Assembly: GCA_051294905.1 (NCBI GenBank) | Contig: CM119380.1 | Coordinates: 1,860,001-1,924,000 of the forward strand | Length of the DNA stretch: 64,000 nt | Source of the DNA: Botryllus schlosseri | Taxonomy: Eukaryota | Direction of reading: 5' to 3' | Notes under the pieces: model-generated | Database searches by the model: none | Seen by the model: only the letters and a program-made list of their open reading frames with translations | Told to the model about the DNA's origin: nothing | Part shown: piece by piece, positions 1 to 64,000 of the stretch | Layout: each line of letters begins with the position of its first letter | How positions within the stretch are numbered: position 1 is the stretch's first letter | Position numbers and translations under genes: made by a program

Positions 1-519
1 AAACCTCGCCACGAAAGCCATTTTATCCTGTAATATACATAACCACTATTCGAACATGTTCTTGGAGGTACAGAACTTCAATATACAATTGAGTACCGCA
101 CTATATTCATATTGAAATGAACCCGAGTATTTTCGGCTGACACTCGTCATATATCAGACAATGATATACCTGCCCTTAAAGTTCGGCTATCAGATTTGGC
201 ACATTCTTATTGCAGATTCCCTATCTACAAGGCTGGATTTTTGATGAACAAGGAGTGTTTCGTTGCTATCAAAGCATTACGCTCCAACCCTGAAATTCAT
301 ATCACCAGTTATATTGGTATGCACTATGCAGCCTTGTCTTGTTAATGCTCAATTGTTCATGGTCGAAAATGTTTGCTCGTAAATATATATGTAGGCTAAA
401 CCCGAACATAACACGTCGTTTCCTGACAGTCTTTCTGAGGTTGGAAAACTTGGATCCATTCTTTGGCGCATAAAATTTGTCTATACTTTTAGATTTGGAT
501 TTCACTTTGACGGTAGAAA

Positions 520-557
520 CTCTCTGCGGCTCGCGATCCGTACGTTGCCCGTCCCTG
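520..557. mobile_element. Right end of a hAT (Buster/Charlie-type) element; left end not found in window
   Basis: TIR-like gttgcccgtccctg at 544-557 (revcomp cagggacgggcaac), followed by cgctagat (558-565), an nnnTAnnn-type target half. Confidence 0.55.
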
Positions 558-934
558 CGCTAGATGCTGGACGTGATATGTTCATAAAATATATGTTTCT
601 TCATTTTGGTGCCATAAATGTTGTGATCACACCAAAATTATCGTCGGAAGCGTTATGCGTTAGTATTGCATTAGCCTCCATCTATCTTTGCGGAAATGGT
701 TTTTAGCACTCCTTGTTCATATCAAATCGAAGACGCGGATTTTCAAGAGACGACCTAGTACTTCCAGAAAAACAGCAGCAAAATTAGCGGCGAAATAATA
801 AAAGTCTACCAATTTCTGCATAAATGGTATGAGGCTACTTTCAAGAGAAATCATTATTTTGCTGTTTATCACAAGCCTACAGTTCATATTTGCACAAGAC
901 AGATGAAGGTTGCATCGTAATAGAGCTAAAATTG

Positions 935-1012
935 AACTAAAACTTGAGGGGTCCGCAAGGGTCCGTGACGGTCAAAAGGGGTCCGCGAAGCCAAAAAGGT
1001 TGAGAACCACTG
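935..1012. mobile_element. Right end of a Charlie-type hAT MITE interrupting the neighbouring transposase ORF
   Basis: gggtccgc subterminal repeats and terminus aaaaggttgagaaccactg, followed by ctgtagat (1013-1020). The transposase ORF loses homology exactly here. Confidence 0.65.
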
Positions 1013-1705
1013 CTGTAGATAGATGTGATATATCGAATCAAGCACATCATTTTGAATAGTCTTTGAGGTACCCTTAGCTACTGTCGCGGTGTCGAGATGT
1101 TCGCGCAAAATGCTATCAATGGAAGCCGTGTATTTAATTAGATCCAAAAATACCCCCCTATTGAGAGAGCATTCCTTCTCATCGTGGCCTCGAAGGGGCA
1201 ATTCATGAACTCCAATAAAGTTAACGGCATCAATCACCCGAGAGAGAACATGCCTATTCTTATCTACAAGCTCATTGTGCTTGCAGACTGATACGCGATA
1301 ACTTTCATTGAGCTGCGACATTACATTTACTCTGCCAAACAATTTATATTTAACTGCACTAGCCATGTGCACTTGGGATTTTTGGTGCGTTTTCAGACGC
1401 TCTGACAAATGCTTCAGATCGCGATAACCAATTTTGTTCCAACAAGAGCCACTGCTTCCGGTACCGGCACTGTCGAATAAAAGACAGTAAAAGCAAAACA
1501 AGGCGTTTTTATCCTCGCCATAAGTAAGCCATTCATTTTTATCGAAATGCGCTGAAGAAAAGGCACGAGTGCGCTTTCCTCCGGCGTACGATTGGATCAA
1601 TGGGCAATTTCTAGGCTGATACGGACCTAGTCGCTTTACCTCTAATTTTTGCTCTAAAGGCAACTGGCTAAACGGCGTACGGAGCAAAGATTCAACACGA
1701 TTCAT
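1013..1705 (-). pseudogene. N-terminal part of a hAT transposase (TTF-type zinc finger + DUF4371; ZMYM1-like)
   Basis: ORF 926-1705: WLTY...LFCFYCLLF, WNKIGYRDLKHLSERLKTHQKSQVH, LPLRGHDE, NRGVFLDL, SKTIQNDVLD. Truncated by the insertion at 1012. Confidence 0.85.
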
Positions 1706-3247
1706 GTTCGCACTTGACCTGACTATACTTATCTGCAGAAATGGAAATGACTATAAATCGAGAGATTGCGTATGCCCAACTGGAAAGGTCAACGAGTTCG
1801 GACACATACGCAATTGTTATCTCATAGATCGGACAAGGAAATGTCATATTGAATCCAAAACATCATTCTGAAGAACTACGGATAGCAGCCTCGGAAATTC
1901 GGTCCCGGTACAGCTTGGGAGATTCTGGCCTTGAGGCTGGAGACTGTCACACGACACATACGGCTTACGGTCTATAGTGTCTATATGTCTGCTGCAAAAT
2001 CGCCTTCGGAAAATATATTACCGAATAAATACGTGGATGAAAGCCGAAAACTTGGTACACTGTTACATGAAATCATCGAGAAGTATAGCCTCATGACCGT
2101 TTTCGGTATGGTACACTGTCAAAATTAATACGAACAGATCAACGCCGAATTTTGCGTAATATTTACTGAGGAATCGGCTGATCAAGCGATCAGCTGTTAG
2201 CCGCCATCGAAAACGAAACAGCTATCGCGCTTGACAGGGGTTGTAATTGTGAGCAAATGGCCCGAAGGCCACCATTCCACGGTGAAATTGACATTGGAGA
2301 ATATAAAATAAAACTAAATATTTGAATGCAAACCGAGGATGTTAGTAAACTGTTTCATGATATCATCATCTCATCACCTATCTCAGTATAGAACACAGAT
2401 ACACCGGCTTTTGCGTGAAATCCGCAATGCGTTAGGTAGGCTAAGTGTCAGATCAGCGCACATCTCTACCATATTCGAACTTAATAACGAAATTGCTGCC
2501 CTAATCATTGAGTGTCAACCTTGAGACTTGGCACAGCGTTCGTTACTAAAATCAAGACATACCATGTAAAAGTTCATGACGGATCTAGCTAAGGAGCATC
2601 GTTAAAATCAATGGAGACCAATACCGTCTTTGCGTGAAATATGTTTGCGATGCATGACCGATCAGCACACACTCGACTTTGGAAACGGAATTACTACCCT
2701 AAACTTTGAGTAGAAACCCTGAAACTTAGGACAGTGTTAAATACCACCATCACGACATGACATACCAAGTTTCAAGAATTATCATGGTGTGAAACACCAT
2801 CAAAATCGACCTGTACCAGCAACGGTCGACTCAACGCATATCACGGTATCCGAGTTCAGATATAGATACGATTGTTACATCACACCTTAGGGGCGAGCAA
2901 GCATATTTGCCCCGGTTGCTCGGCCATTTTACGAATAGGAGAGAGTAAAGCAACGTTTCTTAATTGTGCGCAGCTTTGAGAGAATAGATAGTGAAAGCTT
3001 GTTATGAGCGCTACCGGGGCAAGCCCCGGCTAGGCATTCACAAAGCGAAAACACAGAAGAGAATTCGATTTTCGCGGAGACTTCGCTATGTATGGGCATT
3101 TGCAAGCGAAAGCACAAGAAGAACGCGGGTTTCGCTGTGATCTCGATATATATTGAGCGCTGTGCGTCTATAAATGGTTAAATTGTTATTGAACAGAATT
3201 TTAGGTGGGGCAATGCCCCAGTTGCCCTATAGGACGAGCCGCCACTG
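1013..3247 (-). mobile_element. hAT family A, copy 1 (other end lost)
   Basis: Terminus acgagccgccactg at 3234-3247; colinear with 17375-20479 from about position 1665 onward. Confidence 0.85.
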
Positions 3248-3253
3248 AGTACT

Positions 3254-3420
3254 CAGTGTTGGGATGACTCGAGTCATGACTTGACTCGAATCACTTTTGT
3301 AGTGGCGCCATAGAGCTACCACTACAACTTTGGTAAAATTACTTGACTTGACTTGACTCGGCGTATCAGAAATGTGGATTGACTCGTGACTCGGAGCAAA
3401 ATTTACGAGTCAATCTCTAG
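3254..3420. mobile_element. hAT MITE left-end fragment
   Basis: Starts cagtgttggg, followed by multiple gacttgactc/gactcg subterminal repeats; no matching right end seen. Confidence 0.5.
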
Positions 3421-6400
3421 TCATCTAGTAATCGGTTTTGATAAAAATCACTGTATCTTGCTTTCTTGCATATGTTCGGACCAATCATCCAATGATCGTG
3501 CGTTTAACTGAGCATCCATTATTCTCTCACAATTAAATTGACCACAAACGAATTGATCGAAGCTTGCAGCTCACGTTGTCGTAAACTAGTATAATAAAGT
3601 AATTTAATAGCAACATGTATAGCAACATATTTCTGTTCTCTGTTCATACCCCAACCAAACCTCTTGTTCTATTGAAATTGAATTCGAATATAGTTTACCG
3701 TATATAGTCCTGAACCATTGGCACAGGCTCAGTGAGTAAGTGGTTCAGTGAGTGAGAAAAGAAAAATTTGAATTTCAAAAAGTGCCTATGATATTTGGTC
3801 TCAAATCGCGAATGACTTACTTCTATCATAATTTCAGGTTCCACTCTCTAGTGGCCGTGCAATTTCACCGAACGAGCCGAAAATAACTAATTTTGCAATA
3901 TCTTGAAATACGCTTATGCTAGAAAGCTAGTTTTGGGCTTAAAAGCTGCGGAAGCAACATGTTTCTATATCACTTCCATAGAACTTTGTCTTGAAAATGT
4001 ACAGAAGAAAAGTTACAAGCAAATCAGTGATTTCCAGGCCGCCAATAAAATGTCGGTTGTTTTTACCAAGTTTGCAATGCCAATTTGCATGTTACAATTT
4101 GTTACATTGCGGCTTCAACAACAAAATCTTGTTTGGCGGGACTACGAGTTGATTTATATATCAACCTAGTATAATTTTGATGAGTAAAAGAGAATGATTG
4201 AACTTTCATCATATTGCATCATCACAAACCTTTGTCATTAACTTGGTGGAACGGGTATCTTCTTGTTCAACGCTACAACAAACGATATGCCTAGATTGTT
4301 CAAAAATTGAATCAGTTACAGTAAGTCAGCTATATAATTTATTTATACCTCATACCTGTATGTTTTGTTGAAAATGACGATTTTCATATCAATTGAGACA
4401 TTCGTAAACTGTTGCTTACAAGCTGCTGTACTCATCCTTGGAATATTCCGGAACTCTGATAATCAATCTTAAGTCTCCCAGTAGTAGTGATGATGACTCA
4501 TTTTGAATGTGTTCTGGTTTCTGGTGTATCCAAACCGATTTCTCCGTGTGCAGTATCATAGGCCGCAGGCTGTATGAATAGGCCGCTGTATTTTACTCTG
4601 CTATGTGTGTGAATTGAACTGATATTGTCTAGTATATGTACAGATTCAGAACTTCATCATGTTCGACTTATAGCAGATTGTGCTATATCATATGTACATT
4701 GTACAAGTAATTGACATAACGTTAACAAGAAAAATATCCAAACTCTGTTGTTGCTTGCAAGAAGTTGCTCAAAGTGTTTATGGTTTTCCTTCTGGAATAC
4801 TCCCAATCAAAAATATGCCGAGTGCCCAGTATGTCAAAAAGTGATGTCAAGCAGATCAATACCTACTCACTGTAGAACGATTCATGGCATTGAAACAGAA
4901 AATGTTGCAAACTGCGTCGATCACAAAAAAGGAATATATCTTGTCAGACTGAGCTCTCATGGGGGGATTCCCTACCCTGTTCACATCAGGAAAAATGTGT
5001 CTGAGTTCCATGCCGGAGAGTCGGTAGTGGAATGTGAAAGTAGTGGATGCATGGATTACATGCGGATTATGTGGAAAAGTGGCTTTCCTGCTGCACAGTG
5101 CAAACACCTATGTACAGTCCCAACAAACATTGTGTATCCCAGTAGTGTGGAGTTAACTGATGCCAGTTTGATGAATGGTTCGTCGAGTGGTTCTTACAAA
5201 ATTCTGAAGGATAGCAAAATAAATGGCTGTCGGGAATTGACACAAAAATCAAGGAATGCAGTATGTCCGTTCAAGCAATTCACCATGGTAGATACATTAT
5301 GATTTCTGTGTTTACCCTTGAAAAGCACTATTACTCCCGTCTTGGAAGGATATTAGTTACAGTGGACATGAAAGCGGGACGCCTATCTTGTCGTTGCTGT
5401 GATGCGAAGATGTATTGCATGCATAAGTGCATTAGTCTGTGGTACTTGTCCGAATAGGGACTTATCGACTGTTTTCATTGACAGGATATAGTCGTAGATG
5501 AAGTCGATGAACAGCAAGGAGAAATCTTTGCCGTATCTGATCAACACGATCAAGATCACATTGACCAGCAATTGGTATATCCGCCGAAGGAGTCTTCTGT
5601 ATTAAAGAAAATGTGCACCTACATTTCGTCAAAGAAGCGTATCCCAATTCGTCACAGATCAGGACATTGGCAAAGCACATTCCTAACGAACTTCATCCTA
5701 CCGAGACTGAATGTACAGAGTGTAACACAAAACTTTCAGGTTCTTTATTGATTGCCCGCAACGCAAAAATTCTCACAATGGATATGATTATTGAAAACAT
5801 TCGCGCGTTTTATCGAAAGTATCCAAACTGCAACATGTGTTATCGGTATAAAGAACATGATTTGGGAATTCACAACATCTCTGATGTCTTCCTGGTTTCT
5901 ATTGATGTATGTTGCTACATCAAAGACTCTCTCTGGCATTTTATCCCGATAGGAAGTACTGCTAAAGTGCTCTCTCTGTGTATTGGCAAAACTGTTCAAG
6001 AACACCAATTGGTTAATGCGTATCTGCATTTCGATACACTTTTTGACGCACACGATTACTCATTCAATTGTGATATTTGTGGACATTTCCCAACAATTGT
6101 GATCATGGACCTTTGTAAGAAGATTAATTTCCGGTGTAAGGCATCATACTTGAGCCCTTCTGAATTGGAGAAGGTGGATGAAGTGGATAGTGATGAATAT
6201 TGGGGAAAAGTTGAAAACAACATGGTATTACGCGGATTTCCGCAAAGATCAATTCCTGAATGGGAAATCACTCCAAGGCTATCACAGTGGTCACCCTTCG
6301 TTGGTAAAAACACAAGACGGGGACCAAATCTGTACTACACCGAGCACCGCAAGGTCTCGAAAATTGATGGGTCGTTGGAAGAAGACTGTCGTGAGATGAC

Positions 6401-7262
6401 AGAAGAGCGACTGGTGGAAGCTATGAATAATTTGAATGCAAAAGAATTTGCTCAACTGGTCAAATCAATTCTTGGGAAGGCCGCCTCAAAATTGACTTGC
6501 AAACTTGATAAATTGATTGCTGTCAGAGACGCGATTTCAACAAGTCATGAGACGTTCAAGAAAGCATTCTCCAAATTGGCGGGTTGCCCAGGTGGCTGGG
6601 CATCATGCATCTGTCCTCACGGTGTGGTATATGCGATGAAATTTGTTTTGAGGGCAGAGCACAAGAGATTTTGTCTATTTATTGTTGTCTTTCAAGCATA
6701 TTCCGAACATAGTAATTGTGGACATGGCAAATATGGTAGTTGCTCATGGCAACAAAACATGTCACGGAATGTTCTCTCCACACTCTGGGATGGTTTGTGC
6801 ACCGAGTGAAGAAAATATCGAGAATGCCTCTAAACAAAAATTGTCCATATCGATGCCTTGGATACTGAATCAAAGCAGTTCAAACCCAGACAGTCTATCC
6901 AGTGGCGAAGCACACCCAGTAAGTCGACAGAGCATCCATCTTTGCTTGTATGACCGCTTTCACGAAAGGAATGTGACCAAAAAGAAGGAGGTGTTGCGCC
7001 GCGTCTGTAATATAAAGCAGCTCAGGAACAACATCAATACCCAAGTGGCTGAACAATTGAATGGATATTATAAAAGATCTGATCGTTTTCTCAATCAAAT
7101 GATTCCAGTCAATCATGTATACCTCTTCAGGTCAATTATGGACTACTACAATATTGAATTGAATTCTGCTGTGAAGGCCAGATTTTCGGTCAACAACGAT
7201 ATGGAACTATATTACAATGAGACTGGAAGACTGCGAGCAAGACACTCTTCCTGGTCTGTTAA

Positions 7263-7780
7263 CCAGGATGAGAGATTCTCTCTTTCGAATAAAGGAGATG
7301 CATCTGAAGTCACTGCCGATTTGCCCGAAGTTGGATCCCTGGACGTTCCAATAAATATTGATCCAGACCAGGATGAGAGATTCTCTCTTTCGAATAAAGG
7401 AGATGCATTTGAAGTCACTGCCGATTTGCCCGAAGTTGGATCCCTGGACGTTCCAATAAATATTGATCCAGACCAGGATGAGAGATTCTCTCTTTCAAAT
7501 AAAGGAGATGCATCTGAAGTCACTGCCGATTTGCCCGAAGTTGGATCCCTGGACGTTCCAATAAATATTGATCCAGACCAGGATGAGAGATTCTCTCTTT
7601 CAAATAAAGGAGATGCATCTGAAGTCACTGCCGATTTGCCCGAAGTTGGATCCCTGGACGTTCCAATCAATATTGATCCAGACCAGGATGAGAGATTCTC
7701 TCTTTCAAATAAAGGAGATGCATCTGAAGTCACTGCCGATTTGCCCGATGCTGGATCTACGGACGTTTCAATAAATATTG
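7263..7780 (+). repeat. In-frame 105-bp coding minisatellite, ~5 copies (35-aa acidic unit)
   Basis: ccaggatgagag recurs at 7263, 7368, 7473, 7578, 7683; unit DERFSLSNKGDASEVTADLPEVGSLDVPINIDPDQ. Confidence 0.97.
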
Positions 7781-7829
7781 CTTCTTATAGTGAAGACAAT
7801 GTTAACGAAGAAGTGGATCCTGACACTTG

Positions 7830-8340
7830 GCTGGAGGAATTGGATTTAACTGCAGATGACCGACACATACTGTCAGGTGATGGATGGCTGTCCGACAGGC
7901 ATGTCAATGTGTCAATGAAATTGATGAAAAAAAAAACATCCAGACGTCGGAGGCTTACAGGACGTCATCATTGCTTCCGCCACTGGATACCAGCGTACAT
8001 CGGGTTTCTTTGTACAAATTATTAACCTCAGGCAAAGTCACTGGGTTACAATTTCCAATCGTTTTCCACTATGTGGAAATACTATAGTGTATGACTCATT
8101 GGTGACACAAAATTCAAAGGGAATTGTAGCATATGAACCAAAACTGGATGAAGCGGCTTTTCAGCTCCAGGAGAGTGACGATATTGCGAGTATTGAAATT
8201 GCAAAAGTTCAACAACAAGAGGGAGGCAGTGATTGAGGCCTATTTGCAATTGCTAATGCTGTATGCCTCTGTGCAGGCATATGTCCAACAACGATGAACT
8301 TTAAGATTGGCTTTATTGCAATCGCTGGAAAACATTGACA
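7830..8340 (+). pseudogene. Ulp1/Peptidase C48 SUMO-protease domain of the KDZ polyprotein
   Basis: GWLSDRHVN, then (after a frameshift in a poly-A run near 7930) QIINLRQSHWVTIS, VYDSL, VQQQEGGSD*GLFAIA. The catalytic Cys codon is TGA at 8234-8236. Confidence 0.85.
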
Positions 8341-8414
8341 TTGATATGTTACTCGAAACTGGCACCTGGACAGGCAATGATACAAATGCAACATCTTTAA
8401 CATCTTGGCGCCTT

Positions 8415-8550
8415 CGAATATATTGCACGTGCAAGAAAATGATGATGGGTCCCCCATGGCAGAATGTACGAGATGCAAAGACTGGTATCATTTTCGCTGT
8501 GTGTCAGGCAATGTCCATCATCCAAAATGGATATGCGACCTTTGCCTGAA
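8415..8550 (+). pseudogene. PHD finger of the KDZ polyprotein
   Basis: IYCTC (one frame) + ENDDGSPMAECTRCKDWYHFRCV..WICDLC (next frame): C4HC3 pattern with a 1-nt frameshift. Confidence 0.85.
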
Positions 8551-8779
8551 AAAGGTGGTACGATCGGTGACGCCCGCGTTTCGGAAGGAATACGAAGAAA
8601 TTCAGACTGTAGGCGAGTTGTTAAACAACTCAACAGACAATCGAGTTACCGAACTTTACAAGGCTGTGCAAAAGATGACACCGAAATTGTCATTGCCAAG
8701 AGATGATGCTATTTCGGTGGGAATTTTGTCTCTGGAGGAATACTGGGAAAACATTGATAACCACAGAAAAAGGGATTTA

Positions 8780-9061
8780 ATGGGAATCAATCATCGGCAT
8801 CCCAGGTTTCAGATATGTTTTCTCATTGTGTTCTCGGAATCTTGCAGTGACACATCTACTTTACTCTCCACATTCTTGCATGAATTAGCACATGTCATAC
8901 AGTATGAGGAGAAGGTTTATGGAGCGTCTCACGGCAGTGGGTTCAAAAAAATTGGCAGACGCGTCATCAAATTGGTGTCTCGAAATAAACATCTCCTCCC
9001 AAAAGCTTTTGCAAAAGTAGAAATTAACGAAAGGTTAGTGTTAACTGCAAAATGCTCGTAA
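8780..9061 (+). pseudogene. SprT-like zinc metalloprotease domain ending the KDZ polyprotein
   Basis: TFLHELAHVIQYEEKVYGASHGSGFKKI: HExxH plus a downstream HG..F motif, in the same open frame as the PHD C-terminal half. Confidence 0.7.
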
Positions 9062-9099
9062 TTTTCCAAACATGATTGTCACTTACCGTAATACATTTC

Positions 9100-9900
9100 C
9101 TAGAAGTCGCATTGCTCTTGATTTCATTTTATGTTTTGATCTGCATTGTCTGAGGTGTTTCATAACCTCCAGAGTCATATCAGCTGCTGTGACATTAAAA
9201 TCGTGCATTTTTATTCCTGTGCCCACTGTAAATAACTTATTTGCCTTCGTGGTTTCTGACCTTTCGTCCATTATTTCTGACTTTTTGCTTCCTTGAATTT
9301 TCCAGGAAGAACTTGCTAACCTACATTGTTGCATTGCTCTTGATTTGATATTTTAACCTGCACTGTTTGAAGTGTTTTATAACCTCCATAGTCATATCAG
9401 CTGCTGAAACATTGAATTCGTGTATTTTTGGGCCTGTACCCAAGTTTTTTTGAAGAAATTTCCTAACCTGCAACGTTTCAAGTGTTTCATAACCATATGA
9501 TTCTTATCTCATGCCGTAACATTAAATTCGTGCATTTCTGTTCCTGTGCCCACTGTAAATAACTTATCTTCATTCGTTCTTTCTGACCTTTTGTCTCGTT
9601 AATTTTTTAGTAAGAACTTGCTAACCTGCATTGTTGCATTGCTCTTGATTTGATTTTATATTTTAACCTGCACTGTTTGAAGTGTTTTATAACCTCCAGA
9701 GTCATATCAGCTGCTGAAACATTGAATTCGTGCATTTCTGGGCCTGTACCCAAGAATTGTTAGGAAAAAGTTGCTAACCTGCAACGTTTCAAGTGTTTCG
9801 TAACCACATGATTCTTATCACATGCCGTAATATCGAAGTCGTGCATTTCTTTTCCTGTGCCCACTGTAAATAACTTATCTTCATGTGTTGTTTCTGACGT
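9100..9900. repeat. Diverged tandem repeats (~110-bp subunits, ~300-bp period) 3' of the KDZ ORF
   Basis: gcattgctcttgattt...cataacctccagagtcatatcagctgctg and cctgtgcccactgtaaataacttat each recur three times. Confidence 0.8.
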
Positions 9901-10592
9901 TTCGTTAAATTTTCTAAGAAAAACCTGCTTCTTGAGCGAGTCGGTTGTGTGCATGTGCATTTGTGCAGTCAGATAGTAGATCGAACTTGTAGGAATCATA
10001 TCGATGGGTCTATGCAGGAGAACTAATCAGTTGTTCAAATCTTCCTCTTGTTGCATCTTGCTTAGAGCAACATCGGACTTGGTCAGTAAGAGCAACATCG
10101 GACTTGGTCAGTAAGAGTTACAAACTACTGGTACTATTTTATAGATTTTGTTTACATTATCCACTTACTCGAGTATAGTTCATTATAAACCACTTCTGCT
10201 TGAATGCATTTTTCGCAAAATGGTTCACTGCTTTACGTTTCCGAAAGTAGAAGGTAGTTATGCAGTGACTCTGCATCACTTTTATCAGCAAAATTGTCAC
10301 CAGCACCTCGTGGAATAGCTCCCGTATTTGTGGTATATGAAATGGTGTTCAAAAACGATACCTGCTTATGGGGCTGAATGGTAGCAGCGTGTGATGGCTT
10401 TCGTTGGAAATGCCGCTCCCCATAAGTAGACCGCAGCAAATTTCGACATCGTATTATGTTATAGCAATCTTGTCAAATAATATGCCGCATTTGAGAAATT
10501 CTATATTGCTTGAGACAGAAGCCTCGTCGTCTCATCGCTTATAAGGCCAAAAATGATAAAGACAATTAATAGTGAACGAATGTATATAAGGC

Positions 10593-10790
10593 CAGGGGCG
10601 GCCAACCCGTTGCCCGCGAGTAAATTTTGAGTGGCCCGCGAGATAATTCCCGAAATTAGCTGTAATATCCAATAATTAATATTGCATGTAATTTATACCG
10701 TTTATATGTATCGGCTCGACAAATTATGTAATTTTTTTGTGAATTTGCAGGGTGAATTTGATTAGATTGCCCGCGAAATTTGGGTTGTTA
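10593..10790. mobile_element. hAT MITE left-end fragment
   Basis: caggggcggccaac start with gcccgcga subterminal repeats; no right end found. Confidence 0.55.
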
Positions 10791-11384
10791 GTAACTTGAA
10801 GCATTAGTTCCGACGCATTGGCGTAGTTCGGGGCTCGCCTTGTTTTTCGTAGATCTTCGTGTATGATCATAAAGTATAATATTTCGTGGTAGATTCATTT
10901 GACCTGATATTTTTCTAAGTACTAAGCGCGATTTATTGTCACTCAATTTCTTGTTTTTAGCACCCCCTCCAGAAAATTTACCGAATTGAGTCTGATATAC
11001 TCGCAATTATGAGAGAACGTGTCGTCTGTGTCGACTTCGCATCTGCACTTGCAATTATAGACGTGTAAGCAGGAATCTTCGATATTTATATGTGTGAGCC
11101 CCAAATATTCCTGTCTTTGTCAAATGAGTCCAGCGGCAAGCACAGGCGACCCGCAATAAATGCAAGGGACATTAGTATTGGCCGAACTCATGTATTAACT
11201 TTGCAACTCCAATTTAACAATACCGATCTTGATTCCGGATTTACAATTCCGGAAATACAATTTTAAAGCTAGCAGGTCAACGGAACCACCCATAAATATA
11301 GCCGTCCAAGTCTGAAATCTGAAAATCGGCATAGTTCCGAATGATCGCTCGATAAAATTCCCAATATCATGGTCAATTATTCAT

Positions 11385-14300
11385 TCGGACATGGTGTCTT
11401 GGGCGTGTTAGGCCTGTGTTGACACTAGGACATCGTGTCTGGAGCGTGTTCGGACATCATGTCCAGGGTGTGTTCGGCCTGTGTTGCCAATCAGACATCG
11501 TGTCTGGGGCGTGTTCGGTCTGTGTTGTCATTCAGACATGGTGTCTTGGGCGTGTTCGGCCTGTGTTGATACTCGGACATCGTGTCTGGCGCGTGTTCGG
11601 ATATTATGTCTGGGTCGAGATCGGCCATTCAAACATGGTGTCTGGGTTGTGTCCGGACTGAGTTGACACTCGGACATTGTGTCTGCGGCGAGTTCGGACA
11701 TCATGTCTGGGACGTTTTCGGACTGGATGTGGGATGTGTGTTCGGACTGGGTTACCACTGGGGAATCGTGCCTGGTACTACAACTGACCTCATAGTGAAT
11801 ATATAGCAACTATCCTCATTTCAAACATGACTATCCTCATTTCAAACATGAGACTAACCTTATTTCAAACATGACTATCCTTATATCAAACATGACTATC
11901 CTTATTTCCAAAATGATTATCCTTATTTCGAACACGAGACTGACCTTATTTCAAACATGACTAACCTTATTAACATCGTGTCTGGGGGGTGTTGGGACTG
12001 TGTTGCCAATCGCACATCGTGTCTGGGGCATGTTCCGGCATCATATCTGGGTTGTGTTCGGCCTGTGCTGCCATTCAGACATTATATTATGTCTGGGGCG
12101 TGTCGGCCTGTGTTGACACTCGGACATCGTGTCTGCGGCGAGTTCGGACATCATGTCTGGGGCGTGTTCGGCCTGAGCTATTGCCATTCAAACATAGTGT
12201 CTGGGGCGTGATCGGTCTGTGTTGCCATTCGGACATGGTGTCTTGGGCGTGTTCGGCCTGTGTTGATACTCGGACATCGTGTCTGAGGCGTGTTTGGACA
12301 TCATGTCTGGGGTGTGTTCGGCCTGTGCTGCCAATCAGACATGGTGTCTTGGGCGTGTTCGGCCTGTGTTGATACTCGGACATCGTGTCTGGCGCGTGTT
12401 TGGACATCATGTCTGGGGTGTGTTCGGCCTGTGCTGTCAATCGGACATCATGTCTGGGGCGTGTTCGGCCATTCAAACATGGTATCTCGGATGTGTTCAG
12501 ACTGAGTTGACACTCGGACATTGTGTCTGGGGCGTGCTCGGTCTGTGTTGTCATTCAGACATGGTGTCTTGGGCGAGTTATGCCTGTATTGACACTCGGA
12601 CATCGTGTCTGGCGCGTGTTTGGACATCATGTCTGGGGTGTGTTCGGCCTGTGCTGTCAATCGGACATCATGTCTGGGGCATGTTCGGCCATTCAAATGT
12701 GGTGTCTGGGTTGTGTTCGGACTGAGTTGACACTCGGATATCGTGTCTGGGGCGTGTTCGGTCTGTGTTGCCAGTCGAGCATGATGTCTTGGGCGTGTTC
12801 GGCCTATGTTGATACTCGGACATCGTTTCTGGGGCGTGTTTGGACATCATGTATGGGGTGTGTTTGGCCTGTGTTGCCACTCGGACATGGTCTCTTGGGC
12901 GTGTTCGGCCTGTGTTGATACCCGGACATCGTGTCTGGGGCGTGTTTGTACATCATGTCTGGGCAGTGTTCGGCCTGTGCTGCCAATCGGACATCGTGTC
13001 TGGGGCATGTTCGGCCATTCAAACATGGTGTCTGGGTTGTTTTCGGATCTGAGTTGACACTAGGACATCGTGTCTGGGGCGTGTTCGGTCTGTGTTGCCA
13101 TTCAGACATGGTGTCTTGGGCGAGTTAGGCCTGTATTGACACTCGGACATCGTGTCTGGCGCATGTTTGGACATCATGTCAGGGGTGTGTTCGGCCTGTG
13201 CTGCCAATCGGACATCGTGTCTGGGGCGTGTTTGGACATTATGTCTGGGGTGTGTTCGGCCTGTGCTGCCAATGGGACATCGTGTCTGGGGTGTGTTCTG
13301 ACATCATGTCTGGGATGTGTTCGGACTGGGTTACCACTGGGAAGTCGTGCCTGGTACTACAACTGACCTCATAGTGAATATATAGCAACTATCCTCATTT
13401 CAAACATGAGTATTCTCATTTCTAACATGACTATCCTCATTTAAAACATGAGACTATCCTTATATCAAATATGACTATCCTTATTTCTAATATGATTACC
13501 CTTATTTCAAACACGAGACTGACCTTATTTCAAACATGACTAACCTTATTAACATCGTGTCTGGGGGGTGTTGGGACTGTGTTGCCAATCGCACATCGTG
13601 TCTGGGGCATGTTCCGACATCATATCTGGGTTGTGTTCGGCCTGTGCTGCCATTCAGACATTATGTCTGGGGCGTGTCGGCCTGTGTTGACACTCGGACA
13701 TCGTGTCTGCGGCGAGTTCGGAATCGGACATCATGTCTGGGGCGTGTTCGGCCTGTGCTATTGCCATTCAAACATGGTGTCTGGGGCGTGCTCGGTCTGT
13801 GTTGTCATTCAGACATGGTGTCTTGGGCGAGTAAGGCCTGTATTGACACTCGGACATCGTGTCTGGCGCGTGTTTGGACATCATGTCAGGGGTGTGTTCG
13901 GCCTGTGCTGCCAATCGGACATCGTGTCTGGGGCGTGTTTGGACATCATGTCTGGGGTGTGTTCGGCCTGTGCTGTCAATCGGACATCGTGTCTGGGGCA
14001 TGTTCGGCCCTTCAAACATCGTGTCTGGGTTGTGTTCGGACTGAGTTGACACTCGGATATCGTGTCTTGGGCGTGTTCGGTCTGTGTTGCCATTCGAGCA
14101 TGATGTCTTGGGCGTGTTCGGCCTATATTGATACTCGGACATCGTTTCTGGGGCGTGTTTGGACATCATGTCTGGGGTGTGTTCAGCCTGTGTTGCCACT
14201 CGGACATGGTCTCTTGGGCGTGTTCGGCCTGTGTTGATACCCGGACATCGTGTCTGGGGCGTGTTTGGACATCATGTCTGGGCAGTGTTCGGCCTGTGCT

Positions 14301-16060
14301 GCCAATCGGACATCGTGTCTGGGGCATGTTCGGCCATTCAAACATGGTGTCTGGGTTGTTTTCGGATCTGAGTTGACACTAGGACATCGTGTCTGGGGCG
14401 TGTTCGGTCTGTGTTGCCATTCAGACATGGTGTCTTGGGCGAGTTAGGCCTGTATTGACACTCGGACATCGTGTCTGGCGCGTGTTTGGACATCATGTCA
14501 GGGGTGTGTTCGGCCTGTGCTGCCAATCGGACATCGTGTCTGGGGCGTGTTTGGACATTATGTCTGGGGTGTGTTCGGCCTGTGCTGCCAATGGGACATC
14601 GTGTCTGGGGTGTGTTCTGACATCATGTCTGGGATGTGTTCGGACTGGGTTACCACTGGGAAGTCGTGCCTGGTACTACAACTGACCTCATAGTGAATAT
14701 ATAGCAACTATCCTCATTTCAAACATGAGTATTCTCATTTCTAACATGACTATCCTCATTTAAAACATGAGACTATCCTTATATCAAATATGACTATCCT
14801 TATTTCTAATATGATTACCCTTATTTCAAACACGAGACTGACCTTATTTCAAACATGACTAACCTTATTAACATCGTGTCTGGGGGGTGTTGGGACTGTG
14901 TTGCCAATCGCACATCGTGTCTGGGGCATGTTCCGACATCATATCTGGGTTGTGTTCGGCCTGTGCTGCCATTCAGACATTATGTCTGGGGCGTGTCGGC
15001 CTGTGTTGACACTCGGACATCGTGTCTGCGGCGAGTTCGGAATCGGACATCATGTCTGGGGCGTGTTCGGCCTGTGCTATTGCCATTCAAACATGGTGTC
15101 TGGGGCGTGCTCGGTCTGTGTTGTCATTCAGACATGGTGTCTTGGGCGAGTAAGGCCTGTATTGACACTCGGACATCGTGTCTGGCGCGTGTTTGGACAT
15201 CATGTCAGGGGTGTGTTCGGCCTGTGCTGCCAATCGGACATCGTGTCTGGGGCGTGTTTGGACATCATGTCTGGGGTGTGTTCGGCCTGTGCTGTCAATC
15301 GGACATCGTGTCTGTGGCATGTTCGGCCCTTCAAACATCGTGTCTGGGTTGTGTTCGGACTGAGTTGACACTCGGATATCGTGTCTTGGGCGTGTTCGGT
15401 CTGTGTTGCCATTCGAGCATGATGTCTTGGGCGTGTTCGGCCTATATTGATGCTCGGACATCGTTTCTGGGGCGTGTTTGGACATCATGTCTGGGGTGTG
15501 TTCAGCCTGTGTCGCCACTCGGACATGGTCTCTTGGGCGTGTTCGGCCTGTGTTGATACCCGGACATCGTGTCTGGGGCGTGTTTGGACATCATGTCTGG
15601 GCAGTGTTCGGCCTGTGCTGCCAATCGGACATCGTGTCTGGGGCATGTTCGGCCATTCAAACATGGTGTCTGGGTTGTTTTCGGATCTGAGTTGACACTA
15701 GGACATCGTGTCTGGGGCGTGTTCGGTCTGTGTTGCCATTCAGACATGGTGTCTTGGGCGAGTTAGGCCTGTATTGACACTCGGACATCGTGTCTGGCGC
15801 GTGTTTGGACATCATGTCAGGGGTGTGTTCGGCCTGTGCTGCCAATCGGACATCTTGTCTGGGGCGTGTTTGGACATCATGTCTGGGGTGTGTTCGGCCT
15901 GTGCTGCCAATGGGACATCGTGTCTGGGGTGTGTTCTGACTGGGTTACCACTGGGAAGTCGTGCCTGGTACTGCAACTGACGTTATAGTGAATATAGCGA
16001 CTATCCTCATTTCAAACATGAGACTAACCTCATTTCAAACAAAGTTGACCTTATTTCAAA
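11385..16060. repeat. GC-rich complex satellite with higher-order blocks
   Basis: Motifs cggacatcgtgtctggggcgtgtt and cggcctgtgttgccaat are repeated throughout. The block marker gggttaccactggg occurs at 11749, 13328, 14647 and 15942, each followed by AT-rich ctatcctYatttcaaacatga repeats. Confidence 0.95.
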
Positions 16061-17177
16061 CCAATCGATCCAACCTTCCTCAAATGATACGCATGTAGGC
16101 TATATTCGAAAGCATGTCGAATAAGGTATTTGTATTGAAATAAACTCGAATAAGGTATTTGTATTGAAATAAACTCGAATATCTTCGGTCGACACTCGTA
16201 AAGAGAATCATTTCTGCTCACCTGATATATCAGGCAAAACGTACCGGGATTCCGATCCGGCTAGCAGTAACTGCAGAGTTTGGCCAAGAAAGTGTAGTGG
16301 AGGACTCAAGTGGAGCAATAATTGCCAGAAAAGAAAGTATGAACGGGAAAATAGAACTGTCGCTTGAAACGTCATTACGAAACCAAACAACAGAACTATT
16401 ATAATTGCTGACGTCTGAAACTGACGATCACCCATTCACCCCTGACGAGACCAAAGGGAAGACTGAAGTGGTCCTGGCGGAATTTCGGCAGAATATTTGT
16501 GATCACGTGAAACAATATTTTCGCGAACGCAGAATATTAACCCTCAACCGATGTACGGCAAATGTCATATTTCAGACTGGATGCGAAAGTGTACCTGACC
16601 TATAATTTAGATAATTAACACATCATTGGAAAGAGCGTTCAAATTACTTTATTTAAAATCGATTTCTAGATTCCAGATCGTCCTGCTTCATTCTCTCGGT
16701 GAACGTCGTAGCGATAGGACGTGCCTTCAGCGCGATCATTACGTTTGCGAATTAGTCCGGAGAAAGCCTTTGTAATTAGTTCTAGGGGCATTCGTCTCGC
16801 CTTACAGCGATACTGTTTGTCCATTGCTATAGTTGTAGCCAGACGTTCTAAGATGAGCGGATCTGGCGGGCATAAGCGCCCAGCTAGTGAGGAAGCCGAA
16901 GGTCCTGCAACAAAAGGTAGGAGTAGCGGATCTGTTATCCTCTGCCCGGATGACACCTCGGTAGTTATTTCAGGAATCGCTAAACCTCTGCGACGGTACA
17001 ATCCGATTACTATCAATCGCAGTTTAGTGCGAGTCATAGGAGGTTCGTACAAGGGGATTAAGGTCCTTCCCTCGGGAAACCTTTGTGTAGTTTGTTCTAA
17101 CTCAAATCAGGTGACGAAACTCTTGGCGTGCACCGATCTTGGTGAGGGGAAAATTAAAATTGAAATCAAGGCAGAGC

Positions 17178-20100
17178 CAGTGGCGGCTCGTGACAATATC
17201 GGGTGGTGGGGCAAGGGCTGCAAGCGACTTTTTATCAAGATGACGTCACAATGACGTTTTCCAACGTAAACAAGTAACTTAATGATGTTACGGTAACATG
17301 AATTTCCCGACAACAGTGATTTTAACGTATGTGCCACGAGAGGTCTGCCGGTGAGCTGTGACTTGAAGTGTGGTAACTGCGTAAACGGCGTACGGAACAA
17401 AGATTCAACGCGGTTCATGTTCGCACTAGACCTGACTAATTATCTGCAGAAATGGAAATGACTATAACTCGAGAGATTGCGTAAGCCTAATTGGAAAGGT
17501 CAACGAGTTCGGACACATACCCAATTGTTATCTCATACATTGGGCCTGTCATATTGAATCCAAAACAGCATTCTGAAGAACCAAGAATAGCAGTCTCGGA
17601 AACTCGGTCTCGGTACAGCATAGGAGATTTTGGCCTTGAAACTGGAGACTGTAACACGACACATATGGTTTTATTACTGTCTATAGGTCTGCTGCGAAAT
17701 CGCCTTTGGAAAATATATTACCGAATATATACGTGGGTGAAAGCCGTACACTGTTACATGACATCATCGAGAAGTAGCCTCATGGCCAGGCCGTGTTATT
17801 TTTGGCATTTCAGGAGCCAGATGCCAAAACTGCCAAAAATAAAAAATTGAAAATGCCAAAAATAAGCAATTTTGGCATATGCCAAAAATAACACGGCCTG
17901 CCAAATAGTGTATTTCGTTCATGGTGTTGTGTTAACAGGACCGCGTTACAACCGAGAAGAGCGTTTTTGAAAGGCAGGTTTCTTAATCTGGGTCAAGCCC
18001 ACCCATTAGGGGTGAAAGCATGGTGTCCTAAATGGTGTGGGCACAGCGAGATTGAACGGCTGACTGCATTTGGCTTTACGTCATACTTTCCATTTGTCCA
18101 AAGGCAATTATAAGACCACTTTTTACCGGCTTGTCGAGCGCTAAATTTGATAAAACGGGTATCAATGAGAAGCTGCCGCAGTACTGCTTATTAAAATATA
18201 AATTATATTCTGCTAATAGAACTGGAACCCCCAAAATCAACCACGATTTTTGCATTGTGATCGAGTTGAACATTGTGAGGCAACAAACTGTCTGGCTATT
18301 TCTGAGCTGCATAGTCTCGTTTTGCCAGACAGTCTTGTTGCGTCAATGTTCTTAAACAAGCTAACCTTCCCAGGACTTTTCCATGCGAGTTGGTACTATT
18401 AAAGCCACCTGAAGTGACAAAAGTCCTCCGTATCGGTAGACTGAAGGAGAAATGATAGTCGGGCTACTAAATAGAATGTGTTGAGAGACAACACAGGACA
18501 CTCCTGGAAAAGGATCGGGAAGAAAATCCTTTCCGCGATGAGATCGATTGCACTGGCGAAGTGATCTCTTTTCATGATGCATGGAAGCCGGCTCGGCCCT
18601 CCAAAGATTTTGAAGCTCTGAGAACCATTTGTGGATGACTGCCAACATTATTTCCCTCAACGGCTACTGTTGAAGCCGATATTTCACAGATTCGCTAGGC
18701 GAGAAATGAATTTAGGAGAAACTTAGCTGACCTGAGTTTGGAAGCACTGTTACAGTGCAAACGATTTAAGTCTATTCAACAGCTGTAACAATCAGCTGTT
18801 GAGCGTGTTTGTTAGGCTTTTCTTTCTTTTTTTGCTTATTGGCACCGATTCCGATGGATACTGCACATTTTGTGGTTTCGTTTGATATTATTAACCTATG
18901 AAATCGTTAGGTTTTTTTCTTCTTCTTATTGTTTGTTGGCGCTGATTATACGTGGATGCTGCACATTTTGTGGTGTCTTTTGACAAACTAGCCCAAATAA
19001 AGCGTTTTTGTGACTAATTCGAGGCTGAAACTATCTATTTAGAGGACGATGCCCAAACTGCCAAAAATAAAAATCGAAAAATGCCAAAAATAAGTTATTT
19101 TTGGCAGTTTTGGCATATGCCAAAAATAACACGGCCTGCTCATGGCCCTTTTCGGTATGGTACACTGTCAAAATAATGCAAACAGACCGAATTTTGCGTA
19201 AAATTTACTGAGGAATAGGCTGATCAAGTGATCAGCTGTTAGCCGACATCGAAAACAAAATAGCTATCGCGCTTGACAGGGGGTTGTAAGCAAATGGCTT
19301 GAAGGCCCCAATTTCACGGTGAAATTGACATTGGAGAATATAATATCAAAGTAAATATTTGAATGCAAATGAGAATGATATCATCATCTCGTCACCTATC
19401 TCAGTATGGAACACAGTTAACGTTACCACAGATACACCGGCTTTTGCGTGAAATCCGCAATGCGTTGTAGGCTAAAGTGTCAGATCTGAGCACATCTCTA
19501 CCATATTCGACCTTGATAACGAAATTACTGCCCTAATCATTGAGTGTCAACCTTGAGACTTGGCACAGCGTTCGATACTAAAATCAAAACACACCGTGCA
19601 AAATCTCATGACAGATCTAGGTAAGGAGCATCGTTAAAATCAATAGAGACCAATACCGGCTTTGCGTAAAATCTGTTAGCGATAAATGACGAGTCAGCTC
19701 TCACTCGACTTAGGAAACGAAATTACCGCTAACATAGTTCAGTGACAAACTTAAAACTTGGTACAGCGTTCGATACTAACATTAAGACTTACCGTGCCAA
19801 ATGTCATAACCGATCTCAGTATTGAACATCGTCAAAATCAATGGATACCAATACCGGCTTTCGAGTAAAATCTGTTTGCGATACATGACGGATCAGCACA
19901 CACTCAACTTCGGAAACGGATTTACTACCCTAAACTTTAAGTAGAAACCCTGAAACTTGGGGCAATGTTAAATACCACCATCACGACATGACATACCAAG
20001 TTTCAAGAGTTTTCATGGTGTGAAACACCATCAAAATCGACCTATAATAGCAAAGGTCGACTAAACGCATATGACGGTAACCGAGTTCAGATATAGATAC

Positions 20101-20479
20101 GATTGTTACATCACACCTTAGGTGCACAGACCTATTGAGCCACGGTTGCTCGGTAATTTTATGAATAGGAGAGAGTAAATCACCGTTTCTTTATTGTGCG
20201 CGGCTTTGAGAGAATAGACAGTCAAAGCTTGTTATGAGCGCAACCGGGGCAAGCCCCGGCTAGGTATTCGCAAAGCGAAAACACAGAAGAGGATTCGATT
20301 TTCGCAGAGACTTCGCTATATATGGGCATTTACAAGCGAAAGGACAAGAAGAATACGATTTTCGCTGTGATTTCGGTATATATAGATTGTTGTGCGTCTA
20401 TAAATGGTAAAGAATTGTTATTGAACAGAATTTTAGGTGGGGCAATGCCCCAGTTGCCCTATAGGACGAGCCGCCACTG
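17178..20479 (-). mobile_element. hAT family A, copy 2 (internally deleted, non-autonomous), inserted in LINE ORF1
   Basis: Perfect 14-bp TIR cagtggcggctcgt/acgagccgccactg; 8-bp TSD ggcagagc (17170-17177, 20480-20487). Only about the first 14 transposase codons (MNRVESLFRTPF) remain. Confidence 0.95.
17787..19138 (+). mobile_element. hAT family B composite non-autonomous element nested in family A copy 2
   Basis: Perfect 22-bp TIR caggccgtgttatttttggcat; TSD ctcatggc (17779-17786, 19139-19146). Relic hAT C-terminal dimerisation motif FPSTATVEADISQIR*ARNEFRRNLADLSLEALLQCK near 18650-18780. Confidence 0.95.
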
Positions 20480-20830
20480 GGCAGAGCTATATCGTAGTAA
20501 ACCATTGGAAAGTCGGGGCGTCATATCGGATGTTCCTATCGATCTATCCGACCAGGAAATACTTGAAGCTCTTGAAAACTCTCGTGTCACGTTCGTGCGT
20601 CGCTTTCCGTATCGTGGTGTTAAAGGCCTAACGAAGAGTACCTCTGTTCTCTTATGTTTTGCGTCTCCCACTCTACCAACTGTGGTTCAAATAGGTTTTC
20701 TTCGATTCCGGACCAGTTTCTATAATCCGCCACCCACTCGGTGTTTCAATTGTAACCGTTTCGGGCACAAAGCTAAGTATTGCAGGAGCGCACAGAGATG
20801 TACGAAATGTGGAAACAGACATACATACGA

Positions 20831-21939
20831 TAGGGTTGCCATACGTCCGGAATTTCCCGGACATGTCCGGAATTTCACTGAAAAATCTGCGTCCGGGAGG
20901 AATTTCTAAAATATGCCTAAATGTCCGGAATTTTGAAGGCTTCAAGCAGGCTCAATTTTTTTTCGTAAATCAACATAAACAGTATTATTTTCAAGCAGAT
21001 TTACGCTATTCCAAATTTTTCTTCGCGCTGCGCGCGAGTTAATGTAACGTATGATTTTATTGGTATGAGCACCTGGCACTATACTCCCGCCGAAAATGCA
21101 ATCAAAATAAATGTAAATAACCATCACTTACTGAAATAAATCTGTTTGTAACCGCAACGCAATTATAAGATATAACGGTATATTCCTAGAGTTGTTTAAG
21201 GTCGATTGGATGCATCGGTCACAGACAGAGGGGTTCCAAATCTTGCGGTCGTTCGCCTTTATCTGATGTTGGACGTAATCGGCTTCCTAGGCCGTTAGCT
21301 AAGTTTGGGCAAGCTGAATTTTTTAGTAATCCGCTTATCAAGTCTTGAGCTTTGTCACGGAACATTTTCAAATGGGAAATGAGGTCGCGACCATAAAAGG
21401 CTGGAAATCACCGGATGTGCAACCTGTTGGTGCATTTTACAATGGCATAATATACGGAAGAATCAATGTTATTGAGAGAATTCATGCATAAAATTTAACA
21501 GCCAAATGCATATAGTAAGTGCCCAACAAGTAACATCGAATACCCTATGGTGGCCCCAAGATCAGTGCTTTTTTGGATGGAAGGGGGGGGGATGTAAAAA
21601 TGTTCTTTCGGACCTGATTAAAACACTAGAACAGATAACCGCACCAACCGCAGGGCTCTCAAACACAATCCTGACAGGCCAGACACGGCCCGCCAGATGA
21701 TATCATCCGGCCCGTATAGGAATCTATTGTAGACCCTAGCAAGTATAGCAATCACCAGATCTCACATTACAGATGGCCCAATGCTCCACTCCATGCCTGT
21801 ATAGTGTATACATTCGATGGTCAATGGTTTGCTATTGTGACGTCATATTGACGGACAATGTGGCACACCTCATTTTAAAATCCGCTAGTGGGCGCTAAAG
21901 AGTGTCCGGAATTTGCTTCACAAAAATATGGTAACCCTA
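20831..21939. mobile_element. hAT non-autonomous element in LINE ORF1
   Basis: TIR tagggttgccata/tatggtaacccta (1 mismatch); TSD acatacga (20823-20830, 21940-21947); tccggaat subterminal repeats. Confidence 0.93.
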
Positions 21940-22230
21940 ACATACGACAATTGTAATAGTGAACTACAATGTGTCAATTGTGGCTTAGCCCACTCCGCGG
22001 GATATGCGGGATGCTCCCGGTTTAAGAAAGAGGCGCGAATTCAATCTATTATGGCTAATGATAAGTTAAATTATTGGGACGCGCGTAAATTGGAAGAACA
22101 AAACACCGCCCCTAAAGAAGCGGTAGTTGCTGAGACACGATCAGAAAGCTCTGTACGTCTGAACACAGAGGCGCATACATCTACAGAACGAGCGTCGAAG
22201 CCCGTTGCGGAATCGAACGCCGTCCCCATG

Positions 22231-24294
22231 CACTGTAAAAAATAAAAACCTTGATTTACCGCGAAATGTTTGGAAGCACGGTAGCCAGACATTTCGCGGT
22301 AATCTAACATTACCGTTAGTCAATGTAAACTTAACTTACACTCGTCCGGTAATCTCACTTTACACGCCAGACTGTAATGTTACAGTCACCTCCGGTATAT
22401 CTAATCTACATGTTCTCCTGTTGATTTGCGATCGATACTGTCATTTTACCGCCTACCTACCTACATGCTATGCTGTCCCTGTAAATCAGGATTACATACC
22501 AGCTTGTAAATTCACGTACATCCATACCTATCGCAAAGCAACCCACCCGATGCAAAAATATCGCAACATTTTCTTCACATCCCCAAAACGACATTGGAAC
22601 AAACTGTATATTCATTCATGATATCACGATGAAGTGGTTATCGATGGAAAGATATTGCTGCTGGAGGTCTAATTCTTCTTTAGGAGACATGCAGTAACAC
22701 GAGTGGTCTCAAGAAAACGTGAATTAATTCCACCACCGGCCAAACTTCCAATTGTTTCTTTTTCTCGTTCTCATTCCTTCTGTGTAAGTAGTATCTTGCA
22801 GTTCCACTAAAAAGAATTCATGCGTAAGTCGCTATATAAAGCAAAGTTCCTAACCTGGATAGTGGACATGACATTATAAAGACTAAGACAAATAGGCTAA
22901 CAAAAATATAACATGTTTTGAAGTACCGGTACTGGCACATTGTGTGATGACGGCTCCGCCTTTTACACGACATAGCAGAGATTCATGACTTTATCTCTGT
23001 ATTGAAGCAAAAGGTTCCCAATTTAAGGTGGCATGTGTGGCAAACAAATCCAGCACTGGATGAAAACATATCTATGCTATGGCCCGAAAATGACATTACC
23101 AAGCCAACAGTTTCAACTCCTCCGCAGCGGAGTATGTGGTCACTATATAAGTCGACAAATATCCCAAAATAGAACAGAGAATGCGGCGAATGAAATATAT
23201 CAATCATGAAATCTAAGTCATCGAGGGCTGGTGTGCAGAGTCAGATATTCACGGTAACAAATACTATGTAGTACTATATTACCTTTTAAGATGCGTATTC
23301 CATTCAGCATTCCTAGGAATCTTCAACGATCGTGTCCACTTTCTTCAAGCACAACAAGCTTCGCTCCACCCATTGCTCAAATCTCACTAATGGAATGGCC
23401 ACTGGTCAGACGACACTCGAACGATTTCGAAATAAATGGTATTCATCCGCTGACACATGACACCAATAATATTTACTGGCCACGTTATAATGTTTGATCT
23501 GGGTCGTTTTTTCCAAACAGAAACATTTATCATTGCATATAGTCCCTTTTTTCATCTAATTTCGTATAAATTGATATATATTCCATGTGTTGTTCACTAC
23601 TTACTGTACTTTCCTAACCAGACGCTGCTTGTGATGTCACAGTTGTGCGTTGGTTGTTTACTACGAATCTCAGAAAAAGCAGTCACCTAATGTAACCTAT
23701 TACAGGTCGCCTTGTCCGCCATTAACAAATGGTCAGCTGAGCATGCGGTGCTGATATTTCTAGTTTCCCCGAGCAATATTATACATCCTGAACTAATTTT
23801 CTAACTTATCAGCCTTATCCGTGACAACGAATGTAGCCAGCGAGACTGGCCGTACAGCCATTGCCTTATAATATAATATGGCTACGGTGTACCACATTAG
23901 CTACGATTGTCAGTTATTTCTTGTACCCTACTAAGCTTAAATTGATACTAGGGCCAACAATTACGGTATGACAGACCACAGTCTCGCAAACGAGGTTCAA
24001 TCAGGTCAAATCACCTCTAGAATGATATATCAGTAACATTCAGTTCTGCGTATACATTGGCTGCAGCGATTTTGAAGCTAATCAATTTTACCAATAGCCC
24101 GGTAAAGTGCAGTAACGAGTAACTGTCAGTAATTTTGCGAAGAAATTCTGGTAACTTACTTTACAGCTATATTAAGGTAATATTACATATCAAAATGTAA
24201 AATGACAAGCTACGCACAGTAATTGGCTGCGACCGGTAATTCGTGGTAAAATTTACAGAGATTTCCCATTAAATCTACCAGATTTTTTACAGTG
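22231..24294. mobile_element. CACTA/EnSpm-type non-autonomous element in LINE ORF1
   Basis: Perfect TIR cactgtaaaaaa/ttttttacagtg with 2-bp TSD tg (22229-22230, 24295-24296). Removing it restores the ORF1 frame. Confidence 0.88.
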
Positions 24295-27200
24295 TGCATA
24301 GTATATCACAGAGCTCTGCATGCCTTGCCCAAACAAATGGTAACATAACGATCCCAACCGAATCCTTCTTCACCTTCATTGCAGAAGTGATCAAAAATAC
24401 CCTGCTTTCATTTGCGGAGAATAAGACAGTTGATATCGAATCGATCATCGTGAAGTCCGCGGGAGAAAACCTCGGTATATCCGTACCGATTCCCAGAAAA
24501 AATAACGAAGTAGCAATGGACTTATCTGCCAACAGAGCAACTACACCAAATAGGCCTACCATAGTTTCGAATGTAGAACCGGTCATCTCCATCCCTGACG
24601 TGCGACGGTTTGAGCCACATGGCTCCACCTTGGCAACACCATCTATTGCCTCTATTACCAACCCGAGCGCCATGGCAACTCACAATAGTTCATCTATTCC
24701 TGACTCCAATGTATCGAGTAACGGAACACAATGCCGATAAGAATCATGCAATGGAACTGTAGAGGGATATACCGGAAAATCCACGAATTGAAATATTACT
24801 TGAAAAATCTTGACAAAATGCCCGACATCATTGCCCTGCAGGAAACGCACCTGATCGATAAGTACACGCCCAGAATTGCGAATTACAAACTTATAAGAAA
24901 AGATCGCGACCAGACGGAGGTGGTGTCTGTATCTTTGCCAGACAAGACCTGTCTTTCTTCGAAGTCCCCGTAGACAACATTTATCCTATAGAGGCCCAGA
25001 TTATCAAATTGCACGATTTGAAAATAATGAACGTGTACATCCCACCGAATCGAGCAATTTCACACGCTCTCTTCGAGCGATGCTTTGCGCAGTGCAACTC
25101 GAGAACGATCCTTTTGGGTGACTTCAATTCTCACCATCCAATATGGAGCAGTGGCGCCATCAATACGAATGGTCGTCATCTTCATTCAATAATAGACGAT
25201 AATGACTTTGTTGTTATCAATACAACAACGCCAACTCTTATTGATATTTCCGTACCGAGTGCCACACGGACTTCACTTTTAGACCTATGCATTGCATCCA
25301 GAGATATCGCCCCGAAGATTGTGACCTCGGTGACGGACGAACTGTTGGGGAGCGACCATTTTGTTGTTATGAACGACTTGCAGTTATCCAGTCAAGGGGA
25401 TGATTTCCATTACCGATCTTGGTCCTTCAAGAAAGCCAACTGGAACGTCTTTCAAAAGCTATGTTCGCAATACTTTAAAAATCTAGACGAGATTACTATA
25501 GAAAAGATCAGCAACTCGATCATCAAAGCCGCGACCGAAAGCATACCCCTCACAAAACCTATCCAAGGAAAGAGTTCTGTCCCATGGTGGAACGAGAGTT
25601 GCTCCAAGGCGGTTCGCCGGAAACGGGCGGCCTTCTGCAAATTGAAGCGATCCTTCAGAATGGAGGCGAGCAGACGCTAGAAGGATCATACTTTCAGCCA
25701 AAAAGTCCTACTGGGATAACTTCTGTAGTTCTCTTGATCACAATTCTAAGTTGTGCCAAGTGTGGCGTGTCGTGCGATCGATTAACGGTTGCAGCAGATC
25801 CTGGAACCAGATCCGTGTACTCAATCATCTTGACAACCATCTGACTGACAGCAAGGACAAGGCCAATGCTCTCGCAAATAGTTTTGCTGAAATCAGCAGC
25901 AACAATAATTTAGATTGTCAATTCCTACATCGGCGAACTTTAATGGAAACCAATCTTTCGTTGCCCCCTGTTGAAAATAATACCCAAACACTCGGAGTGA
26001 ACGCGCCATTCAATATGGTAGAAATGAAACGTGCAATAAATAACCGCAAAAGCACTTCTCCGGGAGCGGACAGAATCTGCTATCAGATGCTGCAGCACCT
26101 GGACGAGGAAAGTCAGTTGGTCATGTTAACAGCCATCAATAACATTTGGGCAGTTGGCTCTTGTCCCGAATCGTGGCAGCATTCAATTGTTGTGCCCATA
26201 CTTAAGCAAGGTAAAGATGAAACCAAGACATCCTCGTATCGTCCTATCTCACTCACCAGCAACATGTGTAAAACAATGGAGCGGATGGTTGCAAATCGTT
26301 TAGAATGGTGGCTCACTGAAAACAATTTGTTGAACCACCATCAGAGTGGGTTTCGTCGACATAGGTCCACAAACGACTGTATTCTCGCGTTACATGACCA
26401 TGTATGTAAAGCCATTTGGACCAAGCGGTATGCCATAGCAGTTTTCCTAGATATAGAAAAGGCATACGACATGGTATGGAGAAACGGAGTCATTCTCAAG
26501 CTTCAACGTCTCGGTCTTGGAGGTAATATTCTCCATTGGTTACACTCTTTCATGGCACATAGGACGTTCCAAGTTCGCATTGGCAACACATTATCGGACG
26601 TGCATGAACTTGCGAATGGAATCGTGCAGGGAAGTGTTATTAGTCCTCTGCTTTTCTCAATAATGATGAACGACCTTCCTGACAAAATTACAACGAACAT
26701 CAATTTGTTTGCCGACGATGTCTGCATATGGGATTCTAATTTGGTCATAAACAATGTACAGAAAGATATTCAGGATTCTCTCGATACAATCAGGAAATGG
26801 TCCGACAATCAGGAAATGGTCCGAGCAATGGGGTTTCAAAATCAATATATCCAAATCTGCAGCCATAGTTTTTACGAGGCGCCGCAAAGTCCCCACGATT
26901 CGTCTTAGTCTGGGCAATTCTATTTTGCCAGTCGTAAAGGAATTCAAGTACCTGGTAATCCAATTCGATTATCGATTGAACTATCGGAGTCACGCTCGCG
27001 CAGTGACTGAGAGATGTAGTAAACGGATGAACCTGTTACGTCTTCTATCAGGGACATCTTGGGGCGCCTCGAAATCGAGCTTATTGACGCTATACAGATC
27101 TACCATACGATCAATAATCGACTATGGTTCCGAAGCATACCTACTCTCCCCAAAATACGTCATTGATAAAATACAGAAAATTCAGAATAAAGCGCTTCGC

Positions 27201-27928
27201 ATTTGTTGCGGAGGTATGAGGAGTACGCCAATACACGCATTGCAACATTCGAGTGGGGAGCCTCCCATATGGTTGCGACACTTGCAACTCTGCCTTAACT
27301 TTCGTGTCAGGATAATGGCAAATGTGAATCACCCCCACAAAGACTTGATAACTGGCTCATGGCACGAAATTTTTCCCGGCAACGACTCATTCCGAACCTT
27401 CAACATGTTAACAGGACCGGACATGTTTGAAGCGCCAATCGTCCAAAATTACGAACAACCTCCGTTGCCAACATGGTCACAGCCCAAGATCGGCGTAGAC
27501 TTACGCCTAGCTACGTTAATATCCAGAGATATCCATCCCACTTTTGCAAAACAAATCACCGAAGAATACATACACGAGCATTATGCGGGGAGCACCAGGA
27601 TTTACACCGATGGCTCGAAAAGCGCATCGGGCTGTGGTTCATGTTTCTTCGTTGAGAACAGAGACGACTGTTACAGCTACACCCTCGACGGTCACTTATC
27701 CGTCCTCTCGACAGAATTGAACGTCATTCGGAATAGTTTAGAATGGGTCAAACGCAATGGTACGCCTGAAAGTCGTGTGGCTATTTTGTCGGACAGCCAG
27801 AGTAGTCTGGTGGCGATTCGAAATTGCTCTCCGGACAACGAACTCATCGCCGATATCCTCCTCCTAGTATCGGATTTACATGCACTAGGGATCGAAATTG
27901 TTTTGGCCTGGATCCCTGGCCATAAAGG

Positions 27929-29374
27929 CAGGGGTGGGCAACATACGGCCCGCGAAGGGATTTTGTCCGGCCCGCGGACAGTTTTCCGTCTTATATGATA
28001 ATGTGGCCCGCGGCTACAGTCTGCCGAGATACCCCGCTACTTGCTTACTATGTCACATTTTAGTCACCGTATGTTATTTGTATGCGCAGCGTGCGAGTGG
28101 AGCTTGCGCGTAAGTTCGTCGAAGCGGGAAGAATTGCATTATCGGCATTTACGATGTACTCAACCCTAATATCGTTTTAGGTAATCATGTTGTTTGTAGA
28201 CTACAATGGTCATTTACACCAGACCGTAACCACTGACTTGTAGCACGGCACACTTGTAGGCTTTTGTAAGATACCGCTTAGGGGTCGCCAACTCAAAACG
28301 GGCCGCGGGCCACTTTTCAAATTTCGCAGATGCCGCAGTCCGCATGAATTTAATATCGAGATAAAATGAATACAACGACGCTATCTCATCACCTACTCAG
28401 CCGTAATGAATTGTTATATTGGTTAATTTGGGGTACCGGGCTTATTGAACGCCTTCAAATATTTATTAGGGATTGCACCGTGAGTTGATTGATCACAGCA
28501 TAGCGTTCTTTTTGGTGTGTACACAAGCAAATCTCACGGCTCAGTGAAATTGGTCTACGTCACACTTTCCCTTTGGTCAAAGGCAATTTGACGGTAATTT
28601 TTGACCGGCTTGTCGAGCATTAAAATTGATTAAACGGGTTTCAATCGAAAGCTACCGCGGTACTGATTGCGAAAATATAAATTCGAATCTGCTCGTGGCC
28701 CTGGAACCCCCCAAAATCAGCTTCGAATGTTGCATTGTAACGGAGTTTGGTATTGTGACGCAACCATGCCGTCTGGGAGCAGGTGAGGAGCAGAGTAAAC
28801 TTCAAGCGTATTGGCCATTATTGCGCAACCGATTGTGCATTCACTTCACTCTCGTGCGCGCTTGTTCCTGAGCTGCTCAGACGGCATGGCTGCGTGGGGG
28901 TTCCAGAATCTCGAGCAGAAGAGAATTTATATTTTCACAACCAGCACCGCGGTAGCTTTCGATTGATACCCGTTTTATCAAATTTAATGCTCGACAAGTC
29001 GGTCAAAAACTACCGTCAAATTGCCTTTGACCAAATGGAAAGTGTGACGTAGACCAATTTCATTGAGCCGTGAGATTTGCTGTGTCCACACCATATAGGA
29101 CACTATGATCAGAGAGAAGCAGACATGGCGGCGCCTGTATGACAATACTCTTCTCAAATCCACATTATATCCTCGTCATTATCGGCGAGAAATGGCTTTG
29201 AAGTGACATTGCTGTCGTTAAAATACATTCATTAAATACGATTTATTCCTTGTATATGTGGAATTGTGGATAAATGGGCGATAAATCGATAATGTATCGA
29301 TTCAGCAATCCGGCCCGCCAAGTACTAAACTTTCCTATATCCGGCCCGCCGACTGGAGAAGTTGCCCGCCCCTG
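27929..29374. mobile_element. hAT (Charlie-like) non-autonomous element in LINE RNase H
   Basis: TIR caggggtgggcaac/gttgcccgcccctg; flanking duplication ccataaagg (27920-27928, 29375-29383). Contains a family D left-end fragment near 28280. Confidence 0.9.
28513..29093. mobile_element. Foldback-type MITE with ~210-bp inverted arms
   Basis: tggtgtgtacaca..gcaaatctcacggctca..caaaggcaatttgacggt..ggaacccc is mirrored at about 28885-29093; no clear TSD. Confidence 0.8.
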
Positions 29375-29661
29375 CCATAAAGGTATCCGCGGCAACGAAA
29401 AAGCCGACGAAATCGCACGAAGAGCAGCACTGATGCCACTCGTGCGAGATCCAAACCTTCGGCAAAAAATTACTATGAAGGAGATGAAATCCCTCATTGC
29501 CGATATATGTCGGAAAAAGTGGATCGGCCACATAAATGCCCATGACGACGACTCGCAATATAGGAAAATTATTGGAGATATCAGGGACATTAACCCAATT
29601 ATCGATTTGTCACGCAGGGAATCTGGAATCCCAATTAGACTGCAGACTGGTCACTCTAGGC

Positions 29662-31191
29662 CAGAGGTCTCAAACTCAAATGTGCTCGCGGGCCATTTCC
29701 TAGTTTTTGATGACGCCGCGGGCCGCAGCATCAATAATCGGGATATTCAATGCATAGGTTCCAACTAGGCCTTATTTGACGGGTCCTTGCAGACATGCAC
29801 TCCACAGACATCGTGAAAATGTGATTTACTAATGCATTATTCACGCTTGACACGAAATAAAATCACATTTTCCAATATTTGAATAATTTTTTGTGCCGGG
29901 CATATTTTTTCTAACTAATAAGCTATAGATATAATATGAGACGATGCATCATGACATTGTAAAACTGTCGGGTTATATTAGTGCAGCTAGTGGACCTTTG
30001 ACGTGCCACAATTTCATGTATATATTTTAAAATATACTGAAGATTGATCTGATATCAGAGCATTTGAGCGGTGTAGCCTAATCCTGGTTTTGATAAAGTC
30101 GTGATAAATGTAGGCTATTGTTATTGTCATTGCCAAAGTCAAATTAAATCAGCGTTAGATTTTGCCTTCGATTATTATTGGAACATATCAATAACAACTT
30201 GAATATAATAATTATTGAGGCACAGTAATAGCATTTGTTCTTAGCCTTTTTAGCGATTGTACCCCTTGTGCTTCCAATGAGATTTCTCGTAGCGCCTGTC
30301 CATTTTCAACACAATTTCGGATGGCACCTATATATTAAAATCAGAAAGCCCATTCAGACAAGACTATTTCCCAGTTGAATAAATTGGCCAAGAAAATATT
30401 CCACAGCATATAGGCCTCATTCCACAATGCATCTCGGACACCCTGATGTGGTGCTTCGTACCCCGATGGGGTCTACGGACCCTGGTCAAGAACCCCTGGA
30501 ATAGAAATGTCCGAACGGCGAATAATTCATTGGTGTTACAGCTGTAGAGCGTAGTGCTACCTACCCTACTCGCCTACGACAATAACATGGACAAGAGAAC
30601 AAACAACACCCAGCATGTAACCAACTATACGTCACGGGCGTCATAGAATTCCAATGGTTGCCATACTGACCTGATTAGATAGTTATATACCCTAAGCAGC
30701 GCAAGCTACGGACCTTTTGATATATTACTATCCTCGATGACAGTTTCATAGATTGTTGCGCCCGTAGGATTAACAAGTTACCGTTTCGATTCCCAAGTCC
30801 TTGTCTGATTTTAACGTTTGATCCGACTCAACTCGAGGTCATTTTTATTTAATCCCTCAGTCTATCCAAAACCGAGTAATTTTACGAGAAGGTCGCACCA
30901 ACCAAATCACAATTTGAAGTCACGAATCATCAACGGGTCATGTTCTATCGTCATGACCTAGAAATGTGACGAAATAGCTGATCTTCTACCTCATGGTAGC
31001 TTCTAAAAGTGATGTGATAGTGAAGTTTGTTGAGATCCCACTGATTTTTATAATAGTTTCAGATTGAACTTTAAGCTATTATATCAAATAAAATATATGG
31101 CACTTGAATGTATTGTTGAATACTTGAAATTCCAAAATGCCGTCGCGGGCCGCACAAAATGCTCTCGCGGGCCGCGTGTTTGAGACCTCTG
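29662..31191 (+). mobile_element. hAT family C, copy 1, in LINE ORF2 3' part
   Basis: TIR cagaggtctcaaac/gtttgagacctctg; TSD ctctaggc (29654-29661, 31192-31199). Confidence 0.95.
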
Positions 31192-31546
31192 CTCTAGGCT
31201 GAACGGTCATCTACACAGAATTAAATGTCATCAAAATGGCCTTTGTGATGCATGCGGGATCAAAGAAACCGTCGAGCATTTCCTCCTCCATTGCCCTAAA
31301 TATGACCGTGCCAGGATCAATCTAATTCAGACTGCTGACCAAAACAGAGTACCCCTAACGCCCGAGTCCCTACTCACAGACGCACATACTATATGGCCGG
31401 TCATCGAATTCACGATTTCAAGTGGCAGAGATATATAAAGAATTGTAATTCCTTCAGATAGTACGGGAGTATTTATTGCCAGATATCGTCCTGGGGCAAA
31501 AAGCCGAGTAGCTAAGCCCCACTACCCCCCTCATACCTACCTACCT

Positions 31547-31970
31547 AGATCGTCCTGCTTAATTACGAACACGAGGACCAAAGCTACGTTATATTGCGCT
31601 GTCGGGCATTGTTGGCCGCCATTTCAATGTATGGCAAATTCCACATTTAAGGCCGGATTCAAGAGTGTACCTCACCTACAATTCAGATAATTAACTCTTC
31701 ATCGGAAAGAGCGTTCAAATTACTTTATTTAAAATCCATTTCTAGATTTCAGATCGTCCTGCTTAATTACGAACACGAGGACCAAAGCTACGTTTTATTG
31801 CGCTGTCGGGCATTGTTGGCCGCCATTTCAATGTATGGCGAATTCCACATTCAAGGGCGGATTCAAGAGTGTACCTCACCTACAATTCAGATAATCATCA
31901 TAATCATCGGAAAGAGCGTTCAAATTACTTTATGTAAAATCCATTTCTAAATTCCAGATCGTCCTGCTTA
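31547..31970. repeat. ~205-bp tandem repeat into which the LINE inserted (matching partial unit at ~16590-16688)
   Basis: agatcgtcctgctta at 31547, 31751 and 31956; the upstream flank ggaaagagcgttcaaattacttta matches the unit. Confidence 0.9.
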
Positions 31971-32039
31971 GTATCTCAGTGAGCCAAGCCACGACGAGGA
32001 TTATTTTTCTGGAATAATTCCCGTCGATAAAAAGCAAGA

Positions 32040-32560
32040 GTTGGCAGTCTCCATTTTATACTCGATATCGCAATCTTGAGAAAGAGTGCATGGATGTCAG
32101 CAACAGCAATTGATTCCGACCTGGAAAGTCAATGCGACGATAACGTTTATTACTCTCCGTCATTTTACACCAAGTTCGTTGAAGTAATCGCTAGTCGACT
32201 CGGCGTAACCTCGCGTCTTCTGCTAGGAGACTTATCAAGGCACAGTCGTCCTGAAATTCCTCCAAATCATTATATGAAATATGCAAATGGTGGAAACAAC
32301 TGAAGAAATATGCTGGGCGCTCAACCTGCGACGGTACAAGAACGCAAGGTTCAATTGAGCAATTTTTCCGGCAGTTGAAGCGAAACTATCGAAAGAACAA
32401 GCGTGCATCAAATGTACCAAAGTTCGTGTGGCACTACGAAGATGCAACGAGAGTGACTGGCAAATCGTTTGCTGATGATTTAGTGAAAGTCAAGTACGGC
32501 TCGCGACCCGTACCGAACCGGAAACTCCAAATATATCATCAAGAATAACAACCGGTAAAT
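32040..32560 (+). pseudogene. C-terminal part of a NOF-FB-like (MULE/Foldback) DDE transposase
   Basis: Frameshifted motifs SPFY, NVYYSPSF, LLLGDLSRH, RTQGSIEQFFRQLK; the last motif is the presumed catalytic Glu region. Confidence 0.6.
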
Positions 32561-32747
32561 AAAAAGCCAAAATTTCTAGAGTCGAAATTCAAGAAACGAC
32601 TCCAAATAGAAGGATATTACGGAACTCCCACGGCCGCCGAAAAAAATCAGGGATCGTAACTCAAAATCATCAACACCGTAGGGAAAATTCGCAGAAAAGT
32701 TATGGAAGTCGATACAAGAACACGCCTTATCGACTGTCGGTACGAAA

Positions 32748-34943
32748 TTGACTGACACTGCGATCAAATCGAAATTCGAAGTCGCTGTGACGTATGCTGA
32801 TATAGTGTCTGTTTGCCCCAACCCATCGGAGAAAATCATTCAAAATATCAATGAAATCATGACAACTGACACCAAACCAGGATGGTCAACATACGGTATT
32901 GTCAATGCTTTTGTAATCCAGTGTGCGCTCAACGGAAATTCTCAGTTAAATCAAAGACATTTTGGGTATCTGACAACGGACATGACTCATTTCATACTTT
33001 GTGGAAATAAACCTCGAGCAGTTCCAGACATTATCCTTGATCACAATCGGCTCTTACGCGAGGTCGTACTTTTACCAATTCTTATTCGTCGGAATTTCAA
33101 TCATTTTTCTCTTCTCTGTTTTCAAGAAAAGAATAAAATAATCACATTTTACGATTCTGCTGGTTGTCGTGATACGGAGGAGCAACACGAGATTTTATCG
33201 TCAATTACAGAATAATGAGAATACCTATCTGGTATTTCTAGAATAGATCTGAACAGCATGATGAAGGAATTTTTCGGCGACTTCCTTCAAACCGACTCTT
33301 CTTGTGGTGTTTTTGCATGTATGGCAGCGTGGAGCATATGTTTGCAAGACAAGCACCGTACACATTTGCAAACTGACTTCCGTCATAAAATCATTTGGGA
33401 GCTACGTCAAGACTGCCTGACATCATCCCACGTTGTGCGAAATGCTGAGGTTGAATGTGGCATTCTTACCCAGATACCTGGACTCGAAAATCTAGGAAAT
33501 ACATGCTGGTCCAATTCTGTTATGCTAGGAAATACATGCTGGTCCAATTCTGTTATGCAAGCATACTCTCATGTCATACGGCAGAGATTGGGGCCACTGG
33601 GTGAGAGTAGGCAAATTCACGGGGAAATCGCAAATATACTTATCCCCTTGACAAACTTGAAGGCGGTTGCACGTGACGTATTAATGAATACTGTTAGAAT
33701 TGCATGTGAGAGAACTAAACTGGAGTTTGGTAAGCAGCACAATTGTCTTGAGTTCTATTCACTATCTTCCTTGCCACAAGTATTGGAAGATATTCGTTGG
33801 AAGCACGAATTGAAATACGAGCGGATCATCCACTGCAACGACTGTCAAACGAATGGATCAACAGTACACCGAGAAAAAATCTTCAACGTGAATTGCGGAG
33901 TTGCATCGATAGCAGAAGCATTTCAGATTTCACAACTCAAATGTGAAAAATGTGATTCCGCGACAAATACTAATGTCATGCTCACTGAAATTCCGAATCC
34001 AGTGCGCCTCAACCGTGCGAATTCTATGGGTAAAAAGATGGAAAATACTGTCTTTGTCAACCGGAACCTCGACATTCAGGGACCTGATCAAGATTGGATC
34101 GGATATTCGCTCAAGGCTGTGGTTGCACACATCGGATCGGATGGAGACGGACACAATATCGCATATTCAATTCATTCGAAATGCACGGTACGGCTATGCA
34201 ACGACGAACTTGTAGAATTTGTGGATTCGAACGCAGCTTTCAATGCCATGTCAAGGAATGGATACCTCTTTATTTATCTCAGAAAGATGAAGCGAAGATT
34301 ACCGCTGCAAAAATTCTCCAAGCAAGAATATTTCATGAAAAGTCTGCCATTGAAAATGATGGATATCAATGAAGGAACTAAAGCAATCGGTGACACAATA
34401 TTTCAGGACATTGTAAATATTTGTCATCTTACATTACACGAGTCGCAAAAGGACGTCCGTAGTCAGCGACATTCCCTTTTTCTCGAAAACAAATACGCTG
34501 AATTGCAGAAAATGATCGTACCTGTTGGACAAAATGACAGCGAAGAAATCAAAGTCATATTCCAATATATCAAAAACAAGACCCGCGTCTTACATGCGAG
34601 ATGGATCAGACATTTGAACACAGGAACAGAATACGTCGCATACAACATATTTTCGCGAATAATTTTCAACAAGGCTGTGGTGCATGAGGACATTGAGCTC
34701 ATGAAGAAATTAGCACCAACGCACAGCAGCGACAAGTATTTCAAGTTGGTTGTGTTGCAAGAAGTGGCTTTGATGTTTCTGTCCATTACTGAGAAGAGAA
34801 CATACGAAGAAGTTTTGGAGAATCTGAATGTACCATATAAATGGCGAAAAAAAGCAATTACAAGTTACGTTTCTACGGCTTTCGCATCGTATTTTGAATA
34901 TACTTTTTTGTTGAAGAACTATCGAATTTCATTTCATTGGTAG
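32748..34943 (+). pseudogene. Ulp1/C48 SUMO protease followed by a USP/C19 ubiquitin-specific protease and a helical C-terminal region
   Basis: ORFs 32748-33215 and 33258-34943 share a frame (TAA TGA between them). C48: NHFSLL, FYDS, QTDSSCGVF. USP: GLENLGNTCWSNSVMQ, QHNCLEF, LKAVVAHIG..DGHNIAY, CNDELV. Confidence 0.8.
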
Positions 34944-35599
34944 TTTTGTTTTGTTCGTTTACTTTTGTTCTGAAATCGCACAAGACTTTTAAATAGCATG
35001 AAGACCGACATTATGCAGAGATTTGTGTCACTAAATATTGTACTGAAGTCAGAGGTATAAACGCATCTCTTTAGTTTGTGGTGAGCAATATGCCGTCGTT
35101 AAGGCATATAAGTTGAGTCAGCATTATGAGAAAACTGCTAGTGAGATACAGACATCGGGTGAGGATTGCAGAGAGCGCGAATTTCGGATGACTTACTAGC
35201 AAAACCAGGATTATTTTACCAAACTGCACAAACCTCGGAATGCAGCGACCAAAACCAAGAATAATGACCCTGGATATAGACCTAGTATTTTTGTAAATTA
35301 ACCTCGAAATCGCAAATTCGCAACTAAAGCATCCCAACAAAACTATCACGTGGGTCGGACATATCGCAGTATCGAACGTTCCGACCAAGCCACATGCGAA
35401 AGCCACGAAATCCCACCTTTTTTCTCAAACATATCCATTGAAAAATACCAACGACCCTATTCAGTAGTGTTTAGCTCATGGCCCAAATTGCGGGGACCAT
35501 CTCCATATGCACCTTATCGGACCAGTCCCAATTTGAATTGAATAAGAAACTCTGTCTAAAACCCCAACATCTATGACTCAATATAGGTGGCCTCAAAAC

Positions 35600-36430
35600 T
35601 CAAATACCGTGGTAACCCACCTATAAATTTTCAATAATGTCCTATACGCGGGGAAAGTATCCAAAATGCACCCTATCTGACCGGCCCCAATTTCCACACA
35701 ACTGAAATCGAGTGAAAAACTGCCCGAAAACCCCGAAATCGTTTGGCTCCCACAGCTATAACTCTACACGGGTGGCCCTAAGTACCGTAGTCACCCATCT
35801 ATAAATTTTCATTAATATCCTATGTGGAGAAAGTGTCCAAAATGCACCCTATCTAACTGGCCCCATTTTCCACACTACTGAAATTCAGGAAGAAACACTT
35901 CCCGAAAACCCCGAAATCGTTTCGCTCCCACAGCTATGACCCTATACAGGTGGCCCCCACTACCGTAGTCACCCACCTAGAAATTTTCACCTATAGCCTA
36001 TCCTATATGTGGAAAATGTCAAAAATGCACCCTATACGACTGGTCCCAATTTCCACACAACTAAAATTCAGGAAGAAACACTTCCCGAAAACCCCGAAAT
36101 CGTTTCGCTCCCACAGCTATGACCCTATACAGATGGCCCCCACTACCGTAGTCACCCACCTAGAAATTTTCACCAATATCCTATGTGGGGAAAGTGTCCA
36201 AAATGCACCCTATCTAACTGGCCCCCTTTTCCACGCAACTGAAATTCAGGAAGAAACACTTCCTGAAAACCTCGAAATCGTTTCGCTCCCACAGCTATGA
36301 CCCTATACAGATGGCCCCCACTACCGTACTCACCCACCTATAAATTTTCCCCAATATCCTATGTGGGGAAAGTGTCCAAAATGCACCCTATCTGACTGGC
36401 CCCAATTTCCACGCAACAGAAATCGAGTGA
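35600..36430. repeat. ~178-bp tandem repeat, ~4.5 copies
   Basis: gaaagtgtccaaaatgcaccctat variants at about 35653, 35829, 36012, 36190 and 36368. Confidence 0.93.
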
Positions 36431-36599
36431 AAAACTCCTCCGAGAAACCCCGGGACACCTTGAGACCATGCATATCTAACTCGAGATTACAGTTGATTAA
36501 CCCCCATAGCCTTGGCATCGTTTGTGAGTAATCGACTTTGTGAGTAATCGACAGAATACCGCGGCGGTGTCATCATTTTTACTTCACTTTCGAAGCGAT

Positions 36600-37950
36600 G
36601 AGCGGAAAATCTTTGGTCCCAAGGTGTGTCCACGACTCTTCATTTGCGATGGGGGCTTCGTGATCATGAAACCAATCTTGTCCAATTATATGGATGAGAC
36701 TCTGCAATCTTACATCAACCGATGCCATCGCGTTGTTACTTGATTAGCAACAGAAAGCGACCTGAAAAAGCCATTCCTTCATTTATGTGCGAGTCATCTC
36801 ATGAAAAACTTCAAATCGTTGTGCTCGAAAAATAAGAAGAGTTTCGGGACTTGATGTACATTTTCGGTTTGCTGGTGGCACACCAGCTCGTAATTTTATT
36901 GCATACAACCAACCAAACAATGGCAGAAAACTCGATGCGTTTCTTTCTTGACAGCATATATCATGATGAGGAATTTAGATTTCATTCTAGCAACATTGCT
37001 GAAGATTTGGTCGGGCGATGTTGGAGGTAGAATCTGCTGGGTCGTCAGGTGAAAATCTTTTTCATATGCCTGAGATGTTCAATTCCTTCAAAGATAATTT
37101 TTTCACCGAAATTGCCGTTGATTACGAGTCTTCTCACCGGTGATTTGAGTAGATATGGAAACTCGAGCTCGTATGGGAAATATGGAAAGTTTTACAAATC
37201 GCTGAAAGGTCGCAAATATCAAAACTTGACTCGCAACTGTAGGACTGCTGGTATAATGGAAAATTCGAATCAGGAGCTGAAGCGTTGTCGTTTGCAAGGA
37301 CGCCGATTTTCTGGACTAGACGAGTTCGCATGTAATCGTCTATGATGATTTGCATAAGTCCTTGATTCGTGAGTACCATGACAATCTTCAATCATTTCCA
37401 CCCGTCAAAAGCAGAAGGCGCGCCAGTGTTCCACCTGAAGATGTTGAGGTTTGGAAAAAAATCACAGAAATGAGAATCCTAATAAAAATATTGGGAAATA
37501 TTTCCAGCCACCCCGGAAACCTCTGCGCGGTGTGACAAGCTGTAAGAGTAAAGCACTTGTCGGTAATGGTGATCTGGACAATCACGAGACTGGTGATCTC
37601 GACGATCACGGCCGAGAAAGGCTGGTGACGACTCATCCCAATATTCCAGCTCAACAACAGCATAACCACGGAGATACGAAAAACACCCTCACTGACATTG
37701 GAGTCACTTCAGACAAAACCAGGAACCTCCTCCCATTCAAATTCACAGGTATATATAGACATTCCCCTCCAGCACTCATAGTACGCAGTAAGTTAGCGAT
37801 TTCGAAATGATACAATCTCCCATTTCAGACATTGCTTCGCTGTGGACCTCGAGGATGGAAAAAAACCGGATCGAAGCTGTTGTGAACCACGCGCCACTCT
37901 TCAAGTCTGATCTAATGACTCTCAAAGGTCCTGGCTTAATGATGCGGTAT
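36600..37950 (+). pseudogene. Second, diverged NOF-FB-like MULE transposase relic, followed by the start of a Ulp1-like domain
   Basis: PRLFICDGG, ETLQSYINRC, FLHLCASHLMKNFK, LLTGDLSRYG, RTAGIMENSNQELK; near 37890-37950 LFKSDLMTLKGPG-LNDAV. The hAT copy at 38004 follows shortly after. Confidence 0.6.
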
Positions 37951-38003
37951 GTTTTAGCGTCGTGTATGATATAGCAATTTATAACTGCATGGTTTGTCTA
38001 CTA

Positions 38004-38997
38004 CAGAGGTCTCAAACTCAAATGTGCTTGCAGGCCAATTTTCCAGTTTTAGACGACGCCGCGGGCCGCAGCATCAATAAGGGCATTCTATGTCTTTCCA
38101 AGTAGGCCTTATTTGACGGGATGAAATTGTCCTATTCAAAAGCAGCCGACCTAACATACTGACATTCCGTACACATTGCAAAAATGTGATTTACTTTTGT
38201 AGCAATTTGGACCTGGCACGAAAAAAATTATCACACTTATAACTATTTAAATAGAATTGCCGTTGTACTTGGTAGATAATATAGTTATAAGATATCGACA
38301 CCGTGCAAGCGTACAAATGCATGATGTCATCATAAAAGCTATCTCGTTATAATTTTGTAGCTACTATGACTATTTTGAATTTAACAGATTGATAATAGAT
38401 ATTGATCTGATATCACAGCATTTAGGGTTGGGCAGTGTAGCCCAATCCAGGATTCGGGAATACTCCTGATAATTCGGCTATTAATCTCATCATGATTGTC
38501 CTTATGGTCAAATAATACCTTGGAATATTGGGGCATATAAATAATAATATAAATATATTGTAAATAATTTATTGTAAATAAAATATAAGTATATTGTAAA
38601 TATAAACGCCAAACATCGTTACATCGATTGAGCGTACCACTGCGGTACTCAGTACTCAGATGTAACTAACATGTTGCCAATAGTTCGCGTCCAAGTCACA
38701 ACTTACAAATTTCAGTCACAAGTCATCCAAGGGTCTGGTTTTATCATCATGAATTGGAAATGTGACGAAATAGTTAATCTTCTACTGCATGGTAGCGTTT
38801 GCAATTGATGTGACGGTGAAGTTTGATGAATAGTTTCAGGCTTTCGGAGCAATTTGAGAAAAAAATTCAACTTTTAAAACCTTGAAAGGTATATATCTGG
38901 CACTTATATATGGTCAAGGTATATATCTGGCACTTATATATGGTCAAACACTTGAAAATCTAAAATGTCGTCGCGGCCCGCGTGTTTGAGACCTCTG
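38004..38997 (+). mobile_element. hAT family C, copy 2
   Basis: Both termini present (cagaggtctcaaac ... gtttgagacctctg), but flanks differ (gtctacta vs ctataaaa). Confidence 0.9.
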
Positions 38998-40446
38998 CTA
39001 TAAAACGTTTTTAGATATAAGAGCTTATAATTCACCCAAAAACTACTCTAAAAATCCTTGAAATCTCAACAAACTTCACGATCACATCAATTTTAAAAAC
39101 TACCATGCGGTAGGAGATCAGGTATTACGTCACATTTCCAGTTAATGATGATAAAACATGACCCGTTGATAATTGAGATTTGGTTTGGTCCGACCTCTCG
39201 TAAAACTGCTCGATTTCGGATTGACTGGGTAATTAAATAAAAATGACTCGAGTTAAGTCGGGTCAGAGCAGGACTGGCGACTCGGAACGGTGACTTCGTA
39301 ATCCTACGGACAAAACAATCTATGAAACTGTCATGGGGGAATAGTAATATATCAAAATGTCGTAGCTTGCGTTGCGTATATAGCTTTTTGATCAGGTCAG
39401 TATGGCAAACATTGGCATTCCGTGACCCCCGTGACGCATAGTTGGTTATATGTTGGGTGTTGTTCTCTTTATCCATGTTATTATCGGTGGCGAGTAAGGT
39501 AGTAGTACGCTCTACAGCTGTAACACCAATGAATTCTTCGCCGATTGGACATTTATATTCCAGGGATCCTCAATCAGGGCTCGTAGACCCATCGGGGTAC
39601 GAAGCAGCCAAGCGGGGTGTACGAGAGAGATTGTGGAATTAGGCCTATGTGGAATATTTCTTGGCCCATTCGTTCAACTGGAAAATATTCTTCACGGCTC
39701 GTGCGATTTTATGTTAATGGGCTTTATTCTGATTTTAATATAGACCATCAGAAATTGTGTTGAAAATGGACGGGTTACGATAAATCTCATTGGAAGCACA
39801 AGGGGTGCGATCGCTAAAAAGGTTACGAAGCAATGCTATTACTATGGCTCAATAATGGTTATATTCAAGTTTATTGATATATTTCAATAATAATCGAAGG
39901 CAAAATCTGACGCTGATTTAGTTTGACTTTTGCAATGACAGTAACAATAGCCCATACTTATCACGTCTATATCAAAACCAGGTTTAGCCTATACACTATA
40001 CAGCTTATATGCTCTCATATCAAAGCAATCATGAGTAGATTTTAAAATATTCTACATGAAATTGTGGCACGCCAAAGGTCCACGGACAGTTTTACGATGT
40101 CATGATGCATCGTCTCGCATGATGTCTTTAATAAAAAAAATAGGCCCGTCACAAAAACAATTTTATTCAAGTATTTGAAATTGGGCATTTTTTCCGTGTC
40201 AAAAAGCGTGAATAAGACAATGGTAAATTACGTTTCCACGATGTTTGTGGAATGCCTGTCGGACAAGGTTCCGTCAAATAAGGCATACTTGGAAAAATAT
40301 TGAATATCCCTATTATTGATGCTGCGGCCCGCGGCGTCATCAAAAACTAGGAAATGGACCCGCCAGCACATTTGAGTTTGAGACCTCTGTTTTATAGCAC
40401 TTGAAATTCCCAAATGCCGCCGCGGGCCGCGTGTTTGACACCTCTG
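38998..40446 (-). mobile_element. hAT family C, copy 3: inverted body (38998-40389) plus forward right-end stub (40390-40446)
   Basis: The left TIR is on the minus strand at 40376-40389 and the body is the reverse complement of copy 1. The stub ttttatagcacttgaaa...gtgtttgacacctctg continues the body. Confidence 0.9.
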
Positions 40447-40744
40447 ATTTGTGTTGCTCACTCCCAAATTGACGCCATCTGTTTAAACCAGCTTTCAGTT
40501 TCTGTCACTGCAGAAAGGACAGGAAAACCAAGGTTACGGTATCGAAGACAATTTCAACGAGGGAGGCCACGACGAGGAATATTTTTCAGACTAGATTCGT
40601 GTTTTTAGCCTATAGAAATTGTTCATTGATATATGCAACTATCAGGCTACGCAAACGCAATTATACGCAGCGACACTTGAGAGTAACGGGTGTAAAATAT
40701 TACGAAAAATGAAACTTCAAATATAAAATTGACTTACTGTAGAT

Positions 40745-41740
40745 CAGGGGTCGCCAACTCAAAACGGGTCGCGGGCCACTTTTCAAATTTCGTAGAGGCT
40801 GCGGGCCGCATGAATTCGATATCGATGAAAAATAGGCAACAACGTTTTAAAACTCTACGTCAGTACACCGGTGAGCTCCCTAACATAGACGATGGACATA
40901 TTGACCACAGAAGAAATAATATTTTATTAAAGGAATACAAATACAACAAAAAATCATTATCATCAATATTATTTTATTTTGAACTGTGAGCTGTGCACGA
41001 TACCTGGAAACGATTTTCAGCGACTGAGGAATCGATATTGGGACCAGCGAGATGCGTGACTAGCTGAAAGACCATATCGACGTAAAACTTGATCTTGTGG
41101 GGTAGCCCTAAGCCAGTGTTTCTCAAAGTTTTTTAGACGCGTCCCCTTTTATGATACTGAAAAATCGTCATATCACGAAATGCAACCAGAATGCTAGCAA
41201 TCCCAACGGCTAGTTTGGTGGCATGGAAGGTTATGACTGTTGATGAGAGAGTTTGGAAATACCAAATTTGGACTACACACAGAGCATTAACTATGAATTA
41301 AATGTTATTCGCGCGGAGCGCGAAAAAACTTTCAGTTGAGCGCATCCCCGCCACCCCATCAGATGCTTTCGAGCTCCGAGGGTCGTGAGCTCCCCAGTTT
41401 GGGAACCACTGCCTTAAGCCGTTTTCTAAGCGTCTCGGTCTTGGCAGTGTTTGGGCCATTGCAAGTCAAGACAATATGCCCAATGACCATTCATCAGCTG
41501 ATTCTCCCTCGATGGAATGTTGTAGCCATCGTCTAAGCCGTTTTAGCTAGTGACGAATAGTGATATTGGGCACAAGAGAATAGCTAATTTTTAAACAACA
41601 ACAACAATATGTTGACACTGTAGTCAATTTCAGCATTTCAAATTGGATTTCTTAGCTTTCTTCCGAAATCTCAAATCAGGTCGCGGGCCGCAGAATAAGA
41701 CTTGGCGGGCCGCATGCGGCCCGCGTGTTGGTGACCCCTG
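40745..41740. mobile_element. hAT family D non-autonomous element
   Basis: TIR caggggtcgccaac/gttggtgacccctg; TSD ctgtagat (40737-40744, 41741-41748). Confidence 0.93.
41114..41411. mobile_element. 298-bp hAT MITE nested in family D
   Basis: TIR cagtgtttctcaaa/tttgggaaccactg; TSD ccctaagc/ccttaagc (1 mismatch). Confidence 0.8.
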
Positions 41741-42302
41741 CTGTAGATAGTAATTGTACAGGCAAACTTAGTCCGACATACCACCGACGCCGCTGTCACG
41801 TTTTCCGCACACCTGTGCCTCTCGCAGGTTACGGTGCGCATACAACGCATGCAAACCACATACCCCCTGATCTCGAGATCAAAAGCTAACAAAATGAAAA
41901 AAATCACTAAACTATACAACAAACTAGAATATAATAGTATCCCATATCAAAGTCTGCCAAACAACCTGGTCGTGCCCTTCTGCGAGATGGACTTAGTTCT
42001 ACTTCTGGCATCAATTCTTCGCCCAATGGTTCACCTTCCGAAGCCATTGTCGATTCACTGGCATTTTCGTCATCAGTTGGAAATAAGTCAATCAGATGTA
42101 GCATTCTGCTCTGGCTTCGTTCCTGATCTGGACCGTAACCCATTACACGTCTTATATGTGATATATGACGGTTTGTTCCATTCACTTCAACAACCGAGTC
42201 CGATACAATATCCGTCACAGTTCCTTTGTTCCACATAGATGTACTCCTAGCATGAGGTGGCTTCACAAAGACACTTTCTCCGATGCTGTATGTGTTTAAA
42301 GG

Positions 42303-42566
42303 GGTTGCCCGACATATGAGCATGCGACACAATGGAAAACGACAGTTCTACATGGAACACATCAGCATGCGTCACTTAAGCATGTGACTTACCCTAACCC
42401 GAAACATAGCCTAACCTAACCTAACCTAGCCTAACCTAACCTAAAGCCTAACCCTAACCCAACCATAAATCCAACCCTAACCTACCCCTAACCAGTAATT
42501 TAACCCACATGCTCATGTGTCGCATGCGGAAGTCTCGCATGCCGTAATGTCGCATGCTCACGGACC
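42303..42566. mobile_element. 264-bp MITE with a (CCTAA/CCCTAA)n core, inserted in the Gypsy integrase
   Basis: Duplication gtttaaagg (42294-42302, 42567-42575); subterminal IR tgagcatgcgaca/tgtcgcatgctca. Removing it restores KGPLN|TYSIGE. Confidence 0.8.
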
Positions 42567-43382
42567 GTTTAAAGGTCCCTTTCTGGAATTGCGGTCTTTT
42601 GCTACTCCGCGCTCTCCATCTGAAAGAGTAGACTCATAACGAAATACCCTCTCAACCGGTACGACATTCTCAAAGTTTGGGGTATTATTATTATTATACC
42701 AATACACCATTTCACTCACACTACCACCAGTCCTGGCCCCCATCCGTTTGATGGTCCTGTGATTTCTTTCAACAATCGAATTTCCTGAATGTTTGTAAGC
42801 ACAGCTGAATACATGGCCAATTCCCAAATTCCACAAAAATTGTGACATTTTTGTGACTTTTAAAGCAACTACCATTGTCACTCAAAATTTCGTCGACAGC
42901 CCCACGCTCCAGCAACACTTGGCTTAGATGCTGGATGAATTAATCGTTCGGTAGATTCAGTCGTTATCTTCCTCCATATTGCAAATCGACTTGGACCATA
43001 ATCAATCATACTTAAGTGACCATAATCAATCATACTTAAGTAAGGCTGTCCAACAACGTATGCAATGTCTAACGCCAGCCTACTCCATACTTTATCCGCC
43101 GAAAACTGCCCGTGTTCCCACTTGACTGGATGATGATCAATTTGGCGACATATGTTACAATTGTCAACCACCTGTTCAACCATTTCCCGGCTTACTTCAC
43201 GCCCCAAGTAGCGTTCTGCTACATACAATGGTCTATATGTGCCCTGGTGATGCTTTTCGTGGAACCTCTTGACACGATCTTCCACCGCTTGACTTTGCGG
43301 GGCGACTCCCACAAATCTTTGGGTGCTCCGTGGTACCCGTGTCAAAGCATCAGCTATGTTTTTTGCAGAGGGAACCAGACGC

Positions 43383-43598
43383 CAGAGGTGGTCAATAACG
43401 AAGTACTTCTACTTTTCAAGTAGTTATGATTTTAGACTACTTATACTCGTACTTGACAGTTTTCAGTTTTGTAGGCAAAATAGGTGTAGAATACCTACTT
43501 ACTTATGAACCACCACTCCTATTTCTACTTGAGTTGAAATTCCGGCGTTACTTCTACTTCTACTTGAGTAGCGACGGTGACTACTTTGACCACCTCTG
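43383..43598. mobile_element. 216-bp hAT MITE in Gypsy pol
   Basis: Perfect TIR cagaggtggtcaa/ttgaccacctctg; TSD ccagacgc/ccagacgg; tacttYtac/tacttgagt internal repeats. Confidence 0.88.
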
Positions 43599-45599
43599 CC
43601 AGACGGACTCTGACTTTCATATCATATTTTTCAATCAACTGTGCAGTGTGCAATCAATCCCAGCCTTCTAACAATCATTTCACTCGAGCCATGCACTCTT
43701 GACCGGTTCAAATTCTTTAAAATTGATCTCAACCAGTTGTAAACACTTGCGGAATCAGTGATACTCTCTAATGTCCTTACTTTCTATTTTAGCGCTAGAT
43801 TCAGTCCCTTCACCACAGCCTCCAATTCTGCGACGTTGTGAGCACCATCATCCTGCTTTCTCATCCAGGCCGCATCTTCCACTACTTGGCCATCCACCAT
43901 TAGGCAACACCCATATTGCTAGGATACTAGCATCACACCAAAGTTGCACCCTTCCTCCAGCAGGAGCTTGCCAAATTCCCCTCACTTGATCGTTCTCTTT
44001 CACCCTTGCAAGGATTTCGCCAGCTACTTGTAACACATGATATGATACTGTTTCTTCCCATGCCACTTCATTAGCAAGGCGCTTTACGTAGCTGGAAGCA
44101 ATCATCAGCCAGCCTGCCACAGGGTAGTGACCGATATGTTCACCAAACATAGAAAAGAGCTGGCTCTTTGGCCATTCTTCAGCCGGCTCTGGCAGGATTC
44201 CATCTCTGGCCCATTCATACGATCCCGCAGCCGTCGCAGTGACTCTCAGTCCTAATACCCGTGTATCGTTCAACGGGACAGGCTCCTTTGCTCTTAGTCC
44301 ATACCGTAATAAGTGCCTCCTCACCGTTTCCACATCCACGATACTGGCATCAACAAATTTTTCATCGATATAATGATCTGTTCCACATTTTATCTCTTGA
44401 CTCTGCGACAATACCACCGACAGGATCCTTGACATTTCTTTTGGCGCGACATTGAGGCTAAATCCCATACGCGTCATGACGTATTTCTTCTCGCCATGCT
44501 GCACGATTTGAAATTTGTACAAGCGCTCTGAAACGTGGATTTGTAGATATGCTTTGTGCAGATCTAACATATATGCATGTGTGCCTTTCTCTCAGTTTTT
44601 CCTGGCACACCAGAATTATCTGCACCGGGAGAACTCATCACATGACTATTCACCTCGCGGTAATCCATAACTGGCCGCACCTTTCTTGATTTGTTTGGGT
44701 GTTTTACTGCCATCAGAGGAATCAGACCCTTTATTGGCGTCCATGAACGTCTGGGTTGTATTCTTCCAATCAGCAATTTTGAATCCATGATTCACTTCAT
44801 GATGGAACTCCTCTTGGCACTCAGGTGGAATCGCGTACCCTGGACAACGGTTTGACAAGGTTGGCTCTTGATTCGTCCATTTCCACTCTACAATCCACTT
44901 TGAGCTACCAAAAATAGCGTTGAAATCTTCATCATCGATAACCAGCTTCTCCACTTCTTCAATCAACTTATCATCTTCTTTACTCAACTTCTCGACTTCT
45001 ACTTCAATCGACTTCTCAACTTCTTCTTCACTCAGCTTCTCAATTTCTTCCTGATAACTCACTCCCACAGCAGCATATGTGGGAAGTGCACCAAACCGTA
45101 CTCGAAGATCTGGACCAACAAACACCCCATCCATCCCCTCGATCACATCCGTCCCCAGAATCACCCTTGCATTACAAACCAGAGGAGTTGCTGTTAAAAC
45201 TTCCATACAGAGGTCAACTTCGTCAATTTCCAGTTTGACTGTCATTTCACCATGACTAAATCTTAATTCGCCATTCAACATTTCCACAACTAGCTTTGGT
45301 CCCCTCACTGGCACGCCCAATTGCTTACACACAACTTCTCGCACCACAGACCTCTGGCAACCACTATCAAAGAGAGCTTCTACAGATATTCCAAATATTT
45401 TTACAGAAATGATTGGCAGCAACTTTTTCCTCACTGTCGGTGGCTGGGTTCTGACCGTTCCCCATTGCCGTTTCCTGATTGATTGGTGGTGTAGCACCGT
45501 TCTTGCAGAACAGAGCTAGATGGGTGGTGTCAACAGCACGGACTGTTGGCCAAGAACTACATCCCGTGCAATATATGTAGCGGAGTGACGGCTCTAGTC

Positions 45600-46261
45600 G
45601 AAGATGGAGGCCTTTCGGACGGATACAGGTGAAGGTACCGGGACTGCGAAGCGTTTGTACTTGTACGAGGTGGCATCGTATAAAAATATCCAATGCGTAT
45701 GCCGGACGGCGACGGAAAGCACGTGCAACTGGAGGAACTACGCGAGAGGTATTTATTGCGACTTTTTGTGGACAACCCCTTACAACTCTGAGGTAGTTGA
45801 GATCGACGGATCCGCGTTTGTACGTCGCAAACACCACGTCGGAAGGCTGGTCAATATCCAATGGGCATTCGCGGGCATCGACGTGGAGTCTAGGGAGGGG
45901 GTTCCTGGTGGGTGTGGAGCATCGAAATGCTGATACGCTGTTGCCAATCCTACAAGAATATGTTCGCCCCGGAACGACCGTGGTGTCGGATCTATGAGCG
46001 GCATGTAACGCCATTGGCGATATCGGCTATAAGCATCTGACGGTGAACCACAGTCTAAACTTTGTGGATCCCATCACGCACGCCACGACTAACCACGTGG
46101 AGGCCATGTGTGTACGCGCCAAACAGCGCAATAAACGAGAATGTGGTACACGTCGAGACCTCCTTGATACGTACCTGTTAGAGTTTATGTGCCGCATGAA
46201 ATTTGGAGATCATCCGTATGAGCATCTGCTCCTACATATTCGGATCAAACATCCCGTTTAA
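45600..46261 (+). pseudogene. Merlin / ISXO2-IS1595-like DDE transposase, frameshifted
   Basis: VVEIDGSAFVRRKHHVGR, QWAFAGID, RNADTLLPILQEYVRPGTTVVSD, VNHSLNFVDP..ATTNHVEAM, YLLEFM. Confidence 0.88.
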
Positions 46262-47515
46262 AAGGACCTTTTCAGGGCCACCACAAGGTGCTTTTCAGGG
46301 CCCATAAAAATTGTGTTTTGAGAGTGGTGCGGGATTCCATATTCCGTGTATTTATTACGCTACACTTTTTTTGTGCATCTCCGTCTCAGAAGGATTGTGC
46401 GATACGCGGATATCAATAGTTGGTTAGTCAGTAATTTCTATATAGCGAAACGCACTATTCCAGTGGTTTAACCTGTGGACCGCGGCTTATACCAGTGTGT
46501 CGATTGGATTGCAATTTCACTAATTTTTGATTTTACTCATAATTGCTCCATATTAATCACAATAATTCTTTACTGTAAGTAAGAAAACGCTAATGAAAAG
46601 GATATAATATGAACAAGTGTAGCTTACTCATGCATCAAGTAAACAATGCAACACTTTAAAAATCGTCAGAAGTGGTTTTGTTTGCGTGACGAACGTCAGT
46701 GAAATGAGAAATCTTCTTTTAGTATGGACCACAACACCATGTAACAAAATTTTGCAAAATTCAAGTTGAATAAAAATTTTCATGTATTGTGTTTTGCTAT
46801 TCCAAACCAATCACTAAAATACAACTATTTTCTTCTGACGTGTCCCTAGTCTTTGAGAAATGAGTGATTTCTCGTCTTACTCAAAATTGCCCTGTATTAA
46901 TACGTACAAACACACTAACAAAACGAAGGAATATGCACAACTACATATCGAAATGCCTTGACTGGTACTAGATCTCTCGAAGTCATTTTATTGTCAAGTG
47001 CTTTACAGAGGATTGCGAACATTCCCGCATAAGCAAGGAGAACCTACCACAAAAAATACCGTTAAAATCGTTCATGCCTTTTTCTCGACGAAGGACATCG
47101 ACACGATGAAGGCAAACAAGTTCCTTACAGTTTCAACCTTGGAGTCAGAATTTCCGTATTTGATTTCTAACTAAAACATTCTAGGTGGATCAGTGCCTGA
47201 TCATTATTTTAATTAACATTTTCGGAATCGGTGCAACAGTAGCTTTCGATCAAGACCAGATTCTGTAATTTCTGCGCTCGGGACGATAGGTTTTCGATTG
47301 CCAGAAATCCTACAGTCGCTTACGCAAAACAATTCTCAACTCCAGCCTCAACGAAGCGGAACGAAGCTGCAAAATCGGCCGCTGCCGTTCGATGTTAAAT
47401 TTCTATAGCATTACTCACTAGATACACAATCAGTGCATCAACAGAACAAAACGATAAGGCATAAACAGAACAAAACAAAACTGGACTTGTCGCTAGCGAC
47501 TGCCATAAACAAAAC

Positions 47516-47700
47516 ACCGGTCGGGTCAGACCAAAAACTCTAAAACCGGTATCCGCGGCTATCCAGCTAGGCGCTCAGCATCCATGGACAGCGGAGGAGA
47601 AAAATACGGTGGCGCAGACTAGATGACCTTGCTTAAAGGTCGTATCGCATCTCCATCGTCAAAAGCATCTCGATGGTGTCGGCGAAAATAAATCTGATCT
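47516..47700 (+). mobile_element. 5'-truncated V-core-type SINE
   Basis: cgggtcagaccaaaaactctaaaaccggtatccgcggct..ctaggcgctcagca; reverse-complement match to 51490-51650. Confidence 0.7.
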
Positions 47701-48749
47701 CTCTCTCACTTTGAAATTTCGAACTGCCTTTGCTTGTATAGGAATGTATTCAGGCCCCGTATTATCAGTTGTTTCGTGTTTCTTCCGCTGTTACACCATC
47801 GAATGGATAAGGTTCGTATCAGCTATGCTCCTTAATGGTTAACACTTTCACTAGTTTCGTTTTTTAGTTTGTTGTGTAATTACCTATACTTTAATTTGCG
47901 CTCTTCACTTCTGTACTATCTTATGATTTTATTCTCATCTTCGTAATAGTATTGAGAAATTACTCAAAAAAAAAAATCGCAACTACTCCTTCGGGTCGTA
48001 AGCATTGCCGGTATTTGCTACAGAAAAGGAGAGGCTAACACGCCCTACCTATAACTTTACCACCCCTGACGACGTGAGGTGCTATGGTAGAGTTCATTTG
48101 GACTGAGCCATGTTCATGATACTATATTACTTCCCTCAGCTTATACTATATATTATTTTGGTAATCCTATGTCCTTATTTTGACTTTACCTTCATTTATA
48201 CGTTATCTTCCCGCAAGAACTCTTAATCCTATATTTTCCCAGATTTTATGTTACATGATATCTACCCAAAAACACCCAACCTTTGAATTCCTGTCGATAG
48301 AGTCTTTAGCCAAAACACCAGAATGTCTTGTTTACTGAATTCCTACCAATATATATATATATATCATGTCTTAAAATATGAACAAGAACTTTCGTGGATC
48401 CATTGCGTAAACTCTGTACTACGTCCTTACGGCCGTAGCCATAGGCGCCGAACCTAGGTATGCAAGGCATGCCACGCATACCTAGAATTCTGTTTGGCAT
48501 GTATCGGCATAAACGTCGATTGTGCTATTTAGAACAAATGGCAATATATTTCCGTTTACGACATTACGTGCTGCCGCTAATGTGAGCGACGCAGAATGAT
48601 ACGTACGCGATTCTATAATGAAGACGTCGGTTTCTACAAGCGCTGTAACACGATCGTGTCTCTCGGTTTGACGAACAAATACACGCTCTAGAAATGAAAT
48701 TGTATTTGTGACCGGAAAGAAATTGTGACGTGACTGAACAAAAGAATGC

Positions 48750-50258
48750 CTAATATCTAAAAGCATTGATGCCCTCTGTGTTTCTGCTAATCCATTCGGC
48801 GATCATGGTTTCCATATTAATCTTGTCTACCATCTCAGAATGGACATTCAAGATTGAGCATGAGTTAAGACGGTGCTGTGACATTGTCGATCGCAGGTAC
48901 GTCTTCAATCGACGCAATGTGCTAACTGTACGCTCAGCTTCACACGTCGTACAGGGAAGTGACAAATTAATGCGCGCATGCCTAGCTAGATTCGGGAATA
49001 CATCAACCAGTGTACGATTGTTCGCAAATACTTTAAAGCAATCCACTGGACACTTTGCGTACACATGAGTGACAATGAACTGATCAAGTTCCCGTTCCAA
49101 ATCTTTCAGGCAAATATCTCCTTCATAAAATTCGCAAACAGTGCTAATGTCATTTTTGTCAGCACGAAAACTCAAAATCGGCTCAAGCTGTATCGCTATT
49201 CCAATGTCTTCAGAGTCATATCTACTCAAAAGAATTTCACTACTCTTTGAAAAGACATCATGGTAAGTATGACGGAAGAAATCATCCACAGAATGTTGTT
49301 GGTCAGAGTTTTGTGAGTGTATTCGGCTCCGTGCGCGCGGAACGGAAGGTAATCGTAATTTTAATTTTCGTGCTTCGCCAGATACCTTGTAAAAAATTGC
49401 ACTGGCATTCTCAGTTGATGCCCCGTCACCAATGAGGACGCGAGACAGATTAGAAATCAATTGCCTGGCCAAAAATAGTGAAATCGTGGAACTTTGTATT
49501 GCTTTGTGAACAGAGTGGAAAGTGTTTACCAGCCGTTGAAGTAACCGCAGATGAAAGTAGGTAGACAACTTTTCCAATTGCATCAAGTTAACAAGATTGA
49601 TTTGATGCCCCATACAATAAACGTACGTAGCTTTTGGAGCAACTCGCTTAATTCTAGCCTGTACTCCATTAATGCGTCTTTTCATATTTGCTGCCCCGTC
49701 ATAAGCCTGGCCACAACATCTTTCTAAGCTCAATCCCAAAGAGGCCAAACAATCCTGAATCGTGTTACTTAGTGTTTCAGAATCACATTTCGGTGTGTTA
49801 CAAAATCCTAAAAACACCTCTTTTGTAACCCAATCGCTATCCACATAGCGAGCGCAGAGCGAAACCGGCTCCTTTATTGTGATGTCTGATGTTTCATCAG
49901 CGATTATAGAATAATATCCTGAACCAGATTTTTCAATATCTTTGACAATTTGTCGCAGAATTGTGTGCGAGGCAAGGTCCAAAATTTCGTTAGGAATATC
50001 ATGACTTAGCCATTTCTTCCTTGTACTTTCATCCATCCATTTTTGTACGTAGTCCACATGTTTACCAAGTAATTTCAATATTTGCACGAGATTAGAATTT
50101 TCATCACTGTGGCCGCGAATGGGAAGGCCCTTTCGCCCACACACTATAACGGAGTCAAATATAGCACGCAAAGCCTTGGCATTTTCTTTTGCACGCGGCA
50201 TTTTCTTTTGCACGCGATGCAGATGGCCCTTTAAGATTTGCAATGACACATGCACCAC
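48750..50258 (-). pseudogene. hAT transposase core (DUF4371, DDE, C-terminal dimerisation domain), probably internally deleted
   Basis: GLPIRGH, SIIADETSD, GQAYDGAANM, YVYCMGHQINL, TTCEAERTVSTLRRLKTYLRSTM. The region after CxxH appears shortened. Confidence 0.9.
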
Positions 50259-51474
50259 TGTCGATGCGTTTCTTCACACTGCGAATTTTTTCATGTCATT
50301 GAAATCAGAAAAGACAACACTTTTTTCGTCAAAAAAGATCCCACGTAAAATGTCCTAGATGTTGTCGATTGTGCTTTACATTTAGGTGTTTCCGTAATTA
50401 GGTGTTTCCGATCTAGGTGATACCTCACTGCGGCCTGATATAGAATACTAAATAATCCGGCGTACATGTCGAGTCGACCTCTTGTTGACCTCGAAATAAC
50501 ACTAAAACCACCTGGTGTACTCGACGACATGTAAAACTGTTCGAATCCCGCATGGAACATTTTATTATAAACGGAAAAATGAACGTGCAAAGAAATCAAC
50601 AATTAAACGCAATGAAATAGAAGGCAAGAAATAGGACTTGCATCAGCATAAATCAGAGCCGAATTTTTCAATTTAGAATTACAAAAAAAACTAATTACAG
50701 AATTTGGATCATGTAACATACTTAGTACAAGTACTCCAAAGTACTATACTCAATAAACAAATGTGGTGAGAAACTTAACCTCACAGGATTTGTACGATGT
50801 GAAGTACTACTCAAAAAACGATAGTGAGAAACCCGGAAAAAGTCTTATTGTGGAGCAGATTGTTGAAATCTTAGAAATCAGCCAATCTGGTAGACAAATA
50901 TTGAGCACTTTTGTCACCTATTACCACATGTTGGACGAAAGCCAGAAGCTGAAAATCCTTTGGATATGATAGGTCCCAGGCATAATAGCATGCCATAATA
51001 TTAATTAGCATGTCAAAGACCGTATCGTATTCTTGGCAAGAAATTTGGTGGCCATCAGTCCTGGATCTTGCCATTTTCGTGCTTGGCAACAACCAAATGT
51101 GGAGGGTGTGATCGTCTGCAGTTGATTTCAGTATCTTGAGCCTGAAATGGAAGTATTTTTTAAAAATTCAAACAATGCATACGGCTGTCAACAACAGGGG
51201 TAACATCTCTACACCAGTAATTCACCAAGTTATTTAGACATGCCACACAATAAATGTAAAATTTCACGCCCCCTTATCGTCATGTCACGAAAGTCGATTG
51301 CATGGAACGTTATGACTGTTAATGATAAAATTCTCAAGTATTAAATCCGGAGTATACACAGAACAATATGAATTGTACGTATATGGCGAGAAGCGAGAAA
51401 ACTTTTTTTTGTTGACCACTGCTTTCCACCCCCTTCATATGCTTTCATGCCCCTCAGTTTAAGAGAGAGATATG

Positions 51475-51718
51475 ATATTATTTTACGCCTGCACCATCGG
51501 AGATGCTTCGACGACAAAGTTGCGATACGAGCGCGAGGTCATCTAGTCTGCGCCCCTGTTTGTTTTCCCCTCCATGCTATCCGTGATTGCTGAGCGCCTA
51601 GCAGGAAAGCTGCGGATACCAATTTTCCAGTCTTTGGTATGACCCGGCCGGGTCGGGGATCAAACCCACGACCTACCGATCGAGAACCCGGACGCATAAC
51701 CATTACACTATCTCGCTC
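51475..51718 (-). mobile_element. tRNA-headed V-core-type SINE
   Basis: Minus strand: A-box-like tagtgtaatgg, B-box-like gggtttgatcccc, then cataccaaagactggaaaattggtatccgcagct..gctaggcgctcagca. Confidence 0.75.
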
Positions 51719-52132
51719 ACCACTGCCGCACAGTCAGCTGCATGTATCAGTGATTGGCATCATTATATAAACGTAGTTATGATCAAGTACCTGTTCCACT
51801 GACAATGCAGATACTGTGGACTTCTTTTCAGAGTTCAGGCTGGCGTCGGTCTTCTTCCACTTGACTCTGCCATCGGCGAGTTGCGATTGTACTTTCAGAT
51901 TTTTCAGTTGATCATTCACACTGAACTGAAAAACAAAAAATCGAGAAGTTATTATCAATCAGTTCTAAATCATAATAGCTTTGCAAGTCCCAATTTACCT
52001 TAAATATCTTATCCAAGGTATGCATCATTTTTGTGTAATTAGTTCTCATCTCATCAATTGTAGTTGGTGCAATCAACTTCCAGAAATCTTCCCTGACCTG
52101 TAAAAATACGAGTTTTTCCATTATTATATTAA

Positions 52133-52622
52133 AGGGGCACTGCGCTCTAAAAATGATGTGATCTCAAATTGAAGGTAAAAACGAACAAAAATTTTTGGCC
52201 GCAGCCATTTCTTTCAGAACGCCACCGTGATGGAGCTGTAATGTATTGAAATTTCTACAAGGCCAGCTGGCGCGGCTGCTTAAGCCGTTACATGGCACGA
52301 TATCATCACCGTCGCACTTGCTCGACGCGATTAGGCAGTCACGCAGAGAACGAATTTTAGATAGTTGTCAGCCGATGTTATGAAGGAAATGTGTCTAAGT
52401 TTCGTTCTCTGCGTGACTGCCTTATCGCGTCGAGCAAGTGCGACGGTGAAGACATCGTGCCATGTAACGGGTGAAGCACCCGCGGCAGCTGGTCCTGTAG
52501 AAATTTCAATAAATTGCAGCTCCATTACGGTGGCGTTCTGAAGTAAATAGCTGCGGCCAAAAAATTTTGTTCGTATTTACCTTCAATTTGAGACCACATC
52601 ATTTTTAGAGCACAGTGCCCCT
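52133..52622. mobile_element. Kolobok-type MITE (490 bp, ~150-bp TIRs)
   Basis: ttaa|aggggcac ... gtgcccct|ttaa (TTAA at 52129-52132 and 52623-52626), with long near-perfect inverted arms. Confidence 0.85.
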
Positions 52623-53039
52623 TTAAGAACTATCACTATATTCTTTGTGGTCGTATAAAAGGCACATAATTCCTACCCCAAATCATTCATGTTGTGACAT
52701 CAGAATGAGTGATACAGGAATACAAGTCTCGACCGTAATACTCAATTCAGAGTCAATACACTGACGCGCACTCGATATCGCAGAGGCCTAATGATAAATC
52801 ATACATGCGCTCACCAGTCTGATATCGCCCAAGGTTGGGAACGTTTGCAGAATTTCATTGAGAGGGATCCCTTTTTTCGTTAGCTGAGCACGCCGGTGTC
52901 CGTACAATTGTTTGAAAAGAGTCACGATTTTCTGCCAGTTGCAGTCCTCGTTGTCAAATTAGTTTTGCAGCTGACGAGTCGCTTCTCCAACAGTCAACTT
53001 GAATCCACCTGTGTGTGTAAATATTAGTTTAACTACTCT

Positions 53040-53225
53040 GTAATTTAAACCGACGCACATCACCGGACTACTTCTATTTACTCGCAGTACAAACTACGTT
53101 GTAATTTAAACCGGCGCACATCACCGGACTACTTCTATATACTCGCAGTGCAAACTACGTTGTAATTTAAACCAGCGCACATCACCGGACTACTTCTATA
53201 TACTTGCAGTACAAACTATGTACTT
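53040..53225. repeat. 61-bp tandem repeat x3 (further ~1.7 units at ~54185-54285)
   Basis: gtaatttaaacc..cgcacatcaccggactacttctat at 53040, 53101 and 53162. Confidence 0.93.
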
Positions 53226-54664
53226 CTATACCCACATTACATACTATTTAGTAATTTACCTGACACGGAAGCGTTTTTGAAGGAAGGAGGACGTTGTCTG
53301 AGCGCTCTCAATTTCTGAGACAGTTTCGTGTTGATATTTTTCTAGAAAAAAATGAGATGATCAGTGCAAATGAATTTAGACCAATGAGACCAGTTAACTT
53401 TACCCAGGGGGGGGGGGGGTTCTGTAAGGTAGATCCTAAGCACAGATACTTTTCCACGAGTGCCGTCCCAAACTTTCGATATGATACCTGTTCCACTGAC
53501 AATGCAGATACTGTGGACTTCTTTTCAGAGTCCATGCTGGCGTCGGTCTTCTTCGACTTTACTCTGCCATCGGCGAGTTGCGATTGTACGTTGAGCAGAT
53601 TTTTCAGTTGATCATTCACATTGAACTGAAAAACAAAAAATCCAGAAGTTATTATCAATCAGTTCCAAATCATATTAGCTCTGCAAGTCCCAATTTACCC
53701 TGAATATCTTACAATGTATGCATCATTTTTGCATAATTCCTACCCCACATCATTCATGTTGTGACATCAGAATGTGTGATACAGGAATACTAGTCTCGAC
53801 CGTAATACTCAATTCAGAGTCAATACACTGACCCGGACTCGATATCGCAGTGGCCTAGTGATAAATCATACATGCACTCACCAGTCTGATATCACCCAAG
53901 GTAGGGAACGTTTGAAGAATTTCATTGAGAGGGATCACTTTCTACATTAGCTGAGCACACCGGTGTCCGTACAATTGCTTGAAAAGAATCACGATTTTCT
54001 GCCAGTTGCAGTCCTCGTTGTCAAATTCCTTTTGCAGCTGACGAGTCGCTTCTTTAACAGTCAATTTGAATCAACCTGAATGTGTAATTATTTGTGACAC
54101 AATACTCAAGATGGCTTGGTGCTACCGAAAACAGGGTCTGGTCTAATTTCCTACCCACAACGCTCTATTCCCATGAACAATGCCGGTTTACTTCTATACC
54201 CACAGTACTAACTACGTTGTAATTAAACCGGCGCACATTACCGGACTACTTCTATATACTCACAGTACAAACTATGTTGTAATTAGGAGATCTGACGTCA
54301 TTCTCTAAAAACAATGGAACAATTTTGAACGTAACATCAATATGACAGAAAATCCCCATCGTTACAAGCAGTACACATGTCCAACATGCCTCGTCATTAC
54401 AAACTGCTGGTCATCAATAATATTATGACTGATTTGAGGCCACTGAAATTCATGACCAGAAATGCAGTACAACCCACAGATATTGCTATGTCTAATAACG
54501 AATGAATTCATTGTGAAATTGAAAGTACAAACATCCAGTTTATGGTAGTTGCAAAATAATTGATCATTTACATACAACAGTTTATCAATAAAAATAAATT
54601 CTGGTAAGCCATCATCTTTGAGCCTTTCAACGAGGGCGCGACAGGACTTTCAACGACCTGTGAT

Positions 54665-54850
54665 CAATGTTCCCTCTAATTTTTGACGGGTCTGCGCACA
54701 CTGACCAACTCACTGCGCAGACCCTTGGAAAACAGTGTCTAACGACTAAAAAAAAGGTCATCACTTCGGATTTTTTGTGCGCAACGTAGATTTTCTGTGC
54801 GCAGAGACCTTGAAAGTACTGCGCATTTGCGCAGCTTAGAGGGAACATTG
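54665..54850. mobile_element. 186-bp hAT MITE
   Basis: Perfect TIR caatgttccctcta/tagagggaacattg; TSD cctgtgat (54657-54664, 54851-54858); tgcgca repeats. Confidence 0.95.
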
Positions 54851-55863
54851 CCTGTGATGATTGACCACACTCCATATAACCTCTAATGAGCTATTTCCAC
54901 TAGTAGTTTCATCGAGCATATCACTCAAATCTAATTCTGTTCGAATCTTATGACGTCTCCGGCAATGATTTTTCAACTGATGATGATCGTGAAACACTAT
55001 TCCACAGAGCTCTCATGTATAAATCAGACTCGGATGGTCCTTGTGACGTTTTGTAATATGATCTGAACTCCCAACGAACGGGCACAGCCAACATGATTTT
55101 TCATTTGACATTCACGACACTCTATAATATAATTACTTCGAGACAAAATGCAAAGAAAAACATTCTAGATCACAATTCGTAACACCATTTAACCCCCTAC
55201 AAGATGCATCGATCACAACTGCTCACTAAATTGTGTAGCTTCGATTCTAGATCACGGCTCATGCTCCAAGTTGAATATTCTAGTACCACTCATTATGACA
55301 CCATGACAGAATGTAAATTGACAAGATTCAAAGCTTTTTACTATGTTTGGTACGCTGCTATACGGCCAATCAATGCTAACACAGTAGAATAAAGTATCGC
55401 AACTTCAATTCCAGTTGAAAAATTGACACCGGTACTCATGGCGAAGAGCGTCTCATACTTGAAAATATCGTCTTTTACCACTACACTTGAAGTCAGTAAA
55501 ATTGATACCGGTACTCATTCAAAATTCGCGTACTATAATCATTGTGCCCAGCCCTAATCGCTAGTTACGCAATGTTACAAGTTTTAAAGCGGAGAGCTAT
55601 ATACAGTTATAGCTGCGTTATAACAGGGCATATTGCGTAAGGTATGCGTGAGCTATATACAGATTATGGTCGTACTTTATATCAGATATCTATATAACAG
55701 GGTACATTAATGCTAAAGCTATTTACCTACCTTCCAATTTCTTGATATGACGCGATGCAACGCCGTTACTCTCCAAGAAAGTTTTGAAATCTGCAGCACA
55801 ACCAGTTCCTGTCATCTTCCCAGTACGTTGAATCGTAAAAGAGCGAGACGGGGAACACAGAAC

Positions 55864-56334
55864 TTACGCAAAGCGGAAAAAAAGAGAAATTTTCTCTATA
55901 GCGCCTAGCTTTTTTCGCGGCCATGCGCTGAAAGCTCTCCTTTGTGATGCCTCAAGCGGATAATTTCGCGATTCTGGGATCTCAAATCGGCAGTGCACAT
56001 CTGTGCAATCCTTGTGAGGCCGACTATCCGCGTGCTTTTTCATAGCAGCCTTTCCGCGACGCCAAAGATTGAATCCCGAGATCCAGGAATTTGATTTTCC
56101 ACATAAGGCTGATCTGGTTGACGGAGGTGCCTTATTATTTTCCATTACCCATGAACAGATGGAACATGTGACAAAATCACTATCGGCATTGTAGACAAGC
56201 CACGGAAAATCCGTCTGCCAATGTATCTGGTACGATCTGCCTCTGGCATTTTCAGTATCTTTGGTTACTGTGGTCGAACCGTCCAATTCTGAATCTCGGA
56301 GAGTATCATGAAATTCTATAGTTGCACAATGCAA
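55864..56334 (-). pseudogene. N-terminal TTF-type zinc finger segment of the same hAT element
   Basis: YQIHWQTDFPWLVY..VTCSIC, SGFNLW..KKHADSRPH; lies inside the 48440-57100 TIRs on the same strand as the core. Confidence 0.75.
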
Positions 56335-57641
56335 CTCTCCAGTTGAGCCATCGAATTCTGCAGTTGCGCTTTCTGATTCTGCTTCTAATTCTGTGTTATC
56401 AATGTTTACCGCCTGTACATGATCGTCCTGATTTTCAGTTGAAGAAATCCCTTCAAATCAGACTGGCGAAGCTTCTTTTTCGGTGGCATAGTACTTCCTG
56501 CCGACCCTGCGCTATCACTAATATACTGTCGGCTCAATCGGTCTAAGAAAGTCGGAAGCTTCGTAGGCACTGAGCTTTATAAACAGCGGATATATCTCTT
56601 TGAGACTCGTATCAATGTTGCCAATTAAGCTCGTGGCGTTTCGATGTCAATTTTTTGTTCACTATTGAACAATAATGATCATCGCTAATCATACACGTAA
56701 CGCCATTATCTCTAAACGATTGTCGAATGTTATAGATAGGCGCCAAAGCCTGCGAGGCCCGATACGCGATAGTTCATGCCAGCGACGATGTGTTGCGCAC
56801 CAGGCCTATTACCGATGCGATTACTCAGGCCAACCATTATATCGCGTGCACCATCCCTGCTGGAGATGCAACTGTTTAGGCCAGTGATTATATCTTGAGC
56901 ACATTGCCTGTTGTTGACACAATAAATTAGCGAGGTTTGCGGGCGCGTGTAAAAATCAAAACCTGATACGCACGACGGCACGAGTGCAAATGGCAAACCA
57001 ACTAAGCAGGAGATCACTTGCTTTGTCACATTATGACGTCATCCCTTTGTGACGTCATCGAACCCGCATGCCTAAGGAAAATTAGCGTTCGGCGCCTATG
57101 GCCGTAGCTATTAGTTTTTCTCGCTATGCTGCATTCGGCAGCTCAACATTAGGCGCGTCTTTCAATAAAAGCAGCCGTCGTACGAAGCGCTCAGAACGAA
57201 CTGAATTATAAAGCACAACCAAACGTAGGCTCGCTCCACCGTAGGTAACACGCACTAGGTAAATAACTAGAATGAACAAAATCAAGCCGGTTTGAACCTC
57301 TTCGGCTTGCGTTTCATACGACCACTCGAAGTTCGCTTTACAACATCATCCCCCGGACTTACTTCAGAGTTAGTCAGAACCGGTTCCTGCTTCAGAACCG
57401 GTTCCTGCTTAACAGACATTGTTGATCTCTTCGGGAAAAATATCATTCAGTACATCTGGACTCAAATCCATCGATTCCAGAATACGAAGTATTTACACAG
57501 GGCGACAAATCATTCAGTACATCTGGACTCAAATCCATCGATTCCAGAACACGAAGTATTTGCACAGGGCGACAAATGATTGCCTTCTGTGTTTTCACCT
57601 GTGCGGTTCTGACCAAACGTCTTTACCAGAAAAGATATCAG

Positions 57642-58898
57642 CAGGCCGTGTTATTTTTGGCATTTCAGGAGCCAGATGCCAAAACTGCCAAAAATAAAAA
57701 TTTGAAAATGCCAAAAATAAGCAATTTTTGGCATATGCCAAAAATAAGACGGCCTGCCAAATAGTGTATTTCGTTCATGGTGTTGTGTTAACAGGACCTC
57801 GTTACAAGCTAGAAGAGAGTTTGTGAAAGGCAGGTTTCTTAATCTGGGTCCAGCCCACCCATTAGAGGTGAAAGCATGGTGTCCTAAATGGTCTGGGCAC
57901 ATGCAGCGAGATTGAACGGCTGACTGCATTTGCTTTACGTCATATTTTCCATTTGTCCAAAGGCAATTTTACGAGCATTTTTGACCGGCTTGTCGAGCGC
58001 TAAATTTGATAAAACGGGTGGGTATCAATGAGAAGCTGCCGCAGTACTGATTATTAAAATATAAATTATATTCTGCTCATGGAACTGGAACCCCAAAATC
58101 AACCACGATTTTTGCATTGTGATCGAGTTGAACATTGTGACGCAACAAACTGTCTGGCTATTTCTGAGCTGCATAGTCTCGTTTTGCCAGACAGGACTCC
58201 AGGACTCTTCCATGCGAGTTGGTAATATTAACGCCACCTGAAGTGACAAAAGTCCTCTGAAAATATATCGGTAGACTGCAGGAGAAATGATAGTCGGGCT
58301 ACTAAATAGAATGTGTCGTGAGACAACACAGGAAACTCCTGGAAAAGGTTCGGCCGGTTCGGCCCTCCAAAGATTTTGAAGCTCTGAAAACCTTTTGTGG
58401 ATGACTGGCAACATTCTTTCCCTCAACGGCTACTGTTGAAGCCGATATTTCCCAGATTCGTTGGGCGAGAAATGAATTTAGGAGAAACTTAGCTGACCTG
58501 ATTTTGTAAGCACTGTTACAGTGCAAACGATTTATGTCTATTCAACAGCTGTGACAATCAGCTGTTGAGCGTGTTTGTCAGGCTTGTTTTTTTTTCGTAT
58601 TGGCACCGATTCCGATGGATACTGCACATTTTGTGGTTTCGTTTGATATTATTATTAACCTATGAAATCGTTAGGTTTTTTCTTCTTATTGTTTGTTGGC
58701 ACTGATTATACGTGGATGCTGCACATTTTGTGGTGTCTTTTGACAAACTAGCCCAAATAAAGCGTTTCTGTGACTAATTCGAGGCTGAAACTATCTATTT
58801 AGAGGACGATGCCAAAACTGCCAAAAATAAAAATCGAAAAATGCCAAAAATAAGTTATTTTTGGCAGTTTTGGCATTTGCCAAAAATAACACGGCCTG
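57642..58898 (+). mobile_element. hAT family B composite element, copy 2
   Basis: Same termini as 17787-19138; own TSD gatatcag (57634-57641, 58899-58906); colinear interior. Confidence 0.95.
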
Positions 58899-59799
58899 GA
58901 TATCAGTGACACGACCAAGGGGTCATTTTGGTCGCGACGTGTTTTGTTCAGTGACGAACAAACGACGTCACCAATCTTGAATGACGATTCTTCTCTCTTG
59001 AAGTAAGCTCTGTAGATATCGGAAACGTTTATTCCGTCCGATAGTTTATTGACTCGGCGTGATTGGTGTCGGATACAAAGGATTAGACCAGTAGTAAGCT
59101 AGAGGACGCTGATTAAGAGCCGTCAGTATTATGTAAACTCGGTATAAGCGCAGCAGGGCATTCCCCAAAATCTTTCGTGGAGGCTCTTTCTAACTTCTGT
59201 TCATCCTCTCCCAATATGCTCCTCTGAACGGTCTTCTCTGGGTGATAAATCTCCGAATCTCCGTTTTCTGCCATGAATCGCTCAATCTTCGGCAATCTCC
59301 GCGAATAACTTGCCGGCGAATGTCATTTCAGCAATTTCTTGGCCTTCTTGAACGTTAGCGTTGTCTGATTTGATTGTCTTGCACCAGGCTCGTCTGAAAA
59401 AATTCGTCGCAGCAGCTTCACCAGAGCCGCTACCGGACGACGCGCCATCCGTAGCTGGAGATGCCGGGAATTCGAACGCCCGCCGCAGCAGCTTCACTAG
59501 AACCACTAACAAATGCCGCGTCATACGTAGCTGCCGATACCGAACCTCAAGGAGGATCACGACTAAACTACAGCCGAAGCTTCGCCAATCGTTCGGTATC
59601 CATTATTGATACCAGTTTCTGCACGCAATCACCAAGAACTACACACCAAGAACTACAAAGACGTCTCTCCACAAATCGTTGCCATGCGCAAAAACATGCG
59701 TGCTATCGAATGGCAGCAGCAGAAGGTAATAGAGCAATCAAACGTCAGCAGCAGAAGGTAATAGAGCAGTCAAACGACGGCAAAGAATTCACGTCTAGT

Positions 59800-59960
59800 T
59801 AGGACACAGCCGGCAAGGGAGGAGGTGAATCCACCTGAAGGGACACAGCGGAAAGGCAGGAGGTGAATCCTCCACCTGAAGGGACACAGCCGACAAGGGA
59901 GGAGGTGGATCCTCCTCCTGTAGGGACACAGCAGACAAGGCAGGAGGTGGATTCTCCTCC
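59800..59960. repeat. ~39-42-bp tandem repeat x4
   Basis: ggacacagc at 59802, 59841, 59882 and 59924. Confidence 0.9.
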
Positions 59961-60269
59961 CGAATAGTTACATCACATGTGTCAGGACGAATAGCCACTG
60001 CCTTATTATAAGTGGATAGATCTTATCAACACACTAATTCTTCAAATTATAACCAGTTCAAAATGCAGTAGTATAGAAAATACAAAAAACTTCGTATTTC
60101 AACTGAATATTGCATACCGGTACCGAGCTTATTGATAAAAATGACTTTCCAACGCAAATACACGAATGAAGAAATCGCCGAGGTTTTGCCAAGATATAGC
60201 GAAAAAGCCATCAACGAAACACCAGTATGGAATTCCGTCCTTCATCAACTTTACGGAAAGAATATCGTT

Positions 60270-60550
60270 CAAGAATAGAAAGGGCCTATGTCCATTTTTC
60301 ACAATTTCACCTTTTTCGATTTTTCTAGTATATTGATACAGCTCTTTCTGATGGCAGTGGCACTTTTTCATAAAATTCGTCGACATAGGCCAAATACTTT
60401 TGGATTACATTTAGGCCAATACTTTTGGATTACATTTAGGACAAATACTTTTGGATTACATTTGAGAATAGAAGGGGCCTATGTCCAAATCCTGGACATA
60501 GGCCTTTTCCATCACCACCCATCCAATTGAAAATTGGACATAGGCCCAGC
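60270..60550. repeat. Cluster of direct and inverted gcctatgtcc motifs plus a 25-bp triplet; possible left terminal region of the Sola-like element
   Basis: gggcctatgtcca twice, acataggcc three times, aatacttttggattacattt three times. Confidence 0.55.
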
Positions 60551-61002
60551 CCATTTCACATAGCAATCAATGTATTGCAGTGGAGGTTTTGTGATGGACA
60601 ATCCATTTTTCTCTTTAGTTTTATGAATAATAATGAGCATTGTCGAGTTACAGAATGTGACTGAGCCTGAGCCTACAGTTCATTCTTAGCTAAGCTGGAT
60701 CGAAATTGGAGCTTCATAATCATTTTTGGTTAGAAGTTCAGTTGTATTTCTTATACAACATCACAGGCAGATACAACATCACAGGCAGGCTACCTGGTTG
60801 CAGTAAGTGATTAGACTAGACCTATAAAGCCCCAGCTTCTTAGTGTTTATGCTGCCATGCGTTTAGACAGTTGGTGTGCAAGACACAGTACCGGTGTATA
60901 AAGGATAGGCTCATACTTGATGTGGAATATCTGAATTTTTCACTGACAGATCCTATATATGAGTGAAAGAGCGTCATATAATTTATAAAACTACATAACA
61001 AG

Positions 61003-63113
61003 ATGTCAGAGCTTTACGGTACCAGAAGCTGGAAAGATGATTCTCGACCTGATATAAGCCTACATACTGGAAGCACTGTGTACTTGTCCGCATATTATTT
61101 CGACAATGATTCACTATCATACTCTTCCTGTTTTCCTAATAAAGCCTGTTTTCCTAATAAAGAAGACACAATACTTGAGGGTACTGTGGAAAGCGTGTAT
61201 TCCAATTCAGCAAAGGTTCGGTTTAAAATTGATAACGAAGTCACGTCCATCCCAAAGAAATATTTGATGCTTACTGTTCCTGACAGCAGACGTAATTTCA
61301 TCATAAATTCTGCTGGGAGAAGTGACGATGAACTTGTCTCTGATTCCGAGTTAAATGACCCAGATTATGACTACCAAAAAGAACTGAAAGCTTCTAAAAG
61401 TAAAAACTCAACAGCATACTTGGATTCCGATGTTGAAAATGATGACAATTCAGAAACTTTGTCGGCCTCAGTCTGCAATTTGATTTTAAATGAGGAAGTT
61501 ATTTTGACAAATGACAGTTTCGAGTTGTTCAAGGCCAAGTTTAATGAAAATTGTTCTGAAAGATGTGCAAGATTTGTGGTGACGAAGGTTTTCAAGAAAG
61601 CTCTATTGTGGAAGGAGTTTGATAGTGATATACATGTGGAGGGGTCTTTTCTGAAGTGGAAATTAACAGATAACCGGAGATTGAACAATAACACAATAAA
61701 TGATATTAATGCAGAATGCTCTACTAAGTATGAATTCGCAAATGCTCTTCCTGAAAAACAAAGAAAAAGGAATCCTGCAAAATGGGTACGAACTACGCAG
61801 AAGATCGCTCGCCCGAGAGGACAGTCATATGAATACATGTCGAAAACGAAAGGCAAAAGTATCATGCCCAAACGGGTTATGGGACCATCCTGCAAATGCA
61901 GAGATAATTGCTCATCACGATTGACGGATCAAGAACGTATGAAAGTTTTTGAGGAATTTTGGCAACTCGAATCGCAGAGCCAGAAGCGACTTTTCATAAC
62001 AAAAAATGTCAAAAGAATAAACATCGCTCGGAGGCGATCGCGAGTTTACTCTAAAAGTAAGAGAAATAGGACTCATTCCTACAAATACTTTCTCCAAAAA
62101 TCGTTGGACACTCAAGTGCATTCAACAGCAGTCTGTCAAACATTCTTTCTATCAACATTAGGCATCAGTAGAAAGCAAGTCCGAACGGCAATGTTAAAGG
62201 AAAATGGATCCGGGTCAATTGAGCCAGACCAACGTGGGAAAAGCAATACTCATACCACCCTGAGCAGCGAAAAGGTTCTTAATGTGATTAACCATATAGA
62301 GTCATTCAAGACAGTAGAGAGTCATTATGTACGGAAAGGTACCGGCTGTCAGTATCTACCTGTTACACTAGACGTAGCATCCATGCATAGAATGAATTTA
62401 CTGTTTTGCAATCAGAAAGGGGTTGAAAGTCCCGTGTTGTATGAGACATACAGAACAATTTTCAACCATCTTTAATATCAAATTCCAAAGACCTTCCAAG
62501 GATCGCTGTGACACGTGTGATGCATGGGACAATTGCAGATTAGAAAATATTGATGTCACGAAAAGACAGGAGAAGCTGCTGCATGACAGGGAGAAACTTA
62601 TGAGCCGACAATATAAGACACAGATCAAAGAAAGTGCCAAACACACGGTCGGAATGCATGCAGCAGCATTCGATTTTCAAAAAACTCTTCTAACGCCTGC
62701 TGCAAGCTCATCATCCTTCTATTACAGCCAGCGACTTCGATGCTATAATCTGACTAACAGAAATCAGCGATTTAAATGATGTGAAGTGCTACTTGTGGAG
62801 TGAGCAAGATGCGAAAAAAAGGCTCAAACGAAGTTGCATCATGTCTCCTTTTATATTTGACAGAACTTTCTCAGTCGGGAATCAAAGAAGTGTTTCTAGT
62901 CGGGAATCAAAGAAGTGCTGGTCAGAATTGTAACCGCATGGTGTACATTATGCTGTCTTTAGCACTTCGTTGGCTTAATTTCAGTTCCATCACCCTATCA
63001 TTTTTCATAACTGGTCACAGTCAAAATGAGAACGACTGTGCCCACTCGTTGATTGAAAGAGAGGCTAGAAGAATGCAAACTTTCACATTAGCTCAATGGG
63101 AATCGGTCATAAC
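61003..63113 (+). pseudogene. Sola1-like (DUF7869-type) DDE transposase, frameshifted and 3'-interrupted
   Basis: ESHY, PSKDRCDTC, AFDFQKTLLTP, FYYSQRLRCYNLT, CYLWSE..GSNEVASCL, GQNCN, GHSQNENDCAHSLIE. Confidence 0.65.
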
Positions 63114-63220
63114 TAGAGCCCGACCGATATTGGATTTCTGAGCCGATACCGATAAGACCGATATCCAGTACCTCCACCGATAACCCCGATATATTCAGCC
63201 GATATTCAAAAGATATGGAA
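63114..63220. mobile_element. Left end of a hAT MITE truncating the Sola-like ORF
   Basis: tagagcccgaccgata start with ccgata repeats; no right end in the window. Confidence 0.65.
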
Positions 63221-64000
63221 TCTAGCTCAAGGCCCATATTTAACACCTCAGAGCATTTATTTCAACAACTTTACAGCCATTGATATGCTTGAACATGAAA
63301 AAAATGATCTAGGGGCTATAAAAATATATCAAAAGCACCAATCCAGCAGTTGCAGATTACAGTTCACGAAGCACAATATCTCGGCCCTTTCTGCAAGGAG
63401 TGAACTTCTGTGGTCTTCCATAAATGATGTATATAGTACTAAACCATAGTGTTCTAAGGTGGTGTAGACACTACCGATCGTTCCGCTTCGTCAATTTGGA
63501 AAGGCCGTCGCCAAGATGCTATCTCTGCCGCTTGAGCACAGGGAAAAGTTGCGTTCTAATCATATCTAGGAGGTTAATTGGTTAGCGCGGTATGTTTTCT
63601 GTACGCAATTGATAATGCTGAGATACCACTTCGTAGATTAAGATGTCAAATTTTGCTGCCGGTAGGGTTTTTCAGGCAGTGCCAGCGGCATGTTATCGTG
63701 TTACATTGCAACCGTAGTACGGTATAGCCTGTCATAGCTTCCTTGGTAATGTTATCGTTATCATGCTATATGTTTTTGTGCCTGCTGTATGGAATCGACG
63801 TGAATATAGTGGGCACACAATTTCCTGTTAGCGCATTACTTTACCTTGGATGATTATTGCTGGTAGGCAAAACGTACATGAAATTCTTTGTGGTTTTCGA
63901 ACTTTTCTAGATTGAATATCAATGGCTAATATTCCAGAATATAGCGTTGAGTGGCTTTCTCCGGAACTGATTCAAGAATTACTGATGCTTGATGATGAAG

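Follow-up and report, generated by a model that had tools for sequence, protein, structure and literature searches.

A probable Zisupton/KDZ-kind transposon of Botryllus schlosseri with a C-terminal Ulp1, PHD finger and SprT-like metalloprotease cassette

In a 64,000-nucleotide stretch of the Botryllus schlosseri genome (contig CM119380.1, positions 1,860,001 to 1,924,000; hereafter the window), positions 4805-16081 most plausibly represent a decayed right part, rearranged at its 5' side, of a DNA transposon of Zisupton/KDZ kind that is very large, has foldback arms and carries a native, selected protein cassette, a reading to which we assign a probability of about 0.7. Comparison with other copies in the genome and with relatives in other assemblies showed that this cassette, in the order C48-PHD-SprT, is a native and selected part of the transposase lineage and not a local accident.

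The transposase is present in the window as a decayed plus-strand reading frame whose 5' end is missing. Its modules run from zinc fingers, a SWIM-like finger, the CxC4 cluster and a KDZ/Zisupton-type core to acidic repeats, Ulp1/C48, a PHD finger and an SprT-like zincin; every part named in the preliminary description is found, colinear and in the order it had proposed:

4805..9061, plus strand: decayed transposase reading frame, interrupted by 6 frameshifts and 3 stops; the coding sequence lacks its first ~410 nt
4811..5251, plus strand: N-terminal region with a C2HC/C2H2-type finger (ECPVCQK...HCRTIH), aligning to P0004 residues 209-354
5269..5457, plus strand: SWIM-like CxCxnCxH finger (CRCC...CMHKC), called by motif only, with no match from Pfam
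5682..5915, plus strand: CxC4 cysteine cluster of KDZ transposases (PF18717), 20.1 bits
5916..7230, plus strand: Zisupton/KDZ-type transposase core, putatively DDE-type, into which a SAP-like segment is inserted; the frame changes at 6655
7262..7780, plus strand: acidic 35-aa repeats, a 105-bp unit in 4.9 tandem copies, units 97% alike
about 7808..8300, plus strand: Ulp1/C48 cysteine protease domain, with a +1 frameshift at 7927, a Cys codon turned to TGA at 8234-8236 and a 14-nt deletion at 8298
about 8418..8545, plus strand: PHD finger of C4HC3 type, interrupted at 8439 by the loss of 1 nt
8558..9058, plus strand: SprT-like zinc metalloprotease module, open piece; HELAH at 8879-8893, HG with the third His at 8930-8935, stop at 9059-9061

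Against the open frame of another genomic copy (C11), the window copy has frameshifts at 5268 (-4), 5641 (-1), 6655 (-2), 7927 (+1), 8298 (-14) and 8439 (-1), and stops at 5455, 5479 and 8234, the last of these replacing the catalytic Cys codon of Ulp1; the earlier judgement that this copy is dead is thus borne out. The first open piece begins at 4748 and homology to the best-preserved copy (contig C2, ~28.5 kb) begins at 4805, the ~410 nt of coding sequence missing here being present in C2, relative to which window positions 3750-4655 are inverted.

The KDZ assignment is made because of the CxC4 cluster, homology to fish Zisupton-like proteins and the predicted fold. PF18717 (cut-off 26.9 bits) scored 37.1 bits in C11, 20.1 in the decayed window piece and 30-41 in relatives. 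Moreover, fish Zisupton-like proteins, Xiphophorus among them, share 32-35% identity with the core (E 1e-93 to 1e-115). In a family alignment of 36 sequences, D166, D371 and E481, candidates for the acidic catalytic triad of an RNase H-like fold, hardly vary, nor does a DxxH motif. The AF2 model of the core (pLDDT 85) matched AlphaFold clusters annotated as HMGXB3-like, SAP-domain and 'CxC5 ... KDZ domain-containing' (E 1e-50 to 1e-10), and Foldseek returned no significant solved structure, with integrase and transposase rows weak only. What the preliminary description had called a KDZ core is therefore upheld by cluster, homology and fold, but not by the Pfam KDZ core model, which was unmatched in the cores of C11, P0004 and two fish relatives (E up to 10, where the HMMER filters lose most weak matches). 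That model is built mainly from fungal sequences.

Downstream of the core, PF02902 (cut-off 20.7 bits) identified the C48 domain at 22.8 bits in C11 and 24-30 bits in relatives, and its HW and DCG(L/V)(F/Y) motifs are conserved in the family. The PHD finger scored 23.4 bits in the window, 20.2 in C11 and 24.3-25.9 in P0047, P0053 and P0068 (PF00628, cut-off 24 bits); its C4HC3 pattern is kept in 7/8 family members checked, and its nearest sequence matches are BYE1-type PHD fingers. When C11 was compared with C2 and the window copy, Ka/Ks was 0.23-0.35 in the core, 0.29 in C48 and 0.29-0.30 in the SprT module (p 5e-6), and 0.55-0.89 in the acidic repeats, where constraint was not detectable.

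SPRTN, Wss1 and GCNA are proteases of DNA-protein crosslinks. The SprT part of the transposase, which had been proposed from the letters of the window copy, is a real zincin of the SprT/SPRTN type, with metal and catalytic residues intact and under purifying selection; in the window copy the active site reads HELAH...HGSGF. PF10263 (gathering cut-off 25.6 bits) scored 25.9 bits in the window piece, 26.9 in P0004, 31.9 in P0008 and 30.3 in P0035, and remained under the cut-off in C11 (22.0), P0005 (21.2) and P0015 (25.2). The H, E and H of HExxH and the H of HG are invariant across seven sequences of 17-26% identity, the motif HExxH...HG recurs in P0042, P0196 and P0073, and 104 of the best 150 profile matches retain it; the family profile also aligns with human SPRTN at the helix of the active site (E 0.002). 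For the AF2 model (pLDDT 86.8), the best solved match was human SPRTN (6mdw, Z 9.9, rmsd 2.7 Å over 110 aa, the aligned range ending at residue 156 in 6mdw), followed by Wss1 (5xbn, Z 7.2) and generic zincins (Z ≤6.7), and GCNA and SPRTN ranked first among Swiss-Prot models. The zinc-binding DNA subdomain and the SHP/PIP/UBZ tail of SPRTN are absent, the proteins ending ~35 aa past the HG motif. Judged by residues, predicted fold and Ka/Ks, the module looks functional.

That these modules belong to one protein, as previously suggested, is confirmed by other copies and by proteins of other assemblies. The only long reading frame of the element encodes one intronless protein of ~1500 aa. C11 holds the same module order in a single open frame of 1341 aa with the Ulp1 Cys intact; this frame is 10% diverged from other copies, and an internal inversion has removed its 5' end, so that it falls short of a complete transposase. 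The whole frame is present in C2 with two frameshifts only, and of eight genomic copies extending as far as C48, seven go on through SprT and one is cut inside C48. None of the copies examined in this genome was fully intact and autonomous, and four RNA-seq runs (6-13% of each run read) gave no reads over the open frame of C11. Most copies are decayed, and they are found at loci unrelated to one another.

In other assemblies, P0004, P0005, P0008 and P0196 run without interruption over 1492-1658 aa and end in this cassette, and the C-terminal order C48-PHD-SprT is also seen in P0035, P0042 and P0015 of the sea cucumber Apostichopus japonicus. The SprT module is absent from all 30 fish and hemichordate relatives examined. 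In a sister lineage (P0010, P0012), C48-PHD is followed by a tail without HExxH, so that the protease is dispensable for some relatives. Furthermore, USP, C48 and this SprT module are found together in a MULE-like protein from another assembly (P0073), which suggests that the extended cassette also occurs outside KDZ.

The preliminary description had placed this unit at 4748-9061; the element itself continues past the reading frame to a terminus at 16052-16081:

9062..11380, plus strand: 3' non-coding part of the element, common to C2, C17, C11, C3 and C12
9274-9902: 110/311-bp subterminal repeats within the 3' non-coding part
11381..16051, no strand: tandem array, G-rich and 4.7 kb long, that makes up the right foldback arm
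16052..16081, minus strand: element terminus (end A), made of 23 conserved nt and the 7-nt tip GAGGAAG

The array type of the right arm borders the C2 copy at both sides in inverted orientation; the arms are kilobase-long and made of tandem repeats, and the 7-nt tips are end-specific. The 8 nt next to the terminus, where a target-site duplication would sit, read AAATGATA (16082-16089), and the opposite element end lies outside the window. The conserved 23-nt terminus occurs 208 times in the genome, against 0 for a control, and perfect 8-bp target duplications were found in 12/12 facing pairs tested, the ORF-bearing C2 copy included. Bohne and colleagues are said to have described in 2012 a target duplication of 8 bp for Zisupton too. 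With ~100 mostly non-autonomous relatives that share conserved, identical termini, and intact duplications in the pairs tested, the element family has been recently mobile.

As to function, we tentatively propose, at somewhat under even odds for the reading as a whole, that the cassette acts beside the transposase on chromatin through PHD docking, SUMO removal and protein cutting. The PHD finger, in which aromatic residues of H3K4me3 readers are kept, would dock the protein on histone H3 tails, Ulp1 would remove SUMO from proteins nearby, and the SprT domain, if activated by DNA as SPRTN, Wss1 and GCNA are, would cleave tightly DNA-bound proteins at the donor or target site. Likely substrates may be histones or host repressors that depend on SUMO, or else the very stable complex in which the transposase itself remains after the reaction. 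The preliminary description had likewise suggested that the module may counter silencing or disassemble transpososomes. DDE transposases form no covalent protein-DNA link, and the textbook SprT substrate is therefore not an obvious by-product; the absence of the SPRTN zinc-binding subdomain, a sister lineage without HExxH and the lack of RNA reads also count against this functional reading.

Another account, which we regard as unlikely, is that SprT or Ulp1 cuts only the transposase itself, freeing the core from the accessory modules or limiting the lifetime of the transposase, without a host substrate. SPRTN is established to cleave itself on DNA, all modules are made as one protein, and the long unconstrained acidic linker between core and cassette could offer an accessible cleavage region; this linker, however, carries no conserved cleavage-site motif and differs in length and sequence among copies, and self-processing gives no reason for the protease to be accompanied by a SUMO protease and a histone reader (plus USP in P0073). 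Distinctly less probable is a non-cutting role of the SprT-like module as a structural or binding domain, for instance an adaptor for SUMO/ubiquitin or DNA: the closeness of the PF10263 scores to the cut-off (21.2-31.9 bits), the missing zinc-binding subdomain and the HExxH-less tail at the same place in the sister lineage would fit such a role, whereas the invariance of four catalytic or metal residues despite such low identity, their retention in most of the best profile matches and a Ka/Ks of 0.29 argue for a cutting enzyme.

It is highly improbable that the family is a host gene set domesticated from a KDZ transposase. HMGXB3 is thought to have such an origin, the core fold matches HMGXB3-like proteins, C11 is open over 1341 codons despite 10% divergence and Ka/Ks is below 1; against this, the elements around the frames have conserved termini, arms in inverted orientation and target duplications of 8 bp, the copies are mostly decayed and scattered over unrelated loci, C11 itself has an inverted-away 5' end, and RNA was not seen in the four runs at the depth read. 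That the modules are adjacent by chance, or that a host exon was captured once in this genome, with the SprT piece foreign to the transposase, is of negligible probability and was rejected: the window pieces do lie in different frames and the SprT piece alone is a separate 218-aa ORF, but compared with the open copy these frame changes amount to small indels, one open frame spans all domains in C11, in proteins of other assemblies and in the sea-cucumber protein, and 7/8 copies keep the order.

The reading as a Zisupton/KDZ-kind transposon can be set against known systems, with the KDZ (Kyakuja-Dileera-Zisupton) features taken in part from PMC12062965. Shared with Zisupton/KDZ are a CxC-type cysteine cluster (PF18717) ahead of the core, a SWIM-like finger, an Ulp1 domain found in some KDZ members, the 8-bp target duplication and the resemblance of the core to fish proteins; the element differs by its C-terminal PHD finger and SprT-type metalloprotease, by its tandem-repeat foldback arms with end-specific tips and by the unmatched Pfam core model. 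In Ginger1 and Mutator transposases, a C-terminal Ulp1, OTU or Ulp1 plus PHD has already been described, and a role of the ubiquitin/SUMO system in transposition proposed (Bao, Kapitonov and Jurka 2010, PMC2836005). These are likewise cut-and-paste transposases with a C-terminal protease for ubiquitin-like modifiers, sometimes followed by a PHD finger, but their cores (integrase-like, Mutator) are unrelated, and the cassette here runs on into SprT, a metalloprotease not described in PMC2836005. With SPRTN, Wss1 and GCNA (ACRC) the module shares the HExxH...HG(x)(x)F active site, its best sequence and fold matches, and an association with SUMO/ubiquitin, by binding motifs in those proteins and by fusion to Ulp1 here and to USP in P0073; it differs in being 15-22% identical, in lacking the zinc-binding DNA subdomain and the SHP/PIP/UBZ tail, and in its place at the extreme C-terminus of a transposase.

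Since C-terminal Ulp1 with or without PHD was already known on transposases (PMC2836005), the new part is the SprT addition only. The literature searched held no report of KDZ with SprT, or of an SprT-like domain with Ulp1 and a transposon; the founding papers (Bohne 2012, Iyer 2014) were outside this search, and the negative is therefore not proof of novelty.

The find bears on how cut-and-paste transposases of eukaryotes reach chromatin, evade silencing that depends on SUMO and are taken off DNA once the reaction is over. By keeping under selection, in one polypeptide, a histone reader together with a SUMO protease and a SPRTN/GCNA-type protease, the family points to a concrete, testable link between transposition and the machinery that clears proteins from DNA. 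It also places SprT-type proteases in a setting other than repair genes, and material for tests exists in several sequences that are naturally open and in ~100 elements, recently mobile, whose ends are defined. More doubtful, yet conceivable, is a portable cassette of modifier protease, histone reader and SPRTN-like protease borne by unrelated cut-and-paste transposases, Zisupton/KDZ here and elsewhere a MULE-like one with an added USP; these would use DNA-activated proteolysis to clear SUMO-dependent silencing factors or histones at the element, or to dismantle the transposase-DNA complex after the reaction. If so, it would be a eukaryotic, self-encoded counterpart to the action of ClpX on phage Mu, and one could ask whether genes have passed between transposons and GCNA, the germline protease.

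The colinear plus-strand path at 4748-9061 claimed by the preliminary description, which runs from a KDZ transposase through an Ulp1 protease and a PHD finger into a SprT-like metalloprotease, was borne out by three-frame translation and the ORF list, with the path hopping between frames and with further domains added.

Domains of the window copy (coordinates, strand, identity)
about 4811-5251, plus strand, C2HC-type finger (from translation)
5269-5457, plus strand, SWIM-like CxCxnCxH finger
5682-5915, plus strand, CxC4 cluster (PF18717)
up to about 7230, plus strand, long conserved core
7262-7780, plus strand, acidic 35-aa units, 4.9 copies of a 105-bp repeat
about 7808-8300, plus strand, Ulp1/C48 domain
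about 8418-8545, plus strand, C4HC3 PHD finger (PF00628, 23.4 bits, cut-off 24)
8879-8893 (HELAH) and 8930-8935 (HG), plus strand, motifs of the SprT-like domain (PF10263, 25.9 bits, cut-off 25.6) that ends an open 218-aa piece

This copy had rightly been called dead, since compared with an open copy it carries frameshifts at 5268, 5641, 6655, 7927, 8298 and 8439 and stop codons at 5455, 5479 and 8234; the one at 8234 replaces the catalytic Cys of Ulp1, as already noted from the sequence. Moreover, the coding sequence lacks about 410 nt at its 5' end, and window 3750-4655 is inverted relative to the best preserved copy, on contig C2 of the same genome.

The match of the C-terminal piece to SprT held in alignment, profile, model and fold comparison. 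Across seven aligned SprT modules (17-26% identical), both His and the Glu of HExxH are invariant, as is the His of HG, and a profile built from this alignment matched human SPRTN at its active-site helix (E 0.002), followed by S. pombe Wss1. An AlphaFold2 model of the module (pLDDT 86.8) has SPRTN as its nearest solved structure (Foldseek probability 1.0; VIA-align Z 9.9, rmsd 2.7 A over 110 residues), with Z scores of 7.2 against Wss1 and 6.7 or less against generic zincins, and its top ten matches among Swiss-Prot models are GCNA and SPRTN. SPRTN, however, has a zinc-binding subdomain and a regulatory tail, both of which the transposase module lacks; it is a SprT-family domain and not a SPRTN orthologue.

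Used as a query against the 495-Mb genome from which the window comes, the PHD and SprT piece revealed copies on further contigs. One of them, on contig C11, is a single open frame of 1341 aa with CxC4 (37.1 bits), C48 (22.8 bits), PHD and SprT-like domains in the window's order and with the Ulp1 Cys intact (GGNDCG), and the C2 copy holds a complete frame of about 1500 aa broken by two frameshifts. At the DNA level the C11 frame matched about ten loci, and SprT is reached in seven of the eight copies that extend to C48, the eighth ending within C48. Together with the open C11 frame, these seven loci that include PHD and SprT argue against chance adjacency of transposase and SprT, which was rejected as a reading.

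The same C-terminal order was found in other species. Uninterrupted proteins of 1492-1658 aa from ENA assemblies, about 44% identical to the core query, end in C48-PHD-SprT, as do an Apostichopus japonicus protein (38% identity to the core query) and two further relatives, P0042 and P0196; the latter was the one relative added by a word-indexed protein search with the cassette (C48, PHD and SprT) of relative P0005. The same type of search with the PHD and SprT part of the C11 frame matched BYE1-type PHD fingers only. P0042, filed in NCBI as a protein of a Sedimenticola MAG, belongs to the eukaryotic transposase family by its core, C48, PHD and SprT, and probably stems from eukaryotic DNA that was wrongly assigned to a bacterial bin. 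SprT is absent from all 30 fish and hemichordate relatives (32-36% identity), in which CxC4 is present and C48 and SAP are variable. In a tree of the core, the rows with SprT are confined to one of the two principal groups. That SprT was gained once is not shown by this tree, which needs three changes and in which several of the rows scored as lacking SprT are truncated gene models. In a sister KDZ lineage (C-terminal 260 aa of P0010 and P0012), the part after C48-PHD is a tail of about 150 aa that lacks HExxH and represents either a domain swapped in for SprT or what is left of an inactivated SprT.

To gauge selection, the C11 frame was compared codon by codon with the copies on C2 and in the window.

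Ka/Ks by domain, with Fisher p
Core: 0.23-0.35, p 1.5e-9
Acidic repeats: 0.55-0.89, p 0.35
C48: 0.29, p 1e-4
PHD: 0.30-0.36, p 0.04
SprT: 0.29-0.30, p 5e-6

The SprT part has thus been kept by selection on a par with the transposase itself.

Element ends were recognised solely by comparing copies, and an inverted-repeat search within window 2000-12000 returned chance-level pairs only. Past the 3' end of the frame lie about 2.3 kb of non-coding DNA that contains subterminal repeats, and beyond it a G-rich tandem array several kilobases long; in the C2 copy a matching array stands inverted 16 kb upstream, and the outer edges of the two arrays have a precise terminus in common. The genome contains 208 matches to this 23-nt terminus, GTTGGWTCGATTKGTTTGAAATA, with 103 in forward and 105 in reverse orientation, against 0 for the control; most form facing pairs spaced 1.8-16 kb apart (e.g., L028/L029, L030/L031, L050/L051). 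Counting 7 further nt, which differ between the ends (GAGGAAG, here end A, vs CTACAGG), perfect 8-bp direct repeats flank 12 of the 12 pairs checked, among them the C2 element with its ORF. Because all 12 show these target duplications, the family is mobile DNA that has moved recently, with about 100 mostly non-autonomous members; a domesticated host gene was rejected as a reading. A fully intact autonomous copy was not found among the copies examined.

The window element has an end-A terminus at 16052-16081, its second end falling outside the window, and its expected 8-bp target duplication is AAATGATA. End A lies to the right of the frame in the window copy and to the left in the C2 copy (L050, L051), a difference that a flip of the interior by recombination between the inverted arms would explain. 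Arms of this kind enclose the C11 frame too, which starts at an internal Met (L014:1695; C11:16816694), exactly where likeness to the other copies begins. This frame is the sole fully open one in the genome, and an inverted piece of the element interior lies upstream of it (L012/L014), so the 5' end of its gene was lost by internal inversion.

Kinship with KDZ/Zisupton rests on the CxC4 cluster, homology to the fish proteins, the 8-bp duplication and a model of the core (pLDDT 85), which matches HMGXB3-like and 'CxC5 KDZ' AlphaFold clusters. No match was obtained with the Pfam KDZ core model itself. A Pfam search assigned no family to the transposase core, and Foldseek returned nothing significant for it among solved structures.

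Read-through into the SprT region, which had been suggested as a check, was looked for on the open C11 frame in four RNA-seq runs (6-13% of each) and yielded zero reads, which is no evidence of germline silence. The few RNA reads at the C11 locus all lie on a short repeat past the coding part (L014:6333-6365), continue into unlike sequence and probably derive from other copies of that repeat. Elsewhere in the window, other transposon frames at 926-1705, 43848-45497 and 48750-50258, all on the minus strand, are hAT-like (DUF4371, hAT dimerisation domain) or encode a retroelement aspartyl protease; ORFs of at least 180 aa in the window are transposon-like only, with no clear host gene among them.

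Ulp1, with or without PHD, is already known on DNA transposases (Zisupton, Ginger1, MULEs). The papers searched, a set that excludes the founding ones (Bohne, 2012; Iyer, 2014), contain neither KDZ with SprT nor a SprT-like domain with Ulp1 and a transposon, and proteases in KDZ are not mentioned by Kojima (2025).

The cassette forms one polypeptide with the transposase, in which the catalytic motifs of C48 and SprT are intact and the PHD finger has BYE1-type fingers as its nearest sequence matches. SPRTN, Wss1 and GCNA are DNA-activated proteases under ubiquitin and SUMO control, and the heterochromatin-based silencing of transposons depends centrally on SUMO. Because of this known control and this role of SUMO, we suggest, with a probability of roughly 40% for the reading as a whole, that the cassette acts in cis on chromatin: the PHD finger would anchor it to H3 tails, the Ulp1 domain would take off SUMO, and DNA-bound proteins would be substrates of SprT. 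Candidate targets are host repressors together with histones, or else the transposase's own complex. That the SprT cassette serves purely for self-processing seems to us unlikely, and a non-catalytic role of the SprT part, set beside its intact motifs, more doubtful still. A tie between transposition and the ubiquitin system through Ulp1, OTU and USP domains was already proposed by Bao et al. (2010; PMC2836005).

When 1.84 billion representatives were searched with a profile, 160 proteins were retrieved, mostly fragments. One of them, P0073, of 2086 aa and encoded by one ORF on an ENA contig (L016:6001-12261), has a PHD finger, USP/UCH, C48 and a SprT module as in the KDZ element. A Pfam search assigned no family to its middle, and a language-model search groups this central part with MULE transposases, as a lead only. 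A second element in the window, with an additional interval at 36483-36815, resembles P0073 weakly; its ORF of 561 aa (33258-34943) encodes a USP/UCH domain (48.7 bits). Given the combination in P0073, transfer of the cassette from one transposase superfamily to another may occur.

Follow-up and report, generated by a model that had tools for sequence, protein, structure and literature searches.

A full-length LINE in the window (the 64,000-nucleotide stretch of Botryllus schlosseri DNA analyzed here) is interrupted by five elements, each with terminal inverted repeats (TIRs) and a perfect target-site duplication (TSD), at the coordinates given in an initial annotation of the sequence. Removing them in silico leaves 5371 bp in which no stop codon interrupts the coding frames. 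We consider the locus very probably a dead and ordinary transposon nest, in which the insertions piled up through concurrent recent DNA-transposon activity and regional tolerance, and which was noticed as an extreme case.

Boundaries and coding content of the LINE

The non-LTR retrotransposon occupies positions 16690-31546 (+) and sits within a ~204-bp tandem repeat. It is flanked by a perfect 14-bp TSD, AGATCGTCCTGCTT, with identical left and right copies at 16676-16689 and 31547-31560. Because the unduplicated target site is present near 31750, in the neighbouring tandem-repeat unit, the AGATCGTCCTGCTT pair is a true TSD rather than an effect of the tandem repeat itself. Both ends of the LINE are intact, as had been claimed. 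The five insertions divide the element into six segments, all on the plus strand. Segment 1 (16690-17177) comprises the 5′ UTR (16690-16852, beginning with an initiator-like CATTCT) and the start of ORF1 (ATG at 16853). Segment 2 (20488-20830) encodes zinc knuckle 1 and the beginning of knuckle 2 of ORF1, and segment 3 (21948-22230) the rest of knuckle 2 and knuckle 3. Segment 4 (24297-27928) contains the C-terminus of ORF1 (stop at 24738-24740) and ORF2 from its ATG at 24731, with the AP endonuclease, the reverse transcriptase (RT) and most of the RNase H. The end of RNase H and the C-terminal region of ORF2 follow in segment 5 (29384-29661), while segment 6 (31200-31546) carries the C-terminal CCHC motif of ORF2, CDACGIKETVEHFLLHC, the stop (31436-31438) and a 3′ UTR of 108 nt ending in (TACC)n.

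The joined LINE was built by excision alone, with neither frameshift repair nor a consensus. In it, ORF1 is open over the predicted 464 codons (ATG at 16853, stop at 24738-24740) and contains three CCHC zinc knuckles: CFNCNRFGHKAKYC, CTKCGNRHTYDNC (rejoined across insertion 2) and CVNCGLAHSAGYAGC. Pfam and database searches were run on the LINE piece by piece, not on the joined sequence. The AP endonuclease lies at the N-terminus of ORF2 (Exo_endo_phos_2, E 1e-22 on 24862-25677), where the first 60 residues from ATG 24731 align to P0002 and P0018 with 62-67% identity, and the RT domain was matched by RVT_1 (E 2e-32). Downstream of the RT, the excised sequence can be aligned to P0052 (precomputed PF00075) across the latter's RNase H region and has the motifs TDGS, E, SDS and GNEKAD, which supply the D, E, D and D residues; the Pfam RNase_H match was subthreshold (E 0.005) on the ORF2 piece that insertion 4 interrupts. 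No stops and exactly three frameshifts remain in ORF2 after excision, at ~24910, ~25655 and 26790-26808, in line with the 'about three' counted initially; the third consists of a perfect tandem duplication of 19 bp.

By its domain content, the element is a full-length I-type non-LTR retrotransposon with RNase H. The domain content of I-group non-LTR retrotransposons is reportedly treated by Malik, Burke and Eickbush in 1999. Like I-group elements, the LINE has CCHC knuckles in ORF1 and an AP endonuclease, RT, RNase H and C-terminal CCHC motif in ORF2, together with overlapping ORF1 and ORF2, a TSD of the variable-length kind and a short tandem-repeat tail in place of poly(A). The RNase H-bearing I-group clades in the Repbase clade list are I, Nimb, Ingi, LOA and Tad1 (PMC4455052). 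The LINE has only distant relatives among database proteins: a word-based protein search with the RT piece returned 319, the best of them 49% identical. The names that these relatives bear at source ('jockey', for instance) were assigned automatically. Within the 64-kb window the LINE has no second copy, and the word-based protein search turned up nothing above 49% identity.

Five insertions and their probable families

Insertion 1 (17178-20479) is a non-autonomous hAT-type element with the TIR CAGTGGCGGCTCGT and the 8-bp TSD GGCAGAGC; a related copy ends at 3247. It holds a nested hAT-type element (17787-19138; TIR CAGGCCGTGTTATTTTTGGCA, 8-bp TSD CTCATGGC), whose empty site is found in a paralogue near 2090 and which has a sister copy at 57642-58898 with the TSD GATATCAG. 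Insertion 2 (20831-21939), also hAT-type, has the TIR TAGGGTT(G/A)CCATA and the 8-bp TSD ACATACGA, and its excision rebuilds the CTKCGNRHTYDNC knuckle. Insertion 3 (22231-24294) is non-autonomous, with CACTG...CAGTG termini, a 13-bp TIR (CACTGTAAAAAAT at both ends) and a 2-bp duplication, TG. Insertion 4 (27929-29374) is a composite hAT-type element with the TIR CAGGGG(T/C)GGGCAAC and a 9-bp duplication, CCATAAAGG, and within it lies a palindromic unit (28499-29106; 7/8 duplication) that was probably carried in. Insertion 5 (29662-31191) is hAT-type, with the TIR CAGAGGTCTCAAAC and the 8-bp TSD CTCTAGGC, and has a 79%-identical copy at 39008-40389. In a scan of the whole window for TIR-plus-TSD pairs, shuffled sequence yielded just 0-2 matches. 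The claim of five separable insertions was thus borne out, each having matching inverted termini and a flanking duplication. That several of them contain further nested elements was overstated, as we find one clean nested hAT and the one probable palindromic unit.

The reading frame of the LINE fixed the length of two duplications. For insertion 4, an 8-bp duplication was ruled out by the frameshift that it leaves right at the junction; removal of 9 bp fuses the last two ORF2 pieces, of 446 and 185 codons, into one of 564 codons and restores the RNase H motif WIPGHKGIRGNEKAD. For insertion 3, the frame is regained only by removing 2064+2 bp. A 3-bp duplication was rejected, since ORF1 then ends at 378 codons; moreover, symmetric ends fit only the 2-bp TG, and a 3-bp TGC needs an asymmetric 5′ end. 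Conserved motifs were regained across three junctions: the zinc knuckle at insertion 2, RNase H at insertion 4 and a GH...C-x2-C...H-x4-C block at insertion 5. The in-silico excision proposed at the outset therefore gave the in-frame ORF2 junctions expected of it, although the remaining length is 5371 rather than 5372 bp, insertion 4 requiring the 9-bp duplication. Scans for SINE-like or RNA-derived nested parts gave no tRNA or Rfam match at 16000-32500.

Assignment of the LINE-resident copies to hAT was made from their ends and TSDs only. Their TIRs and that of the nested element start with (C/T)AG (CAGTGG, TAGGGT, CAGGGG, CAGAGG, CAGGCC), and perfect 8-bp TSDs flank insertions 1, 2 and 5 as well as the nested element. 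Short TIRs beginning with CAG or TAG and 8-bp TSDs resemble those of non-autonomous hAT elements of the Ac/Buster/Charlie type. Two features are unlike hAT superfamily elements, namely the 9-bp duplication of insertion 4, the exception among these TSDs, and the lack of an encoded transposase in the LINE-resident copies. Judged by ORF length, these copies look like non-autonomous derivatives, as no long ORF is listed inside them. An autonomous-looking hAT is present in the same window, with an ORF carrying DUF4371 and a hAT-dimerisation domain.

Termini of CMC (Chapaev-Mirage-CACTA) elements are invariantly 5′-CAC...GTG-3′, and Chapaev duplicates 3-4 bp of its target (PMC4079192). Insertion 3 has the CAC...GTG ends in common with CMC; it differs in its 2-bp TSD, where 3 bp would be expected of CMC/CACTA elements, and in having no transposase remnant. 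Judged by ORF length, it holds nothing of a CMC transposase, since none of the ORFs wholly inside it exceeds 77 aa. The termini agree with the CACTA family named initially, while the 2-bp duplication and the missing transposase do not, and we tentatively call insertion 3 CMC/CACTA-like.

Age of the LINE and order of events

Across the 1694 codons (5082 nt) of the excised LINE there is no stop, and the indels number only three. Zero stops in 5082 nt put substitution since the last functional ancestor at no more than ~1.6% (95% upper bound), an estimate based on ORF intactness alone; at 3% divergence, the probability of finding no stop is below 0.004. In addition, all TSD positions are identical (57/57). 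These figures agree with the earlier description of the LINE as young. It could be older than it appears if its frames had been kept by chance or by gene conversion from active copies while insertions accumulated over a long period, at an ordinary rate. The window copies of the inserted families differ by 6-21% from the LINE-resident copies, which is readable as age; such divergence can, however, predate the insertions, as subfamily differences. Gene conversion is hard to envisage across five large insertions, and with the stop-codon probability at 3% divergence and the intact TSDs also against it, we regard an older LINE as highly improbable.

Nested insertions have been used for relative dating by genome-wide defragmentation (Giordano et al. 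2007, PMC1914374), and further tools of this kind are REannotate (PMC2672092) and TinT (PMC3014933). As in those cases, a younger element here splits an older one, and excision in silico rebuilds the host and orders the events. Chronologies in those studies come from thousands of interruptions, whereas the one locus studied here places only the LINE relative to its insertions. The five lie side by side, none inside another, so their mutual order does not follow from the nest. The clean relative chronology put forward in the initial annotation, for at least four hAT families and a CACTA family, thus reduces to the LINE preceding each insertion. The only nested pair, insertion 1 with the hAT inside it, may have entered as one composite element.

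Density of insertions and origin of the nest

Insertion density is 0.93/kb inside the LINE and ~0.11/kb in the rest of the window, a ~9-fold difference (nominal binomial P 0.002-0.01) in a post hoc comparison at a single locus, within a window made entirely of transposons. At the outside rate, 0.57 insertions are expected in a 5.37-kb target, and the probability of five or more is 3e-4, or ~3 in 10,000 LINE-sized targets; by arithmetic, a few such loci are implied among the ~9,000 LINE-sized bins in 769 windows of the genome. Since the LINE is young, the per-time contrast between inside and outside could exceed ~9-fold. All five sites lie within either the first 1.1 kb or the final 0.65 kb of the LINE, leaving the 3632-bp middle empty (P ~0.02), a pattern unexpected under pure chance.

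These figures bear on whether the LINE was a true insertion sink, as an active young element might be if its internal promoter and 3′ end were open, nucleosome-poor chromatin, or if it acted as a piRNA-cluster-like trap. hAT-type transposases favour accessible DNA. The local enrichment and the clustering at both ends speak for a sink, and TA at positions 4-5 in 3/4 direct hAT duplications suggests related target rules. However, the locus was chosen for its striking look, the post hoc statistics are weak (P ~0.002-0.02), and five different families, one of them non-hAT, would all need the same preference. Local hopping from neighbouring same-family copies was rejected as the source, as these are only 79-94% identical. 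We therefore consider a sink unlikely and do not retain that term from the initial annotation, the ~9-fold density being relative to the rest of this window only and the locus a sample of one picked after the fact. Even less probable, in our view, is the broader proposition that, in this genome, several cut-and-paste families preferentially land in LINE copies that are fresh and still active, with hits concentrated at promoter-proximal and 3′ ends. That the nest itself is an assembly artefact, with misjoined repeats mimicking a mosaic of LINE pieces and transposons, is suggested by the highly repetitive region. Every junction, however, is marked by an exact target duplication and by inverted termini that are complete on both sides, and excision brings back the reading frame and the conserved motifs with single-base precision, which a misjoin would not do six times. 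Together, these observations make a misjoin implausible, and such an origin extremely improbable.

An ordinary nest formed by concurrent transposon activity accounts best for the locus. A full-length I-type LINE would recently have inserted into the ~204-bp tandem repeat by target-primed reverse transcription, with a 14-bp duplication, in what appears to be a gene-free, transposon-saturated region; every large scanned ORF of the window with a Pfam match is transposon-derived (hAT transposases, LTR-element protease). Shortly afterwards, five non-autonomous cut-and-paste elements of five families (four hAT-type and one with CAC...GTG termini) would have hit the LINE independently, each making its own target duplication and one carrying a nested hAT, and three small indels would have gathered in ORF2. 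The density may be explained by several DNA-transposon families being active concurrently and by insertions not being purged by selection in this region. We infer that the five events were independent and that chance or regional tolerance underlies their density.

The locus reveals no new mechanism; as a transposon nest it is tidy but ordinary. If young LINEs were indeed preferred targets, DNA transposons would be frequent inactivators of young retrotransposons. As it stands, a LINE with at most ~1.6% decay that already holds five insertions from five DNA-transposon families is a clean worked example, and it indicates that several hAT-type families, together with one family having CAC...GTG ends, were mobile in this animal over roughly the same recent period. 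It can be used for dating transposon activity and for choosing families that may still be active.

The LINE, its target site and the five insertions

A perfect 14-bp direct repeat, AGATCGTCCTGCTT, marks both edges of the LINE, a non-LTR retrotransposon at 16690-31546 (+), with one copy at 16676-16689 and the other at 31547-31560. The LINE is flanked by a ~204-bp tandem repeat with units 87-95% identical, of which a partial unit at 16551-16689 resumes past the LINE at 31547-31750 and 31751-31970. Since the site stands unduplicated (...CAGATCGTCCTGCTTAATTACG...) in the adjacent unit, the 14-mer is a true target-site duplication of the LINE. The ~204-bp repeat comprises at least three units and adjoins a foldback-type element at 32040-34943, of which it may be a subterminal repeat array.

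Five DNA transposons interrupt the LINE at exactly the positions reported by the initial annotation, each with matched inverted termini and flanking duplications: ins1 at 17178-20479 (TIR CAGTGGCGGCTCGT, duplication GGCAGAGC), ins2 at 20831-21939 (TAGGGTT(G/A)CCATA, ACATACGA), ins3 at 22231-24294 (CACTGTAAAAAAT, TG), ins4 at 27929-29374 (CAGGGG(T/C)GGGCAAC, CCATAAAGG) and ins5 at 29662-31191 (CAGAGGTCTCAAAC, CTCTAGGC). A window-wide scan for TIRs with 8-bp TSDs recovered ins1, ins2 and ins5, and gave 0-2 matches in shuffled sequence. By their ends and TSDs, ins1, ins2, ins4 and ins5 fit a hAT assignment. The duplication of ins4 is 9 bp, or alternatively 8 bp with one extra base; 9 bp is unusual among hAT elements. 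The termini of ins3 (CAC...GTG) are like those of the CMC group (PMC4079192), from which it differs in its 2-bp duplication and absent transposase, so that the CACTA label is tentative. In Repbase, such non-autonomous elements are classed solely by termini and TSD (PMC4455052). Since none of the five has a long ORF listed, none appears to encode a transposase, and tRNA and Rfam scans found no tRNA gene or Rfam family within the LINE locus.

The duplications of ins2 (20823-20830), ins4 (27920-27928) and ins5 (29654-29661) have TA at positions 4-5 (nnnTAnnn), as does that of a hAT at 40745-41740 (40737-40744); we take this to be the Buster-type hAT target pattern. GCCTAGGC is presumably a recurrent hAT insertion site in another LINE of the B. 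schlosseri genome.

Two of the insertions contain further elements; none was seen in ins2, ins3 or ins5. Within ins1 lies a clean nested hAT at 17787-19138 (21-bp TIR, TSD CTCATGGC), the empty site of which is seen near 2090 in an ins1 paralogue and a sister copy of which is at 57642-58898. ins4 is a composite element: a second hAT-like end lies at 28279, and 28499-29106 is a 608-bp palindromic unit (7/8 duplication, arms 89-91% identical), which was probably brought in with ins4 and not gained in place. The interior of the CAGGCCGTG family (18017-18284, 57875-58146) contains sequence related to this unit.

Excision, junctions and coding content

The five elements, each with one duplication, were excised in silico with local scripts and no repairs; database and domain searches were run on the LINE pieces separately, not on the joined sequence. 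The excision held as initially described except for the length, which is 5371 bp with a 9-bp ins4 duplication, not 5372 bp. ORF1 was indeed open: it begins with the ATG at 16853, runs for 464 codons and stops at 24738-24740. Removal of ins3 needs the 2-bp duplication; with 3 bp, ORF1 would end at 378 codons. With 9 bp removed at ins4, pieces of 446 and 185 codons join into a single 564-codon frame, and with 8 bp the junction itself becomes a frameshift. The ins2, ins4 and ins5 junctions are independently confirmed by homology: across ins2, excision recreates the second zinc knuckle, CTKCGNRHTYDNC; across ins4, the RNase H motif LAWIPGHKGIRGNEKADEIA aligns without gaps to P0052, a database relative with a precomputed RNase H domain (PF00075); and ...TGHSRLNGHL...CDACGIKETVEHFLLHC, a conserved C-terminal block, is unbroken across ins5.

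ORF1 carries three CCHC knuckles, and ORF2, which starts at 24731 and overlaps the ORF1 stop by 10 nt, encodes an AP endonuclease (1e-22) and an RT (2e-32), together with an RNase H that has catalytic-type motifs. At its 5' end the LINE has an initiator-like CATTCT, and a (TACC)n tail closes it 108 nt past the ORF2 stop. We take this architecture to be that of the I-type LINEs that bear an RNase H; over the RT piece, the closest database proteins share 49% identity. The LINE ORFs contain no in-frame stops. Besides the insertions there are three frameshifts, in agreement with the earlier count: one near 24910, one near 25655 and one at 26790-26808, the last due to a perfect 19-bp tandem duplication in the RT region (ACAATCAGGAAATGGTCCG twice, 26790-26827).

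Other repeats in the window

The window is made up of transposons and satellites, including hAT transposases, an LTR-element protease, KDZ and foldback elements and a GC-rich satellite. The satellite (11400-16060; 53% GC, strongly skewed) has periods of 65, 106, 221 and 326 bp, a higher-order unit of ~1319 bp and twin 233-aa ORFs (13536-14237 and 14855-15556), the first of which was scanned and had no Pfam match. An 8.7-kb hAT at 48440-57100 (perfect TIR CATAGGCGCCGAAC, TSD GCCGTAGC) contains a 502-aa ORF (48750-50258, minus) with DUF4371 and a hAT dimerisation domain, and a nested 186-bp MITE (54665-54850, TSD CCTGTGAT). Within 926-3247, a longer relative of ins1 that ends at 3247 with the same TIR adjoins a partial hAT transposase (ORF 926-1705, minus, DUF4371) and may be what is left of the ins1 family's autonomous partner. 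LTR retroelement remnants at 43848-46014 (minus) have aspartyl protease and DUF7047 ORFs, and a 490-aa ATG-started ORF at 61003-62475 gave no Pfam match.

Age, order and density of the insertions

Stop-creating changes are 3.7% of the possible substitutions across 5082 coding nt, and with zero stops found, substitution since the last functional ancestor is at most 1.6% (95% upper bound; at 3%, the probability of no stop is 0.004). The duplicated target positions of the LINE and six DNA elements are identical at 57/57, an independent bound of ~2.6% divergence. The LINE is therefore young, as first proposed, and all of the insertions are younger. Window copies of the ins1, ins5 and nested-hAT families are just 79-94% identical to those in the LINE, which argues against these neighbours as donors; this level of identity must stem for the most part from subfamily divergence or old neighbours and not from the age of the insertions in the LINE.

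The initial annotation also read the locus as an insertion sink that gives a clean relative chronology of transposon families, and both readings go beyond the evidence. The LINE holds five insertions per 5.37 kb (0.93 per kb), against four top-level elements with TIRs and 8-bp TSDs per ~38 kb of target outside it (0.11 per kb; binomial P 0.002-0.01), and the insertions, at LINE positions 488, 831, 1114, 4746 and 5024, leave an empty 3632-bp middle (P about 0.02). These figures for density and clustering are suggestive of a sink, but both tests are post hoc on a single locus picked for its striking look. At the outside rate, five or more insertions in a LINE-sized target have a probability of 3e-4; by our own arithmetic the 769 windows of the genome with scan annotations hold roughly 9,000 such targets, so that chance would be expected to yield a few loci of this kind. 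As for chronology, the established method of dating by nesting requires many loci (PMC1914374, PMC2672092, PMC3014933). Because the five insertions lie side by side, not nested in one another, the order is limited to the LINE before each insertion, and the nested hAT may have arrived together with ins1. The overall observation was accurate with small corrections, and the locus is an ordinary, well-preserved transposon nest.

Follow-up and report, generated by a model that had tools for sequence, protein, structure and literature searches.

The genome of Botryllus schlosseri contains a locus at which a decayed transposase sequence is followed by two protease-like domains, one of the SUMO-protease type (peptidase C48, Ulp1/SENP-like) and one of the ubiquitin-specific type (USP, C19), raising the question of whether these proteases belong to a transposon, to a host gene or to an accidental neighbour, and of what they might do. 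The window analysed here is a stretch of 64,000 nucleotides (NCBI GenBank assembly GCA_051294905.1, contig CM119380.1, forward-strand positions 1,860,001 to 1,924,000), and all coordinates are counted from its first letter. We consider it very probable that positions 31984-36452 are what is left of a Mutator-superfamily transposon of the foldback type, a DNA element present in multiple copies and probably of a NOF/Rehavkus-like branch; this copy is dead and truncated at its 5' end (Table 1). Still present are the end of the transposase, the two proteases with the tail module behind them and what is probably part of the right arm; missing are the DDE core, the PHD finger and the left arm.

Layout and condition of the window copy

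Table 1 Features of the element copy and its immediate surroundings, in window coordinates.
Feature	Position	Strand	Remarks
204-bp very high-copy repeat, two copies, bounding the element's 5' truncation	31547..31970	.	95-97% identity; outside the element
C-terminal remnant of Mutator/NOF-type transposase	31984..32656	+	motifs LLLGDLSRH, TRTQGSIEQFFRQLK; frameshifted, with stops
Divergent C48 (Ulp1/SENP-like), N-terminal two thirds	32682..33212	+	His 33102-04, Asp 33153-55
TAATGA, two adjacent in-frame stops within C48	33213..33218	+	
C48 C-terminal part and linker to USP	33219..33473	+	Gln 33288-90, catalytic Cys 33303-05
USP (C19) deubiquitinase domain	33474..34277	+	Cys box, zinc-ribbon cysteines, His box, Asn-Asp; Pfam UCH
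Exact 33-bp tandem duplication, Cys-box peptide LGNTCWSNSVM doubled	33492..33557	+	copy-specific lesion
C-terminal tail module (~220 aa), then stop codon	34278..34943	+	profile match to relatives' tails
178-bp tandem repeat array, ~5 units	35564..36452	.	probable remnant of right foldback arm
Second, divergent related transposase fragment (copy B)	36528..37342	+	mid-DDE region and tail; low copy

Without a DDE core, and with frameshifts, the TAATGA double stop and a USP Cys box doubled by the 33-bp duplication, the copy is disabled. From 32682 to 34940 the forward strand reads in one frame with TAATGA as its sole interruption, so the single frame described in an earlier note on this DNA, made from the sequence alone, holds for C48 and USP save for the double stop. 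It does not extend to the transposase tail, which has at least two frame changes, pieces in two frames, and stops; here sibling copies differ from the window at 32043, 32640 and 32087 by indels of 1, 2 and 4 nt, respectively. The duplication, which the earlier note had missed, is absent from contigs of runs X5 and X10 (33491 joined to 33525), and the 11 additional residues behind the Cys box probably disable the USP of the window copy. Raw RNA-seq reads indicated essentially no transcription of this copy, Rfam gave no match on 31000-38000, the 574-aa ORF had no match in a word-indexed protein search, and an exact-protein look-up of the window ORF returned no record. Unrelated repeats surround the copy, and the region is rich in nested insertions.

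The transposase remnant is collinear with positions 1249-1418 of relative P0005, 1031-1194 of P0012 and 191-360 of P0019 (tblastn, hmmsearch), which bears out the initial description of a NOF-like transposase tail with C48 and USP following on the same strand; its pieces in the window had no Pfam match. The Pfam MULE match of P0005 lies below threshold (E = 0.067), and by Atlas features the transposase falls among MULE clusters (0.90-0.94). One step further, the best Atlas feature hit has as its structural neighbour a cluster with C48 and PHD that is named ‘120.7 kDa protein in NOF-FB transposable element’. An AF2 model of the transposase core, built from three sequences, reached a pLDDT of only 32. 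The PHD finger was found in P0005 just below Pfam's 24-bit cut-off (E = 1.4e-4, 22.2 bits) and in P0012 at E = 4e-3.

A second transposase fragment (copy B) matches positions 1091-1186 and 1362-1418 of the family profile (hmmsearch) and is also matched by tblastn with P0005, P0012 and P0013-P0022. Since its profile coordinates overlap those of the first fragment (copy A), it must come from a different copy; tblastn of window pieces detected no similarity between the two, and the depth of copy B is 30-60 (see below for depths elsewhere).

On the 3' side, depth over the 178-bp array stays element-like (100-770) and falls to ~43 past 36500. We found no inverted partner for the 3' region or for the array within the window; the array is probably what remains of a right, satellite-built foldback arm. 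In the related loci L011 and L012 the gene is flanked by long inverted arms made of tandem satellite units, the termini of L012 not being locatable by eye, and a search of L001 for terminal inverted repeats (TIRs) found none between its flanks. Position 35278, at which loose ends occur in several runs, was considered as an element terminus and rejected because depth stays high to ~36450; subfamily indels explain the loose ends better.

The two protease domains

HMMER, to which the earlier note had looked for both proteases, recognised one of them: UCH was found above threshold, while Peptidase_C48 (PF02902) matched neither the window pieces nor P0001, P0002 or P0005, even at E-values up to 10. 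The C48 assignment comes instead from family-level comparisons. Specifically, the window pieces align collinearly with P0001, P0002, P0005 and P0012, and 32682-33212 matches the family profile at E = 3.4e-12 (hmmsearch). Searched against the PDB, the C48 family profile had 13 matches, 12 of them to SENP1/2/5/8 (best E = 1.1e-3). Through this profile the His, Asp, Gln and Cys of the window domain, in canonical order, align to the catalytic residues of SENP2, in agreement with the tetrad first reported from the sequence.

For structure prediction we took residues 1-250 of the family member P0001 in place of the broken domain in the window; AF2 modelled them at a pLDDT of 72. The top 28 PDB matches of this model in Foldseek were SENP1/2/3/5, Ulp1 or NEDP1 (best E = 1.4e-6, TM 0.5-0.58), and bacterial CE deubiquitinases were also among its structural matches. 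As modelled, the clan-CE fold of the P0001 C48 is closest to SENP/Ulp1 proteases. Specificity for ubiquitin-like proteins (UBLs) varies among clan-CE enzymes; SUMO would be a candidate substrate of this C48, as would NEDD8, ubiquitin or a different UBL.

The USP is recognised directly. A 561-aa ORF (33258-34940) matches Pfam UCH (PF00443) at E = 9.8e-13 (48.7 bits, cut-off 23.9) over profile positions 6-254 of 254, and the Cys box, His box and Asn/Asp noted earlier could all be located: the catalytic Cys (GNTCW) at 33504-06, with its duplicated counterpart at 33537-39, the His (GHN) at 34152-54 and the Asn-Asp pair (ND) at 34200-05. A CxxC...CxxC zinc ribbon lies at 33834-45 and 33942-53. These catalytic motifs align with those of P0001 and P0005, and the best phmmer matches of the window USP are transposon-borne USPs. 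In the PDB, all matches of the window USP were USPs (best E = 0.027), and the USP family profile reached E = 2e-7. Intact copies of the domain may hydrolyse ubiquitin conjugates.

The region behind the USP is also conserved: a profile built from the tails of L001, L003, L011 and L012 matches ORF residues 395-523 collinearly at E = 4e-4. Pfam had no match on this C-terminal tail, and an Atlas search with the tail module gave a best score of 0.81 (DUF6532), under the meaningful score.

Copy number, architecture and selection in the family

We placed 1854 contigs on the stretch at 80-100% identity. Depth over the cassette was 280-980, while single-copy contigs belonging to the locus itself reached ~14, i.e., ~20-70 times single-copy depth in DNA-run contigs (a summed depth, which is not equal to a true copy number). 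It was even across C48 and USP, and rose to a summed 13,000-17,000 over the 204-bp repeats outside the element, compared with 300-900 inside it. Copies of ~95% identity were also present in a run carrying a second organism label. The cassette is multi-copy in its host and is not a host gene.

The relatives share this layout in more complete form. In P0005, a single ORF of 2074 aa comprises a PHD finger, a MULE-like DDE domain, C48 and UCH; P0019 (988 aa) spans the transposase through to the USP; and P0013/L012, P0012/L003 and L002 are collinear. Transposase and protease are linked at seven other loci (L001, L002, L003, L004, L011, L012 and P0016, the last with transposase and C48 only), and the located members of this family sit behind a transposase. 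Distant relatives have transposase, C48, USP and tail in identical order, and both this order and the linker recur within their single ORFs at 23-30% protein identity. A metagenome scan with the family returned mostly generic USPs, plus L004, in which the order is reversed (transposase-USP-C48) and the C48 matches PF02902 at E = 9e-7, the sole match to that profile. In all likelihood, an intact relative is a single intronless gene that encodes PHD finger, DDE transposase, C48, USP and a ~200-aa tail and lies between inverted arms. The proteases, which had first been regarded as loose cargo, are thus domains of the transposase polyprotein in the intact relatives (P0005, P0019). The initial proposal named three findings that would speak against it, namely a USP that is single-copy, syntenic in relatives or never linked to the transposase in other copies; the multi-copy cassette and the linkage at seven other loci go against each of them.

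These observations bear on two accounts in which the protein is not the transposon's own. One is that a cellular C48-USP gene, or a domesticated gene derived from a transposase, left a pseudogene here that happens to lie beside transposon debris. We regard this as very improbable: the window does have no recognisable termini and has unrelated repeats all around, as this account would have it, but the cassette is 20-70 times deeper than the neighbouring single-copy DNA, with contigs 80-99% identical, and in L011 and L012 the gene lies between foldback arms. Moreover, a search of 1.84 billion representative proteins found 11 with E <= 1e-3, the closest eight of which belong to the same transposase-linked family or to another USP-SWIM fusion. 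The other account, to which we give even less credence, is that a USP from a different element (e.g., a Helentron) landed by chance beside a Ulp1-carrying MULE. Helentrons with UCH have been reported (PMC11417382) and nested insertions are abundant in the region, and yet the C48-USP junction is in frame, the collinear order and linker recur in distant relatives, and DNA depth does not change between the two domains.

Both protease domains have been maintained, as dN between the distant relatives L001 and L003 is 0.39 for C48 and 0.42 for USP (0.25 for the transposase core) while dS is at least 1.75 or saturated. At the level of substitution rates, this comparison shows long-term purifying selection on C48 and USP.

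Possible roles of the proteases and known counterparts

The most likely role of the pair, in our view, would be to free proteins of the host chromatin or of the transpososome from SUMO and ubiquitin. Both proteases would be brought to chromatin by the PHD finger together with the transposase, and would there strip SUMO and ubiquitin off host proteins or off the transposase itself; the outcome could be to counter SUMO-dependent heterochromatin silencing or, alternatively, to keep the complex of transposase and DNA from being ubiquitylated in a SUMO-targeted manner and extracted. That C48 and USP act in trans, stripping SUMO or ubiquitin from host proteins or transposase, seems to us quite possible, if somewhat short of probable. 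Alternatively, the proteases may take ubiquitin and SUMO off their own polyprotein, protecting the transposase from proteasomal turnover and leaving chromatin silencing factors aside. We are doubtful of this alternative while granting it a real chance: through the fusion the transposase has the two activities in cis, and the proteases are about as well conserved as the PHD finger and the tail of the transposase, but the same data fit action in trans too, and the PHD finger of the relatives suggests chromatin targeting.

A more specific and rather unlikely reading is that the C48-USP pair forms a dedicated two-step counter-measure carried by the transposase, in which SUMO would be taken off first and the ubiquitin attached by SUMO-targeted ligases second. 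The element would thereby either escape SUMO-dependent heterochromatin formation or keep its complex of transposase and DNA from being extracted and degraded. In this reading the pair may have been assembled more than once, as transposase-C48-USP in the present clade and, in L004, as transposase-USP-canonical C48. Independent assembly, if true, would suggest that selection has favoured dual deconjugation convergently.

Self-processing, which had also been raised at the outset, fared worse. According to this idea, C48 and/or USP would cut the polyprotein in cis and free its modules, in the manner of viral papain-like or USP-like proteases. All modules do lie in one long ORF, and both protease classes cut after a C-terminal Gly-Gly. 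Against this, the domain junctions of P0005, P0012, P0001, the ORF of L004 and the window copy all lack Gly-Gly, the sole conserved GG sits within the transposase core, and Pfam detected no ubiquitin-like or SUMO-like domain; the reversed order in L004 is also hard to square with fixed cleavage sites. We therefore consider self-processing improbable.

Among known elements, Rehavkus and NOF-FB are similar in having a single long ORF with MULE-like transposase motifs and, in the relatives, a near-threshold PHD finger. Rehavkus has been described from arthropods and annelids only, and in it a minisatellite precedes the 3' TIR (PMC6446971); the tandem array 3' of the ORF in the window and the long, repeat-built inverted arms of the relatives resemble this arrangement. 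NOF-like Atlas clusters already bear Peptidase_C48 and PHD. The family described here differs in the USP and conserved tail module that follow C48, and in a C48 too divergent for Pfam.

Ulp1- or OTU-carrying DNA transposons have long been catalogued, and we know of no tested function for them. KI-MULE/Kaonashi-type plant MULEs carry Ulp1. Ginger2 is another Ulp1-bearing DNA transposon (PMC2836005). Like the present family, these combine a clan-CE C48 protease with a cut-and-paste DNA transposon; here, by contrast, transposase and C48 form an in-frame fusion, with a clan-CA USP as the second protease. Helitron-like elements were found in the HELIANO survey to carry OTU, UCH and Peptidase_C48, with UCH almost only in HLE2 (PMC11417382). 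Deubiquitinase-type domains, UCH included, thus recur in the coding regions of DNA transposons, although those elements encode a rolling-circle RepHel, whereas the present ones are DDE foldback elements with tandem C48-USP in one polyprotein. The impression that USP cargo is unfamiliar accordingly needs to be narrowed: UCH is on record in Helentrons, and among the papers searched we found none that reports either domain from a Mutator or foldback element. In these papers we also found no earlier description of C48 and USP paired in this transposon group. Compared with cellular enzymes (nearest solved structures USP21, USP36 and USP12/46 for the USP, and SENP1/2/5/8 for C48), folds, catalytic motifs and the USP zinc ribbon are alike; the similarity is remote, with no standout cellular orthologue, and the USP is compact (~270 aa).

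In this family a transposase and a chromatin reader share one protein with two distinct ubiquitin/UBL proteases, which occur in both domain orders and under purifying selection; this offers a tractable hypothesis of how transposons may interfere with host control that depends on SUMO and ubiquitin. The window copy is a fossil whose worth lies in independent evidence for the family architecture and for copy number in the genome. The natural intact ORFs P0005 and P0019 are intronless and hence directly expressible.

Protease domains and ends of the window copy

The plus-strand frame that holds position 32682 is open over 32682-33212 and 33219-34940, and the sole break between both stretches is the TAATGA at 33213-33218. 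Within the second stretch, a 561-aa ATG ORF (see table) contains a full-length UCH deubiquitinase (USP) domain (Pfam E 9.8e-13; 48.7 bits at a cut-off of 23.9 bits; profile positions 6-254 of 254), in which Cys box, His box and Asn-Asp pair are all present, as an earlier note on this DNA had claimed, and all four zinc-ribbon cysteines are kept. An exact 33-bp tandem duplication doubles the peptide LGNTCWSNSVM; contigs of two other runs join 33491 straight to 33525, and the duplication is therefore private to this copy or to few copies.

Features with mapped coordinates (window positions unless a locus of a relative is named)
Feature	Position	Strand	Remark
561-aa ATG ORF	33258-34943	+	inside second open stretch
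USP Cys box GNTCW	Cys 33504-06	+	
USP His box GHN	His 34152-54	+	
USP Asn-Asp pair	34200-05	+	
33-bp tandem duplication	33492-33557	+	
Post-USP module	34400-34790; L001 10709-11269; L003 15486-16193; L011 13145-13657; L012 13573-14214		
178-bp tandem array	35564-36452		after ORF

Pfam was less informative for the SUMO protease (C48) domain proposed alongside: of the two domains that the earlier note wanted checked in this way, UCH was matched, while Peptidase_C48 gave no Pfam match on either window piece and is seen via the family profile and a structural model. A full HMMER scan of the 574-aa piece against 1.84 billion representative proteins returned only 11 matches, the best of which (P0001, P0002, P0004 and P0005) aligned from the putative C48 end through the USP, and the window pieces are collinear with the best-matching relatives across the entire C48-like region. 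Three blocks are conserved: GW(L/S)(S/T)...(D/N)A(Y/F), P(I/V)L...NHF.L....(Y/I/V)DS with His 33102-04 and Asp 33153-55, and Q.D..SCGV..C with Gln 33288-90 and Cys 33303-05. When the profile of this region was compared with PDB sequences, 12 of 13 matches were SENP2, SENP1, SENP8 and SENP5 (best E 1.1e-3), with the catalytic His, Asp, Gln and Cys lined up, and the top 28 Foldseek PDB matches of an AlphaFold model of P0001:1-250 (pLDDT 72, pTM 0.74) were SENP1/2/3/5, Ulp1 and NEDP1 (best E 1.4e-6; TM ~0.5-0.58). Profile and model thus agree with the earlier claim: the domain is a divergent clan-CE, Ulp1/SENP-like protease, whose substrate may be SUMO or another UBL.

Upstream, 31984-32656 (+) matches, in order, the C-terminal transposase region of six relatives (P0005, residues 1249-1418, and P0012, P0013, P0016, P0018 and P0019), including the recognisable motifs LLLGDLSRH and TRTQGSIEQFFRQLK, which bears out the transposase tail that the earlier note saw on the same strand and called NOF-like. 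The further claim of one frame holds for the two proteases, save for the TAATGA, but not for this tail, whose pieces lie in two frames with stops between; sibling copies differ from it by indels of 1, 2 and 4 nt at 32043, 32640 and 32087. Homology ends 5' of 31984 at two copies of an unrelated, very high-copy 204-bp repeat (31547-31970), so the window copy has no DDE core, PHD finger or left arm. The 204-bp unit, present there in tandem and as a partial copy 15 kb upstream (16551-16672), reaches a summed depth of 13,000-17,000 in the DNA run, which marks it as a satellite or SINE-like repeat of very high abundance.

Downstream of the USP, a module of ~200 aa is 29-50% identical among L001, L003, L011 and L012 (loci of relatives). 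It belongs to no Pfam family, and its best Atlas lead (DUF6532/DUF6698, fungal clusters, 0.81) is below a meaningful level. Its profile matches residues 395-523 of the window ORF (E 4e-4), so this copy probably retains its full coding sequence at the 3' end. DNA depth stays at element level to ~36450 and then drops about six-fold; we therefore take the 178-bp array to be what is left of the right arm.

Relatives and family architecture

One relative, P0005 (L001, a Tara metagenome scaffold), is a single intronless 2074-aa ORF in which a DDE transposase is combined with a PHD finger (22.2 bits, slightly below the Pfam cut-off of 24 bits; E 1.4e-4), a C48-like domain and UCH (E 9e-20). The same order of transposase, C48 and USP is found in P0019 (988 aa, on a 1.18-Mb contig), and P0013 with its next ORFs (L012), P0012 with its next ORF (L003) and the P0001 contig (L002) are collinear with P0005; P0016 covers transposase and C48. 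Judged by these architectures, the proteases are fused domains of the element's protein rather than cargo. The association of transposase tail, C48 and USP at the locus is confirmed, and the earlier structural reading is supported in its linkage of the three, once corrected for fused instead of cargo proteases and for a window copy that is dead and truncated.

A metagenome contig from JGI (L004) presents the reverse order: in its 1284-aa open frame (1-3852 (+) and onward), a related transposase is followed first by a USP (Pfam E 5e-20) and next by a canonical Peptidase_C48 (Pfam E 9e-7), which carries on past a frameshift. Since Pfam recognises this C48 and not that of the clade of P0005 and the window, the protease pair of L004 was possibly acquired or assembled independently.

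The family transposase is MULE-like: it matches Pfam MULE only at E 0.067, and its Atlas feature neighbours are MULE, SWIM or ZSWIM clusters (0.87-0.94). Structurally, the top feature match has as its neighbour the cluster '120.7 kDa protein in NOF-FB transposable element', in which 45% of members have Peptidase_C48 and 34% PHD; the NOF assignment stays indirect because the predicted transposase structure is poor (pLDDT 32). The L012 gene is flanked by inverted arms (7072-9149 and 15655-18044) of tandem ~207-bp units that are 87-96% complementary, and L011 has the same layout with ~194-bp units and an LTR retrotransposon inserted in the left arm. This is a foldback architecture.

Sequence similarity also reveals annotated tunicate relatives: P0025, an 853-aa 'uncharacterized protein' of Styela clava (LOC120329920), shares 42% identity with the transposase of P0005, and it aligns to the family profile in both the PHD-finger region and the core of the transposase. 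P0008 (1685 aa) has an N-terminal USP, an extended acidic coiled coil in its middle part and, close to the C-terminal end, a SWIM zinc finger; it may be another fusion of the USP-transposase type.

Plant KI-MULEs carry Ulp1/C48, and the combination of PHD and C48 in NOF-like proteins is already catalogued in the Atlas cluster. More widely, Ulp1/C48 domains are well known in DNA transposons such as Ginger (PMC2836005), and UCH, OTU and C48 domains have been reported within Helitron-like elements (PMC11417382). The family fits the published description of Rehavkus, in which a single ORF and a PHD finger are accompanied by a minisatellite that precedes the 3' TIR (PMC6446971). Our literature search, which covered papers and not Repbase, found no description of Mutator or foldback elements that carry a USP, either by itself or in tandem with C48.

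Copy number, selection and possible function

Contigs of four runs were aligned to 31500-37499 at ≥80% identity. The main DNA run yielded 1854 matching contigs (539 at 99+%, 578 at 95-99%, 528 at 90-95% and 209 below 90% identity). Summed depth over the protease cassette was 280-980, compared with ~14 in the adjoining low-copy stretch for error-free contigs of the locus itself; such sums are not exact copy numbers, and they exclude a single-copy gene. Of the findings that the earlier note had named as speaking against its reading (a USP that is single-copy, syntenic or never transposase-linked), none was made. A run labelled as another organism contained pieces ~95% identical. Contigs of an RNA-labelled library, in which DNA carry-over is possible, matched several parts at 88-96% identity and hence derive from other copies; raw RNA-seq reads (2026 run) placed essentially none on the window copy.

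Selection was compared between L001 and L003, the two most complete distant relatives (proteins 53% identical). In all regions dS was saturated or no lower than 1.75, and dN was 0.25 in the transposase core, 0.36 in the PHD region, 0.39 in C48 and 0.42-0.43 in the USP; both proteases have thus been conserved to about the same degree as the PHD finger and transposase tail.

SUMOylation drives piRNA- and KRAB/TRIM28-type heterochromatin formation, and SUMO-targeted ubiquitin ligases link SUMO to the ubiquitin-dependent removal of proteins from chromatin, a two-step pathway that a SUMO protease paired with a deubiquitinase would fit. The most economical reading, which we hold tentatively, is deconjugation in trans: PHD finger and transposase would bring the two activities to chromatin, where the proteases could free host factors, or the transposase complex itself, of SUMO and ubiquitin. 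Proteases that protect the transposase from turnover seem a doubtful alternative. Self-processing of the polyprotein, raised in the earlier note, is unlikely, because no domain junction contains a Gly-Gly (the transposase core holds the sole conserved GG) and no ubiquitin-like domain was found. The family merits experiment; the window locus is a fossil copy.

Neighbouring elements in the window

Directly after the 178-bp array lies a second, divergent NOF/MULE-type transposase fragment (36528-37342 (+)), which comprises the mid-DDE region and tail, has a low copy number in the DNA run, is somewhat nearer the L004-type transposase and is cut off at ~37990 by another element. The junction is a perfect 16-bp tandem duplication (TTTGTGAGTAATCGAC x2) at 36521-36552, exactly where DNA-run depth falls from ~250 to ~43.

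MITE-like elements of ~1.5 kb occur at 29662-31196 and 37990-40446, with termini CAGAGGTCTCAAAC...GTTTGAGACCTCTG and GCGGGCCGC-rich subterminal repeats. Lying in opposite orientations, copies of these elements imitate an inverted repeat of 10 kb that encloses the protease-bearing copy; they are not its arms. Beyond them, 40551-40587 resembles 31973-32009 of the protease-bearing copy (81% over a 37-nt repeat, 95% over a 22-nt core; peptide HDE(E/D)YFS) and may be a scrap of one more copy.
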